A stretch of DNA of 64,000 nucleotides from Lentisphaerota bacterium (GCA_015061725.1 SUVX01000001.1:64940-128939), one strand, 5' to 3'. Shown: positions 1 to 64,000, counted from the first letter of the stretch. The notes: generated by a model from the sequence alone, not told the origin. Numbers and translations: made by a program.

Positions 1-305
1 GCGGCGGAGGAATTCCCGAAAAGAGTCCTCTGTTGATGCAGATTTATGCGGATATCCTCAACCGCAAAATGCTGCTCCCCGCAAGCCGGGAAACCTGCGC
101 CCTCGGAGCCGCCCTCTGCGGTGCCGCCGCCGGGAAAGCGGTCAAATCAATTGAAGAGGGACAGAAAATCATGTGCCGCTTCAAAGAATTAAGCTATTCT
201 CCCGACACAAAAAATCAGGCAGTTTACGATATTCTCTACCGCAAATACTGCCTGATTTCTAAAGAATTTGCCGTCGGCAACTTAGCTGAAATAATGAATT
301 CCTGA
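1..305 (+). CDS. araB: 3' end of FGGY-family sugar kinase, ribulokinase-like (5' end lies outside the window)
   Basis: The frame is open from the window edge (codons phase from nt 3). GGGIPEKSPLLMQIYADILNRKMLLPASRETCALGAALCGAAAGK matches the conserved C-terminal block of ribulokinase/FGGY kinases. Stop at 303-305. Confidence 0.7.
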   Translation, partial: GGGIPEKSPLLMQIYADILNRKMLLPASRETCALGAALCGAAAGKAVKSIEEGQKIMCRFKELSYSPDTKNQAVYDILYRKYCLISKEFAVGNLAEIMNS

Positions 306-310
306 CCCTG

Positions 311-1189
311 TCAGGCTTTTATTGCAACCGCAGAAGAGCCTTCTTCAACGACAAGTACAGGAGATTTCACTTCTATACGCTTGCCGTTTTTGCGGTTTTC
401 ATCAGCTTGAGAAATGGCCTTTTTGACCATTTCAGCCATAAGACTGATGCCTTTTTCGACATTTTCGACACCGCGTTCAGCAGTGGCAAGTTCAGGATAT
501 CCCATCACGCCGACTTTGATTTCAGGACGTTGACGGGTGGTCGGAATCTCCTGCGGTTGTCCGCTCAAAGAGGTGCAGAGTTGATAAGCATCCTGATCGT
601 GCCTCATTCTCTCGGCAAGAGCCGGTTCGTCCATTTCCAACTGATCCAGCTGAACCAGCTCTTTTCTGTAAGCAAGCATGAGAGATGTTTCTGCATCTCC
701 GGCATGAAAATCATACCCGCTGACACCCGGTTCTGCCGGACGTCGCCAATGATCGCCCCGACGCAGAATCATAATCATAACATGTTCCAGTGAGTTATTC
801 AGCCACTTGAGGATACGCAATGCCTCTTTTAACTGAGCAAGACTTTCTGAACCGCCATGTCCGGGATAGATGAGAATGTTTTCGAACCCCTGAGATGCCA
901 GAGACTCCACAATATCGCACATCATGGCACAGAATGTCGTTGGACGAACATTGATCGTACCGGGAAGTTGTCCGCCGGAAAAACAGTAATTCAACGGAGG
1001 AGCCACGATACAGTCAAGCTTTTCAGCCAGACAATACGACTGCACTTCGGCATTATGAATATCCATACTTACCGGCAAATGATAACCGTGCTGTTCAACA
1101 ACACCATAAGGCACAATAATCGTTTTATTGCTCTTCAAATATTCGCGGATTTCTTTGACGGTCATTTCTCCCATTGCATGAGTACGCAT
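311..1189 (-). CDS. creatininase (creatinine amidohydrolase) family protein
   Basis: 292-aa ORF. The N-terminus TIIVPYGVVEQHGYHLPVSMD and the later PGHGG motif are typical of the creatininase fold. A GGAG Shine-Dalgarno sits 6 nt upstream of the ATG at 1189. Confidence 0.8.
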   Translation of the reverse strand: MRTHAMGEMTVKEIREYLKSNKTIIVPYGVVEQHGYHLPVSMDIHNAEVQSYCLAEKLDCIVAPPLNYCFSGGQLPGTINVRPTTFCAMMCDIVESLASQGFENILIYPGHGGSESLAQLKEALRILKWLNNSLEHVMIMILRRGDHWRRPAEPGVSGYDFHAGDAETSLMLAYRKELVQLDQLEMDEPALAERMRHDQDAYQLCTSLSGQPQEIPTTRQRPEIKVGVMGYPELATAERGVENVEKGISLMAEMVKKAISQADENRKNGKRIEVKSPVLVVEEGSSAVAIKA

Positions 1190-1208
1190 AAAAAACTCCT
1201 TTTTCTAA

Positions 1209-1880
1209 TCAACTGAAAAGATTGGATGCAATTTTAGCATCAGTAATTTTTTTAATTTTATCATCGGAGAATACCGTTTCCAGCGTTCCGCCGACACTTT
1301 TAACTGCCATTTGGTATTGGGTGAAAACTTGTTCTTTTTTCAGCCAGGATTTCCGGGAAACAACATCATCCAGAGCCTGCACAACGTCGGCGGCGATTCC
1401 GGAATAAAAACGGTTCAGCAAATCACAGGAGCCGGAACTTTCTCTGCGGCAATCGTGATAGCGCATCATGGCGTTGATATGCAGAACTTCAGTTCTCGGA
1501 TAATGGGAACACATCAGATTCCAGGGTTCGCCGTCGGGCAGCGTGTGATCTCCGCTGTCGCGGAAATCCGTTCTTAAAAGAACAGCAGGCATATCCACCA
1601 TCTTGGCAAAACAGAATTCAACGACCGTTCCGGAATCCAGATCAGTTCCGTCAAAGTTGGCAACGATGACATCGCAGTTGTAAAGCAGTTCAAAATCTGC
1701 ATCACGGATGCTTTGAGAGGTGCGTTCAAGCACCTCACATTCACCGTTTTGCGGCAGCATGACCTGATAACGTCCTCCGGAATATTCTTCAATTTTTCCG
1801 GCAAGAAGCAGGTTTCCGCCGAGATCCTTGGCATCAAACAAGTCGCCTGCAAAATAGATTTTAAGCGTTCCGGTATCCAT
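1209..1880 (-). CDS. nucleoside 2-deoxyribosyltransferase-like protein
   Basis: The N-terminus KIYFAGDLFDAKDLGGN and the later DSGTVVEF are typical of the Nuc_deoxyrib_tr fold. The ORF-track start at 1886 is GTG; I prefer the ATG at 1880. Confidence 0.6.
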   Translation of the reverse strand: MDTGTLKIYFAGDLFDAKDLGGNLLLAGKIEEYSGGRYQVMLPQNGECEVLERTSQSIRDADFELLYNCDVIVANFDGTDLDSGTVVEFCFAKMVDMPAVLLRTDFRDSGDHTLPDGEPWNLMCSHYPRTEVLHINAMMRYHDCRRESSGSCDLLNRFYSGIAADVVQALDDVVSRKSWLKKEQVFTQYQMAVKSVGGTLETVFSDDKIKKITDAKIASNLFS

Positions 1881-1892
1881 ATTCACGCCCCG

Positions 1893-4043
1893 TCACATCA
1901 GAAAACTGGTTCCTATTTTCAAAAACAAGCCCGCCTGATAGACAATGAATGTGGTCACATAGGCAAGACAGAACAAGCCCGCGCCCTCACAAATTGTCAT
2001 TTTCCAGGAATTCAATTCTCTCCGGGTGATGGCAAGAGTTGCCAGGCAGGGAATGGAAAGCAGACAGAACAGCATGATACAGAATCCCTGAAGCGGCGTA
2101 TAATTTTGCACAAGATGCCGCCTGAGCGGAACTGAATTTTCATCCGTTTCACCCTCAGCATACAAAATGCCCAGCTGGGTGACAAAAATTTCTTTTGCCG
2201 CCAGCGCAGCAATACAGGCTGTCGTAACTTTCCAGTCAAATCCGATCGGGCGGAACACCGGTTCAAGCGCACGTCCGATTCTGCCCGAAAGCGTGTATGC
2301 CATCAACTCCGCCTGACGGGCATTTTCCAGAGAGGAAACTTTTTCTTCTATTATTTCTTTGCTCTCTTTGCTGTTTTGAATTTGAGTGATTTTTGCTTCA
2401 TAATCCTGTGAAAAATTCTTTTTGACAGGGAACGTATTGCAGATAAAGAGGATGATACTCGTCAGCAGAATAATCGTTCCGGCTTTGTGCAGATACATTC
2501 TGCCCCGGTCCCACATGTGAAGCATAAGACTTTTTACCGTCGGCAGACGATAGGGCGGCAGTTCCATCAGGTAAACCTCGCCCTCGCCTTTGAACAGAGT
2601 GTTTTTCATCAATTTTGCCGCAACAAGGGCAAAAATAACACCGATAAGATAAATACTCCACATGACCGTTGCCTGATACTTCTGAGCAAAAAACGCAGGA
2701 ATAATCAGGGCATAAATCGGCAAACGCGCTCCGCAGCTCATCAGCGGCAGAACCATAATCGTCACGGCACGGTCGCGGTAGGATTCAATCGTCCTTGTCG
2801 CCATGATTGCCGGAACAGTGCAGCCGAATCCCAGCACAAGCGGCACAAAGGAACGTCCCTGCAAGCCGAATTTGCGCATAATGCCATCCATGACAAATGC
2901 CGCCCGCGCCATGTAACCGGAGTCCTCTAAAATAGCGATGGCAAAGAAGAGAAACAGAATGTTCGGCAGAAAAACAATCACGCCGCCGACACCGGCAATA
3001 ATGCCGTCGGTAACGAGACTCCGCAAAAGCGGCAGTTGCTCAGGAGACCACAGGGATTTGATAAAATCCGCCAGCCAGCTGAAGAAACTTTCAATCCAGC
3101 CCATCAAGGGTTCCGCACAGGTGAATGTAAAATAAAAAGTCAGATAAATAATGAGCAGAAAGAGAGGAAGTCCCAGAAATTTATTGGTGACAACAATGTC
3201 GATCTTATCAGAAATTTCACGGCGTCTTTCCTGAGTCATTGAAATCGCATCGCGGCAGGCACCGGCAAGCATGGCGTAACGGCAGTCTGCCATAAAGGTA
3301 TCGGCATTGATGGCGTGTTTATCCCACAGGTGCTTAATCTGCTCTTCAACTTCTCCGTGGACACATTTAAACTCAGGAATATTCATGACACAGTTGTCAT
3401 GTTCAAGCAGTTTCACGGCAAAAAAGCGTGCAGGCACATGGGCGTAACGCGCACAGGAAACAGCATCAATTTTTTCAGAAACAGCATTGATGGCATCGTC
3501 GATATCCGCACCGTAAGTGAGCATCGGAACGCCGTGATCTTCAAGTTCAGTCAGCGTTTTTGCCAACCGGTCAAGCAGAGGACGGATGCCGCCGGAACGG
3601 CTGCCGACAGTTTGAACAACCGGAGAGCCGAAATATTTTTCCAGCTTGGCAATGTCAAATTTAAATCCTTTTTTCTTGGCATCATCACTCATATTGAATG
3701 CCAGAAACATGGGAATATGCAGTTCCGCCAGCTGCGTGGTCAGATAAAGACTGCGGCGGGGGATTGTTGAATCCACGACATTGAGAATCAAATCAATGCC
3801 GGGCTTGGTCAACTCCTGAAAAACGACCTCCTCTTCAGGGGAAGATGAAGAAAGAGAATAAACACCGGGCAGGTCAATCAGTTCAATTTCCATATCGCCC
3901 AGAGTAAAATGTCCGGATTTACTCTCAACAGTCACGCCGGGATAATTGCCGACGTGCTGTCTTGCTCCCGTCAGCATATTGAATATGCTGGTTTTTCCGC
4001 AGTTCGGATTACCGGCAAGAGCGATTCTGAAGTTTTTTTTCAT
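1893..4043 (-). CDS. feoB: ferrous iron transporter FeoB
   Basis: 716 aa. N-terminal G-domain (IALAGNPNCGKTSIFN, DLPGVYSL) followed by a polytopic membrane domain. The start overlaps the feoA stop. Confidence 0.95.
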   Translation of the reverse strand: MKKNFRIALAGNPNCGKTSIFNMLTGARQHVGNYPGVTVESKSGHFTLGDMEIELIDLPGVYSLSSSSPEEEVVFQELTKPGIDLILNVVDSTIPRRSLYLTTQLAELHIPMFLAFNMSDDAKKKGFKFDIAKLEKYFGSPVVQTVGSRSGGIRPLLDRLAKTLTELEDHGVPMLTYGADIDDAINAVSEKIDAVSCARYAHVPARFFAVKLLEHDNCVMNIPEFKCVHGEVEEQIKHLWDKHAINADTFMADCRYAMLAGACRDAISMTQERRREISDKIDIVVTNKFLGLPLFLLIIYLTFYFTFTCAEPLMGWIESFFSWLADFIKSLWSPEQLPLLRSLVTDGIIAGVGGVIVFLPNILFLFFAIAILEDSGYMARAAFVMDGIMRKFGLQGRSFVPLVLGFGCTVPAIMATRTIESYRDRAVTIMVLPLMSCGARLPIYALIIPAFFAQKYQATVMWSIYLIGVIFALVAAKLMKNTLFKGEGEVYLMELPPYRLPTVKSLMLHMWDRGRMYLHKAGTIILLTSIILFICNTFPVKKNFSQDYEAKITQIQNSKESKEIIEEKVSSLENARQAELMAYTLSGRIGRALEPVFRPIGFDWKVTTACIAALAAKEIFVTQLGILYAEGETDENSVPLRRHLVQNYTPLQGFCIMLFCLLSIPCLATLAITRRELNSWKMTICEGAGLFCLAYVTTFIVYQAGLFLKIGTSFLM

Positions 4044-4339
4044 TTATCGGACTCCCCCTCCGGCTGAATAACGATATTGGCGGCATCGTCCCGATGCAGA
4101 GCCATACTGGTTTCCATCACTTTTACGCGAATCAAACCGCCGAAAGGCGCATGAGCTTCAATTAAAAGTTCAGTACCGGCAACCAAACCGACATCGGCAA
4201 ATTTTTTCCGTCCCCGGGTTCCGGGCAAAACTTTGACAATGGTTGCAGTGGTTCCGACCGGCAGTTCAGCCAAAGTCAATTCGCTGTTCTTTTCTGTATT
4301 GCCTTCCGCAGCGGAGGCTTTTTTGGATAAATCTCCCAT
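4040..4339 (-). CDS. feoA: FeoA-family ferrous iron transport protein
   Basis: 99 aa with an SH3-like FeoA core (LAELPVGTTATIVKV...GLVAGTELLIEAHAPFGGLIRVKV). Located immediately upstream of, and overlapping, feoB. Confidence 0.85.
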   Translation of the reverse strand: MGDLSKKASAAEGNTEKNSELTLAELPVGTTATIVKVLPGTRGRKKFADVGLVAGTELLIEAHAPFGGLIRVKVMETSMALHRDDAANIVIQPEGESDK

Positions 4340-4567
4340 ATGATCCCTCGTTTTTTTAGTCTTGCCTAACTTTTCAGATAAAAAGACAAAACTTTTTTCT
4401 TATTGTACTTTTTTATAATATACCTTTACTTTGCCCGTTTTTCAATTTAGCCTCAACTAATTTTTTTATTTTTTTACATACTTTTCCGTTATTGAAAAAA
4501 CATATTTCCATGATATAGTATAAAAGAGACACCCTCTCAATCAAAATTAACGAAAGGTTTACAAAAA

Positions 4568-5728
4568 ATGGACTGCCTTGAAAATTTGACGGCACACATC
4601 GGAGGCATCAAAAAACGACTGCGATGTCTCTCTGATGCAATCTGGAACAACCCCGAACTGGCTTACAAAGAATTCTTCGCTGTTGAACAAGCTGTGGAAT
4701 TTCTGAAAGAACAGAACTTTACTCCTGAAACAAATTACGGCGGCATAGCAACCGCATTCAAGGCAGAGTACGGAACCGGGAAACCGACTTTTGCCATCTT
4801 TGCTGAATTTGATGCTCTTCCCGACGTCGGCCACGGCTGCGGTCACAATCTCATCTGCGCTTCTGCCCTTGCGGCATTCTGTGCAGCCGCAAAAATCCTC
4901 TCTGAAAACAATCTCCCCGGAAAAATCATTCTGCTCGGCTCCCCGGCAGAAGAATCCGGCGGCGGAAAAATAAAAATGATAAACAAGGGCTGTCTTGACG
5001 GTGTGGATGCCGCCATGATGGTTCACCCCTCCTACCGGGCCACCCCGGATACCGGCTCAAGTGCCATCACCCGCTTTGATGTGATTTTTCACGGGAAAGC
5101 CTCTCATGCAGCCGGGGCTCCGGAACTGGGAATCAACGCTCTGGCAGCCGTCAATCTGCTTTTTGCCGGAGTCAACGCCTACCGCGAACAGCTCCCTGAA
5201 GACTCCAGAATGCACGGAATCATTACCGACGGCGGTGAAGCACCGAACATCACCCCTGCCAGGGCGGCGTGCCGTTTCTTCCTGCGCTCCACCAGTCAGG
5301 AATGGATCGAAAAAATGGAAAAACGCTTCAAAGATATCGTTCACGGTGCTGAACTGATGACCGGGGCAACGGCAGAAATAATCCCATTCAATATTCCTTA
5401 TATGGCAAGAAAACCCAATGCGGCACTCAATAAACTTTACATTGAAAGTATTTCCCGATTGGGCATGAATTACGTTCTCCCCGCACGGGGCGGCAGAGGG
5501 TCTTCGGATTTTGGAAATGTCTCCCAAAGTGTTCCGGGAATCCATCCTTACTTTCCTGTAACCGATCATGAGATCGCCTGTCATTCAGACGCATTCAGAA
5601 TTGCCAGCGGCAGTGATTTTGCGTTTGACAACGCCATGACCGCCGCTGCGGCAATGGCCAATATCGCTATTCAGTATCTGACCGACAGCTCTTTCAAAGA
5701 GAAGGTGGATGCTGACTTCAAACGTTAA
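4568..5728 (+). CDS. M20-family metallopeptidase / amidohydrolase (M20D, AbgA-like)
   Basis: 386 aa. Contains AEFDALPDVGHGCGHNL and GSPAEESGGGK metal-binding blocks typical of M20D amidohydrolases. Confidence 0.8.
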   Translation: MDCLENLTAHIGGIKKRLRCLSDAIWNNPELAYKEFFAVEQAVEFLKEQNFTPETNYGGIATAFKAEYGTGKPTFAIFAEFDALPDVGHGCGHNLICASALAAFCAAAKILSENNLPGKIILLGSPAEESGGGKIKMINKGCLDGVDAAMMVHPSYRATPDTGSSAITRFDVIFHGKASHAAGAPELGINALAAVNLLFAGVNAYREQLPEDSRMHGIITDGGEAPNITPARAACRFFLRSTSQEWIEKMEKRFKDIVHGAELMTGATAEIIPFNIPYMARKPNAALNKLYIESISRLGMNYVLPARGGRGSSDFGNVSQSVPGIHPYFPVTDHEIACHSDAFRIASGSDFAFDNAMTAAAAMANIAIQYLTDSSFKEKVDADFKR

Positions 5729-5745
5729 AAAAAAGTATTTTCCCT

Positions 5746-5784
5746 GCCCTGCTCCGTATAAAACATGGAACAGGGCTTTTTTTT
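5746..5784 (+). terminator. rho-independent terminator after the M20 gene (sits between convergent genes)
   Basis: Hairpin CCCTGCTCC-(11 nt)-GGAACAGGG followed by T8, 18 nt after the stop at 5728. Confidence 0.7.
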
Positions 5785-5799
5785 ATGCTTGCAAATGAT

Positions 5800-8700
5800 T
5801 TATCTGATTCGGAATGCTCTTCTGACGGCATCAGCCATTTCTGCGGGGTGTCTTCTTCTCAAAGACTCGAACTCCACAGCAAAAGCACTCCAGTCTGCGG
5901 GAATCAGAACGGGTTTTCCGCCGTTGAGGGCGACGGCTTTGCGCGCAGAACCAAGCATCGCAGGATATTCTTTTCCGGCAAGCTGGATCATCGCAGTCAA
6001 AAGCGTTCCGAGCGCTGTTGTTCTGTTAAAAGTCAACAGTTCAAGCGCTTGAGAGGAATTACCGTTTTTATAGAGAGCAAATGCCTGACGGATCAGATAG
6101 CGTTCTTTATCTCTGCCAAGTTCAACCAACTGTTTGTAATACCATCCGGCAGTTTTCCAATCACCGTTTTTCTCAGCTTCTCTTGCGGCATTGGCGAGGA
6201 ATCCTGAAACCTCACGGCGTTCATCCAGACGGCTGCCGAGTTTGGGTTCAAGATCAATATCCGGCGCAGCACCGGCAACTCTGGCGGATTCATAAATCCG
6301 TGCCGCCTCATCCAGACGGCGGACATCAGACTCAACCAGGAATTTTGCAAACTCGATCCGTGGCGCAAATGCATCAGCAGGGGCTTTACGGATGGCCATT
6401 TTCATACGAATTTCTGCCTGTTTTTTATCTCCGGAACCGGCAAGGGCTTTACCAAGAAGCATCTGAACAAGATAATCATCTCCTCTGCGTTGAGCAAGGG
6501 GGACCAAAACAGCCAACGCATTTCCATACCGTTTAAGTCCGATATACGCGCGCGCAGCGGCACAAGCCAGTTCAACATTACCGGGATCGACAGCCCGGGC
6601 ATTGGACAACAACTCAACAGCTCTCTGATAATTAGCCCGTTCCAGCATAATATTGCCCAATCTGCCGGAGGCTTGAGCGTTATTCCGTTCAATTTTCAAA
6701 GCCTGTTCATAATTCCAGATGGCAAGTTCAACACTGCCGTCAGCTTCTGCGATCTTACCGGAAGCAATAAAATCTCCGGGTTTTCCCGTCGGACGGGTGG
6801 AAATCATATCCAACTGATCTCTCAAACGGTCTTCTGCCGTCGGGCGGGCGGCAAGTTCGCTTTCAAGACGCTGACGGATTGCAGTCAATTCGTTGTTGTA
6901 TCTGGTCACACGGGCAAGTTCATTTTTGATCTGCTCAAACTCTGCAAGTTTAAGTTTCGCCTGTGCCAAATCTTTCTCAAGTCCTTTGGCATCCGCAAGT
7001 TGGGCAGTCAGGCGTTTCTGATTTTCAAGTTCCCGCTTCAAAGCATCAAAACGCAGAAGCTGAAGTTTGATATTTTCGTTTTCAGAACGCATACGCGCAA
7101 GTTCGATTTGCACATTGGAGTTTTCCTGTTTCTGGGCAAGAAACTGTTTTTTCAACTCAGCTGCCGCTGCCAACTGTCGTTGACTGCGGTCAAGTTCAGC
7201 CTGCTTTTCTGCGGAAGCAGTTTCAGCACGCAGCAGTTGTTTCTGAAGACGTTCCGCTGTCTCTGCCTGACTCTTTAAACGTAAGATTTCCAGTTTCACC
7301 AGAGCAAGCTGTTTCTTCGTTTCATCCAATTCAGCAAGACGGTCGTTCTGTTTTTTCAGCATGACATTTTCGGACTGGAGGTGTTTCACCTGAGCAGCCT
7401 CTCTGCGCAAGGAGGCAAGCTGTTCTTTTAAAACAGCACTTGATTTCAATTCTTTTTCCTGATCGCTCCGGGCTTTCTGCAAAGCTGCAGAATCAGCCTC
7501 AAGAACAGCAATTTTCTGTTTCAGGGCAAAAAGCTGTTTCTGATCAGCCGTCAGATTTCCGGAATTTTTATTGACTTCAGAAAGCCTTGTTATAACATCT
7601 TTTAAGCGGATCGTTTCAGCAGCTCTCAAACGCAATTGAGCATTTTCACCACGCAATGCTTTCAATTCCTGCTGAAGCAAACCAGTTTCTTTTTCAAGAC
7701 TGTTCAGGTTTTCAGACATGACACGCATTTTTTCTGAAATGCGTTTCAACTGCTGATATTCAACAGAGTCTTTCGATCCTGCAGACGTTTTAGAGGAACG
7801 CAAACTTTCAATTTCCGCCTCAAGACGGGGAATCTCGTTCAATTTGGACCGGATACGCGCCAGTTCCATTTCACGCAATGCCTTGTCTTTTGCCATTTCA
7901 TCAGCAGTCTTGCGGGCGCTTTCAAGTTCAGCAGTCAAAAGTTGAGTTCCCGTGGCAAGATTTCTGGCACGCGCCGCCTGCCGTTCTGCTTCGAGTTTTT
8001 CCATTTCAAGTTTGCGGATTCTCTGCTTGGAGTGATCCAGTTCCAGACGGACAGACTCAAAAGAGTTAAGTTTAGCCCTTGCCTGGACAAGTTCCGCTTC
8101 CAAATCTTTGGCACCTGCCAATTCACTGTTGAGTTTTTTCAACACCTCAATTTCTTTGATCAGCGGTTCCAGTTCTCCGATACGTTTGTTGGCATTGTTG
8201 AGCTGACTCCGCAGAATAATGGCATTGCCCCGTTCTTTTTCCAAACGGCGGTTGGACATTTTCAATTCTTCATTCAAACGCTGTTCACGGGAAAGCTGTC
8301 CTTTAAGCTGATCCAATTCAGCCAGGCGGAGTTTGATTTGAGCCAACTCTGCTTCACGAGGTTTGGCGGCTTCAACCAGAATTTTATTTTCTTTGTTTTC
8401 ATTCTGCAAAGCGGCAAAATCTTTTTTCAATTTGGCAAAATTCTTTTCAACACCCGCCAGTTTGCCGATGGCGGTCAGATGTTTTTTGCGGTCTTCCAAC
8501 AAACGGTCACGCTCCGCAACAACCACAGTATGATCACTTCTGATTTTGGTCAATTCTTCTTTCTGTTTTGTTTCACTCTGACGGAAAGAATCATTTTCTG
8601 CCCTCAAACGGATATTTTCACTTTGCAGAGAAGCAATTTTATCAGATAACGTTTTCCGTTCTTTTCTGGCAGTTGTCATATGCTGAAGATCAACACTCTC

Positions 8701-10719
8701 ACGGTTGCTCAAACGCTTCTCAAGCTGAGAAACCCGGTCAAGAGCATTTTTCAAATCCTGTTCCACTTCAACTTTAAGTTCTCTTGCCCGCTGTAATTCT
8801 CCGGCAGAAGCACCTGAAGAACGGCGTTCCCGTTCAAGATCAGCTTTAAGGGAAACGATTTCAGCACCGAGTTTATCTTTATCTGCTTTGTGCTGTGCAA
8901 CAGCTTTGAAGAAATCTTCATTCTGTTTTTTCAACGCTTCAAAATCAATATTTAAACGGGTGAAATCCCCCTCTTTCTTTTGAAGACGGTATTTCAAAGC
9001 TTTAAGTTCCTCATTCATTTTGCGGTTTTCATCCGCCAGAACAAGATTGGATGATGCCTTGCTCAGTTCCTGTTCTTTTTTATTCAATGCCTCTTGAAGA
9101 AGCTTGATTTTCGCTTCCCGGTCAGCGATAAGATCGGTATATTTGCTGTTCTGAGCCGTCAATACCGCAATATTTGTTTCGAGCAATCGTTTTGCCCGGG
9201 CAGCCGCCTCTCGTTCTTTTTTAATTTCGGCAATTCCGGAACCGGTAAGCGACATTTTCCTGGCATTGGTCAAATCTTTTTCAAGCTGCTGTTTTACGAG
9301 AATTATTTTTTTGTATTCATAGGTCAGAGAAAGTACTTTTTCTTCTGATTTTTTGCTTACTTCTCTTAAAGCTGCCAACTCTTTTTCCAGTGCGGCGACA
9401 CGCTGATCACGCGGAATATCCTGTTCTTTTTTCAAAATCTCCAATTCTTTTTTGAAACGTTTGCTTTCATCTTCGCGCTGACGGGCATTCAATTTTATCT
9501 GATTATCCTTTTCTTTCAATGCAAGATCAAGCGCAGCCAACTGCCGCTGCAGACGGACAACATTGGCTTTTTCAACGGAAAGTTTGCTTTCAAGAGATTT
9601 CAAATCATTTTTCTGAGCAGCAAAGTTCTTTTCCAAATCCAGTCTGGCGGCCTCAGCAACCTGAAGACGTATCAACTTGATTTTCAGTTGTTCCATATCA
9701 GCAAGAGTTTTATCAAGCCTTTCCTGTAAAGATTTCTGCACCTGCTGACTGCGGGCAATCTGCTGTTTAAGTTCTTTTTCCAAACGGGGATCTGTTTTTA
9801 CATTTTGTCCGGATTTGGATAATTTTTCTCTGACTTCCTTTAATTCCCGCGAAATATCAACCTTTTCCTTTTCAGCCTCAACCAGCAGTTTTCTGATTTG
9901 CGCAAGCTGCTGATTTTGATTTTGTTGTCTTTCTGCGGCGGCATTTCCGGCAGAACGCAAAGTCATGGTTTCTTTTGTCAAACGTGCAATTTCAGCCAAT
10001 TTTTCATTCAATTGTTTTTCGATGGTACGTCTGCGGGTATCAACAGTCTGATAACGAACTTCATCAACTTTACGGCGGCGTTCAAGCGTGGCGATCTGCT
10101 TACGCAGCTGTTCAGTCTGCATTTTTTCTTCCAATAACTGAGCCTTGAGTTCCTCAGTCTGCCGATCCGGCTGTCTGGAGGCAAGATCAAGGTCACGGTA
10201 ACGCCGTTCCAACAGTTTGTAACGCTCCCGGGCGACCCGTTGATCGCGCAAGAGCTGGGTAATTTCCATTTCATAATTGCGTTGAGCACTGGTACTCTGC
10301 CGCAATGCCGCAAGTTCCGCTTTTGCCTCGGTCAACTGCTTCCGGAGTTCTTCCATATCGCGGGCAACCTCTTTGGAGGCAGGACGCAATGCAGATGCAC
10401 CTGTTTCAGCCATCACTTCCTGAGTCGGTTCAGAATCTCCCAGCAGCCGCTTCATCCGGTCACACTCACGTTCACAATCGGCAATTCTCCGGGCAATGAC
10501 CCGCTGATTCCAATCCGGACGGGCGCGGCGGACACTGTTATAATGTTCAAGAGCCTCTTTAAAAGATTTCAATGCCTGAGTATATTCCCCCCTGTCCCGA
10601 CTGGCTTCACCCTGCTCAAAGCAGGTGTATCCCAAACGCCAGGCATCCCAGGGCGAAACATCAGCGTACAGAAAAAAGGCGCACACTGTCACCATAAAAA
10701 TCAATGTCAATTTTTTCAT
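5800..10719 (-). CDS. giant exported TPR / coiled-coil / TPR protein (1639 aa), function unknown
   Basis: N-terminal hydrophobic signal or anchor (MKKLTLIFMVTVCAFFLYA) and a short TPR-like segment. About 1100 aa of E/K/L/Q/R-rich heptad-like sequence follow, with a recurring AK.LE.EL.QA..KL..FE motif. The C-terminal ~400 aa are TPR-like. The ATG overlaps the hflX stop (ATGA). Confidence 0.8.
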   Translation of the reverse strand: MKKLTLIFMVTVCAFFLYADVSPWDAWRLGYTCFEQGEASRDRGEYTQALKSFKEALEHYNSVRRARPDWNQRVIARRIADCERECDRMKRLLGDSEPTQEVMAETGASALRPASKEVARDMEELRKQLTEAKAELAALRQSTSAQRNYEMEITQLLRDQRVARERYKLLERRYRDLDLASRQPDRQTEELKAQLLEEKMQTEQLRKQIATLERRRKVDEVRYQTVDTRRRTIEKQLNEKLAEIARLTKETMTLRSAGNAAAERQQNQNQQLAQIRKLLVEAEKEKVDISRELKEVREKLSKSGQNVKTDPRLEKELKQQIARSQQVQKSLQERLDKTLADMEQLKIKLIRLQVAEAARLDLEKNFAAQKNDLKSLESKLSVEKANVVRLQRQLAALDLALKEKDNQIKLNARQREDESKRFKKELEILKKEQDIPRDQRVAALEKELAALREVSKKSEEKVLSLTYEYKKIILVKQQLEKDLTNARKMSLTGSGIAEIKKEREAAARAKRLLETNIAVLTAQNSKYTDLIADREAKIKLLQEALNKKEQELSKASSNLVLADENRKMNEELKALKYRLQKKEGDFTRLNIDFEALKKQNEDFFKAVAQHKADKDKLGAEIVSLKADLERERRSSGASAGELQRARELKVEVEQDLKNALDRVSQLEKRLSNRESVDLQHMTTARKERKTLSDKIASLQSENIRLRAENDSFRQSETKQKEELTKIRSDHTVVVAERDRLLEDRKKHLTAIGKLAGVEKNFAKLKKDFAALQNENKENKILVEAAKPREAELAQIKLRLAELDQLKGQLSREQRLNEELKMSNRRLEKERGNAIILRSQLNNANKRIGELEPLIKEIEVLKKLNSELAGAKDLEAELVQARAKLNSFESVRLELDHSKQRIRKLEMEKLEAERQAARARNLATGTQLLTAELESARKTADEMAKDKALREMELARIRSKLNEIPRLEAEIESLRSSKTSAGSKDSVEYQQLKRISEKMRVMSENLNSLEKETGLLQQELKALRGENAQLRLRAAETIRLKDVITRLSEVNKNSGNLTADQKQLFALKQKIAVLEADSAALQKARSDQEKELKSSAVLKEQLASLRREAAQVKHLQSENVMLKKQNDRLAELDETKKQLALVKLEILRLKSQAETAERLQKQLLRAETASAEKQAELDRSQRQLAAAAELKKQFLAQKQENSNVQIELARMRSENENIKLQLLRFDALKRELENQKRLTAQLADAKGLEKDLAQAKLKLAEFEQIKNELARVTRYNNELTAIRQRLESELAARPTAEDRLRDQLDMISTRPTGKPGDFIASGKIAEADGSVELAIWNYEQALKIERNNAQASGRLGNIMLERANYQRAVELLSNARAVDPGNVELACAAARAYIGLKRYGNALAVLVPLAQRRGDDYLVQMLLGKALAGSGDKKQAEIRMKMAIRKAPADAFAPRIEFAKFLVESDVRRLDEAARIYESARVAGAAPDIDLEPKLGSRLDERREVSGFLANAAREAEKNGDWKTAGWYYKQLVELGRDKERYLIRQAFALYKNGNSSQALELLTFNRTTALGTLLTAMIQLAGKEYPAMLGSARKAVALNGGKPVLIPADWSAFAVEFESLRRRHPAEMADAVRRAFRIR

Positions 10720-12002
10720 TTCTGATAATCCGCAAATTTGTGAAAATGTTTTTCTTCAACAGCAACAACAATATCAAGAACTCCGTCAGGAGCATATTCC
10801 TCTTCATAAACCTCGCCGATGGCATGAGCAAGCGCGGCGAGGTCTGACCGGAAAGGCGGCAGCTGCAAATGCATGACTTTCCGGTTTCCGGCAATCAATT
10901 CCGGTAATTTGGCTTTCAGTAGATCCAGTCCCTCCCCTGTCACAGTAGAAATATACAACGCGTCAGGGAACAAACCGTGCAAACGGGCAAGCGTGACAGC
11001 ATCTGCAACCGGATCAATTTTATCCATCTTATTAAAAATGATTTGAATTTTTTTCTCATCTGCGCCCAGTTCTTTTAAAACGCCGAGCGTGGTTTCCCAT
11101 TCTGCATCCAGACGGGAACTGGACACATCCAGTACCAGCAGCAGAAAGTCCGCAAGTACAGCCTCTTCAAGAGTTGATTTGAATGCTTCAACAAGAGCAT
11201 GCGGCAACTTTCTGACAAAGCCCACAGTATCAGTTAAAACCAACTCCATGTTCCCGGGCAGCACAAGACGGCGGGCAACGGGGTCAAGCGTCGCAAAAAG
11301 CTGATTTTTAACCAGAACATCGGAACCGGAAAGAGCATTGAGCAAACTTGACTTGCCGACATTGGTGTACCCCACAATCGCACCCTGCGGTACCGGACGG
11401 CGCTGACGTGCTTTTCTGCGCGTGGAACGCTGCTTGCGGACAAGCTCCAACTCTTCAGTAAGCGTCTGAATTTTGTGTTTCAACAGCCGCCGGTCAGTCT
11501 CAATCTGCGCTTCACCCTGTCCGCGGTTTGTCGCACCGCCGCCGCGTTGGCGTGACAGGTGAGTCCAGGCTCCAGTCAACCGGGGCAGTTCATATTGCGC
11601 CCGAGCCAATTCAACCTGCAGAACAGCCTCCCGGGTCTGCGCCCGGGCAGCAAAAATTTCAAGAATCACCTCCTCGCGGCTGATAACCGGACACTTCGCC
11701 AGGCGTTCCCAGTTTCTCTGCTGCGAAGGAGTTAATTCTGAATCTATGACGATCAGATCAGCTTCACATTCCTGAGCAAGCTGAGCGATCTCTTCCGCCC
11801 GCCCGTCACCGATACGGTAACGGACTCTTGCACCGCGCAATTTGGCAAATTCAGGCTCGAGAGAAACGATATTGAGGTTACTCAAAAGTTCAGAAAGCTC
11901 CTCAATCTGTTCTCTTACGGTATCAATATCCTCATGTTGGGAAATAATCCCGACAGGAAGAGCCCGTTCTACTCTGGCAGCGGCGGCGGCAAGATCTATC
12001 AT
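10716..12002 (-). CDS. hflX: GTPase HflX
   Basis: 428 aa. HflX N-domain plus G-domain motifs GYTNVGKSSLLNAL, DTVGF and NKMD. AGGA Shine-Dalgarno upstream. Confidence 0.9.
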   Translation of the reverse strand: MIDLAAAAARVERALPVGIISQHEDIDTVREQIEELSELLSNLNIVSLEPEFAKLRGARVRYRIGDGRAEEIAQLAQECEADLIVIDSELTPSQQRNWERLAKCPVISREEVILEIFAARAQTREAVLQVELARAQYELPRLTGAWTHLSRQRGGGATNRGQGEAQIETDRRLLKHKIQTLTEELELVRKQRSTRRKARQRRPVPQGAIVGYTNVGKSSLLNALSGSDVLVKNQLFATLDPVARRLVLPGNMELVLTDTVGFVRKLPHALVEAFKSTLEEAVLADFLLLVLDVSSSRLDAEWETTLGVLKELGADEKKIQIIFNKMDKIDPVADAVTLARLHGLFPDALYISTVTGEGLDLLKAKLPELIAGNRKVMHLQLPPFRSDLAALAHAIGEVYEEEYAPDGVLDIVVAVEEKHFHKFADYQK

Positions 12003-12012
12003 AAAAATCCTT

Positions 12013-13113
12013 TTACTGTTTCAGAAGTTTCATCATTTCCGGCATTTGTTCAGAAATAGATCTGACCAGTTTAAACTGATTACGGCAACGTTCAATGTTA
12101 TGCTGAGGACGTCTGATTTTAAAATAAGTATCGCCTTCAAGATAATCGGTCAGGAAGCGGATACCGATTTCTGTGGTGATGATTTTTCCGGCGAGAGGCA
12201 GATTTTCTTTTTCAGCCGAAGTCATAAAACCGTCGGCGGCAGTCAGAAATCCTTTATAGAGCGCCTCGTACAAGTCAAACCTCATCCAAACCTTATCGCA
12301 ATCAACTTCATCTTCTCCGGCGGAGTTGGTGGCACTTCTGACCATATCTCCGAAATCGTAGAGAGAAAGTCCGGGCATGACTGTATCCAGGTCAAGCACA
12401 CAGACGCCCTCCCCTGAAAGGTCGTCAATCAGAATATTATTGCTTTTGGTATCATTGTGCGTGATACGCTCGGGAATATCTCCGGATTCGTTCAAGCGCA
12501 GCAGAGTACCTGCCTCTTCTTTCAGAGAAAGAGCAAAATCAATTTCAGCAGCGACAGAAGCGGCACGACCGCAGACATCTTCACGGACAGCCTCCTCCAG
12601 ACGTTCAAATCGCTTGGGCGTGTTATGAAAATCGGGAATCGTCTCATTCAAACGACCGCCGGGCAAATCGACAAGCTGTTTCTGAAACTCTCCGAAAGCC
12701 ATCGCAATACGGTAAGCCTGCTCCGGAGTTTCAAGCACCTCGTATGCCCGGGCGTTTTCAATAAACACATAAGCGCGCCAATAATCTCCGTTTTCATCCT
12801 GCACATAAGGTTTATTGTCATAATCACGCAGCAGACGGAGAGTCCTTTTTTTAGTCTCCATCCGGGCGGTACGCACTTTTTTAAGAATGTGCGATGTTAC
12901 GCGATCAATATTTTCCATAACGCCGACAGGATTATGGAAAACATTGCGGTTGATACGCTGCAGAATGTAGTGCAATCGGACTCCGCCCTGATCAAACGTC
13001 ACCTGAAAAGTATCGTTGACGTTACCCATTCCGAACGGCGTAGCAATCAGAAAATCGCCGTAAACGGCAAATTTATACATTAAATCGCGCAAAAAACTCT
13101 TTTTATATTGCAT
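12013..13113 (-). CDS. APH-fold anomeric sugar kinase, N-acetylhexosamine 1-kinase (NahK)-like
   Basis: 366 aa. Kinase catalytic block ITHNDTKSNNILID and DLDTVMPG (Brenner/DxD-like motifs of the aminoglycoside-phosphotransferase fold). GGAGG Shine-Dalgarno. Paired with the downstream nucleotidyltransferase. Confidence 0.6.
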   Translation of the reverse strand: MQYKKSFLRDLMYKFAVYGDFLIATPFGMGNVNDTFQVTFDQGGVRLHYILQRINRNVFHNPVGVMENIDRVTSHILKKVRTARMETKKRTLRLLRDYDNKPYVQDENGDYWRAYVFIENARAYEVLETPEQAYRIAMAFGEFQKQLVDLPGGRLNETIPDFHNTPKRFERLEEAVREDVCGRAASVAAEIDFALSLKEEAGTLLRLNESGDIPERITHNDTKSNNILIDDLSGEGVCVLDLDTVMPGLSLYDFGDMVRSATNSAGEDEVDCDKVWMRFDLYEALYKGFLTAADGFMTSAEKENLPLAGKIITTEIGIRFLTDYLEGDTYFKIRRPQHNIERCRNQFKLVRSISEQMPEMMKLLKQ

Positions 13114-13116
13114 GAA

Positions 13117-14037
13117 TTACGCCTCCCGGTCAAACAGCGGCGAGGGATAAGAACCAGCTTCAACCAATTTGCCTAAACTTTCCTGCACCATCGGACGGTC
13201 TTCGCGATAGGTCACACCGAACCAGCTGTCCCGGCTGTTGCGGGCTGAAATAACCGCCTCGTTGCGTGAAATCAAAGTGTCCACAGCTCCGGGCAGATAA
13301 AATTCACTTTTCAGTTCAGTTCCGCGCTCTTTGAGGAACTCAATCAGAAGTTCCTGCAATTTGCCGATAAACTCAGGCATGAATCCCCAGGAATTCATGG
13401 AAACCTGCTCGTTTCCTGTAAAAGGCGTGGGATTTTCAGGATCCGTTTGGTCAGCGGCCCCTGAAGAAGTTTTGACGATTTTTGTGAACTCAGTCACTTT
13501 GCGGAGATAGCCGTCATTGTCAACGGAGCAGATTCCACGGGCAACAGAACCGTTTTCACTGAGAGTATTTGAAAGAATAAACGTTGCAATCACGCCGCGG
13601 ACAAGACCGCTTTCCGGCGGATTTGAAAGATATCCGGCAAGCTGTTTGTAACTGTCGGCTCCGTAAAAATCATCGGCATTGATAACAGCAAAAGGCGTAT
13701 CCAGAATATTCCGGGCGGCAAGCAGAGCATGTCCCGTTCCCCAGGGTTTTTCACGTCCTTCAGGAACGGTAAAACCATCAGGCAAATCATCCAGCTGCTG
13801 AAACGCATAATCCACTTTCAAAAGTTTCTCGTATTTTTTACCGATGCGTTCTTTGAATTCAGCTTCAAAATCACGGCGGATAACAAATACAACACGGTTG
13901 AATCCGGCACGGACGGCATCAAAAACGGAGTAGTCCATAATCGTTTCGCCGTTGGGTCCCATGGGGTCAAGCTGTTTCAATCCGCCGTAACGGCTTCCCA
14001 TTCCTGCCGCAAGCACAACCAAAGTAAGATCTGCCAT
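13117..14037 (-). CDS. sugar-1-phosphate nucleotidyltransferase
   Basis: 306 aa. N-terminal VVLAAGMGSRYGGLKQ signature of the NTP_transferase fold. Confidence 0.75.
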   Translation of the reverse strand: MADLTLVVLAAGMGSRYGGLKQLDPMGPNGETIMDYSVFDAVRAGFNRVVFVIRRDFEAEFKERIGKKYEKLLKVDYAFQQLDDLPDGFTVPEGREKPWGTGHALLAARNILDTPFAVINADDFYGADSYKQLAGYLSNPPESGLVRGVIATFILSNTLSENGSVARGICSVDNDGYLRKVTEFTKIVKTSSGAADQTDPENPTPFTGNEQVSMNSWGFMPEFIGKLQELLIEFLKERGTELKSEFYLPGAVDTLISRNEAVISARNSRDSWFGVTYREDRPMVQESLGKLVEAGSYPSPLFDREA

Positions 14038-14074
14038 AATAAAAATCCTTTCTTTAAAATAAGGTAAAACAATA

Positions 14075-15127
14075 TCAAATTGCCAGATTCACTGCGAAAG
14101 TCCGCAGTGCCAAATCCTCCGGCACATTAAAACGCAAAGTCATCATCAAATCCTCAGCCTCTTTGAGAATCCGATCTCCGTAAGCAACTGAAATATTTTG
14201 CTCAGGCTTTCCGGAAACAAAAACTTCAGGATTGGGCAGCAGAGAAAAATCCGTTCCTCTTGACAACAGGAACAACTGCTGACAGAATGTTACCACTGCC
14301 GACAGAAACACCCGGCGGTCACGCATATAGGCACCATAAGAAGCATCTGCCATCCGCGCTTCAAGGCGTTTAACGTAAGCCGGATCCTCCGCCCTTGCCG
14401 CAGCAAGAAGCTGATCGTGGTATTCCTCTGTAATTTTTTTCTCCGCCGCATCCGCCAATCCGTTGGCAACACGGATCAATGTTTGAGCCGCCTGTTCTGC
14501 GGCAATAAGTCCTTTTCCGCCGAAACACAGAAACTCCATTGCCTTGAAAACCTCATCAGCTCCGGCAAAATCGTATCGGCAGGAGTTGCCGGGCAACGGT
14601 ATCTGCTGACAACGGGATATCGTCGTCGGCAGCAAGGCAGCGGGATTACCTGTTGACAGAATCAATGTCGTTTCCGGCGGCGGTTCTTCAAGAGTTTTCA
14701 AAAGGGCATTCTGCGCTTCATCATTCATTCTGTCCGCTTCAAAAATCATACCGATTTTACGGGAAAACACAGAAGAACCGGTCAGGTAAAAGGCTGAGAT
14801 AAAATTCCTCAACGTATTGGGTTCAGGATTCACCCGGTCGCCCACCTTGATCTGATACATTTTTCCGACCGGAGAAAGCGTGTGCAGTTCCGGATAACTC
14901 TGGTCAGCAACTTTACGGCAATAGGGACAGTCCGTATCCGGAACACCTGTTTCAAGTGCCGCGGGACACCCCGCAATCTGAGCAAGCACAATTGAAAAAT
15001 CTTTGCGGACAACCGGGTCGGGAGAACAGACAAGGAAAGCATGGGCAAATCTGCCGTGACTTCTTGCATTGCCCAGACACTTGACAAGTTCCGGATATAA
15101 AGAACTGTATTGACTATATAAACTCAT
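14075..15127 (-). CDS. holB: DNA polymerase III delta-prime subunit
   Basis: HGRFAHAFLV and EAQNALLKTLEEPPPETTLIL motifs. The ORF extends to 15181. I prefer the ATG at 15127 (AGGA 7 nt upstream), which overlaps the tmk stop by only 14 nt. Confidence 0.8.
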   Translation of the reverse strand: MSLYSQYSSLYPELVKCLGNARSHGRFAHAFLVCSPDPVVRKDFSIVLAQIAGCPAALETGVPDTDCPYCRKVADQSYPELHTLSPVGKMYQIKVGDRVNPEPNTLRNFISAFYLTGSSVFSRKIGMIFEADRMNDEAQNALLKTLEEPPPETTLILSTGNPAALLPTTISRCQQIPLPGNSCRYDFAGADEVFKAMEFLCFGGKGLIAAEQAAQTLIRVANGLADAAEKKITEEYHDQLLAAARAEDPAYVKRLEARMADASYGAYMRDRRVFLSAVVTFCQQLFLLSRGTDFSLLPNPEVFVSGKPEQNISVAYGDRILKEAEDLMMTLRFNVPEDLALRTFAVNLAI

Positions 15128-15770
15128 TGATGATCCTGACAATATCTTCGTGAACACTTCTTTGATCCCGGGCGGCATCAATTACTTTGATCCGTTCCGG
15201 TTCAGCCTCAGCCAATTCAAGGAAAGAACGCCGGACCGTTCTGTGGAAATCAATTTTTTCCGCTTCAAAGCGGTCAAACTGACCTGCCGTTTCACTCCGT
15301 TTGCGGGTTCTTGCGAAACCATCCTCGGGAGACAAATCCAGCAAAAAGGTCAAATCCGGCACAAGACCGACAGCGGCAAAACGGTTCAAAAAGAGAATAT
15401 CATCTTTATCAAGACCTCTTGCGCCGCCCTGATATGCAATCGTGGAATCTGAAAAACGGTCACAGATCACAGACACACCGGATTCCAGACGGGGCAGAAT
15501 AAACTCCTGCACATGTTGAGAACGCGCAGCCTCCATTAAAAGCAATTCGGTTCTGTCATGCATTTTTTCATTGCCGTCATGCCCTTTGACCACTTCGCGG
15601 ATTTTTTCCGCCAAAGCCGTTCCGCCGGGCTCTCTTGTCGTCACTGCCGGACGGTTGTTTTTTTTCAAAAAATCAAGCAGCATTGCCACCTGAGTACTCT
15701 TTCCGGCACCTTCCGGACCTTCAAAAGTTATGAAAAATCCGCGTTTTTTACCACTTTTTTCACTATTCAT
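15114..15770 (-). CDS. tmk: thymidylate kinase
   Basis: 218 aa. P-loop FITFEGPEGAGKSTQ and DRFSDSTIAYQG. Confidence 0.92.
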   Translation of the reverse strand: MNSEKSGKKRGFFITFEGPEGAGKSTQVAMLLDFLKKNNRPAVTTREPGGTALAEKIREVVKGHDGNEKMHDRTELLLMEAARSQHVQEFILPRLESGVSVICDRFSDSTIAYQGGARGLDKDDILFLNRFAAVGLVPDLTFLLDLSPEDGFARTRKRSETAGQFDRFEAEKIDFHRTVRRSFLELAEAEPERIKVIDAARDQRSVHEDIVRIINEFI

Positions 15771-15890
15771 GATAAATTTCCTATTTTTTTCTCGTCTATA
15801 AAGATACTTCCATTTGCCCTAAAGTTCAAATCGTGATATATTTAAATAAGTACTTTTTTACAAAAAACCAAACATAAGGGGTAAAAAATC

Positions 15891-17009
15891 ATGAGTAAAG
15901 CACTTTCACGTTCAAGTTATCTTGAGAAAAACGTCGGAGATTTTCCGGCAGAATTCGAAATCGCGGGCGTCCGTTATGAGAAAGCGGATGATTTGCGTTA
16001 CGGCACAAATCCGCATCAGCCCGCCGCCTATTACCGTCCCATCGGTGTCTCCGGTGTCATCGGCGGTATGGAAATCATCAAGAACGGCAAAAGCGGTCTT
16101 TCACAGACAAATTTGGAAGATATTTCCGGCGCACTCAACATCGTCAAGTTCTGTGACCGCAGTGCCTGCGCTGTCATGAAACACGTCAATCCCTCCGGTG
16201 CCGCCGTCGCAGTCGGCAATGAAACGCTCAAACAGGTTTACATAAAGGCTCGCGATGCAGACCCCCGTGCGGCATTCGGCAGTGTTATCGCTTTCAATGT
16301 TCCCGTTGACGAAGAAACGGCCAAAGAAATCATGTCAACTTTTGTGGAATGCGTTGTTGCACCGGACTATTCTCCTGAAGCGATCGCCGTTTTCAATGAC
16401 GGAGCAACCTATAAACTCAACAAACAGATCCGTATCCTCAAGTGCGGAGATATTTCCAAACTGCCGCGCTATACCGGCGAAGCAGGTCCGGAATACAACA
16501 CTTTCAAGGTTCTTGCAGACGGCTCTCTGATCATTGCCGCCCCGCTGACAACCAATCTCCGCACCGTTGAAGACCTGGTCACTGCCAGCGGCGAAAACAC
16601 CCGCTGCGGCGCAGTCAAATCTGAAATCGCCCCCACTGAACAGCAGAAAATCGACCTGTTGTTCTCGTGGCATGTCAACCTCTCCGTCCGTTCCAACGGC
16701 GTGGTCATCGTCAAAAACGGACAGACCCTCTCCGTCGGAACCGGCGAACAGGACAGAGTCGGAGCCATTGAACAGGCCATCATCAAATTCAAAGAAAAAT
16801 ACCAGGGCAGCGAAGAACTGGAAGGTTCTGTCATGTCCAGCGACGGTTTCTTCCCCTTTGAAGACGGTGTTGAAGTTGCCGCCGCCGCCGGCGTCAAAGC
16901 GATCATCGCCCCCGCCGGAAGTCTCCGCGATGCGGACGTTATCAAACGCGCCAATGAACTGGGCGTTGCTCTGATTCACGCTCCCGAACGTATTTTCTCT
17001 CACCACTAA
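15891..17009 (+). CDS. AICAR transformylase-domain protein (PurH C-terminal domain only, no MGS/IMP-cyclohydrolase domain)
   Basis: 372 aa. DLRYGTNPHQPAAYY (the GENPHQ block of AICARFT), KHVNPSGAAV, and the C-terminus SDGFFPF...IIAPAGSLRD...FSHH. AAGGGG Shine-Dalgarno. Confidence 0.75.
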   Translation: MSKALSRSSYLEKNVGDFPAEFEIAGVRYEKADDLRYGTNPHQPAAYYRPIGVSGVIGGMEIIKNGKSGLSQTNLEDISGALNIVKFCDRSACAVMKHVNPSGAAVAVGNETLKQVYIKARDADPRAAFGSVIAFNVPVDEETAKEIMSTFVECVVAPDYSPEAIAVFNDGATYKLNKQIRILKCGDISKLPRYTGEAGPEYNTFKVLADGSLIIAAPLTTNLRTVEDLVTASGENTRCGAVKSEIAPTEQQKIDLLFSWHVNLSVRSNGVVIVKNGQTLSVGTGEQDRVGAIEQAIIKFKEKYQGSEELEGSVMSSDGFFPFEDGVEVAAAAGVKAIIAPAGSLRDADVIKRANELGVALIHAPERIFSHH

Positions 17010-17034
17010 TTTATAAATAAAAGAGGAATAACCC

Positions 17035-17730
17035 ATGGATACTGACAACAAAAAGAAAATAAATGCAGAAATCGGACAGGCTCTGTTCTCTGATACGGAA
17101 CGTTTTGAAATGTGGTTTGCAACTTATTGGAAACCCGCCTGTATCGTGGCAATTATCATCGCAGTTCTGGTGGCAGTCATTTTCGGTGTTGCCGCTGCCC
17201 GTTCTTCAGCTGACCGCAAGGCGGCTTTTGAACTGACCGATGCAACGACTGCTGCTGAAATTTCAGCAGCTCTTGAAAAGCATCCGGATCATGCCGGAGC
17301 CGCCATCGCCCGTTTCAGACTGGCAAAGCTCCAGCTTGATGCAAAGAATTACAAAGAGGCCATTGCCGAGTTTGACAAGATTGCCAACGCTTCCGGCGTA
17401 GATGCCACCCTTGCCGGAAAAGCCAGGCTTGCTTCCGGCTATGCCTGCGAACTTGCCGGAAAGAAAAAAGAGGCTGTTCCCCGTTTTCTTGCCGTTGAAA
17501 GCAATCTTGAACTCCCCGCCGCCCTGCGTGCAGAAGCCGGTTACAATGCCGGACGTCTGCTGATTCAGTCCGGAGATGAAAAACAGGCAAAGACCGTTCT
17601 CGGACGGACCGGCATGATTTCCGGCAATACCCGGACCGTTTCATACTGGACCGAAAATGCAAAACAAATGCTGATCGGCATTGATAACGGTGAATACAAA
17701 AAAGCGACTCCCAAGTCCAATAAAAAATAA
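17035..17730 (+). CDS. membrane-anchored TPR-like protein (YfgM-like)
   Basis: 231 aa. One TM segment (WKPACIVAIIIAVLVAVIFGVAA) followed by Ala-rich TPR-like helices. Confidence 0.55.
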   Translation: MDTDNKKKINAEIGQALFSDTERFEMWFATYWKPACIVAIIIAVLVAVIFGVAAARSSADRKAAFELTDATTAAEISAALEKHPDHAGAAIARFRLAKLQLDAKNYKEAIAEFDKIANASGVDATLAGKARLASGYACELAGKKKEAVPRFLAVESNLELPAALRAEAGYNAGRLLIQSGDEKQAKTVLGRTGMISGNTRTVSYWTENAKQMLIGIDNGEYKKATPKSNKK

Positions 17731-17742
17731 AGAATAAACACC

Positions 17743-18510
17743 ATGCAACTGCCGGAAATATCAAAAAAAGAACTTGCCCTGCTGCGCTCATTATCAACGC
17801 GCGGCGGGCGCAAACATTCCGGCTGCTGCCGGTGTGAAGGCGTGCGTGCAGTCCGGGAGCTGCTGGATAAAGCTCCCGGTTCTGTTAAATTCATCGCAGG
17901 AACGCCGCGCGGATTTGAAGCTTTTAAAGAGATTCCTGAAAAATCACGCAATATTTCTGAAGAAACTCTTGCAGACATCACCGAAACGGTCAACTCCCAG
18001 GGAATCGTTGCCGTTGCGGAAACTCCGGATTTTGCAGCCGGCACTCCTGCCGGTCCTTTTATTCTTGCGCTGGATCAACTCAACGATCCGGGCAACTTCG
18101 GAACGATTGCCCGGACATTCCGAGCCATCGGCGGTGCAGAATTGTGGTACACTAAAGGTTCCGTTGATCCCTGGTGCGACAAAGCCATACGTTCCGGACT
18201 CGGTGCCCAGTTTTCCCTCCGCCTGCGGCGGTTTGAAAACCTTGAAGAACTGGTTTCCGCTGCAGCGGATTTCGGTTTCAAACAAACATTTATTGCCGAT
18301 CCTCACGACGGAGAAAGCTGTTTTACCGCCCCCGGACTGTTTGACAAAAGTGTTATTGTCATCGGCAGTGAAGCCAATGGCGTAACCTGTCATCCCGCAG
18401 GCAGCCGGAATGTGATTATCCCCATGCCGGGAGATTATGAATCCCTGAATGCTGCTCAGGCAGCAACTGTTCTGCTGTTGGAACATGTCCGCCGCACAAC
18501 AACAAATTAA
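17743..18510 (+). CDS. SpoU/TrmH-family RNA 2'-O-methyltransferase
   Basis: 255 aa. SpoU motifs LDQLNDPGNFGTIARTF, VIGSEANGV and IPMPGDYESLNAAQAATVLLLE. Confidence 0.85.
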   Translation: MQLPEISKKELALLRSLSTRGGRKHSGCCRCEGVRAVRELLDKAPGSVKFIAGTPRGFEAFKEIPEKSRNISEETLADITETVNSQGIVAVAETPDFAAGTPAGPFILALDQLNDPGNFGTIARTFRAIGGAELWYTKGSVDPWCDKAIRSGLGAQFSLRLRRFENLEELVSAAADFGFKQTFIADPHDGESCFTAPGLFDKSVIVIGSEANGVTCHPAGSRNVIIPMPGDYESLNAAQAATVLLLEHVRRTTTN

Positions 18511-18521
18511 TGAGATAAAAA

Positions 18522-19631
18522 ATGATTTCCGCAACCTGGATAAAAATATATACAGTCGTCTTTGCCTCCGGTCTTGCCGGAGCTTTGATTTTAACACCAG
18601 TATTCCGCAGCCTTGCTGCAAAAACCGGTTTCATGGATGTTCCCGCAGACAATCACAAAGGACATAAAAAATCAACGCCGCTTCTGGGCGGACTTGCCAT
18701 GTTTTTCTCTTGGCTTTTCTGCATTGCCGGAGGCGTGTTTGCAATTAAATGGAATCTGCTCCCGGCTTTTTCAAAAATCGCAGAAACCCATTTGCCCGGC
18801 ATACTCCAAATCTACGGTAATCTGTGTTTTATTGCAGTCGGAGCCGCAATCGCCGTATTTCTCGGACTGATCGATGATAAATATCCGATGTCCGCTTCTG
18901 TAAAATTTGCGGGACAGTTCGTTGTGGCTTTGATTGCCGTATTCGGCGGAAATATCCGTCTCAATATCCTGCCGGGATTTCCCGGCGTGGAAACCGGAAT
19001 CACCTTATTCTGGTTCATGCTGTTGATGAACTCCATCAACTTTTTTGACAACATGGATGGTCTGGCTGTGGGAACAATCGCTATCGCCATGGGATTCTTC
19101 TCTGTTGTTGCGGCTCTCAACTGTCAATACTTCGTTGCCTGTTTCGCTGTTTTAAACTGCGCTGTCTGCTGTGGATTCTGGTTTTATAACACAACCCCTG
19201 CAACGATTTTCATGGGCGACTCAGGAAGTCATTTCCTGGGGTATCTGGCTGCTGTTGTTTCTGCGATGGTCACCTTTTTTGACAAGAGCGTTTCCCTGTC
19301 ACGTTTTCCTGTTCTCATGCCGCTTTTCATCCTTGCCCTGCCCCTTTTTGACACGGCAATGGTCGTTATCATCAGAACAATCAACCGCAAGCCTTTCTGG
19401 ATCGGGGATCACAATCACATTTCCCACAGATTTGTCCGCATGGGATTTACCCGCAAACGTGCGGTCATGCTCGTTCACCTGATGGCTCTGACCATCGGTC
19501 TGGGTATTCTGCCCGTTTTAAGAGGAAGTTTCTTCACCGCAGCAATTCTGGTCATTCAGGCAATTCTGATGCTGGGAATCATCACATTTCTTCAGCTGTA
19601 CCTCTCTGACCGTCCGGATGCAAGAGAATAA
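18522..19631 (+). CDS. glycosyltransferase family 4 polyprenyl-phosphate HexNAc-1-P transferase (WecA/MraY-like)
   Basis: 369 aa, polytopic. KGHKKSTPLLGGLA, NSINFFDNMDGLAVG and IFMGDSGSHFLGY blocks. Confidence 0.8.
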   Translation: MISATWIKIYTVVFASGLAGALILTPVFRSLAAKTGFMDVPADNHKGHKKSTPLLGGLAMFFSWLFCIAGGVFAIKWNLLPAFSKIAETHLPGILQIYGNLCFIAVGAAIAVFLGLIDDKYPMSASVKFAGQFVVALIAVFGGNIRLNILPGFPGVETGITLFWFMLLMNSINFFDNMDGLAVGTIAIAMGFFSVVAALNCQYFVACFAVLNCAVCCGFWFYNTTPATIFMGDSGSHFLGYLAAVVSAMVTFFDKSVSLSRFPVLMPLFILALPLFDTAMVVIIRTINRKPFWIGDHNHISHRFVRMGFTRKRAVMLVHLMALTIGLGILPVLRGSFFTAAILVIQAILMLGIITFLQLYLSDRPDARE

Positions 19632-21065
19632 TCACTGCACTTTAAAAACACTGTGCAGCGGTGTTTGAAATAACGGAAGCAAGGTCACCCCGAACCGTTC
19701 AGCAACGGTTCCGGGGTTTTCTTTTTTGTGGATAACAACCAGACTGCCTGCTGCAAGAGCTGCAACTTTTCCCCGGGGACCGTCAAACAGAAACTCACTG
19801 CGCTGTCCGTTGGCAAGGATATAATACATCGACGGCCAGGGATCAGCCAGAAAAGAAAAATAAACCGGAGGAAGAACACTGTTGCGCCCGTAGATTTTTT
19901 CAAGCTCCTGAGCTGTCTGCTGCGGAACATGATCTTTTCGCATATAGAAACCATAGAAGAAATCATCTCCGCTCCTGTTGCCGCAATATCCGGAAAGAAA
20001 TTCTTTCGTGCTTTCCTGCTTCAATACAAACGCTGACAACAGAACAACACAACCGAGAATCCCGAAAAGAATACGCGCCATCTGCTTTCTCTCTTGTCTG
20101 AAGGCTGAACAACAGCGTATTCCGTTGGCAACAATCAAACCAAGCAGCGGCAGCAGCGGAAAGAACACTCTCGGGAAAGGTGCTGTCGGCAATAAAATCA
20201 CGGCAGAAGCCGGCAAAAGCAAAATACCCATTCTTATAACAACGCTGTAATTACAGCGCCGTATCAATGCCGCAAACCACACAATCCAGAGAACACCGAA
20301 TACACATCCGGCAGTAACGCTCCAGGCAAGCAGAACGGCTTTACCATCCTGCCACCCCTCCCCCAGACGGCATACGCCGAGAAAGGATTTCAAAATCGGC
20401 AGATAAAAGACAGCAAGTGCGGCAAAAGGGGTCAAACAAAGTAACCAGAAACGTTTTTTACTCCAGAAGGATTTACCGGCAAGCGGCAGAGCATACAGCA
20501 CACAGCCGCCCAGCGCAAGAAGATTGCTGGGAATCGTTCCGACCGCAAGCAGACAGGAAACAGCATATTTTCCCCAAGTAAAAAAATCGGCTTTCCTCTG
20601 AAAATCGACGGCAAATTTAACAGCAAGAGCTGTAAAAAAGGCACTTGCCATGTAACCGCGCAACGCTGTTGCATAAATCAGAAACGGCGGAGAAAGAGCC
20701 AATGCACTCAACGCCAGCAACAGCGGATATCTGCCGCACGTTCTGCGGAAAGAAACATAGAGTACCAGCAAGGTTCCTGTGGCAAAAAGCAGAGAAAGCA
20801 AACGTAAAAAGAAATCCGCCCTGAAAAAATCAACAGGCAGCTGCGCCCAATAATGTAAGGCTATCGTGTAAAAAATCTGATTATTGGGAATAACATAACT
20901 GAAATAAATCCTGACCGGATCAGGCATCCAGGCAAAGTTCATCAAAGTCAATGCTTCATCAAACCAGAATTCCCGCAGAAGATACGGATGAGCAAAAAAA
21001 AGGAAAGCTGCAAACGCACCGATTTCCGGCAGATAACTGCGCGTCTTACCGTCTCGTATCTTCAT
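19632..21065 (-). CDS. polytopic membrane glycosyltransferase, GT39/ArnT(PMT_2)-like
   Basis: 477 aa, about 11 TM segments. First-loop FWFDEALT (DE motif). The stop abuts the convergent stop at 19631. Confidence 0.55.
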   Translation of the reverse strand: MKIRDGKTRSYLPEIGAFAAFLFFAHPYLLREFWFDEALTLMNFAWMPDPVRIYFSYVIPNNQIFYTIALHYWAQLPVDFFRADFFLRLLSLLFATGTLLVLYVSFRRTCGRYPLLLALSALALSPPFLIYATALRGYMASAFFTALAVKFAVDFQRKADFFTWGKYAVSCLLAVGTIPSNLLALGGCVLYALPLAGKSFWSKKRFWLLCLTPFAALAVFYLPILKSFLGVCRLGEGWQDGKAVLLAWSVTAGCVFGVLWIVWFAALIRRCNYSVVIRMGILLLPASAVILLPTAPFPRVFFPLLPLLGLIVANGIRCCSAFRQERKQMARILFGILGCVVLLSAFVLKQESTKEFLSGYCGNRSGDDFFYGFYMRKDHVPQQTAQELEKIYGRNSVLPPVYFSFLADPWPSMYYILANGQRSEFLFDGPRGKVAALAAGSLVVIHKKENPGTVAERFGVTLLPLFQTPLHSVFKVQ

Positions 21066-21095
21066 AAGTTACCTCTTGTAAAACTCCGTCAACAT

Positions 21096-21126
21096 AAAAA
21101 AAGCCGGAGGAAAAATCTCCTCCGGC
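21096..21126 (-). terminator. rho-independent terminator of the ferredoxin gene
   Basis: Minus strand reads GCCGGAGGA-gatttt-TCCTCCGGC followed by T7, 25 nt after the stop at 21152. Confidence 0.8.
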
Positions 21127-21151
21127 AAAATCAATGATGTAAAAACATCAA

Positions 21152-21319
21152 TTAGAGCGAAATCGCTTCAGCGGGGCATTCGCCAACGCAGGCACCGCAT
21201 TCGATGCAATCATCGCCGACTTTGGCAACGCCGTCTTCGATGGTGATGGTGCTGACGGGGCAGGCACCGACGCAAGCTTCGCAACCCATGCATTTTTCTT
21301 TATCAACAGTAGCAGCCAT
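21152..21319 (-). CDS. small 2x[4Fe-4S] ferredoxin (55 aa, below the ORF-track cutoff)
   Basis: Hand translation gives MAATVDKEKCMGCEACVGACPVSTITIEDGVAKVGDDCIECGACVGECPAEAISL, with two CxxCxxCxxxCP motifs. AAGGAG Shine-Dalgarno 9 nt upstream. Confidence 0.85.
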   Translation of the reverse strand: MAATVDKEKCMGCEACVGACPVSTITIEDGVAKVGDDCIECGACVGECPAEAISL

Positions 21320-21369
21320 TTTTCTTTCTCCTTCTCAAAGAATACCTGTAATTACAACACAAAAAAAAC

Positions 21370-21445
21370 TGGCATCTCCAATGGGATTCGAACCCATGTT
21401 ACCGGGATGAGAACCCGATGTCCTAGGCCTCTAGACGATGGAGAC
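21370..21445 (-). tRNA. tRNA-Glu (anticodon CUC), CCA encoded
   Basis: 76 nt: GTCTCCA TC GTCT AGAGGCCTA GGAC A TCGGG TTCTCAT CCCGG TAAC ATGGG TTCGAAT CCCAT TGGAGAT G CCA. The cloverleaf folds by hand (G1-U72 wobble). Close to the canonical bacterial tRNA-Glu layout. Confidence 0.9.
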
Positions 21446-21467
21446 ACTTTTCTTTGTACATGACTTT

Positions 21468-21495
21468 AATATAATACGATATTTCCAGTTGTCAA
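21468..21495 (-). promoter_or_regulatory. putative sigma70-type promoter for tRNA-Glu/ferredoxin
   Basis: Minus strand reads TTGACA-N16-TATATT, ending about 22 nt upstream of the tRNA 5' end. Confidence 0.45.
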
Positions 21496-21591
21496 GGGGA
21501 AAGTTTCAAGTTTCATGCAGAATTTCAAAACTTTTCACCTTTCTGGTGCCGTTTGCATCAAATTCAGAATAAAAGGTCTTCTCTCCTCATT

Positions 21592-23811
21592 TCAATCAAC
21601 GTCAAGTTGAATATCTCCGGATACATCTCTTATAACTTTGCCCGGCAGAATAATATCCGCCGAACATCCTGAGGGTATCTCCATCCGGCAGATGATTTTA
21701 TTTTCAGAACGCAACCATTGACTTGTGATTTTTCCGTAAAAAGATTTATAAGAAGCAGTTACCCGGTCAAGTTTTTTTACAAAACAGGGCTGTATGATAA
21801 ATTTACGGAATCCGGGCGTATCCGGCAGCGGACGAAGTCCGCCCGGATACTGATACATCCATGCGGAGATATCTCCGAACATGATATGGTTCAGAGAATC
21901 CTTGCCATTCCAATTTTCCCAAAGAGACGTTGCCCCTTTTCCGATCTGCCATCCCCAGCCGGGAAATTCCTTTTGAGTAATGATTTCAAATGCATCGTCG
22001 GCATATCCGTACTCTGCAAGAACCCGGGGAACGAATTTGGCGCCCAGTATACCGAATTCAGCTTTATGCTGTTCGGCACGCACCTGTTCAACCAGATACT
22101 TCACACTGTTCAAAGCTTTTTTTCCATCAATAATTTTGAAATACAATGCCGCCGCAGTTGCTGTCTGTGCACCATCGGCAAAAGAACCGTCAGCATTGGC
22201 AAATTTTTTCACAAAAGCCTGTCTGATGTTTTCTGCAAGTTTCTGATAACCGTAAGCATCCTCTTTTCTGCCGAGCAATTCCGCAAAAAACACCATGCGT
22301 CTGACATTCTGATAATAATATCCGCTTGAAGTAACTTCCACAGGTGTTATTGCCCGCCTGTCCCGGTGACACCAGTCGCCGAGTCCGAAATCAAGCAGAT
22401 AATCCTCTGCACGGCTTTCACAGTACTCCAGATAAAGTTTGAAGTTATCATAATATTTTTCAATCAAATCCATCTTGCCGTAAAAAAGATAAATCTGATA
22501 GGGATATTCAAAGAGAACTGTATCCCATGCCGGACCATTTCCCCAGTTGAATCCCCATCCGCCGGTGGGAGCGATTCCGGGAAGTTGTCCGTCAGGACGC
22601 TGCGTATCAACAACAATTTGCAGATAATGTGCAAATTGCTGCTCCATATCAAAGTTCCACAAACCGGTTTCAGCGGCAATTTGAGCATCGCCCGTCCACC
22701 CGTTCTTTTCACGGTGGGGACAGTCTGTGGGAATTCCGACATAATTGGAACGGAAACTTTGCAGCGTATTCCGCTGAAGTTTGTTCAACAGGGCATCAGA
22801 GGAATCAAACGTTCCGACAGTATCAAATGCCGTATGCACAAACTGCGCCCGGATATCCAGAAGTTCGGCGTTGTCATCAATCCACACCTGAGCATAACGG
22901 AAACCATGATAAGTAAATGACGGCTCGTAAATTTCTCCGTCCGGATCCCCCCTGAGGATATATTGATCGGTTTGAAAACAACCGAATGAACCGACGTTGA
23001 AATATTGGGAAATTTCCATTGTATTGATATTTTTGGAAACCGGATCGATCTTTTCGGAGTACATGATCCGCACTGTTGAGCCGGATTTCCCCCTGACTTT
23101 GATCCGGCACCAGCCTGAGAGGTTTGTACCGAAATCATAAACAGTTTCCCAGCCGGACATCTGAAAACTTTCAACGGGACGGTAACTTTCTGTAACTTTA
23201 CACGGTCTTTGCGTTTCAAGCGTTACTCTGCCCCCCGGAGGCGTACAGTACGACGCCCGTTTCCATGAAGAGTCATCCAAATCAGGTTCAGAAAATCCGG
23301 GGATTTCCAGACGGGCATCGTAATGCTGACCATGACGCAATTCATTGTATGTCACAGGACTGTCATGAACGCCCCAACTGTTATCACTTTTTGCAATAAC
23401 ATTGCCGTCAACGACGATATCGCACAACATTTTCGGATAATCCCGCCACGGTGCTTTATCAAAACTCCATTTGGCGACACGACAGTTGAATAAACCGTTT
23501 CCCAACAGAACTGCAACCGCATTTCTGCCCTGTTTAAGCAGATGAGAAACATCATATCTGATGAAACTTACATGGCGGTCAAATTGAGTGACGCCCGGAG
23601 CAAGCACCCTGTCATCAGCTTTTTTCCCGTTGACATAAAGTTCGTGCCATCCCAATCCGCACAGATAAATTTCTGCGTTCTGCGGCGTATCTGCACAAGT
23701 AAAAGTTTTGCGGAGATAAGGTGCGGGATAAACAACTTCCCCCGGAGCAACCATCACTTTCCCGGCACTGATCCAGCGTCCGGACCATCGGCGTTCAATA
23801 CTTTTATCCAT
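21592..23811 (-). CDS. alpha-L-rhamnosidase (GH78)
   Basis: About 740 aa with the GH78 layout. Blocks: RKTF...IYLCGLGWHELYVNGKK, the (alpha/alpha)6 region TDCPHREKNGWTGD, and GATSLWENW. The ORF-track start at 23898 overlaps the GH2 gene. I prefer the ATG at 23811 (GAGGAG Shine-Dalgarno). Confidence 0.85.
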   Translation of the reverse strand: MDKSIERRWSGRWISAGKVMVAPGEVVYPAPYLRKTFTCADTPQNAEIYLCGLGWHELYVNGKKADDRVLAPGVTQFDRHVSFIRYDVSHLLKQGRNAVAVLLGNGLFNCRVAKWSFDKAPWRDYPKMLCDIVVDGNVIAKSDNSWGVHDSPVTYNELRHGQHYDARLEIPGFSEPDLDDSSWKRASYCTPPGGRVTLETQRPCKVTESYRPVESFQMSGWETVYDFGTNLSGWCRIKVRGKSGSTVRIMYSEKIDPVSKNINTMEISQYFNVGSFGCFQTDQYILRGDPDGEIYEPSFTYHGFRYAQVWIDDNAELLDIRAQFVHTAFDTVGTFDSSDALLNKLQRNTLQSFRSNYVGIPTDCPHREKNGWTGDAQIAAETGLWNFDMEQQFAHYLQIVVDTQRPDGQLPGIAPTGGWGFNWGNGPAWDTVLFEYPYQIYLFYGKMDLIEKYYDNFKLYLEYCESRAEDYLLDFGLGDWCHRDRRAITPVEVTSSGYYYQNVRRMVFFAELLGRKEDAYGYQKLAENIRQAFVKKFANADGSFADGAQTATAAALYFKIIDGKKALNSVKYLVEQVRAEQHKAEFGILGAKFVPRVLAEYGYADDAFEIITQKEFPGWGWQIGKGATSLWENWNGKDSLNHIMFGDISAWMYQYPGGLRPLPDTPGFRKFIIQPCFVKKLDRVTASYKSFYGKITSQWLRSENKIICRMEIPSGCSADIILPGKVIRDVSGDIQLDVD

Positions 23812-23815
23812 AATA

Positions 23816-26263
23816 TTACTCCTCGTAAGATGCGCGCAAGTGCCGGATGACAAGTGCATTTTCAAGGTTCTCAACGGTAAACTCACCATCGGTTTCAATA
23901 GTAAGCGATCGAGGTTTTCCCGGAAGAAGCGTAAAACTGTTATCTGAAAACTTAGCCTTTATTCCCTTAAATTCTGCAAAAACGTAAAAAGCGGGCTTAT
24001 CTGAAGCAAGTTTCAGATACATTTTGCCATCTTCTCCCTGTGAGATTTCATGCTGAATCTGCACTTCCGGCAGCTGGTATTCTTTATATCGGGCAAGAAA
24101 ACACTCATTGGTACAACTGAAAGTACCGTTATCGAACTCAAGATAGAGAAAGTCCTCTGCAGGAGTGGATGTCAACTCTTCAAGCGGAAATGTCTCCAAT
24201 ACCGCCGCCGAATAGGGCGCAAGGTCAACGGCAATCTTTCTTTGAGAAACAAGTTCTCCGGTGACTTTATAAAGAGAGAGTGTGATGTTTCCGCAGACAG
24301 GCTCTCCTGAATCGCTGACAGCACGCACCTCAACCGTGTCCGGTGTCTTGCGGATCGCCGTTACAAGGACGGGCGCATAGAATCTTTTTGCATGATAGTG
24401 CAGCTGCTTCCAGTTGCCGAAATAGTCAATACTTGACCATGATGCCACGGGCCAGTTGTCATTGAGCTGCCAATAGATCGTTCCCATACAAATCGGCTTC
24501 AATGTGCGCCAGAATTCAACGCCGCTTTTCATCGCAACAGCCTGCTGAACCTGACTCAAATAAATAAAATCCTCAAAGGTTGCGGGAAAACGGAAGTAAC
24601 GGGTGAACATCTCTACGATTTTGGAGTTTCCCGCCGCATTGCGCTGATGGTGTTCCATCAACGGAGAGGTCACATTGCGCTGTTTGCCCTGCGTAAAAAA
24701 GTCCACAGTATTCTGTGCCGGAAATGCCTGAAAACCGAATTCAGAACAGAAACGCGGGGTAATGGCGTAATAAGCCTCCATATCTGCGCCGGAGTGCCAG
24801 ACTTTCCAATAGTGCATATCGCCCTGAGAATCGTCATCCCAGCCGCTGATATCCTCCTGACTGTTACAGGGACTCGTCGGCCAGAAAACGCGCGTGGGAT
24901 CAGCCATCTTTACGGCCTTGCCGACAGCCTGATTGAATCGGTCATAATTCAGGACCCAGGGCAGTTCTTTCTGTCCGATACACCTTAAAAATCCGCCGCA
25001 TTCGTTATCGCCGCACCAGAGGGCGATACAGGCATGGTCTCGCAGACGTTTGATCTGGTAATCAAGCTCAGCCGACACCAGAGCAAGGAAATCCTCTGTT
25101 GACGGATAATGCGCACAGGCAAACATACAATCATGCCAGAGCAGAATACCTTTTTCGTCGCACAAGGCATAAAAATCTTCGTTTTCATACAGCCCGCCGC
25201 CCCAGACCCGCAGCGTATTCATATTGGCGGCAATCACATCAGAAAGCAGTTTGCAGTAACGTTCCCGGGAATAAGTCTGCGGACGGGCATCCATGGGAAT
25301 CCAATCAGCACCTTTGGCAAAGACGGCGAGCCCGTTAACTTCAAAATAAAGGCAAACGCCATGTTCATCAGGCTGACTGACTGTTTTCAAATCGCGCAGA
25401 CCGATCTTTTTACAAACGGTGCAGGAATCAGCTTCAACTTTCAAATCATACAGCGGCTGATCACCGTAACCTGCGGGATACCACAACTTTGGATTTTTGA
25501 CTTCAAAGAACGTTTCAATTTTGTTTTCTCCCCGGCAGAGACAGACAGAGACTTTTTTCACAGTACCGTCGAAGGTGAAAACGACGTCCTGAATACCGTC
25601 AAAATCAGAATTGATTTCAGCCGTCACATTCAATACGCACAAACCGGGACTGTGTTTCTGCTCCGTATAAACGTGTTCTATTTGAACGCCGTTTGAACCG
25701 TAAAGTCCGATGTTGCCGTAAATGCCGCTGACGGGAATGCACGGTCCCCAATCCCAGCCGCCGTGACACTGAACCTTACGGACAAGGTTGAGATTGGGAA
25801 TTTTACGCCAATAATTTGTTTTACAGCCGAGTTTAAAAGAAAGTTTTTCCTCTTCAGCTTCTGCGTATTTTTCTACTGCGGAAATAATAACTTTGATACT
25901 GTTTTCACCCTCACGCAGAAAGGCTTTCACGTCCCGGCGGATACGCAGAAACATATTCCGGCTGCCAAGGACTTTTTTTCCGTTGATAAAAACTTCTCCG
26001 ACCGTATCCAGAGAATCGATTTCAAGCCAAATTCGTTCCTGTTTCAAAAAATTGTCATCCACCTCAAAGCTGCGGGACCATGTCCAGTTGTGATTTCTCA
26101 CCCACTGAATCTCTTTTTCATTGACTCCGATATAAGGATCCGGGACAATTCCAGCTTCAATCAACGCGGAACAGTTTTCTCCGGGAATTTGTGCCGGAAT
26201 GGGTGAAAAGTTTTCTTTATCGCAGGTCAGAGACCAGATACCTGCAAGGTCGATTTGTGACAT
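23816..26263 (-). CDS. GH2 glycoside hydrolase, beta-mannosidase-like
   Basis: 815 aa. GH2 sugar-binding N-domain, then the TIM-barrel blocks NMNTLRVWGGGLYE, ALWCGDNE and FCSEFGFQ (acid/base and nucleophile Glu context). Confidence 0.8.
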   Translation of the reverse strand: MSQIDLAGIWSLTCDKENFSPIPAQIPGENCSALIEAGIVPDPYIGVNEKEIQWVRNHNWTWSRSFEVDDNFLKQERIWLEIDSLDTVGEVFINGKKVLGSRNMFLRIRRDVKAFLREGENSIKVIISAVEKYAEAEEEKLSFKLGCKTNYWRKIPNLNLVRKVQCHGGWDWGPCIPVSGIYGNIGLYGSNGVQIEHVYTEQKHSPGLCVLNVTAEINSDFDGIQDVVFTFDGTVKKVSVCLCRGENKIETFFEVKNPKLWYPAGYGDQPLYDLKVEADSCTVCKKIGLRDLKTVSQPDEHGVCLYFEVNGLAVFAKGADWIPMDARPQTYSRERYCKLLSDVIAANMNTLRVWGGGLYENEDFYALCDEKGILLWHDCMFACAHYPSTEDFLALVSAELDYQIKRLRDHACIALWCGDNECGGFLRCIGQKELPWVLNYDRFNQAVGKAVKMADPTRVFWPTSPCNSQEDISGWDDDSQGDMHYWKVWHSGADMEAYYAITPRFCSEFGFQAFPAQNTVDFFTQGKQRNVTSPLMEHHQRNAAGNSKIVEMFTRYFRFPATFEDFIYLSQVQQAVAMKSGVEFWRTLKPICMGTIYWQLNDNWPVASWSSIDYFGNWKQLHYHAKRFYAPVLVTAIRKTPDTVEVRAVSDSGEPVCGNITLSLYKVTGELVSQRKIAVDLAPYSAAVLETFPLEELTSTPAEDFLYLEFDNGTFSCTNECFLARYKEYQLPEVQIQHEISQGEDGKMYLKLASDKPAFYVFAEFKGIKAKFSDNSFTLLPGKPRSLTIETDGEFTVENLENALVIRHLRASYEE

Positions 26264-26385
26264 AACTGAAAAACCTTTTTTTGTAGAAATACAAGTTCAT
26301 GTTAAATAATATAAGTGTTGTTTATCTAATTGCAAATACAGAAAAGTAAGTTTCATTTGTCAAGTAACAGTTTTTTATACCTCAG

Positions 26386-27303
26386 TTACTCAAACTTGAC
26401 TGAAACATTCTCCGGCAGATATTTCAACAGTACATCGGCTGTTTCTTTTAATCGGGCAATATCCGGAGAAGCCGTCTGCGGCAATGTATCATTCATACCC
26501 GCAACAGCATATTTATTTTTTGCCTTATCGTGATAAGCAAGCAGCTGAACCCTGCATAAAGAGTCGATTTGAGAAAGTAAAACACCCGAAGCTTCAATAT
26601 CCTCTGCAAAATCATTGAATCCCGGAATAATCGGCATACGGATTTCAATACCTGTTCCATAAGCACTGATTTTTTTCAGATTGTCATGGATTTGCAGATT
26701 GTCTTTTCCGGTATGCTCTCTGTGCCTTTTGACATCCATTCCTTTCAAGTCAAAAAGAACCAGATCTGTATAAGGAAGAATCTCTTTGAAATTTTCAAAA
26801 TCAACAGCTCCGCAGGTATCCAATGCAGTATGAATACCGTTTTCTTTCAGACGTTTGAATAATGTTGAAACAAATTCAGGATACAGCGCAGGCTCTCCTC
26901 CGGAAACTGTTACACCTCCCTCAGGAGTAAAAAAGTCCCGGTCACGAAGCACGCAACTTAAAACATCGTCAATAGACATCATTTTTCCGCAAAGTTCAAG
27001 CGCATCACTCAGACAGTTTTCAGCACATTTTCCACAGGAAAGACATTTTGCCCGTGCCAGGAGATGTTTTCCGTTGACATCAAAAGTATGTACATTCTGA
27101 GGGCAGAGTCTGACACACTCCCCGCAATTTGAACAGAGCATTTCATGATAAAGCAGCTGCGGATGGGCAGAAACAGATTCTGGATTATGACACCAGATAC
27201 AATGCAGCGGACAGCCTTTGACAAAAACGGTATCCCGGATCCCCGGACCGTCATGTATCGTCAGACGGCGGATTGAAACGATCGGTATTTGTAAATTTTT
27301 CAA
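26386..27303 (-). CDS. glycyl-radical enzyme activating enzyme (radical SAM)
   Basis: 305 aa. HDGPGIRDTVFVKGCPLHCIWCHNPE (CxxxCxxC) plus two ferredoxin-like clusters (CSNCGECVRLCP, CLSCGKCAENC). The start overlaps the GRE stop (ATGA). Confidence 0.9.
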   Translation of the reverse strand: MKNLQIPIVSIRRLTIHDGPGIRDTVFVKGCPLHCIWCHNPESVSAHPQLLYHEMLCSNCGECVRLCPQNVHTFDVNGKHLLARAKCLSCGKCAENCLSDALELCGKMMSIDDVLSCVLRDRDFFTPEGGVTVSGGEPALYPEFVSTLFKRLKENGIHTALDTCGAVDFENFKEILPYTDLVLFDLKGMDVKRHREHTGKDNLQIHDNLKKISAYGTGIEIRMPIIPGFNDFAEDIEASGVLLSQIDSLCRVQLLAYHDKAKNKYAVAGMNDTLPQTASPDIARLKETADVLLKYLPENVSVKFE

Positions 27304-29462
27304 TTTTCAGCTCCGTTTTCTGCTTCTGCAATAAATGTTTCCTGAATATGCGGTGCAAGATCAATGAACCGGACATTCCAACCGCAGAGACGGATTTGCA
27401 GATTGCTGTATTTCTGAGGGTTCTGCTGCGCTGCACGGAGTGTTTCCGGAGAAAGCATATTAAATTGAAGAAACAAGCCGCCGCGGGCAAAAAAGGTGCG
27501 GATCAAACGGACAATCAATTCAATTCCGGCTGTTCCTGTCACGGAATGCGGAGATAACATCAAATCCAGAACGGCTCCATCCGCAAAAAAAGAGTGATCC
27601 AATTTTGACACACTGTCAATCAATCCGGCAATGCCCTCTTTGTCGCAGGCTGTCGTGCTGCCGCTGTTGCGGGCAAGCGGATCACCGCTCCTTCTGCCGT
27701 CCGGGGTTGCCCCGGTTTCTCTGCCGAAAATATAACACCAGTCGATCGACCAGAGTCCCATTTGATAATGTCCGCCTTTGACATTTGGCGTACTTTTGAT
27801 TTGTTCTCCTGCTGAATGAGCAATGATCTCAGCAAGAGAATCAACCGATTCTCTGCCGTTTCCCCATTTGGGGACACGTTTGACGGCATAAAGACGCAGC
27901 TGCTCCTGATTCATCCAATTTTGATTCAATAATTCCCCTAATTCAGGGAATGAAATTTTATGTTCCGCAAAGACCAGCTGGCGGATCGCTTCCAGAGAAT
28001 CGGCAGCCGTTCCGAGTCCGGCACACATCACGCCGCTTGTCGCATAACGTGTGCCGTAACAGGAGACATCCAAATTCCGTTCCATGCAGTCATCCATTGT
28101 GCCGGAAAGTAACGGAGAAGGCTGCACGTCTTTCCAGTATTTTTCAAGAGCATCGGCTTTTGTCATAGCTTCAGCCAAATACTTTTTCTGCAGTGCAAGA
28201 TATTTTTGCAGAACATCTTCAAAACAAACAGGAGCAAATGTGTTATCATTGAACAACTCTTCAAACAATCCGGCAAAATTGAACAAAACGGTCATGGTAC
28301 AGGACAACTCCTTACCCATAATAACCGGTTCATAACACCCTACCGGCAAAAAATTGAAAAGATCAGCGGGAATTTTACCGTGACGCAGAAACATTTTTTC
28401 CGCCGCTTTTTCATTAGCAAACACCATTGACGTTTTGCCTTCCTGAATACACTCTGCGGCAAAACGCAGCATATTTTCCGGAGTTTCCGGGTTGACCCGC
28501 AGAGAAAACTTCGGATCTGTACGTCCGAGATCACGGAAAGCCTGCCATGCGATTTCTGTAAGTTCACAACATCCGTCTTTGATCCCCCCTCCTTCATCAG
28601 GAAGACCGCCGCCGAAACAGAACGGTGTGCCGTTATCCAATCCGCCGGACTGAACAAAAAAGCGTGAAAAATAAGCACAGATAAGTCCCCGGGCACTCTC
28701 TTGAGTCAACCGTGCAGCGGCAAGATCAGCTTCGTAAAACGGACGGAACATTCGGTCAAAGATTCCCATTGAACGAACCCATTCCCCCTCAATTTCCTGT
28801 ACTTCACGGTAAAGCAGAGATAACTCCAGAGCCTGATGTAAAGTTCCGGGCGCATGATCGGCAAGAAAGAAAAGCATTTCACTCAAATCATATCTGCCCT
28901 GTTTTTCAGCAAAAGAACCGTAACGCAATAGAAACTGCCTGAATGCCTCGTATACAATGCAAACGGATTCCGCAAAGGGCGACGGATTTTTTCTGAAATT
29001 ATCTTCAGCGCGTTTCAGGAGTCCCGGGACACCCAGAGTCAAAACATTATCCCAGTCCGGGGAAGTATGACTTAAATCCAAACGGCTGCGGTAAACCCCT
29101 GTTTTCACAGCCTCAGACGCGGATACAGTTTCTCCCAGAGAAAGTTTTGCATAAAACGCTTTGCGTTCCTGTTGAATGAGCAATATTTCACTTTTGGGAC
29201 CGGAACTTAAAGTCCGCCGTTCAACGACCGATGCAAACGGGTCAAAATCATTGACAGCGATCCGTACATTTTCCAGAAACGCAACAACCATCCGTGCACG
29301 GGTGATCGGGAACGGAATGCCCTCCCTTTCTCCGGCATCATAGACTTCCCGGATTTTCAAATTCAGTTTTTCAGGAGACAAACCATCACTTCCGGCAAAA
29401 ACAGCCGGATTGAAACTGGACTGCATCTTTTCCAGAAACAAAATCTGTTCAGGTGACAACAT
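27300..29462 (-). CDS. glycyl-radical enzyme, PFL2/eliminase class, substrate unknown
   Basis: 720 aa. Gly loop QIRLCGWNVRF (G694, nt 27381-27383). Cys loop LPVGCYEPV (C376/E378, nt 28329-28337). Also a GATPDGRRSGDPLARN block. Confidence 0.85.
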   Translation of the reverse strand: MLSPEQILFLEKMQSSFNPAVFAGSDGLSPEKLNLKIREVYDAGEREGIPFPITRARMVVAFLENVRIAVNDFDPFASVVERRTLSSGPKSEILLIQQERKAFYAKLSLGETVSASEAVKTGVYRSRLDLSHTSPDWDNVLTLGVPGLLKRAEDNFRKNPSPFAESVCIVYEAFRQFLLRYGSFAEKQGRYDLSEMLFFLADHAPGTLHQALELSLLYREVQEIEGEWVRSMGIFDRMFRPFYEADLAAARLTQESARGLICAYFSRFFVQSGGLDNGTPFCFGGGLPDEGGGIKDGCCELTEIAWQAFRDLGRTDPKFSLRVNPETPENMLRFAAECIQEGKTSMVFANEKAAEKMFLRHGKIPADLFNFLPVGCYEPVIMGKELSCTMTVLFNFAGLFEELFNDNTFAPVCFEDVLQKYLALQKKYLAEAMTKADALEKYWKDVQPSPLLSGTMDDCMERNLDVSCYGTRYATSGVMCAGLGTAADSLEAIRQLVFAEHKISFPELGELLNQNWMNQEQLRLYAVKRVPKWGNGRESVDSLAEIIAHSAGEQIKSTPNVKGGHYQMGLWSIDWCYIFGRETGATPDGRRSGDPLARNSGSTTACDKEGIAGLIDSVSKLDHSFFADGAVLDLMLSPHSVTGTAGIELIVRLIRTFFARGGLFLQFNMLSPETLRAAQQNPQKYSNLQIRLCGWNVRFIDLAPHIQETFIAEAENGAEN

Positions 29463-29476
29463 TTTATAAAACCATT

Positions 29477-32440
29477 TCAGTCAGCATACTTTAAAACTTT
29501 CAGTTTTGTATCATCAAAACCGTTTGTGATCCCCTCTGAAAAATCCAGATGATACGGTGCGGATTTCATCGTCTTCCAGTTATTGTTAAAAATAACAAAG
29601 CCAAAACGTGTTGCTTTTCCGCCGATGGCACTCCACGGAATGGCTGCTTCGTAAAAAGTCTCATTGCCTTTGCGGGTAACGCGGGCAGGATAAGTTTTGA
29701 GTCCGCATTCTTTTCCGAGATATTTGACGAGCTGCGTACCATGCGCCGTTAAAGCCAAACCGAAATTGTATTCAAAAACAGGTTTTCCGCCGGTTGCGGA
29801 CTCCTTTATGCCCTCGTGCGACAAAACAAATTGGATACTGTCATCTTTCCACAGCTCAAGAGCCGCCTGCCGCTGCAAATGCACCGGGTCATCAACTTTG
29901 ACTGCAAGATAAAAATTATTATCGTCATACGCCGTCCAGTACCGGGCAGAAATATTGTGTCCGTTGGGATTGAAACTGGTCTTGAAATAACGCCTTTCAG
30001 GTTGAAGAGCCTCTGCGGGATGGATGTGATCCGGATACTTGAGCAATCCGCTTTTCAAATTGGTCAGCCACTTGCCGGAACCGTCAAATACTGGCCGGGA
30101 TTTGATTTTGGGAACAGTGTAAAAATCGACTTTGGAAAGTTCAACAGCATATTCGCGTCCATCCGGAGCAATCAATTTGCCGTTTCCGGCCACTTTTGCA
30201 GAAACAACCGTCGTTTTTCCGGGAAAGACTTTGACTGTTTTTTCTGCCTGCCCCGGAAGTTTCAATTTACATTCGCGGGTAAGAGCGGCAAAACTCTGGA
30301 TATAAACAGTGTCAGAAGTCGCTGAACATTTAAATTCCGGAGAATTGTTCAACACCGCCTTTGTCACCAAAGCAACCGCCTGAGCCGGAGACATCTTAAC
30401 ATTAAGATAAACCGGGGCTTTTCCAATCACAAGATTTTTTACCGGAATGGAGCGTCCATACATATTGATCCCACGGGTTCCGGAAGGGAAATCGCAGACA
30501 AATTTCTGCTCCCGGGCAATATTCCAAAGTGTGATCAAAACAGAGCCATCCGGCTTTTTAAAGAGATAACTGTAAATGTTGCCGCTTTTGATCTCCGCAA
30601 GAGACTTTGCAAAGGAAAGCTCTCCGGCGGCCGTTGCATACATTGCTCCGCCCGGCTGCAGGATATCATACCATCTTTTGCCCCAATATACAGGCTTCCA
30701 AATCGTGGTCATACACACAGCATCATCTTTGGGGTCAATCAAGCGGATGTGATGATATGTCGGCATGTGCAGTTCAAAACGGCTGACAGGCGCATAACGG
30801 GTAATAATCATGGTGCGGGCGGTAAGATATGCCTGTTCAACGGCAAGACCTTTATCAAAACGCGCACCGTAATTGATGGCGTAACCGGTTTCATCATTGC
30901 GGATAAACTTACCTTTGCCCAGAGAGGCTGACAGATTTGATGCCGCATTGTAGAAATTCATCAAATTCAATTCCGGAATGGAATGCCGACCAAGTCTCAT
31001 ATCCCAGTTTCCGGTATAGGCATCAATGGCGTATTCATCAAAATCATTCACCAGATCGCCCATGACGATGCGTTCGACAGTTTCGGTGTATTCCTGACGG
31101 TTATTGCCGCCGACAATGATTTTCATTCCCGGATCAACCGCTTTCAGTGCCCGGCTGATCATGCGGGCGCGAACCATCATATTGAACATTGCCTCCGTCC
31201 AGGTGGAACACAGCGTTTTTGAACTCCCGCCGATCGCATTAGTGGGAATCTCACAACCGATGATCCATTCGCGGATCCTTCCTTTGGTTTTCGAGTGGAT
31301 ATTTTTCACACAATCAAGCAACTGTTTCAGTACAGGATCGGACATGAGCGGCCAGCCGGCCTTGAGTTCTTCTTTGTTTCTGAAAGATGAATGCAAAGAA
31401 CATCCCACTGCAATTGCAAGCTGAAGATCGGGATCATCAAGAAACGGTTTATTGAAATTCACAAAACGCGCAGCAAAGTCTTCTGCGGATAAACGCATCA
31501 AATCCGGTTGCTGAAAATTGTGACTTTTCAAAACAATCGAACCGCCGCCGACACGCTTTATCCCCTTAATTATATCAGAGGTTGCGCCGTAACTGTATTG
31601 AAAAAACGGGTCAAGTTTTTTTAACGGCACATTTACAGCAAAAGCACTCTGAAGTTCATACACTTTTTTCCCGGAAGAAAAAAGCTCTGCTTCAATGATA
31701 TAATATCCGGCTTTCTGTTTGGGAAGAGTAAAGTTCTCTTCATATTTTTTCGCAGAAGAACTGTACACTTTTTTTCCGCTTTCGTCTTTGACAGAAAGAG
31801 TGTAAGTCAAATCGCGTACGGTACTGTCTATCAGAAAACGGCACCCAATTGTTTCATCAGGCGTGAAAAAACCAAAGGTTCCACCGGGAATAATTGCCGC
31901 TTTTTTTACAATATTCCCGTAAGATTTACGGAAAAAACTGTTGCCCGAATTGCTTTGGATTTTAACAATTTTCAAATCATCAAACCAGACAGTTCCCTGA
32001 CAGGTCAGAATCGGCATAACAGTCACTTTATTGCTCTTGAAAAAAGAACTTTTTAATCTGCGGGTACACTTTGTCCAATCAAAACTGCCCTGCTGCGGCA
32101 GATATTTCGGATCGGCGGTGACGGCAAAAAAATTCTTTCCGTCAGTTAAACGCAGCAATGCGCCTTTATATTTCCCGCCTTTGACATTTTGTGCTTTGAT
32201 GTAAACAGAAACTTCGTATTCTGCTCCGGGTTCCAGTTTGATGACTTTTGAAACACTGGCAGCATTGACAAGTTTTAAAGAACCGCCTGCTGAAATTTTT
32301 TCTGAAAAATCAAAGTAAACGGCTCTATTGTTCTTAATCCAGCCCGGCAAACCTTTTCTGAAAGAAAAATCAGAATCAGCTGCAAAGACATAAAAAGCAA
32401 CAAACAAACATAAAAACAGAAAAATATTTTTCATTTTCAA
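29477..32440 (-). CDS. exported 987-aa multidomain protein (N-terminal CBM4_9-like, central possible TIM-barrel glycosidase-like region, C-terminal CBM9/DOMON-like)
   Basis: Signal peptide MKMKNIFLFLCLFVAFYVFA. N-domain with GSFDWT...VWFDDLKI. C-domain with ARYWTAYDDNNFYLAVKVDDPVH...WKDDSIQFVL. The central region has candidate catalytic EIP/ETGY Glu contexts, but I cannot assign a family. Confidence 0.6.
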   Translation of the reverse strand: MKMKNIFLFLCLFVAFYVFAADSDFSFRKGLPGWIKNNRAVYFDFSEKISAGGSLKLVNAASVSKVIKLEPGAEYEVSVYIKAQNVKGGKYKGALLRLTDGKNFFAVTADPKYLPQQGSFDWTKCTRRLKSSFFKSNKVTVMPILTCQGTVWFDDLKIVKIQSNSGNSFFRKSYGNIVKKAAIIPGGTFGFFTPDETIGCRFLIDSTVRDLTYTLSVKDESGKKVYSSSAKKYEENFTLPKQKAGYYIIEAELFSSGKKVYELQSAFAVNVPLKKLDPFFQYSYGATSDIIKGIKRVGGGSIVLKSHNFQQPDLMRLSAEDFAARFVNFNKPFLDDPDLQLAIAVGCSLHSSFRNKEELKAGWPLMSDPVLKQLLDCVKNIHSKTKGRIREWIIGCEIPTNAIGGSSKTLCSTWTEAMFNMMVRARMISRALKAVDPGMKIIVGGNNRQEYTETVERIVMGDLVNDFDEYAIDAYTGNWDMRLGRHSIPELNLMNFYNAASNLSASLGKGKFIRNDETGYAINYGARFDKGLAVEQAYLTARTMIITRYAPVSRFELHMPTYHHIRLIDPKDDAVCMTTIWKPVYWGKRWYDILQPGGAMYATAAGELSFAKSLAEIKSGNIYSYLFKKPDGSVLITLWNIAREQKFVCDFPSGTRGINMYGRSIPVKNLVIGKAPVYLNVKMSPAQAVALVTKAVLNNSPEFKCSATSDTVYIQSFAALTRECKLKLPGQAEKTVKVFPGKTTVVSAKVAGNGKLIAPDGREYAVELSKVDFYTVPKIKSRPVFDGSGKWLTNLKSGLLKYPDHIHPAEALQPERRYFKTSFNPNGHNISARYWTAYDDNNFYLAVKVDDPVHLQRQAALELWKDDSIQFVLSHEGIKESATGGKPVFEYNFGLALTAHGTQLVKYLGKECGLKTYPARVTRKGNETFYEAAIPWSAIGGKATRFGFVIFNNNWKTMKSAPYHLDFSEGITNGFDDTKLKVLKYAD

Positions 32441-32452
32441 TTCTGCCGCAGG

Positions 32453-33247
32453 TTATTTTGTCCAGGGATCAGTCATATAATTGACCGGACGGTTATTGAC
32501 GAAACTCACATGACCGTCGATCCAAAGAAAGTTGCTGCCGTCACCGTGTGCGCCATTGATCCCCCACGGCTGCTTATTGTCGGCTACGGAATCTCTGGGC
32601 AGACAATTATCTGTATCAGAGGAAGCACCGAAGTGCATTTTTATTTTCCAGTTATCAGCCAGAAGCGGCAGCGTGGAAAGGGTAAACTTTCTGAGTTCAG
32701 AAATCTTGCTTACTGCCAGTTTGGGATTGGCTGCAGGCTTTTCGTCGCGAATCAGATAATTGGACCCGTAACCTGTCGGCATGGGAAAGTTTTTAAAAGT
32801 CCAGTAATTCACACCGTTAAACGGATTTACCTCAGGAGAAGACGGACACTCAAAATATTTCCGGAACAACGCTCTGCTTTTGGTGGCTCTTGTCGCATGA
32901 TCAGAACCACTGACTTGAGTTGATAATTGAGAGTAAGTCATGTAACACGGCATTCCGGCAGCCGGAGAAGTTACCATAATCAGAGCATAATATTCTTTCG
33001 TATCGCTGCCGCCCACCAGTCTGCCGACATTGGAAACCATATAACCATCACTGCCGTCAACATAAAACTGCCAGAATGTCCCCTGCTGTTTCACTTTGTT
33101 TGTACAATCAATCTTCTTTGCCGTATCACGGGCTTTCTGTAAAGCAGGCATCAGCATTGCCGCTAAAATTGCGATGATGGCAATTACAACCAGCAGTTCA
33201 ATAAGAGTAAATCTGCCGTCACAATTTTTCACAAGTGATTTTTTCAT
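32453..33247 (-). CDS. DUF1559-type protein with a prepilin-like N-terminal methylation/cleavage motif
   Basis: 264 aa. [41 protein letters not shown], with a C-terminal DGHV motif. AGGAAG Shine-Dalgarno. The stop lies 12 nt before the next gene's start. Confidence 0.85.
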
Positions 33248-33384
33248 TTTTCTTCCTGTTGTTAATTTTGTTAGTAAAAGATTTCCGGAACAACGCTATC
33301 TTTTTCAACTTTTCCGGCAGCCATCCAGACATCTGCCGAATCTGATTACGGGATTTAAAATAATTTTAAAACTCGTTTTCCACA

Positions 33385-33420
33385 AGGTTGAATCGTAGAA
33401 AATACAAAGGTTAAATCGTA
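33385..33420. promoter_or_regulatory. 14-bp direct repeat, candidate AraC-type operator in the divergent intergenic region
   Basis: AAGGTTGAATCGTA (33385-33398) and AAGGTTAAATCGTA (33407-33420). One mismatch, 22 bp start to start. Lies between the DUF1559 gene and the AraC gene. Confidence 0.3.
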
Positions 33421-33591
33421 CCACCATATGTAAAAATTTTTGCAAAAACTGCCCAATACACTCATTTCAAAGGATAATTTGTTTTAATCATTACAACAAC
33501 TAATCAATTCAGAAACTTGACAAAAAAGTTTTCCGCATCTATCTTATAATGTTTTCACAGACAATATAAACATCAGTACAGAGAATACAGT

Positions 33592-34452
33592 ATGGATTGG
33601 ATTTCTTATGACATTCAAAAAATAGATCGCCTCGGAACTTTTCCTTTCCGGGTAAAAATGCTGTATTTTTCACACCGTCATTCGGTCGGCAACCGTCATG
33701 GATATACGCCGGAAGATATGTTTGAAATCTCCATCCGTTTTGAACCGCAGGAAACAATCTGCACAGATATTATCAACGGGCAGGCGATCAGAGAGACTTT
33801 TCCCAACATGGTATGGAAAAAGCCGGGTGGAAAACATTATTTTCAGATAGCTCACCCCCGCGATGCCATTTCATTCGGTTATCCGGCAGAATCGGAAGAC
33901 GATTTCCGCAAACTCGGACTTTATTCAGACAGAGAAAGTATGTCTTTTTCTGTAACGCCGAAAATTGAACAGCTTGCGGGAGAATTCCGAAAACTCAGCC
34001 TTCAACTTTATACCCCCGGAGTGGCAGATCAGATAGATTGGATATGTTTTCAGCTTTATCGTGAAATATTTTATTCTGATCTGTTGAAATCCGGCGGTCA
34101 GGACGATGCCGAAAAAATCCGCAACATTTCAGTCTGGTTTCAGGTCCATTATTCAGAAACTATCGATTTGGAAAAAATTGCCCGTATCAACGGTTATTCC
34201 CGTTCAGCCTTTTTCAGAAACTGGAAACGTTTTTTTCAGACAACACCGACACAATATCTGCTTGATCTGAAACTTGACGCGGCAACCCGTTTTCTGATAA
34301 ATACCAATCTGCCGATCAATGAAATCGTGCGCGAAATCAACTTCTCCGGCTCTACGGCATTTCACAAGCGTTTTTATCAGCGGTACGGTGTAACCCCGGG
34401 AGAATACCGCCGATTGCATTCAGCGGACAAACTGCCGGAATACAGCCAATAG
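33592..34452 (+). CDS. AraC-family transcriptional regulator
   Basis: 286 aa. C-terminal double HTH (ARINGYSRSAFFRNWKRFFQTTPTQYLLDLKLDAATRFL...INFSGSTAFHKRFYQRYGVTPGEYR). Confidence 0.9.
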   Translation: MDWISYDIQKIDRLGTFPFRVKMLYFSHRHSVGNRHGYTPEDMFEISIRFEPQETICTDIINGQAIRETFPNMVWKKPGGKHYFQIAHPRDAISFGYPAESEDDFRKLGLYSDRESMSFSVTPKIEQLAGEFRKLSLQLYTPGVADQIDWICFQLYREIFYSDLLKSGGQDDAEKIRNISVWFQVHYSETIDLEKIARINGYSRSAFFRNWKRFFQTTPTQYLLDLKLDAATRFLINTNLPINEIVREINFSGSTAFHKRFYQRYGVTPGEYRRLHSADKLPEYSQ

Positions 34453-34633
34453 ATTTTTTCAGGTACGGTTTTATTTTTCGGATTTGTCATTTTCTCAGCC
34501 AAATTCCGTTTTTTGCAAAGAAATCTGCTAAAATCATGCAAAACGGACTTGACAAGCAAAATGACTGTGTTATATGTTATTAATATGTGTGTATGAAGAA
34601 AAATTTTTCAAAATTGAGGATTGAATATATATC

Positions 34634-37132
34634 ATGGCGAAACTTCTGATCGTCGAATCTCCGACCAAAGCCCGGACCATCAGCAGAATGCTCGGTCAGG
34701 GATATGACATTATTGCTTCAATGGGACACATCCGCGATTTGCCGGAAAAGGAACTGGGCGTTGATATTGCCAATAACTTTGCACCGCAGTATGTGGATAC
34801 CCCCCGCAGCCGTCCCGTAGTGCGGACTTTGAAAACCGCTGTAAAAAAAGCGGACGAAATTTATCTTGCCCCCGACCCTGATCGCGAAGGAGAAGCCATT
34901 GCATGGCATTTGAAAAGCGTTCTTGAAAGCGGAACCAAAGCTCCGTTCTACCGGGTGACATTTCACGAAATCACCCGCAATGCCATTGAACAGGCAATGC
35001 AGAACAAAGGTGATATTGATCAGCGTCTTGTTGATGCCCAGCAGGCAAGAAGAGTCCTTGACCGTATCGTCGGTTACCAGGTAAGTCCCCTGCTCTGGCG
35101 CAAACTTGAAAAAGGCAGCAGTGCCGGACGTGTCCAGTCTGCCGCCCTGCGTCTGATTGTTGAAAGGGAAAGAGAAATCCTCTCTTTCATCCCCGAAGAA
35201 TACTGGAACTTTTCTGTCATTTTCGGTACTCAAACCGGAGAACAGTTCCGTTCAAGACTTTTTAAAATCAATGCCAAAGATTTCAAAGTTCCCGATACGG
35301 AATCCGCACAAAAAGTCAAAGCCGCCATTGAGAACGGCAGCAAGCCCTGTATCGCGGATGTTAATCGCCAGCGCCGCAGAAGATTCCCGCAACCGCCATT
35401 TACCACCAGTACGTTGCAGCAGGCGGCGAACTCCCGTTTGCGTTTCACGGCAACTCAAACAATGCGCTACGCCCAGCAGCTTTACGAAGGAGTCGATCTG
35501 GGCGGTTCCGGTCCCGTCGGTCTTATAACCTACATGAGAACGGACTCCGTCACGATTGCAAAAGAAGCGCAGATCGCGGCGGGCAACTTCATCCGCAGAA
35601 CTTACGGCGAACAATATGCTCCCGAAAAGTTCAACTTCTACAAAAATAAAGCCGCTGCTCAGGAGGCTCACGAAGCGATCCGTCCCACCGATGTCACCAG
35701 AACACCTGAAGTTGTTGCGCCCTTCCTTGATCCGGCGCAGCTCAAACTTTATACGATGATCTGGAAACGTTTTGTCGCAAGTCAGATGACGCCTGCACAA
35801 TTTGACCAGACCTCTGTGGATACTGTCGTTCACGGTTCAGACAATTCGGACTACACCTTCCACAGCACGGCGTCTGTCATGGTGTTTCCGGGATTCACCC
35901 AGCTTTATGATGATACGGTCAAATCCAAAGATGAGGAAGATACCCTTCCTGAAAATCTTGCAGTGAATGATCTGCTGGATATCAAAAAGTTCAACAGTGA
36001 ACAGAAATTCACAGAGCCTCCGGCGCGATACACCGAAGCAGCCCTCATTAAAGAGCTTGAAAACAACGGTATCGGACGCCCCTCAACTTACGCAACCATT
36101 CTGCGGACAATTCAGGATAGAGAATACGTCAAACGTGAACAGAATAAACTCTCCCCGACAGAACTGGGATTTTCTGTCAACGATTTTCTCGTCGGCAAAT
36201 TACCGGAATTGTTCAACATCGGCTTCACCGCCCAGATGGAAACCCTGCTTGACAAAGTTGAAGAAGGCGAGATTTCATGGGTCGGCATGATGGCGGATTT
36301 CTATGAAAAATTTGCCCCCTGGCTGAAAGCGGCAAAAGATTCTGATGCCCCTCCGGCAGATGAAGCACAAACGATTATTTCTCTGCTCAAAAATCTCACT
36401 TTTGAACAGCCGAAAAAAGTCGGCAGACGAACCTATGACGACGCAAAATTCTACAATTCCGTTGTGGAAAAATTTGCCTCTGCCGGTAAAATTTCAGCCA
36501 AACAGTACCAGACAATGCTGCAGCTTGCTGCAAAGTATCTGGAACAACTGTCCTCTGATGCTCTGGCTCAACTTCCTGCCAAGATCCGGGAAGAAATTAC
36601 AGAATTAAAAGATGAACAGAAAAAGCGTGAACAGGCTCTGGCTGAATCCTCCGCACAGGCAGCTCAAATTGATTATGCCGGATTGTTCAATGCGTTCAGC
36701 AATGTCACTTTTGATCCGCCGGTGGTCAAGGGCAGATTCACCTATGACGACAAGAAGTTTTTTGAATCGCTGAAAAAACAGGCTCTTGATGGACGCGTAC
36801 TCAGCGAAAAACAAAATGCCTCTTTGAGCAAAATGGCTCAGAAATATCAGGCTCAACTGTCAAATCCTGAACTGGTAAGTTCCATTCTGGGAACAGTTTT
36901 CCAATCTGCTCCGGCGGAAAATTCCGATCAGATCCAGCAGGAAATTTCCGTTCTTCTGGAATCGCTTTCAAAAGTTTCCTCCTGGGAACCGCCTGTCAAA
37001 CGCGGACGTTATACCGCCGATGACAAAAAGTTTTATGAATCTTTGAAAAAGCAGTTCTCCGAAAAGAAAACTCTCAGCGACAAACAGCTTGCCGCCCTGA
37101 AGAAACTGGCGGATAAATACAAAGAGCAATAA
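34634..37132 (+). CDS. topA: DNA topoisomerase I with a Cys-free C-terminal triple repeat
   Basis: 832 aa. TOPRIM LLIVESPTKA, DPDREGE, active-site region ITYMRTDS. The C-terminal ~260 aa lack zinc-ribbon cysteines and hold three G-R-x-T-x-D-D-x-K-F-[YF] repeats. Confidence 0.95.
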   Translation: MAKLLIVESPTKARTISRMLGQGYDIIASMGHIRDLPEKELGVDIANNFAPQYVDTPRSRPVVRTLKTAVKKADEIYLAPDPDREGEAIAWHLKSVLESGTKAPFYRVTFHEITRNAIEQAMQNKGDIDQRLVDAQQARRVLDRIVGYQVSPLLWRKLEKGSSAGRVQSAALRLIVEREREILSFIPEEYWNFSVIFGTQTGEQFRSRLFKINAKDFKVPDTESAQKVKAAIENGSKPCIADVNRQRRRRFPQPPFTTSTLQQAANSRLRFTATQTMRYAQQLYEGVDLGGSGPVGLITYMRTDSVTIAKEAQIAAGNFIRRTYGEQYAPEKFNFYKNKAAAQEAHEAIRPTDVTRTPEVVAPFLDPAQLKLYTMIWKRFVASQMTPAQFDQTSVDTVVHGSDNSDYTFHSTASVMVFPGFTQLYDDTVKSKDEEDTLPENLAVNDLLDIKKFNSEQKFTEPPARYTEAALIKELENNGIGRPSTYATILRTIQDREYVKREQNKLSPTELGFSVNDFLVGKLPELFNIGFTAQMETLLDKVEEGEISWVGMMADFYEKFAPWLKAAKDSDAPPADEAQTIISLLKNLTFEQPKKVGRRTYDDAKFYNSVVEKFASAGKISAKQYQTMLQLAAKYLEQLSSDALAQLPAKIREEITELKDEQKKREQALAESSAQAAQIDYAGLFNAFSNVTFDPPVVKGRFTYDDKKFFESLKKQALDGRVLSEKQNASLSKMAQKYQAQLSNPELVSSILGTVFQSAPAENSDQIQQEISVLLESLSKVSSWEPPVKRGRYTADDKKFYESLKKQFSEKKTLSDKQLAALKKLADKYKEQ

Positions 37133-37135
37133 GCT

Positions 37136-37981
37136 ATGCCTGAAGAAAACACAACAGTTTTACAGGAAGAACTGCCGGAGAAGAAATCTTTGTCCGGCAG
37201 GCTCCTCAAATATGCCGTTGTATTGATTGCGGTGTTGTTGGGTCTTGCCGTTCTGCTGTTTCTGTTCAGAGACAGAATTGTTGAATCGGCAATCCGCCGT
37301 GGCGGAAGTGCTTTAACAGGTACAGAGGTAAAACTTCAGGAGTTTTCGTCTGATCTTTCAGGAATAATCCGTCTGAAAGGTTTTTCAGTCAGCAATCCGC
37401 AGGGATATCCGGCAGACAATGCCGTTGAATTGAATGAATTGTTTGTCCATGTCGATCTGCCGTCTATTTTCAGAAAGAAAAAAATTATCCGGCAGATATC
37501 ACTCCGGGGACTTAAAGTCAATCTTGTGAGTTCTTTCAGTGACACCAATCTCAGCGAGATTCAACGGAATATTCAAAAATTCACATCATCGCCGGAAAAA
37601 GAAACACTGAAAGACGCCGCTGCAACAGAAAATGATCCAGAAGCAGGTATTCTGATTGAGAAGTTTGATTCCGATGATGGAAGAGTCACCTATACTCAAA
37701 CAACAGTCAATCAGCCTGTTACTCTGCTTCTGCCGCCCCTGCGCCTGAAAAATATCGGCGGCTCTTCATTCAAAGAAACAGCTGTTCAAATCGGCTCAAA
37801 AATGTTTTCTTTTATCAACAGCGCTTTCGGCAACGCAGGAAACAGGATTTCAGACACGCTTCGTTCTGCCGGAAAAAATTTGATTCAGGGAACCCAAAAG
37901 ACAGGTTCAGAAATCCGGGAAACCGGCTCAAATCTGCTGAAATCACTTAAAAAAACGATCAACTTCAAGAAGAGGAAATAA
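37136..37981 (+). CDS. membrane-anchored AsmA/DUF748-like protein
   Basis: 281 aa. One N-terminal TM (YAVVLIAVLLGLAVLLFLF), then a beta-rich region resembling AsmA-like N-termini. Weak assignment. Confidence 0.4.
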   Translation: MPEENTTVLQEELPEKKSLSGRLLKYAVVLIAVLLGLAVLLFLFRDRIVESAIRRGGSALTGTEVKLQEFSSDLSGIIRLKGFSVSNPQGYPADNAVELNELFVHVDLPSIFRKKKIIRQISLRGLKVNLVSSFSDTNLSEIQRNIQKFTSSPEKETLKDAAATENDPEAGILIEKFDSDDGRVTYTQTTVNQPVTLLLPPLRLKNIGGSSFKETAVQIGSKMFSFINSAFGNAGNRISDTLRSAGKNLIQGTQKTGSEIRETGSNLLKSLKKTINFKKRK

Positions 37982-37984
37982 ATC

Positions 37985-39409
37985 ATGGAACTTGAACAGA
38001 CTCTTATAAAGAAAATCAAAACTGCCGGTCAGGAACATCTGCTGCGTTACTGGTCCATCCTTACGGAACAGGAACAGCAGGAGTTCGCTTCCCAACTTGA
38101 AGCAGTCAACTTTGACATTCTGCCGGAATTGATAAATCAATACGTTCTCAACCGCCCGCAAACAGCGATTCCGGCTGATTTGGGTCCTGCGCCCTTCTTC
38201 CCTTTGAATCCCCGTTCCGAAGAAGAAAAGAAACGTTATGAACAAGCAGAAAAAGAGGGTAAAGAATTGCTGAAATCCGGCAGAGTCTGCTGTCTGACAG
38301 TTGCCGGAGGACAGGGTACCCGTCTGGGATTTGACGGTCCTAAGGGCAGTTATCCGATCGGTCCGGTTTCGGGACGTCCGCTTTTTGCCTACTTTGCCCA
38401 GAACATTCTGCGCGCCGGAGAAAAATACGGCAAACCGATCACCTGGTACATCATGACCAGTAAACTCAACAATCAGGATACGGTTGACTTTTTCCGTAAA
38501 AACAACTTCTTCGGTCTGCAGGAAAATCAGGTATTTTTCTTTGTTCAGGGAACAATGCCCGCCATCGGCTATGACGGAAAACTGCTGATGGCAAATACGC
38601 ACTCTTTAAGTCTTTCTCCGGATGGTCACGGCGGAACACTCCTTGCTCTGAGAAAATCAGGCGCGCTTGACAGAATGAAAAAAGAGGGAACAGATATCAT
38701 TTCTTATTTTCAGGTGGATAATCCGCTTGTTCATGTGGTCGATCCGCTTTTTATCGGTATGCATATCCAGGAAAACGCCCAGATGAGTGCGGTCATGCTC
38801 TCAAAAACCGGACCTTTTGAAAAGCTTGGCAACTTCTGTGTTTCCGGTGGACGTCTGCAAATCATTGAATACAGCGATCTTCCTGAGGAACTGGCAGAGA
38901 AGCGCAATGCGGACGGAACTCTCGCATTTGTTGCGGGCAGTCCGGCAATCCACTTGATTCAGAGAGATTTTGTAGAGGAGTTGACTTCAAGCGGCAATCT
39001 CCGTCTGCCCTGGCACAGGGCGGATAAAAAGATTCCCTTTATTGACGAAAACGGTTCTGCAATATCACCTTCTGAACCCAACGGGGTCAAACTGGAGTCA
39101 TTTATCTTTGATGCCCTGCCCCTTGCCTCCCGGACGATGGTTATGGAGTTTGACCGCGCAGAAGTGTTTGCGCCGACAAAGAATCCGACAGGCGTTGATT
39201 CTGCAGAAAGCTGTCGCCGGATGCTTGTTGACAGAGACCTCAAACGTCTGGCTTCTGTCGGTGTCAGGATTCCCTGCAAAGCAGATGGAACCCCGGATGT
39301 CACAGTGGAAATCTCTCCCCGTCTCGTATTGGATGCCGAAGATGCCGCACAACTTGCGACCTCCCGGCTCATTGATTTTGAAAATGGCATGAAAGTTGTC
39401 ATTGAATGA
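37985..39409 (+). CDS. UDPGP-family (eukaryotic UAP1-like) UDP-N-acetylhexosamine pyrophosphorylase
   Basis: 474 aa. LTVAGGQGTRLGFDGPKGSYPI, SPDGHGG, QVDNPL and EKFIFDA-like (ESFIFDA) blocks of the UTP--glucose-1-P uridylyltransferase (PF01704) family. Confidence 0.8.
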   Translation: MELEQTLIKKIKTAGQEHLLRYWSILTEQEQQEFASQLEAVNFDILPELINQYVLNRPQTAIPADLGPAPFFPLNPRSEEEKKRYEQAEKEGKELLKSGRVCCLTVAGGQGTRLGFDGPKGSYPIGPVSGRPLFAYFAQNILRAGEKYGKPITWYIMTSKLNNQDTVDFFRKNNFFGLQENQVFFFVQGTMPAIGYDGKLLMANTHSLSLSPDGHGGTLLALRKSGALDRMKKEGTDIISYFQVDNPLVHVVDPLFIGMHIQENAQMSAVMLSKTGPFEKLGNFCVSGGRLQIIEYSDLPEELAEKRNADGTLAFVAGSPAIHLIQRDFVEELTSSGNLRLPWHRADKKIPFIDENGSAISPSEPNGVKLESFIFDALPLASRTMVMEFDRAEVFAPTKNPTGVDSAESCRRMLVDRDLKRLASVGVRIPCKADGTPDVTVEISPRLVLDAEDAAQLATSRLIDFENGMKVVIE

Positions 39410-40599
39410 TGAAGTACTTCAAAAATTTCAGTCTCAGCGCAAGAGTAAATGGCGCGAAAGACACCTCAAAAGAAGTATGGTTTTCAATAAGAGCACTGTT
39501 TTTTGTTACAGCAGTACTGACTATTTTCGGACTGACCATGCTTTATTCGGTCAGTTACGGCGTTGCCGGACTTAAATATTTCACAGTTCAGCTGATTGCC
39601 GTTTCTGCCGGTCTTGTGGGCGGAATCCTGATTTTTCTGTTCGGATACCGGGCAATAGCCTCAAAGTCATTGATTTGGTGCGGAATAATATTCCTGGCAC
39701 TGCTGGTGACAGCTTTCTGTTTCAGATCAATCAACGGTGCCTCGCGCTGGATCCGGTTCGGTTCCATATCCATACAAACGTCTGAATTTGCAAAAATCGT
39801 CATCGCAATTTTTGTAGCAAAATACTGTGCAGACAACATCAGAACGTTCTCTCTCTTAAAGCACCGGCGCGGTTTGTTTCCTCTGCTCGGAATTCTGGCT
39901 CTGCTGCTGGGGGGAATAGCCTGCGGAAAGGACCTGGGAACAACGCTGCTGGTATCAATCGTTGCATTTGCCACGCTGTTGGCGGCAGGATTGTATTTAA
40001 GATATCTTTCCATTCCCGTTATGCTTCTGCCGATTGCCGGTATTGCCATTTATCTCCTCAATGAAAACAGACGTATCAGAATGACCTCGTTCCTCAATCC
40101 TGAAAAACTGGGCAACAAAGAGGGATATCAGCTGATGAACTCGTTGTATGCTCTCGGGTCAGGCGACTGGTTCGGCACGGGATTCATGACCAGCAAATTC
40201 ACATACGGAGCTTTGCCGGAGTTTCATACGGACTTCATCCTTGCCATCGTCGGTGAAGAGTTGGGACTTATTGCAATGCTCACAGTCATTCTTCTTTATG
40301 TGCTGTACGGTTATTTCTCTCTGAAAATAGCCTTATGTTCAGAGTCCAGACTGGGAATGCTTCTGGGGTTTGCATTAAGCTGCGGCATCACCCTGCAGGC
40401 AGCCATCAATCTGCTGGCAGTTTCGGGCAGTGCGCCGACCAAAGGCATGCCGGCGCCGTTCATCAGTTACGGCGGCAGCAATCTGATATCCTGCCTGCTG
40501 GCAACGGCTCTTATTCTCTCAATCGGATTTGAACAGATAGTGCCGGGATACGCAGATAATTTCATCTCAAAACTCACCTGGAAACGTAACAGGAGATAA
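39406..40599 (+). CDS. SEDS-family peptidoglycan polymerase (FtsW/RodA/SpoVE)
   Basis: 397 aa, about 10 TM segments. QTSEFAKI, HTDFILA and PTKGMPAPFISYGGSNL blocks. The start overlaps the upstream stop. Confidence 0.85.
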   Translation: MMKYFKNFSLSARVNGAKDTSKEVWFSIRALFFVTAVLTIFGLTMLYSVSYGVAGLKYFTVQLIAVSAGLVGGILIFLFGYRAIASKSLIWCGIIFLALLVTAFCFRSINGASRWIRFGSISIQTSEFAKIVIAIFVAKYCADNIRTFSLLKHRRGLFPLLGILALLLGGIACGKDLGTTLLVSIVAFATLLAAGLYLRYLSIPVMLLPIAGIAIYLLNENRRIRMTSFLNPEKLGNKEGYQLMNSLYALGSGDWFGTGFMTSKFTYGALPEFHTDFILAIVGEELGLIAMLTVILLYVLYGYFSLKIALCSESRLGMLLGFALSCGITLQAAINLLAVSGSAPTKGMPAPFISYGGSNLISCLLATALILSIGFEQIVPGYADNFISKLTWKRNRR

Positions 40600-40614
40600 C
40601 TATCTGAAGTGCCG

Positions 40615-42423
40615 ATGAAACAAATTTTCCGCAATATCTTTTACATTGACTTCCCCGCCCGGGGAGCTTTTGCAGGAATCGTTCTGTTTATTTTCGGCAC
40701 ATGGAGTTATTTTTCTCTGTTGACGGCAAGCGGAAAAATCCACGGTATGATTTTTTTTCCGCTTGCCGGTCATCTGCCGTTAACGATTGCGCTTCTCTTT
40801 GCTCTTCCAGCTCTGTTTCTCGGCTACGCTCTTTTTACCGTTTGCCGCTATCTGTTCAAATGCGGCGGCTTCAGCAAGATTATCCGACAACCGCTTTCGT
40901 TATTGTGCAATAAAATCTGTCTTTCTCTCGCCCTTTACGGGCTTTTTCACAGTTCAGAGGTATTCGTTCTTGCAGATTTGCTTTTAAGTTGTCATGCAAC
41001 CGGACCGTTTTTTCAAAAATTCATGCTGCCGGAACCCTGCAGGGCGGCAGCAAGCTATACAGGGATTTTCTTTCTTTTTCTCTGGCTTTTTTCAACGGCA
41101 GAACTTCTTTCTTCCGCAGAAAAACTGCCGTTGAGAAAAATGTTCGGCAAAACGGTCTGTATTGTCTTGCTCTTCTCTTTTCTTGTTTTGATTTTCACAA
41201 ACACACTTGCCCATTTTTCAAAAAAAGAATTTCAGCAAAAAAAATCAGAATTGGAAAAACTCACCTCAACTCCCGTTGATGCAATAAATTTCTGCAAACG
41301 CTATTACGGCAACAGAAAACCCGATCCGGACTTTTGGAAAAAGGCCGATCTGCTGCAAAAAGAACAATTCAATCTTGATTTTCTGCTTTCTCCCGATCCG
41401 CTTTGTGTTGAAATGGATAAAGAAACCGCAGAAAAGCGGCAGAAAAAATTATTTTCTGACAAATATTTCAAGGAATGGAATGTACTGCTTTCCCATCCCC
41501 TGCCCCTGCGGCAACAACATATCGAAAAAGGAAAATTTTTAACAAATTTCCGATTCGGCTCCCAACTCAGGCGTGTTGCGATCATGCAATACTGGAGATT
41601 GCGTTTTGCCGTCAATGCCCGCGACACGGAAACAATCGTGGATGCTCTGGAAAAGATGCATTACTGCCGTGAGTCTCTGATTGATGATATGTGGCAGCCC
41701 GCAGCCATCTCAATGATTGCGGTGGAAACATTCCGTCTGAAAGCACTTGAGCGCGTTATTGCGGCAAATCTGCTTTCAGAGGGACAACTTCTGCGGCAGA
41801 AAACGCAAATATCACGTCTGAGAAAGCACCTGCCGAAAATAAGAAACAACATGTTATACGCTGAAGCAGTCCTTGCTTTTGACTGGATAGACTCCTCTTA
41901 TGATAAAATTCAAAAATACCGTTTTCTGCTTCCGGCAGCGGTTCACTTGTGGAATAAAAACAAGATACTCACTGCACAGTCTTTCATCAACGCTTATCAA
42001 AACAAAACATATAAAATCCCCCAAGATTCCACAGGAATACTTGCCCGCGGCATTCTGCCGGATTTTGAAAACTTTGACATCCGTTTAAAAATGCTGCAAT
42101 CCCTTTGCCTTGCGATGGAAAAAATTATCGATCTTCACCTTTACAAACGGAAAAAAGGTGTCTATCCGGATTATCCTGAAACATTGCCGATTGATCCGTT
42201 TACGGGAAAAGAGATGATTTATTATCAAGGCACACTCCGTCTGCCCCGGATATTTGTTTCTCAAAATCAATCACATCCATCGATAAAATTTGTCCCCACC
42301 CGGGTTGTTGCTGTTTTAAGCTGCGGAAAAAACAAAACCGATGATACCGGAACAGAATACACCGATGACATCGGTATTTATATTCCGTTATCCGACAGCA
42401 GGCAAACATCTCCGACTGAATAA
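40615..42423 (+). CDS. hypothetical polytopic membrane protein with a large soluble C-domain
   Basis: About 600 aa. Five or six N-terminal TM segments. The C-terminus holds YPDYPETLPIDPFTGKEMIYY, reminiscent of pseudopilin-like C-terminal motifs. The ORF track begins at GTG 40609; I prefer the ATG at 40615. Confidence 0.5.
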   Translation: MKQIFRNIFYIDFPARGAFAGIVLFIFGTWSYFSLLTASGKIHGMIFFPLAGHLPLTIALLFALPALFLGYALFTVCRYLFKCGGFSKIIRQPLSLLCNKICLSLALYGLFHSSEVFVLADLLLSCHATGPFFQKFMLPEPCRAAASYTGIFFLFLWLFSTAELLSSAEKLPLRKMFGKTVCIVLLFSFLVLIFTNTLAHFSKKEFQQKKSELEKLTSTPVDAINFCKRYYGNRKPDPDFWKKADLLQKEQFNLDFLLSPDPLCVEMDKETAEKRQKKLFSDKYFKEWNVLLSHPLPLRQQHIEKGKFLTNFRFGSQLRRVAIMQYWRLRFAVNARDTETIVDALEKMHYCRESLIDDMWQPAAISMIAVETFRLKALERVIAANLLSEGQLLRQKTQISRLRKHLPKIRNNMLYAEAVLAFDWIDSSYDKIQKYRFLLPAAVHLWNKNKILTAQSFINAYQNKTYKIPQDSTGILARGILPDFENFDIRLKMLQSLCLAMEKIIDLHLYKRKKGVYPDYPETLPIDPFTGKEMIYYQGTLRLPRIFVSQNQSHPSIKFVPTRVVAVLSCGKNKTDDTGTEYTDDIGIYIPLSDSRQTSPTE

Positions 42424-42437
42424 AAAACGGGTGTTAC

Positions 42438-43175
42438 ATGAAAAACATCAAAAAACATCTGCTGTTACTGCTGATCGGATTTGTATTTTCAACTTTTGCC
42501 GATTTTGATTTCGGCCTTCCGTCTGAAACCGATCTGCACTTGAAAAAACAGGGGTTTTCGCTGGGATACAGTTACAAATACCGTCAGGCTGTCTGGGTGG
42601 CATACACGCTGGCTTCAGAAAATCTGCTGACACGGCAAGTCCGGAGAAAAGATAACTTCAGGGCGGATCCTGCAGTGAAAAAACGGCCTGTGCGCCCCAA
42701 AGATTATGCCAGAAGCGGCTATGACAAGGGACATCTTGCTCCGGCGGCGGATATGACATATTCTGTAACAAGTATGAACAATTCTTTTTTGATGACAAAT
42801 ATTTCACCGCAAACACCGGGTTGCAACCGGGGAATCTGGAAAAGACTTGAAACTCAAGTGCGCCGATGGGCTCTCAGAGAAGAAAAGCTTTATATTATTA
42901 CAGGACCGGTATTTTCCCGCAGACCTGCCAGAATGAAAAAATCAAGGCTTCCTGTACCGGTTGCATTTTACAAAGTGATTCTCGACCTGACTCCGCCGAT
43001 GAAAATGATCGGATTCATTGTTCCGAATGAAAGCAGCAAACGAAGACTGGCAAGTTTTTCGGTATCCGTTGACGAAGTTGAACGTCTTACCGGATATGAT
43101 TTTTTCAGCGATCTTGATGATGACATCGAAAACCGTCTGGAAAAAGTAACTGACTGGCAAAGCTGGATGAAATAA
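42438..43175 (+). CDS. secreted DNA/RNA non-specific endonuclease (NucA/EndoG family)
   Basis: 245 aa. Signal peptide MKNIKKHLLLLLIGFVFSTFA and the catalytic block GYDKGHLAPAADM...NISPQ. Confidence 0.85.
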   Translation: MKNIKKHLLLLLIGFVFSTFADFDFGLPSETDLHLKKQGFSLGYSYKYRQAVWVAYTLASENLLTRQVRRKDNFRADPAVKKRPVRPKDYARSGYDKGHLAPAADMTYSVTSMNNSFLMTNISPQTPGCNRGIWKRLETQVRRWALREEKLYIITGPVFSRRPARMKKSRLPVPVAFYKVILDLTPPMKMIGFIVPNESSKRRLASFSVSVDEVERLTGYDFFSDLDDDIENRLEKVTDWQSWMK

Positions 43176-43177
43176 AA
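42933..43177 (+). repeat. left copy of a ~245-bp direct repeat (last ~80 codons of the nuclease gene)
   Basis: Aligns by eye with 47034-47282 at about 92% identity. Similarity starts at ATGAAAAAATCAAGG and ends just after the stop codon. Confidence 0.85.
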
Positions 43178-43346
43178 GGTCGTAAATTGACAAAGTAAAT
43201 GCACCCTGCTCTAAAAATGAGCGTGCGTTTAGTTTTACAATCGACATGCGAAAATTTTTCGACATACAGATTCAGGGGTATTTGCAATTTTTTGTTTTGC
43301 GTGATACATTACAAAGTAATATATTCATCAGCAACGGGAGATAAAC

Positions 43347-43664
43347 ATGGAACAGCCAATTATAGCAAATGGTGGATTGCAGTATGTGCCGCAAATTGCG
43401 GTGCAGTATGTGTATCTGGACTTTGACGGGGAATTAACCAGTTACAACGGAGAAATTCTGACCGTTGACAATGTGGAAGTGCAGGACTCTTCTTTGACAG
43501 AGGAACGCATTGCCAATATTGTTGCAGAACTCAATGCCAAATATGCGGATATTCCACCATCTACATTGGCAAAACAGAAGCCTTTGCTCCCTACGGCAAC
43601 TTTGCCGGATTGGCAGAAACCATTGACAAGGGCAACAAAATCTCAACCGACAAAGCCTTTGTGA
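43347..43664 (+). pseudogene. N-terminal fragment of the large RTX/beta-helix protein gene, separated from the main ORF by a frameshift
   Basis: GGGAGA Shine-Dalgarno plus ATG. MEQPIIANGG...VYLDFDGELTSYNG...AELNAKYA then runs out of frame. The +2 frame continues from ~43550 as YSTIYIGKTEAFAPYGNFAGLAETIDKGN into the 1114-aa ORF. Confidence 0.6.
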
Positions 43665-46600
43665 TGCTGGATTCCACCGCCAGTAACGAAACAATAATTT
43701 CCACCATTTCCCACGAAACCGACCACCTTCTGGGTACTCTCGATCACGGCGGCGAAGGCCTCGCCGCCTATGCGGTCTCCAAGACATATTCCTCCGGTTA
43801 TCACAACTCCATGTTAATTATTTCCGGAGATGATATTACGCTGACCGGATCTGCAGCCACCTACTCATCTATCATTTCCTCCGGAGGCCGCTTGACTCTC
43901 AGCAGCGGCGGCAGTGCCGACACTGTGGAAATCAGAAACGGCGGTACTTTGATTCTGGGAGCAGGCGGCAAGTTGTACATGGGAGTTATTTCCTCCGGCG
44001 GAAGTATTTATACTGCATCCAGCGGCACATATCATATCGGTGCTCTGGATATCCAGAACGGCGCAATCGTCTGGGTTTCCGGCGATGCACGACTGAGTGA
44101 TTTGACAGTTTATTCCGGCGGAGTATTATATTTATCATCCGGCGTCACTTCCTGCAGTCGGCTGGAGGTCAGTTCAGGGGGGAGTGTTACCGTTTTCAAC
44201 GGTGCAATTCTTTCCGGGGCTCAGTTATTGGAATCCAAGGCCCGGCTGCTCGTAAGCAGCGGAGGATCGGCAATCAATACCAGCCTCTATGCAGGTACGA
44301 CTGTAGATGTGTATCAAGGCGGAGTTGTTACAGATGTACGCCGTATGAATGGGTGGTCGTCCGACTGCCAGATCAATGTCAGAGGCGGCAGCCTGCTGAA
44401 TACGATGTTATACGCTACTGTTGCAGATATCTATTCCGGGGGAATCGTATCGGATGCCCGGGTTATGAGTGGCATGCTCCGGGTATACAATGGCGGTTTG
44501 GCAAACAGTATAACGCTTTCAAAGGGTGGTTATGCAGTGTTTGCCGATTATGCCAGGGGCAGTAAAGTTACTGTACAATCCGGCGGTCATCTGGATATTT
44601 ACACTACCGGAACTGTGATTTCTGATCTTGAAGTTGAAAGCGGCGGGATTTTACAGGGATTTTTGATCGGGGCGACACATAAATTCAGTTCGGCAAGCGG
44701 TGCGGAAATCAAACCATTTTCCAATGTTTCCATAAAAAGATCTTTGATGACTGTTTCCAGCGGCAATGTTTCCGCGTTGGGGGCAGTCGTAAGTTCGGCA
44801 ATAATCCATATTTCCTCCGGCGGCAAGGTCAGTTCTCTTGAATTGGCAAAAGGCGCAAAATGCCATATCAAAAGCGGCGGGATCGTTTCCAGCGGCGAAG
44901 TAAAAAACAGCAACACCACCGTCGTTGTTTCCTCCGGCGGTCAAATGACAGGCGGGACACTTGCAGCTTCTGCAACGCTGGCAGTTTCCGGCGGCACGAT
45001 CCGCAATATAAGCGCAACGGATTGGTCCAAAATCAATCTTCGTTCCGGCGCAACAGCTGAAAATGTAACCGTTTGGGACGACAGCAAGTTAACAATTTCA
45101 GCCGGAGCATCTGCTTTTCTGCCCATGATTCAGGCAGAATCAGGTTATATCGACGTCCAGGGAGGAATGTGTGTCTCGGCACTGGTCAACAACGGTGGAG
45201 CTTTCGTTATAACCAGCAGCGGTGTTGCCAGTAAAACCACTATTCAGGGCAACGGTCGCGGCGGAGTGTATGCTGGAAAATTTATTGATACATCCGTTAC
45301 CAATGGTACATTGTCTGTCAACAGCGGCGGAAATGTCATCAATACCTCACTGGGGTATAACGGAAAGCTTGTCGTTTACTCAAACGGAACAGCTTCAGAT
45401 ACTTACATTGATATGGGCGGAACTGCGATCGTGGGCGGTCCATCAATTATTCAGTCTTCCGGAAAAATGATTGACACAACCGTAAATTCCGGCGGCAAAC
45501 TCTCTGTCGCCAAAGGCGGTACTGTTGAAAACGTGACCGTAAATTCCGGCGGCAGCATGTATATCGACGGCGGAGGAACCTTTACCGGAGAATTGACCAT
45601 TGCTGACGGAGGATGGGTTGAAGGCAACGGTGCGATATTTGATCTGGATATCAGTGATCGTTCCACTGAAGATAACGCTTTGATCAACGTTATTTCATTT
45701 ATTGTCGGCTCGCCGGAATTTTTGATTACGGTGGATACCGATCAGGCATACGGCGTTTACAAACTTGCTTCCGGAGCCGGCGGCAGAGATTTTACCTTTA
45801 CCGTCCGGAATCAGTTGGGAGGCACGATCGGTTCCGTTTCCACGGCCGATACAGTTGCATATAATTTCAACAAGAGAGATTACAAAGTCAGCAATATAGG
45901 GGGAGAACTTACCTTGACAGTCAGTGCGTCAAGCCCCGGGTTGAGCGGCGATGCTGCCGGTGTCTCATGGAAAAATCTTCCCGGCACTCATTTCGTTGTG
46001 GACTATTCCACAAACGACTACACCAATACCTTGCGTGTCGGTGTTGCCGGCAGTTCACTGGATACCTACGGTTTGCCTGGAGGAACTTATCAGTGGCAAG
46101 TCAAAGAGGTCAATGGAGAATTCATTGCGGGGGATGATATTGTTTCTGATAATACATCTGCTCCGCAGCGATATGTTTCTGATGATGACCGCCAGACGGA
46201 CCTTTTCTTTGCCAGAGCCCATGGTGTCTGGGATGCAGGTTACTCAGCAGAACATCAGGGACGGCTCGGTACATGGAACGGTACAACCGAAAGAGTTTCC
46301 CTTGCGGGCAAAAACAAAATTTCCGATGTGTTTATTGCTTCCGGGGATACCAATATTCTGGTTTTGACGGATGACAGCAACGGTGATGCGTTGTTTTTGG
46401 ATGATGTTTATACTTCGTTCGGCAAGGATGCCGCAAGAATAGCTCACATTGATGAGATCCGCGCCGGTGCCGGTGATGATATCATCGACCTGACCAGTCA
46501 GCAGTTCGCTTACAGCGGCATGGGGATGAATATTTACGGCGGGCTTGGTAATGACATCATTTGGGGTAATACAGGCAGCAATAAATTATTCGGTAATGCA

Positions 46601-46954
46601 GGAAATGACCGCATCATCGGAGGAACCGATAACGATGAGATCATCGGCGGGAGCGGTAACGACGCCATGCACGGTGGAGGCGGAAATGATGTCTTCTGTT
46701 TCGGAGAAAACTGGGGTAATGATACCGTTGAACAGCTTTCCGGAAGTTCTGTCACCTTGTGGTTTGAAAACGGATCGGAAAGCAACTGGAATGCTTCTAC
46801 GCTCACTTATTCCGACGGTATAAACAGCGTTAAAGTCAGTGGCGTGAGCGACGTTACGCTCAAATTCGGCGAAGCAGCCCTGCCCTCCGGATGCTTTGAT
46901 GATGCCGACAGCGAAAAGATCTTTGAAGATAAAAACAAAGGTTTCCTGGCGTAA
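43610..46954 (+). CDS. large repeat protein: HExxH metzincin-like module, ~40 SSGG-type beta-helix repeats, C-terminal RTX nonapeptide block (body of the frameshifted gene)
   Basis: HETDHLLGTLDH at 43712-43747. Long run of xSSGGxxxxT/V repeats. GGLGNDIIWGNTGSNKLFGNAGNDRIIGGTDNDEIIGGSGNDAMHGGGGND at ~46538-46695. No N-terminal signal peptide. Confidence 0.8.
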   Translation: MAETIDKGNKISTDKAFVMLDSTASNETIISTISHETDHLLGTLDHGGEGLAAYAVSKTYSSGYHNSMLIISGDDITLTGSAATYSSIISSGGRLTLSSGGSADTVEIRNGGTLILGAGGKLYMGVISSGGSIYTASSGTYHIGALDIQNGAIVWVSGDARLSDLTVYSGGVLYLSSGVTSCSRLEVSSGGSVTVFNGAILSGAQLLESKARLLVSSGGSAINTSLYAGTTVDVYQGGVVTDVRRMNGWSSDCQINVRGGSLLNTMLYATVADIYSGGIVSDARVMSGMLRVYNGGLANSITLSKGGYAVFADYARGSKVTVQSGGHLDIYTTGTVISDLEVESGGILQGFLIGATHKFSSASGAEIKPFSNVSIKRSLMTVSSGNVSALGAVVSSAIIHISSGGKVSSLELAKGAKCHIKSGGIVSSGEVKNSNTTVVVSSGGQMTGGTLAASATLAVSGGTIRNISATDWSKINLRSGATAENVTVWDDSKLTISAGASAFLPMIQAESGYIDVQGGMCVSALVNNGGAFVITSSGVASKTTIQGNGRGGVYAGKFIDTSVTNGTLSVNSGGNVINTSLGYNGKLVVYSNGTASDTYIDMGGTAIVGGPSIIQSSGKMIDTTVNSGGKLSVAKGGTVENVTVNSGGSMYIDGGGTFTGELTIADGGWVEGNGAIFDLDISDRSTEDNALINVISFIVGSPEFLITVDTDQAYGVYKLASGAGGRDFTFTVRNQLGGTIGSVSTADTVAYNFNKRDYKVSNIGGELTLTVSASSPGLSGDAAGVSWKNLPGTHFVVDYSTNDYTNTLRVGVAGSSLDTYGLPGGTYQWQVKEVNGEFIAGDDIVSDNTSAPQRYVSDDDRQTDLFFARAHGVWDAGYSAEHQGRLGTWNGTTERVSLAGKNKISDVFIASGDTNILVLTDDSNGDALFLDDVYTSFGKDAARIAHIDEIRAGAGDDIIDLTSQQFAYSGMGMNIYGGLGNDIIWGNTGSNKLFGNAGNDRIIGGTDNDEIIGGSGNDAMHGGGGNDVFCFGENWGNDTVEQLSGSSVTLWFENGSESNWNASTLTYSDGINSVKVSGVSDVTLKFGEAALPSGCFDDADSEKIFEDKNKGFLA

Positions 46955-46976
46955 AAATCCACCTTAAAAAACTGAA

Positions 46977-47020
46977 ATGCTCAAACTGGCGTACTATGAT
47001 GTTGGTTTGAGCATTTTTTT
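46977..47020 (+). terminator. rho-independent terminator after the RTX gene
   Basis: ATGCTCAAAC-(18 nt)-GTTTGAGCAT followed by T7. Confidence 0.65.
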
Positions 47021-47033
47021 ACGAGAGTTGCTT

Positions 47034-55212: not shown

Positions 55213-57048
55213 TTACTTAAAAGTTAATCTGATATAACCCGAAGTGGCAAGATATTCGATTGCGTCAATCAGTTTTTTTAATTCGTCCTCAGAAACGGAA
55301 GAACAAATTTCATGTTCCGTCTTTCTGAAAATTGCCGCAAGGTCTCTTGAACCATCCATATTTGACAGTACCGCCGCAAGCGGACCGTACAGCACGCTTC
55401 CGGGCAGAAGAATACGTTTTTTGAACGGAACCTGTGCCAAATCAAACGGAAATCCGACCGTCAGACGCGCAGGAATCATTTTTTCAGCCCTGTCCCGTAA
55501 AGGTGAACGGGGAATTTTATCTGAAAGTTCGCCGGAAAGCGCCTCAAAAGTTTCTCTGACAGGCTGCCAGAGTTCTTCAATGTATTCCAGGGAAAAACAG
55601 CGGGAAAAGTTTTTCATATCCTGAAAAAGAATATCATAGCGGCAGGAAAGATGTTCTTTTTGAGAACCGACTGCACGGGCTGATTCTTTTTTCAAAACGT
55701 TCTGCGCCGTCACAACGGCCTGTTCCGTCATTTCTTTCTGCGGAGAAAGAAATGCACTTACAAGAGCAGTATTAACAGCACAGGCAAAACGCAGCGCATC
55801 TGTTTCGATGTAATCGCAACTCTGCAAAGAATTGTGGTAGATCCCCTCCCCCTCCCGGATGGGCCAGATTGTGGGAACACCGGTGGTACTGTCACTTAAA
55901 AAAGCATCATCATCATACATGCAGTTGAAAGCATCCAGGCATTTGATTTGAGGCGTTCCCTGAAAATCTGCAAAATCTTCCGCAAGTTTATGCAGCAGAA
56001 AGTTCCCGAAAAACGGCGTTCCGGCAGGAGCGCAGCGCAAGTTTATGTTCCAGTCATTCCGGATACGCATGGCATCGTAATCACAGGCTCCGATCACTTC
56101 GTCTGAAAGATTTCTGTCTCCGCGCAAAACAGCGTAAGCGGCAAAACCGTAATGTTCCAAACCGAAAAGCAGCCGCAGAGAAAACTCCGGCTGTCCTTCG
56201 GCAAGGATCAAACGCGCCGTTTCTACAGCACAGGCAACGCCGGAAGAGTTGTCGTTTGCCATCGGTTCATACAAATGGGCATAGATCCAGAACTCCTCTT
56301 TTCTTCTGCCGGGAATACAAGCCGTCACCAGATCAACAGTATCTTCAAACCGCCTGCCGTCAGACGACACATTCAGCAGGACTTCACCTTTTTCAACAGC
56401 CTTGCGGAGCGTTTTTCCGGTCGCAGGCGGAATGGAAAAAGCGATAAAATCCCGGTCATCGGCGTTGACATGCCAGTTATCGTGTTCAGTAAAAGCCGTA
56501 TTCCAGAGGATTCCTTCCGGGGCATCGTTGTAATTAAATGAAAAATCACTGACAATACCTCTTGCCCCCAAATCCAGCAAACGGGGAAGCTCCCGGCAGC
56601 GGCAGTCCTGAGCAACAGGAGAAAGCACCAGTGCGCCCGCAGGATCAGCACCGGATACAACCTGTTCATAACTTAAAAGCCGCATGATTTCGCCGCCGTG
56701 AAGAGTGGAACAACTGCCCTTTATCAGATAAAATGGATGTTTTCTGTAATCGGCAACAACTGTTCCCGATTCAATTCCAACAGCAGAGACAACAACAATT
56801 TTTCCCTCAGAAGCGGTCCATCCCAACGGAGAAATCTTATCCTGCCATACTGTTTTTCCATCGGCGGGAAAAGTCAGTTTTTCCACATTGGGGATACCGG
56901 CGTTGCGGAGCAGTTCAACCGCCTTATCTGCAGAAGCGTGGTAAGCCTCAAAAGTCTGCGGCAGTTCCAGTTTGAAAAGCTGCTCTGTACGGTCCAACAC
57001 CGCAGTCATATCGATCTGCGGCAAAAACTCCAAAACTTTCTTTTTCAT
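55213..57048 (-). CDS. DUF4910 / M28-aminopeptidase-like domain protein
   Basis: 611 aa. EPMANDNSSGVA block typical of the aminopeptidase-like DUF4910 family. The ATG overlaps the upstream stop (ATGA). Confidence 0.55.
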   Translation of the reverse strand: MKKKVLEFLPQIDMTAVLDRTEQLFKLELPQTFEAYHASADKAVELLRNAGIPNVEKLTFPADGKTVWQDKISPLGWTASEGKIVVVSAVGIESGTVVADYRKHPFYLIKGSCSTLHGGEIMRLLSYEQVVSGADPAGALVLSPVAQDCRCRELPRLLDLGARGIVSDFSFNYNDAPEGILWNTAFTEHDNWHVNADDRDFIAFSIPPATGKTLRKAVEKGEVLLNVSSDGRRFEDTVDLVTACIPGRRKEEFWIYAHLYEPMANDNSSGVACAVETARLILAEGQPEFSLRLLFGLEHYGFAAYAVLRGDRNLSDEVIGACDYDAMRIRNDWNINLRCAPAGTPFFGNFLLHKLAEDFADFQGTPQIKCLDAFNCMYDDDAFLSDSTTGVPTIWPIREGEGIYHNSLQSCDYIETDALRFACAVNTALVSAFLSPQKEMTEQAVVTAQNVLKKESARAVGSQKEHLSCRYDILFQDMKNFSRCFSLEYIEELWQPVRETFEALSGELSDKIPRSPLRDRAEKMIPARLTVGFPFDLAQVPFKKRILLPGSVLYGPLAAVLSNMDGSRDLAAIFRKTEHEICSSVSEDELKKLIDAIEYLATSGYIRLTFK

Positions 57049-58322
57049 AACAGCTCCTGCATTTCCAATTCTTTGTCTGCGGGGGGAACAATGGAAGGAG
57101 TCAGCATAGCTAAGCGTTCTTCAATAAATTCATCTCCGTCAGAGAGATCGTTTTTTGCAAAGAAATCCTGTAATTTCTGTTTGAAAATTTCAATATCCTT
57201 TGCCAGACGTTCAGCCTGATCGTAACAATCCGCTTTAAAAAGTCCCGGACGGCGTCCGATGTATTTGCGGACAGTATTCAGTCCGGCACTGCACTGAAAA
57301 ATCAATTTTCCCCGGATAAAAAGTTTGCGGTATTCTTCATCCAATGCCTGCCAGAGGCGGCTCTGTTCCGCAAATTTGTCTTCACTTTTCCGCGAGTTCC
57401 ACGTCGGACTTTTTGTTCCGGCAGCAGCAAAAGCATCAGCAAAACAGTGCCAGGGAGAATAGAGAATATTCAAACTTGAAGGACGTCCCCAGACGGTATT
57501 GAGCAGATTCAATCCCGTCTGCTGCCATTCGCGGATATTGGCAATGCGGTCAGAGATGCCCTTTTCATCATAAAGTCCGGAAAGGTAATCCGGAAACCAA
57601 CCGCAGCGGATAGCGGGACTGCCCCAAATCTCATACCCGGTGGCAAGCATTTCCTGCAATCCGGCGAAAGGGGCTTTTTCATGATAGCACCAGTTGACAA
57701 TAACCGTTCCGGCAGGCAAAGTCTTGATCGGCTCATAGCATTTGCGCGAAACGAACATATCAGACCAGATCATCGGCTGTTTTCCTGAAGCAATCACCTT
57801 TTCGCAGCAGTGTTTCAAGTGCCGCAAAAACACACTCATTTTCTGATCGGGCTGATTTTCTGAATATTTCAGACATTCGGGGCAGCTGCACAAGTGCCAG
57901 ACTTCATCCCCGCCCAGATGCAGATAGGGTGCATCCGGACAAAGGGACAGAGCCTCGTCGATCCAAGCGTCAATTTTTGCAACCGCCTCGGGATTGCATG
58001 GACAGATTTCATTGATAAAACCATTTTCCCGCAAGTGGGCATATTGTTCATGCTGAAGCGCCCATTCCAGATGCCCCAACGACTGGATAAGAAGAGAAAC
58101 TTCAAATCCAAGAGTTTTGGCAGTCTGAATAATATTTTCAACCTCCTGTTTATTGAAGTGGTCAAGAGTTGCCCCTTTCCAGGTCTGCCAGGCATATTTG
58201 CAATCAAGTTCAAGAATAAGTCCATCGTATCCCAATTTCGCAAAATGTTCCAGATATTCAGGAAAGGAGGCGGCAAACGGTGTTACGCCTTTAAAATCAA
58301 GATGAAGATAATTTTTTCTCAT
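57045..58322 (-). CDS. GH20-like TIM-barrel hydrolase (beta-N-acetylhexosaminidase-like), cytoplasmic
   Basis: 425 aa. LHLDFKG near the N-terminus and YLHLGGDEVW (the GH20 D-E catalytic pair context). No signal peptide. Confidence 0.6.
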   Translation of the reverse strand: MRKNYLHLDFKGVTPFAASFPEYLEHFAKLGYDGLILELDCKYAWQTWKGATLDHFNKQEVENIIQTAKTLGFEVSLLIQSLGHLEWALQHEQYAHLRENGFINEICPCNPEAVAKIDAWIDEALSLCPDAPYLHLGGDEVWHLCSCPECLKYSENQPDQKMSVFLRHLKHCCEKVIASGKQPMIWSDMFVSRKCYEPIKTLPAGTVIVNWCYHEKAPFAGLQEMLATGYEIWGSPAIRCGWFPDYLSGLYDEKGISDRIANIREWQQTGLNLLNTVWGRPSSLNILYSPWHCFADAFAAAGTKSPTWNSRKSEDKFAEQSRLWQALDEEYRKLFIRGKLIFQCSAGLNTVRKYIGRRPGLFKADCYDQAERLAKDIEIFKQKLQDFFAKNDLSDGDEFIEERLAMLTPSIVPPADKELEMQELL

Positions 58323-58330
58323 AATATATT

Positions 58331-61330
58331 TTATTTGTAATTTGGTGAATGGATAAATTCAATACCGTAAAGTTCTCCGGCAAAACGTTCATTTCCCCTG
58401 CCGCCGAAAGCAGAGGGTGTCAGCCAATAGCCCATTGCTTCAGCGGGAAACACAGCCTTTTTGCCTCCGGCTTCAAGCGTGGCAGTCCTTCCGTCCCAGC
58501 GGAGAATAAGTTTCTGCCGGACTCCCGGTTTGAGAGTCAGATTTGAACTGTATTTTTTCAGGGAGAAAAGAGGCGCACGATTCTTATGCGGTTCGCGGCA
58601 GTTGTATTCAAGGTGAAGTTTTCCTGCCGTCAGACGGATCATGAATCCCGTCAGATAAGAGTGGACGCTTCTTTGTTCAAAAATGATTTGATCCCGTTGG
58701 ATATCTGATATTTTCAAGTCAAAAACAAGTGTAAAACCATGCCGTTGGGGAACCGCCGTTTTCGGGAAATAGATACCATGATTATCTTTACCGTTAAAGA
58801 CCAGATATCTTTTTCCCCGGGGATCCGTGCGGAAAACGGGCATTGTTCCGGCTCCCTGCGCATAGACTCTTGGCATATTAAAAGCATTCAAAACACCTTC
58901 GAATCCGGTGGCTACTGAGAGAAAACCGCCGATATTGGCATAAAATTCTCTTCCGGAATCCGTGGGAAGAAGAGTTCCGAAATCCTTTTGGTTGAAATCG
59001 TAAACGATATGGGGGACCCGGGAACGGGGCAGCGTGAAATCAACCACGCCTCTTTTGCTGCTTAACACGGATACCGGGGTCTGTTTTCCTGAACTGTTCA
59101 ACGCATAGGCTCTGCTCCAATAGATTTTTCCGGATCGGGATACCATCCGCAACGAGGTGACAGCCACCGGAGAGTTAACAGGAAAAACAGCCGCAAATGC
59201 CACCTTTTTACTCTGAAGTTCCAACGCCATCACCGGCGGACGGGGATCTGCTTCAAGAGCAAACTGCACGCCTTCGGGCAGACTTTGGGAGGAAATTCCC
59301 GTTCTCAGGACTTTTTCAAGTTCAAAACGTAAAGAGAATTTTTCTCCCTTACGTTTACCGGTCAACCTTTTGCCGCTGATTTCAAGAACATTTCCGGGAA
59401 TTGCGGCACCGGGCAGAATAAAAAATTCATCCCTGCGGGAACTGCTGCTCATTTTGACCACACTGCTGCCGGATAATGGTGATAATTTTGCTTTCCGTGA
59501 CGGATCAGTGGAAAAGTCCAGTTTGAGCGCACCGGGCAGAGATATCTGCAACGCCAGCTGCGCCGGTGACGTTGTCCGCAAATACAGTTTGAACAGCCGG
59601 TTCATACCGTTGGACGTTTGACACTCATCTTTGGGATCATGAACAAAGATATCCTGACTGTCCTGCACGACCTCAGCTGAGATCAATTTATCGTCAAAAG
59701 TCATATCCGCTTCAATGCCCACTTCTCTGACACCGGGATAAAGCGGCATACCCTCTGTAAATTGAACACTTCCCTGAGCCGTCAGCAAGTTACGCAGCGG
59801 CGTGGAAAACCAGGTGTGATCTTCGGCTGTCGTTCCCCTGACAACCACCGGCGGCAGACCCTCAAAACTTTTCGAGTTCCCCTTTTGAGTGACAATGATC
59901 CGGGGCTGAAGAAAGAGAGAATCCGGATACTTTTCTGTCGGAATACACAGCGTTTGATCGTAACAGCGCCGGGCAGAAAAAGCCATATCTTTTGAACGGT
60001 AAACCGTTTTCCCCCGCTGGTCAAAAAGTTCCACAGCAACAGTGTAATCCTCAAAATTTCCATCAGGAACATTCAGCAGTTCCAGTTCCAGTTCTTCCCC
60101 GGCTCCGATTTGCCGACGGGTGCTGACGATCAGGTTAGGACGGGTAAGGTCATCCCCCGGCAGCGGAGCTGCTTTGCGTCCTTTCAGCAACCCCATGTAA
60201 TAGCGGAAAATGCGCTTGTATGCCATAGGTTTGGCAACGGTAGGTTCCAGATTGGTGTTTTCATTGTTCTCATCCCACTCAAAACCCTGAATCAGATCGA
60301 CTTTGTATTTACGGCAAAGTTCCAGATATCCCCGCAGGGTTTTGGTTCCATTTGCATAAACGGTCTGGGAACCGTTGCTGTTGGTGTAATTGCCGACAAC
60401 TTTGAGGGCAAGGATCTTTTTGCCGTTGAATTTCTTTTGTCCGCAGGCAGAAGCAAAAAGCGGCAGCAGCACTTCGTCAAAGTATTCATATGGCTGGTTT
60501 AAGTCCTGTTTACCCAGATAGACGCCGTATTCAACCCCGGCAGCATCTTCCAGATAGTCTGTGATATGGTCAAAATAACGCAGAAGATCCGTTGCCGCCA
60601 CCGCACGGAACCGCGCATAATCCGTATCCGGATACAGCCGGATGTTATTGCCGCTTAAATCTGCGATATAATAAAGATCATGTCCGCTGCGCTTTTTTAC
60701 GTTATCAAAAAAGGCTTTCAGTCCTTTGGGGTCCTTGTAGTTATCCGCGTAATAGGTCAAATAAACCGGTTTATTGTCAATTTTCCAGGTATGTTTCAGT
60801 TGAACAAGTCTTTTAAGCACACTGTCAGGCATCTGCCAGTAGGTTGAACTTTCCTGAGGAGAAACCGTCGGCAGGAGTTTGAATTCTTCAGGAGACAAGC
60901 CGCAAAGTCCGGCGGCATCCAGATGAATGTGTCCGGCGCTTTTGATCACAAAGATATTGCAGCCGTCAGCATCGTATTCTTTCATCAGACGATAAGAAAG
61001 CGCTCCGTTTTTCTCCCAGGATTTATTCAGAAAAAAATATTTGCGGTTGTTGATCAAAGCTCTGTCACGCCAGTATTTCGCCGTGAACCACAAACGGCTG
61101 CTCCGCCACAAAACCGTTTCAAAATAAAGCTGCGCCGGATACAAAACACTTTTACGTTTCAAGGCCTCCTGCTGCATGGCTTTGGCAAGTTCACGTCCCA
61201 GAGCATAATCTGCCTGAGAACGCTTCTGCACCTTGACTGCCAGCTGACGGAACCGGGCAAATGGCTTTTCCCCTGCCCCACTTTCTGAAAGCAAAAACAG
61301 CGCAAATAAAAATAAAAATAACTTTTTCAT
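58331..61330 (-). CDS. exported 999-aa protein with a C-terminal LamG/concanavalin-like domain, function unknown
   Basis: Signal peptide MKKLFLFLFALFLLSESGA. The C-terminal ~180 aa (YLVFNGKDNHGIYFP...GFTLVFDLK...AGKLHLEY...LILRWDG) look like Laminin_G_3. The start lies 3 nt after the DUF1559 stop. Confidence 0.6.
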   Translation of the reverse strand: MKKLFLFLFALFLLSESGAGEKPFARFRQLAVKVQKRSQADYALGRELAKAMQQEALKRKSVLYPAQLYFETVLWRSSRLWFTAKYWRDRALINNRKYFFLNKSWEKNGALSYRLMKEYDADGCNIFVIKSAGHIHLDAAGLCGLSPEEFKLLPTVSPQESSTYWQMPDSVLKRLVQLKHTWKIDNKPVYLTYYADNYKDPKGLKAFFDNVKKRSGHDLYYIADLSGNNIRLYPDTDYARFRAVAATDLLRYFDHITDYLEDAAGVEYGVYLGKQDLNQPYEYFDEVLLPLFASACGQKKFNGKKILALKVVGNYTNSNGSQTVYANGTKTLRGYLELCRKYKVDLIQGFEWDENNENTNLEPTVAKPMAYKRIFRYYMGLLKGRKAAPLPGDDLTRPNLIVSTRRQIGAGEELELELLNVPDGNFEDYTVAVELFDQRGKTVYRSKDMAFSARRCYDQTLCIPTEKYPDSLFLQPRIIVTQKGNSKSFEGLPPVVVRGTTAEDHTWFSTPLRNLLTAQGSVQFTEGMPLYPGVREVGIEADMTFDDKLISAEVVQDSQDIFVHDPKDECQTSNGMNRLFKLYLRTTSPAQLALQISLPGALKLDFSTDPSRKAKLSPLSGSSVVKMSSSSRRDEFFILPGAAIPGNVLEISGKRLTGKRKGEKFSLRFELEKVLRTGISSQSLPEGVQFALEADPRPPVMALELQSKKVAFAAVFPVNSPVAVTSLRMVSRSGKIYWSRAYALNSSGKQTPVSVLSSKRGVVDFTLPRSRVPHIVYDFNQKDFGTLLPTDSGREFYANIGGFLSVATGFEGVLNAFNMPRVYAQGAGTMPVFRTDPRGKRYLVFNGKDNHGIYFPKTAVPQRHGFTLVFDLKISDIQRDQIIFEQRSVHSYLTGFMIRLTAGKLHLEYNCREPHKNRAPLFSLKKYSSNLTLKPGVRQKLILRWDGRTATLEAGGKKAVFPAEAMGYWLTPSAFGGRGNERFAGELYGIEFIHSPNYK

Positions 61331-61332
61331 TT

Positions 61333-62073
61333 TTATTTCCCCAATGGTTTCCAGTTGACCGGCATTGTTGAGTGATTACCGAACCCGGCTGTTGTGTAGA
61401 CATCCGTCAAACCAACTCTCCGCTGCCCGGTGTGACCATCTGCATACAGGATATTTACTTCTCCGGAATGGCGGGCGTAGGGAACTCCCGAGGTGGACGT
61501 TGCCCCCGGCTTGGAAGAGTTGATATAATAATAGCCCCGCTGAAAGGACTGATTATCGTAATTGGAAGTAACCATAAGAAGTTTGGAAGCATATTTAAAG
61601 GAACTGACTTTCGGCAGTTGCTCATTCTGACCGCCGCCCAGCCAACGGTAATTGTATCCGTAGGGACTGTAAGCACTGACCGTCCATTCTTTGGCACTGT
61701 TCAAACTTAACGCAGGATTCGGCGCCCCGCCGGAATAAGTCGGACAATCCAGCGCTTTGTGGATCGTGTACTTGTAACGCAGCAGTCCCGTTCCCCAGGT
61801 CGTACTGGGTCCCAGAAAATCAAAGGGCATGCTCCAGTCATTAAAATCACGCTGGTACATCTGTACCGCCAGCCCCAGTTGCTTCATGTTGCTGATACAA
61901 GATGCCGTCCGTCCACGCTCCCGCGCCTGCTGCAGCGCTGGCATCAACATCGCCGCAAGAATGGCAATAATTGCAATAACAACCAGCAACTCAATCAGCG
62001 TGAACGCTGATTGAATGAAGCACTTTGTGTCTTGCACGCCTCTGCGTGTCAAGCACACAAAAGTATGAAGCAT
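61333..62073 (-). CDS. DUF1559-type protein with a prepilin-like N-terminus (conservative start; the frame stays open up to ATG 62484)
   Basis: ...[38 protein letters not shown], with a C-terminal ADGH motif. ATG at 62073 has GGAG 4 nt upstream. The 383-aa ORF-track model adds 137 atypical residues. Confidence 0.75.
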
Positions 62074-62173
62074 TTTTCTCCGGCAAATATGAAGCGCGCC
62101 TCCGGTGCATGAAGCGCTTGCTTTGCAAGCATTATATTGTTCCGGATAAGCCGTATTCTGCGGCGCACCGATA

Positions 62174-62212
62174 TCCGTTTTTGTCCGTTTTTGTCCGTTT
62201 TTGTCCGTTTTT
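62174..62212. repeat. tandem 10-bp repeat (TCCGTTTTTG, about 3.9 copies), i.e. helically phased T5 tracts
   Basis: The sequence reads tccgtttttg tccgtttttg tccgtttttg tccgttttt directly. Confidence 0.9.
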
Positions 62213-62487
62213 AACGCGCCGCCCCACAAAGACAGCGTACTGCTGCGGTTATACAAAACTCCTGTTTTACAGGCAACATTTACCAGCAGTTCTATGAGAA
62301 TAAAGGCGTTTTCCTCTCTCCCCGCCCCCCTCTTGCCCTTCAAAAAAAGCGGAGTATTTTGTTGTTGGGTGAAACAAGCTGTATTCTGCGGCTTGTCACT
62401 GCGAAGTCCAGCAAGGGCGAAAACGGACGCACAAGAATCCATACTTTTTTTGAGATGATGTAACAGTAACTGTAAATTGTTCATTTT

Positions 62488-63519
62488 TTATCCTTTTTTA
62501 AGTTTTGAAAGAACAAATTTTGTTTTGATCGGAACCAGCAGGCGCAAACGCTCCAATCCCGGATTATTCATGACTGCGGCAAGCCTTTTGGCGGCAAGAT
62601 AACCGATGCGTTCCTGATCGCAGTAGAAAAAGTCTGTTTCCGGATTTTCAGTCAGCAAAAGTGCGCCGATGGAAATGACAGGAGAGCCTCTGAAAACAGC
62701 AGGGTTCTGCCCGGAACAATCAACAGTAAGGGTACAGCCGGATTTTTCCCGCAATCCGGCAAGTTTTTTCTGCAGTGCTGCCGGATCGGCAAGTTTCTCT
62801 TCTGTATACACATACTTTTTTACAGAAAGTCCGGACTCAAAAGCCTGATCCATGAATCCGGCGATCCGACGGCGGAAACTCGGCTGAAGATACTTTTCAT
62901 CATCATAACGCAGAACCGTCAGAAGAATATTTTTATGTCCCAGCTGCGCCGCACGCAACGCGGCACTGCTTCCGGCACCGAAATCATCCCAGCAGACCAT
63001 ATCCACATGCGCTGCCGGAATCAGAGAAAGAGCAACAACAGGAATACCTTTTGAACGGACTTCCGGCAAATGCTCCAATAAATCTTTCCCCCCCATGATA
63101 ACGCCGTCAACAAATGCCGGAATCCCATTTTGAAGATAGTTGTATTCGGACTGCACCATCAGCGAAAATCCATGCGAATTGGCGAAGGTCTCCACCCCGA
63201 GATAAGTCATACCTTCTTTGGCGGATTGTTCTGTCCTTTTATCGGCAAGACTTGAAAAGTAAACATACAAAATCGTTTTTTTCTGATTGCTGTTTTTCTG
63301 CCGTTCAGGAAGAGGGATATTTTTGACAACAGTTCCGCATCTGCCATTCCGTTCAAGCACACCTTCTTCAACAAGGCGCTGAAGCGCAGAGCGGATGGTA
63401 ACTCTTGATACACCGAATATCTGCGTTAATTCCCTTTCCGGCGGAATGGTTCCGTGAAGCGGATATTCTCCGGACATGATCTTATAGCGTATTTCCTGAC
63501 TGACCTGTTTGTTTTTCAT
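62488..63519 (-). CDS. GntR-type wHTH + periplasmic-binding-protein (LacI-like sugar-binding) domain regulator
   Basis: 343 aa. PPERELTQIFGVSRVTIRSALQRLVEEGVLER, then a PBP type-1-like domain. Confidence 0.85.
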   Translation of the reverse strand: MKNKQVSQEIRYKIMSGEYPLHGTIPPERELTQIFGVSRVTIRSALQRLVEEGVLERNGRCGTVVKNIPLPERQKNSNQKKTILYVYFSSLADKRTEQSAKEGMTYLGVETFANSHGFSLMVQSEYNYLQNGIPAFVDGVIMGGKDLLEHLPEVRSKGIPVVALSLIPAAHVDMVCWDDFGAGSSAALRAAQLGHKNILLTVLRYDDEKYLQPSFRRRIAGFMDQAFESGLSVKKYVYTEEKLADPAALQKKLAGLREKSGCTLTVDCSGQNPAVFRGSPVISIGALLLTENPETDFFYCDQERIGYLAAKRLAAVMNNPGLERLRLLVPIKTKFVLSKLKKG

Positions 63520-63613
63520 GGTACTGTTTTGGTATTATCTCTTTGATTTTCAATACGATACAATACCACAGCAAAAATAAAAAGTCAAGTCTTGCAGAAG
63601 AAAAAAAATCACT

Positions 63614-64000
63614 TCAGAATCCGAAAAATTGCTTGAGGATCTCTGTCAGATGTGATTGATTTTTTACAACTGTTTTTTCAATATCGTCTTTGCTTTTTCT
63701 GATACAGAAGTTGAACGGAACGCCCGGCTGTTGGAGATCTTCGATATAATATTGCACATCTTCACTCTGGCGGTGCATGAAAAACTTTTTTCTGAAAACG
63801 GAATCCGGACAAGATGCACAATAAAAGTTTGCATATTCAAAGTCCTGCGGATAATGGGGATCAAGCGTAAAAGAGTAGTAAGGCACCCACGCATTTCCTG
63901 ATTTTGCCTCAAGCAGAATGCCCAGTTTTTCATCGCGTACAAAGCGGTAATCGCGCACCCGGCGGGATTGGATTTTATCAAATTCAAAATCAAAGGGAAT
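63614..64000 (-). CDS. arylamine N-acetyltransferase (NAT) family protein, C-terminal part (5' end lies outside the window)
   Basis: The frame is open to the window edge. IPFDFEFDKIQSRRVRDYRFVRDEKLGILLEAKSGNAWVPYYSFTLDPHYPQDFEYANFYCASCPDSVF resembles the NAT third domain. Confidence 0.6.
   Translation of the reverse strand: MPFDFEFDKIQSRRVRDYRFVRDEKLGILLEAKSGNAWVPYYSFTLDPHYPQDFEYANFYCASCPDSVFRKKFFMHRQSEDVQYYIEDLQQPGVPFNFCIRKSKDDIEKTVVKNQSHLTEILKQFFGF

Follow-up and report, generated by a model that had tools for sequence, protein, structure and literature searches.

Glycyl radical enzymes (GREs) let anaerobes run reactions beyond ordinary acid/base enzymes, and each newly assigned member (choline lyase, hydroxyproline dehydratase, isethionate lyase, and the anhydro-sugar isomerases) has brought a new pathway of the gut or the environment to light. 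Among the described systems closest to the enzyme reported here, PflD (E. coli / Streptococcus) and YbiW (E. coli) are GRE isomerases that convert 1,5-anhydromannitol-6-phosphate or 1,5-anhydroglucitol-6-phosphate to 1-deoxyfructose-6-phosphate. The 1,2-propanediol dehydratase (PD) of Roseburia inulinivorans is tied to fucose and rhamnose catabolism in its host, and PFL2 of Archaeoglobus fulgidus is a solved GRE of debated function, for which we know of no carbohydrate-enzyme context. In the B12-independent glycerol dehydratase (GD), His164 is the proposed general acid for the C–O cleaving members, and the CxE motif has a role in GRE eliminases and isomerases (review PMC13450708). The window analyzed here, a 64,000-nt stretch of DNA from a Lentisphaerota bacterium (GCA_015061725.1 SUVX01000001.1:64940-128939), encodes a GRE with 20–25% identity to every solved GRE.

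The glycyl radical enzyme, its activase and its family

The GRE gene (27300..29462, minus strand) encodes a protein of 720 aa that is deposited at NCBI as a "hypothetical protein" (MBE6392502.1) and matches the Pfam PFL-like (PF02901, 1.4e-64) and Gly_radical (PF01228, 6.5e-18) domains. Translation confirmed the coordinates and both loops of the original prediction. The Gly loop RLCGW, which continues as RLCGWN, holds the predicted glycyl radical site G694 (codon 27381..27383, minus strand), and the Cys loop VGCYEP (C376-Y377-E378, 28329..28337, minus strand) has one Cys followed by x-Glu and no Cys-Cys pair. The sequence G-C376-Y-E378-P fits the CxE motif of the eliminases and isomerases (GD, PD, CutC, HypD, IslA, and HpsG; PflD, YbiW, and HplG). 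In pairwise alignment, C376 and E378 correspond to C433 and E435 of GD, and H132 (codon 29067..29069, minus strand) corresponds to His164 (DLSHTSPDW versus GVGHVSVDY in GD), making it the putative general acid for the leaving oxygen. Because this His/Glu acid/base pair is kept, C–O bond cleavage is favored as the predicted reaction type.

The AlphaFold (AF2) model of the GRE (pLDDT 89.9, pTM 0.91) is a complete 10-strand barrel, with predicted hairpins at residues 371–381 and 689–698 for the Cys and Gly finger loops. The top Foldseek matches of the model were PflD, GD, and PD (TM 0.86–0.88, 20–24% identity); thus, the truncated barrel that had been named as a sign of a pseudoenzyme was not predicted. 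The protein had also been called short, and the direction of this statement was right: its 720 aa compare with 765 (PflD), 787 (GD), 810 (YbiW), 824 (HpsG), 830 (IslA), and ~843–849 aa (PD and CutC chains), and the median of its own family is 711 aa.

The GRE activating enzyme (AE) is encoded at 26386..27303 (minus strand), and the NCBI gene call gives the same 305-aa product (MBE6392501.1). Its Cys motifs, CX3CX2C at residues 31–38 and CX2CX2CX3C twice, at residues 57–67 and 87–97, correspond to three predicted [4Fe-4S] sites. Together with the TIGR02494 score of 314.5 bits (cut-off 174.35), they bear out the proposed three-cluster radical-SAM activase beside the GRE. The proposed ATGA coupling was incorrect, as the 4-nt overlap reads TTGA, with a TTG start of the activase over the TGA stop of the GRE. 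An activase was present in 56 of 76 GRE-carrying related loci.

We propose that the protein belongs to a family, the "CGWN" sugar-operon GREs, with the hallmarks D129-x2-H132-x4-W137, R230, G-C-Y-E, and Q-x-R-x-C-G-W-N in chains of ~680–770 aa; the window GRE has all of them. R691, C693, G694, W695, and N696 of the Gly loop, G375, C376, and E378 of the Cys loop, and H132 were invariant in 78 of 78 members, while Y377 was found in 77, D129 in 76, and E385 in 72, and W137 and R230 were also invariant or nearly so (76–78 of 78). Loss of the Gly or Cys loop was therefore not observed among these relatives, down to 27% identity. Since the hallmarks are invariant or nearly so across 78 sequences with identities of 27–100%, the GRE appears to be under selection and is not a pseudoenzyme. 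The two genes very probably encode a functional, oxygen-sensitive GRE and its dedicated activase, the former being an active enzyme of a new clade.

At least 583 family members are encoded in GTDB species genomes, and of the best 150 among 1,356 GRE-like 50%-identity clusters, at least 112 belong to the family (representatives carrying at least 6 of 7 hallmarks). Its members, ~710 aa in length, are found mainly in Lentisphaerota, Kiritimatiellia, Verrucomicrobiota, Planctomycetota, Armatimonadota, and Clostridia. Victivallis vadensis DSM 14823 is a cultured carrier. No curated model, name, or literature was found for the family. NCBIfam equivalog scores of the window GRE and 32 family members lie 4–14 fold under the cut-offs; with the CutC model, for example, the window GRE scored 163 bits against 1050. 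For TIGR01774 (PFL2/glycerol dehydratase family), it scored 270.8 bits against a cut-off of 678.2, and the best E-value among the 32 members was 3.5e-117, far below the cut-off level. No close characterized GRE emerged: the best solved structures are 20–24% identical, and three contact positions of GD differ in the window GRE. Together with the failure at all NCBIfam cut-offs and the invariant hallmarks of its own, this strongly supports the suggestion of an uncharacterized GRE subfamily. Several paralogues, including tandem copies, occur per genome. The subclades differ from one another at positions 228, 390, 567–572, and 586, with the catalytic residues fixed throughout; the window subclade has the signature M390/W571 and bulkier residues (W228, M390, and W571) than the Gly-containing subclades. 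The invariant R230 could point to an anionic substrate, namely a uronate, sugar phosphate, or sulfate.

Operon structure, gene neighborhoods and fusions

The operon begins with a gene for a pseudopilin-like exported protein (N_methyl/DUF1559; 32453..33247, minus strand; Pfam N_methyl and SBP_bac_10) having a prepilin motif near its N-terminus. The next gene (29477..32440, minus strand, probable ATG at 32434) encodes an exported 987-aa protein with a signal-peptide-like N-terminus (MKNIFLFLCLFVAFYVFA/ADS) and a C-terminal CBM9 module (CBM9_1 2.4e-08, residues 820–953). This CBM9 protein has no sequence relative in the PDB and is 70% identical to its orthologue in locus L001, where, as in L005 and L090, the pseudopilin-like gene also precedes it; its more remote homologues are found apart from GREs. 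After the GRE and AE genes come a cytoplasmic GH2 β-mannosidase (23816..26263, minus strand; Pfam Glyco_hydro_2_N2, Mannosidase_ig, and Ig_mannosidase) that matches BtMan2A (2je8/2vjx) over its full length (E 1e-143) and, as the last gene, a cytoplasmic GH78 α-L-rhamnosidase (21592..23811, minus strand, probable ATG at 23811, 4 nt past the GH2 stop; four Bac_rhamnosid Pfam domains) that matches PDB 6i60 (E 1e-132). The same GH2 gene comes after the GRE–AE pair in L001, L005, L006, and L089. No signal peptides were found in GH2, GH78, GRE, or AE. A divergent AraC-family regulator (33592..34452, plus strand; Pfam HTH_18 2.2e-17 and HTH_AraC) is 68% and 61% identical to the same-position regulators in L001 and L090, respectively. 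The 3' boundary is formed by tRNA-Glu(CTC) (21370..21445, minus strand; Rfam tRNA 55.8 bits; ARAGORN), which is followed by a strong hairpin terminator (21103–21126, a 10-pair terminator-like stem and a T-run).

Pfam, the PDB matches, and the signal-peptide reading thus agree with the predicted neighbors, an exported CBM protein, a GH2, and a GH78. The reported lack of a bacterial microcompartment (BMC), an aldehyde dehydrogenase, and a transporter also held: a tblastn search of all 64 kb with PduA detected no BMC shell gene, and neither of the others was found within ~10 kb; the flanks are housekeeping genes. However, the absence of a BMC is not itself unusual for this class of GRE, and the E. 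coli PflD and YbiW loci likewise have no BMC genes. PTS, aldolase, and phosphatase genes were not found by Pfam in the window operon.

Across the family, neighbors are constant only for the activase and, often, the AraC regulator, whose gene is the commonest non-activase neighbor; L003 and L011 are bare AraC–GRE–AE units. Sorting the 111 operon mates by Pfam gave 78 families, mainly of the GH, CE, GFO/IDH/MocA, Zn-ADH, SDR, xylose-isomerase-like, and ABC permease types, and the clostridial operons have the order DUF5696, two ABC permeases, GFO/IDH/MocA, two ADH, [GH43], GRE, and AE. Neither PduA (BMC) nor FucO had a tblastn match in 90 loci, no aldehyde dehydrogenase family was among the 25 neighbor families listed, RhaB, RhaD, FucO, and aldolase genes were not near any locus, and no FsaA relative was in any locus. 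Of PTS, aldolase, and sugar-phosphatase genes, the related loci showed only a PTS_EIIA_2 gene in L003 and HAD-type phosphatases near L018 and L021. A GH78, GH78-like, or RhaA gene lies within 10 kb at 7 of 30 M390/W571 loci versus 0 of 42 others (Fisher p = 0.0014), so that rhamnose genes accompany only about a quarter of this subclade; RhaA is two genes upstream in L006 and L089.

Several relatives are fused to carbohydrate-active modules. The GH78::GRE fusion P0188 matches 2okx (3.5e-43) and has the M390/W571 signature. GH2::GRE fusions are represented by P0282 and P0331 (precomputed Pfam), the N-terminal half of P0282 being 38% identical to the window GH2 (851 aa), and a GH78 gene lies beside a GH2::GRE fusion in L097. 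CE7 and SASA are fused to GRE in P0289 and P0313, respectively. These five fusions keep all or nearly all GRE hallmarks. Most CAZyme::GRE fusions start with Sec-type signal-like segments, an observation that sits uneasily with a radical-SAM activase working in the cytoplasm. Other GH2 fusions of the same lineage carry GH5, GH28, GH3, and GH20 modules instead. The original proposal of a link to glycan breakdown is strongly supported by these fusions and by the carbohydrate-enzyme neighbors across phyla.

Candidate substrate and reaction

The GRE–AE pair, with its sugar-enzyme neighbors and fusions, points to a radical step in the breakdown of rhamnose-containing glycans. Most likely, the GRE works in the cytoplasm as a radical C–O eliminase/isomerase and converts a sugar related to rhamnose, a substrate suggested by gene context. 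As a whole, this best explanation, a GD/PflD-type 1,2-eliminase or isomerase of a separate family with its own pocket and a sugar-derived substrate, stands at an even balance in our judgment. Of its parts, C–O cleavage on a carbohydrate-derived substrate is slightly favored, and a substrate derived specifically from rhamnose is tentative, its chances being somewhat below even.

By homology, the activase would use SAM and a reduced [4Fe-4S] cluster to take a hydrogen from G694, and the glycyl radical would generate a thiyl radical on C376. The thiyl radical would then attack a cytoplasmic sugar, or a polyol derived from a sugar, and remove H from one of its carbinol carbons; E378 would deprotonate the hydroxyl of that carbon to give a ketyl radical, and H132 would protonate the vicinal oxygen (hydroxyl, ring, or ether) so that the C–O bond breaks. 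The resulting α-keto radical would regain H from C376, yielding a deoxy-keto sugar. At the level of the operon, the pseudopilin and the CBM protein may capture the glycan outside the cell, the β-mannosidase and the α-L-rhamnosidase would shorten the oligosaccharide after its import into the cytoplasm, and the GRE would act on a product set free in this way, the likeliest candidates being L-rhamnose and close 6-deoxyhexose derivatives such as L-rhamnulose.

The same rhamnose context and GH78 fusion would also suit a BMC-free (S)-1,2-propanediol dehydratase, in which L-rhamnose is converted classically through L-lactaldehyde to propanediol and the GRE then forms propionaldehyde for extra ATP. 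The His/Glu catalytic pair of diol dehydratases is kept, and PD is among the top structural matches. The pocket positions were mapped by pairwise sequence alignment, with a gap around residues 226–231. Among the substrate contacts of GD (H281/S282, D447, and Y640), three are replaced (D447 by M390, S282 by V229, and Y640 by W571) and H281 is deleted or W228; the three replacements give a more hydrophobic pocket, as expected for a methyl-bearing diol. However, the identity to solved propanediol dehydratases is only 20–22%, and PD keeps an Asp (WHD) that is absent from the window clade. The propanediol-making enzymes RhaB and RhaD are missing from the loci, as are PduA and FucO relatives and, among the neighbor Pfam families returned, aldehyde dehydrogenase. 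It would be unusual for a GRE to be fused to the enzyme that opens its pathway five steps earlier, and a single C3 substrate does not match either the presence of several paralogues in a genome or the fusions to GH2, CE7, and SASA. We consider this explanation unlikely.

The fusions to GH78, GH2, CE7, and SASA, together with one to another neighbor family, also speak for a radical lyase whose substrate is an intact glycoside or a modified sugar, working as an extra module beside GH and CE modules. It would expel an O-linked substituent (aglycone, neighboring sugar, methyl, or other ether) vicinal to the carbinol carbon under attack. The chemistry would presumably be the same 1,2-elimination with OR replacing OH. 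Variable pocket positions around fixed catalytic residues are as in a multi-specificity family, and the paralogues, the tandem copies, and the modules to which GH2 is otherwise fused are in line with it. Against this, such a lyase has no precedent, the bulky W228, M390, and W571 suggest a small ligand, and a GRE pocket is matched to its native substrate, closes off during catalysis, and accepts a narrow range of substrates (review PMC13450708). This proposal is also improbable.

PflD gave the best match in sequence as well as in structure, and the window GRE might be its non-phosphorylated counterpart, opening a 1,5-anhydro-alditol ring (e.g., 1,5-anhydro-D-mannitol or anhydro-rhamnitol) to a 1-deoxy-ketose. 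The CxE motif and the His are kept, and the product of an isomerase requires no partner for aldehyde detoxification, consistent with the missing BMC and aldehyde dehydrogenase genes. Anhydrofructose reductase belongs to the GFO/IDH/MocA family, oxidoreductases of which recur beside family members, but such genes are very common in these phyla and no glucan lyase was seen. Moreover, the NF007437 score is 226.9 bits against a cut-off of 1109, the identity is 24–25%, PflD and YbiW have none of the family hallmarks, and the PTS, aldolase, and sugar-phosphatase genes of the E. coli loci are missing from the window operon, making this reading very unlikely. Finally, pyruvate formate-lyase (formate C-acetyltransferase), the JGI name of several homologues and a reading in line with the PFL-like Pfam domain of the window GRE, is ruled out by the single-Cys motif and by a TIGR01255 score of 71.8 bits (cut-off 994.2); moreover, alignment to PFL structures is confined to the C-terminal 180 residues (E 3e-15).

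Beyond the favored eliminase/isomerase, a speculative and rather doubtful extension is that the family forms an unrecognized class of radical carbohydrate-active enzymes. Its glycyl-radical modules, beside or fused to GH and CE enzymes, would break a C–O bond that hydrolases cannot, for example by ring-opening or deoxygenation of L-rhamnose or by expelling an O-linked substituent from a glycoside; subclade pockets would represent sugar specificities, and some fused members may work outside the cytoplasm. Carriers of the family are chiefly little-studied glycan degraders of the rumen and gut, and its wiring and fusions to rhamnosidases, mannosidases, and esterases provide concrete, cheap substrate hypotheses. 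If the family does act on sugars, anaerobic polysaccharide catabolism would gain a radical step, and the catalogues of carbohydrate enzymes would gain a new class.

Comparison with known systems

A. fulgidus PFL2 (2f3o; E 2e-57) is also compact (776 aa) and has a Trp after the radical Gly (RVAGW) as in the window family, while it comes from an archaeal hyperthermophile, is 24% identical, and has no Cys before the Gly and no other family hallmarks. R. inulinivorans PD (5i2g; TM 0.87) keeps the CxE motif and the His. Its HMMER alignment is in two pieces (22% identity), and the window GRE is ~125 aa shorter and has neither the Asp of the WHD motif nor BMC or aldehyde-processing genes. For the GD of Clostridium butyricum (1r8w; E 3.9e-62, TM 0.87), the window GRE has equivalents of the Gly, Cys, Glu435, and His164, and the proposed acid/base elimination mechanism can be carried over; the window GRE is 24% identical, is 67 aa shorter because its N-terminus and loops are trimmed, and has no 1,3-propanediol dehydrogenase neighbor. 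PflD (8yjo; E 1.7e-63, TM 0.86) is the best match in both sequence and fold. Compared with PflD and YbiW, the window GRE is 24–25% identical and ~45–90 aa shorter. At the family positions D129, W137, R230, Y377, and C-G-W-N these enzymes have G, Y or F, L or V, V or I, and A-G-Y-S, respectively, and the E. coli loci contain PTS, aldolase, and phosphatase genes where the window operon has a GH/CE context. Nevertheless, PflD and YbiW resemble the window system in the CxE motif, the His after β1, the sugar-derived substrate (predicted for the window GRE), the absence of a microcompartment, and an adjacent activase with two auxiliary clusters.

The enzyme, its activase and its fold

The glycyl radical enzyme (GRE) MBE6392502.1 (27300–29462, minus strand; 720 aa by ORF translation) belongs to a GRE family that is large, compact and unnamed, has its own active-site signature and occurs in carbohydrate-degrading gene sets. 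Pfam recognizes two domains, a PFL-like barrel at residues 127–574 (E = 1.4e-64) and, at residues 606–700, the glycyl radical domain (E = 6.5e-18). Translation places G694 in IRLCGWN (nt 27381–27383) and C376 and E378 in VGCYEP (nt 28329–28337), the same codons as in the original prediction. It also bears out the predicted GCxE arrangement, a single Cys followed by x-Glu; the Cys-Cys pair of pyruvate formate-lyase (PFL) is absent. The activase MBE6392501.1 (26386–27303, minus strand; 305 aa) scores 314.5 bits against the GRE-activase model TIGR02494 (cut-off 174.35). It carries CX3CX2C at residues 31–38 and CX2CX2CX3C at residues 57–67 and 87–97, which identifies it as a three-cluster activase, as had been proposed; the proposed ATGA coupling, however, proved to be a TTGA overlap with a TTG start. 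The NCBI gene call gives the same 305-aa product. The GRE itself is named "hypothetical protein" at NCBI, and its homologues are named "formate C-acetyltransferase" at JGI.

The enzyme is not a member of any characterized GRE family, as suspected from the outset. Every NCBIfam score is far under its cut-off: 270.8 bits for TIGR01774 (PFL2/glycerol dehydratase; cut-off 678.2), 227 for the PflD type (1109), 222 for HpfG (1000), 211 for HypD (1100), 163 for CutC (1050) and 72 for PFL (994). Thirty-two diverse relatives are likewise far below the cut-offs, with a best TIGR01774 E-value of 3.5e-117. Among solved structures, the closest sequences are those of E. coli PflD (1.7e-63) and glycerol dehydratase (GD, 3.9e-62), and A. 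fulgidus PFL2, Streptococcus PflD and propanediol dehydratase (PD) are also near. Full-text literature searches combining GRE with lineage, rhamnosidase, PflD/YbiW and anhydro-sugar terms found no paper on the clade.

AlphaFold, given an alignment of 32 sequences, produced a model (pLDDT 89.9, pTM 0.91) that contains ten barrel strands and both the Cys and Gly hairpins. Foldseek matched it about equally to PflD, GD, PD, YbiW, HplG, CutC and HypD (TM 0.86–0.88, 20–24% identity). With a complete barrel and such matches, the reported shortness relative to characterized eliminases is real but stems from a trimmed N-terminal region, in which residue 129 aligns with GD 161 and PflD 169, and from shorter loops. 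A truncated barrel, the anticipated sign of a pseudoenzyme, was rejected on the model strands, the Foldseek matches and the conservation of the hallmarks.

The operon and its surroundings

Six same-strand, tightly spaced genes form the operon, and the exported CBM protein, GH2 and GH78 of the original prediction are all among them. On the minus strand, a pseudopilin-like gene (N_methyl/DUF1559; 32453–33247) and a protein of 987 aa that carries a signal peptide and, C-terminally, CBM9 (29477–32440) precede the GRE and its activase. These are followed by a GH2, related over its full length to Bacteroides beta-mannosidase (E = 1e-143), and by a GH78 alpha-L-rhamnosidase (E = 1e-132), which probably starts at an ATG 4 nt past the GH2 stop. 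No signal peptide was found in the GRE, activase, GH2 or GH78. An AraC regulator (33592–34452) is divergent from the operon; against E. coli RhaS/RhaR it has generic HTH similarity only, which says nothing about its ligand.

Downstream, the unit is closed by tRNA-Glu(CTC) (21370–21445, minus strand) and the strong hairpin terminator that goes with it (21103–21126, minus strand; 10-bp stem). The tRNA has its own promoter-like site (21495–21468, 11/12 match) and sits between the GH78 gene and a 477-aa membrane ORF (19632–21065) with eight predicted TM segments and no family match. This ORF was dropped as the system's transporter because the tRNA and terminator lie between it and the operon. A promoter/terminator scan of the window gave counts no higher than shuffles (25 vs 23.2; 25 vs 20.0), and only the tRNA-associated sites look convincing. 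Rfam detected tRNA only in the window, with no riboswitch or other RNA. The remaining genes within 10 kb on both flanks are housekeeping genes: one flank has GT4, SpoU methylase, PurH, Tmk, HolB and HflX, the other has TopA, a UDPGP-family uridylyltransferase and FtsW. In agreement with the prediction that microcompartment (BMC) genes are missing nearby, a PduA probe found no shell gene in the 64-kb window.

The CBM9 protein has no relative in the PDB, and its central 500 aa contain no known domain. It was rejected as a co-evolving partner of the GRE, as homologues at 38–60% identity exist without one. Pairs of a pseudopilin-like protein and an exported protein of ~1000 aa (here 32453–33247 with 29477–32440; also at loci L094–L096) are found repeatedly in Lentisphaerota, whether or not a GRE is present and often next to DUF4838 or GHL10 proteins, and look like a general glycan-capture module of the phylum. 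Two large proteins elsewhere in the window are unrelated to the GRE: a 1114-aa protein with an AIDA stalk and RTX calcium-binding repeats (43610–46954, plus strand) and a 1639-aa TPR-repeat protein (5800–10719, minus strand).

Distribution, gene neighbourhoods and fusions of the family

With a threshold of E ≤ 1e-10, a word-indexed search yielded 173 relatives; among the 120 matches listed, 109 are near full length (≥ 680 aa) and span 681–745 aa (median 711). An exhaustive phmmer run against 1.84 billion representatives clustered at 50% identity found 1,356 matching proteins at E ≤ 1e-30, and 112 of the top 150 retain at least six of the seven family hallmarks (which include D129, H132, W137, R230, GCYE and QxRxCGWN). 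Scanning GTDB with two family motifs, one genome per species, confirmed at least 583 copies. The best 80 of these comprise 40 from Victivallales/Lentisphaeria, 13 from Clostridia, 8 from Armatimonadota, 7 from Kiritimatiellia, 6 from Verrucomicrobiota, 3 from Planctomycetota, 1 from WS1 and 2 unclassified, with Victivallis vadensis DSM 14823 (locus L014) as a cultured carrier. Several MAGs have two or three copies, and tandem GRE-activase-GRE arrangements occur. The second GRE of such tandems (L030, L056, L061, L065 and L083; e.g. L056 4310–6505; L065 12877–15138, 15555–17750) is divergent (731–773 aa, 27–30% identical to the window protein) and keeps all family hallmarks, with His at 385 and 571. 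A single activase may serve both GREs at these loci.

The activase is the sole constant partner across the family loci, and an AraC regulator is the next commonest neighbour. Among the 111 neighbours on the same strand, 78 Pfam families are represented, most prominently the CMD/AhpD-like, SASA esterase, GFO/IDH/MocA, GH2, xylose-isomerase-like TIM barrel, Zn-ADH, NAD-epimerase, DUF1559, CBM9, HAD, melibiase and ABC permease families. The CMD/AhpD-like gene (PF02627) is small (~130 aa) and comes after the GRE or activase at six loci (L043, L052, L054, L065, L069 and L073; e.g. L065 15153–15539), all of Gly390 subclades. The closest orthologues (66–71% identity) have either the window-like layout of AraC / pseudopilin, CBM protein, GRE, activase and GH2, or the layout RhaA, unknown gene, GRE, activase / AraC / GH2. 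The gene between RhaA and GRE (L006 8654–9970; L089 7831–8973) encodes a conserved cytoplasmic protein of 380–438 aa for which Pfam, NCBIfam and PDB sequence searches gave no match. By eye only, its sequence resembles a beta-helix, and it may be the step linking L-rhamnulose to the GRE. Clostridial operons run DUF5696, two ABC permeases, GFO/IDH/MocA, two Zn-ADH, an optional GH43, GRE and activase. The stand-alone DUF5696 protein at their head (PF18952, E = 1.5e-158; L046 1119–4073) has a homologue in the same BLAST cluster (L075 1406–3940). At L092 (11130–13943, GCA_016648415.1), the activase and a DUF5696 domain form a single 937-aa fusion, tying this domain to the GRE family in two distant lineages.

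Some long phmmer representatives carry a family GRE as their C-terminal half, and six of seven such fusions keep all seven hallmarks; P0306, whose fused module appears DUF1080-like by eye, keeps six. The N-terminal part is a GH78 rhamnosidase in P0188 (1509 aa; 2okx, 3.5e-43), whose GRE half has the M390/W571 signature of the window subclade. It is a GH2 beta-mannosidase in P0282 and P0331 (1533 and 1540 aa; precomputed Pfam domains), 38% identical to the window GH2 over 851 aa, and the P0331 gene (L097 9001–13623) has a GH78 two genes away. P0289 and P0309 (1153 and 1175 aa) begin with a CE7 acetyl-xylan-esterase-like module, P0313 (1025 aa) with a SASA esterase 34–39% identical to GRE-adjacent SASA genes at five loci, and P0290 (1563 aa) with another recurrent neighbour family. 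Since families that neighbour these GREs are also covalently attached to them, the fusions offer strong comparative evidence that the GREs of this family share pathways with these carbohydrate enzymes. Most fusions start with Sec-type signal-like hydrophobic segments, a feature conserved between P0282 and P0331; alternative internal starts exist for some. Such segments would put the fused GRE domain outside the cytoplasm, where a cytoplasmic radical-SAM activase could not reach it. In the GH2::GRE lineage, beta-mannosidase-like GH2 is also fused to GH5, GH28, GH3, and GH20 plus GDSL (e.g. P0334, P0338, P0339, P0343 and P0348), which indicates a habit of building multi-enzyme polypeptides.

Active site and candidate chemistry

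Across 78 sequences at 27–100% identity, H132, W137, R230, G233, G375, C376, E378, G383 and G589, and the C-terminal Q689, R691, C693, G694, W695 and N696, are invariant; Y377 (77/78) and D129 (76/78) are nearly so. Loss of the Gly or Cys loop in orthologues, looked for as contrary evidence, was not seen in this set. The factual part of the original prediction is confirmed, and its hedged interpretation stands. Positions 228, 390, 567–572 and 586 differ by subclade around the fixed catalytic set, a pattern that fits one chemistry acting on several substrates; M390/W571, G390 and C390/F571 each mark subclades. The signature W228, V229, M390 and W571 is common to relatives down to ~50% identity, and in a looser form to 36%.

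A rhamnose-related substrate is our leading specific hypothesis. Of 30 non-redundant M390/W571-subclade loci, 7 have a GH78, GH78-like or RhaA gene no more than 10 kb away, versus 0 of 42 others (Fisher p = 0.0014), and the trio of GH78, GH2 and GRE recurs in a lineage whose GRE is only ~31% identical. It is this enrichment and trio, together with the same-subclade GH78::GRE fusion and the RhaA operons, that put rhamnose in the lead. The activase would place a radical on G694, from which C376 would relay it and abstract hydrogen at a carbinol carbon of the substrate, a cytoplasmic sugar or a polyol derived from one. E378 would deprotonate that carbinol hydroxyl and H132 would protonate the vicinal oxygen, leading to C–O scission, and hydrogen return would yield a deoxy-keto sugar. 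The residues are observed, as is their conservation; each of these steps is inferred, and so is the substrate.

A propanediol dehydratase working without a BMC is unlikely. Tblastn found no relatives of BMC (PduA), RhaB, RhaD, FucO or FsaA in 90 loci including the window; RhaM, RhaT and FucA/I/K/P/U likewise had no match in any locus. It is also improbable that the enzyme is a radical lyase whose substrates are intact glycosides or modified sugars. We give little weight to a PflD-like isomerase of unphosphorylated anhydro-alditols, given 227 bits against the cut-off of 1109. C–N or C–S cleavage on amino- or sulfo-sugars, with which the invariant R230 and the occasional sulfatase or FGE neighbours would agree, is quite doubtful. 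The PFL reading is refuted by the Cys-loop motif and the scores (72 vs 994 bits).

The active site proposed for this C–O scission can be compared with known enzymes at the level of residues, using pocket positions mapped by pairwise sequence alignment. H132 aligns with GD His164, and C376 and E378 with GD C433 and E435. According to a 2026 review (PMC13450708), His164 acts as general acid towards the leaving oxygen, C433 abstracts the hydrogen and E435 serves as general base. At the positions that distinguish the family, the residues are G, Y/F, L/V, V/I, A, Y and S in E. coli PflD and YbiW. Against the residues that we take to be the substrate contacts of the GD structure (H281, S282, D447 and Y640), the computed alignment shows replacement throughout: D447 by M390, S282 by V229, Y640 by W571, and H281 by a gap or W228.
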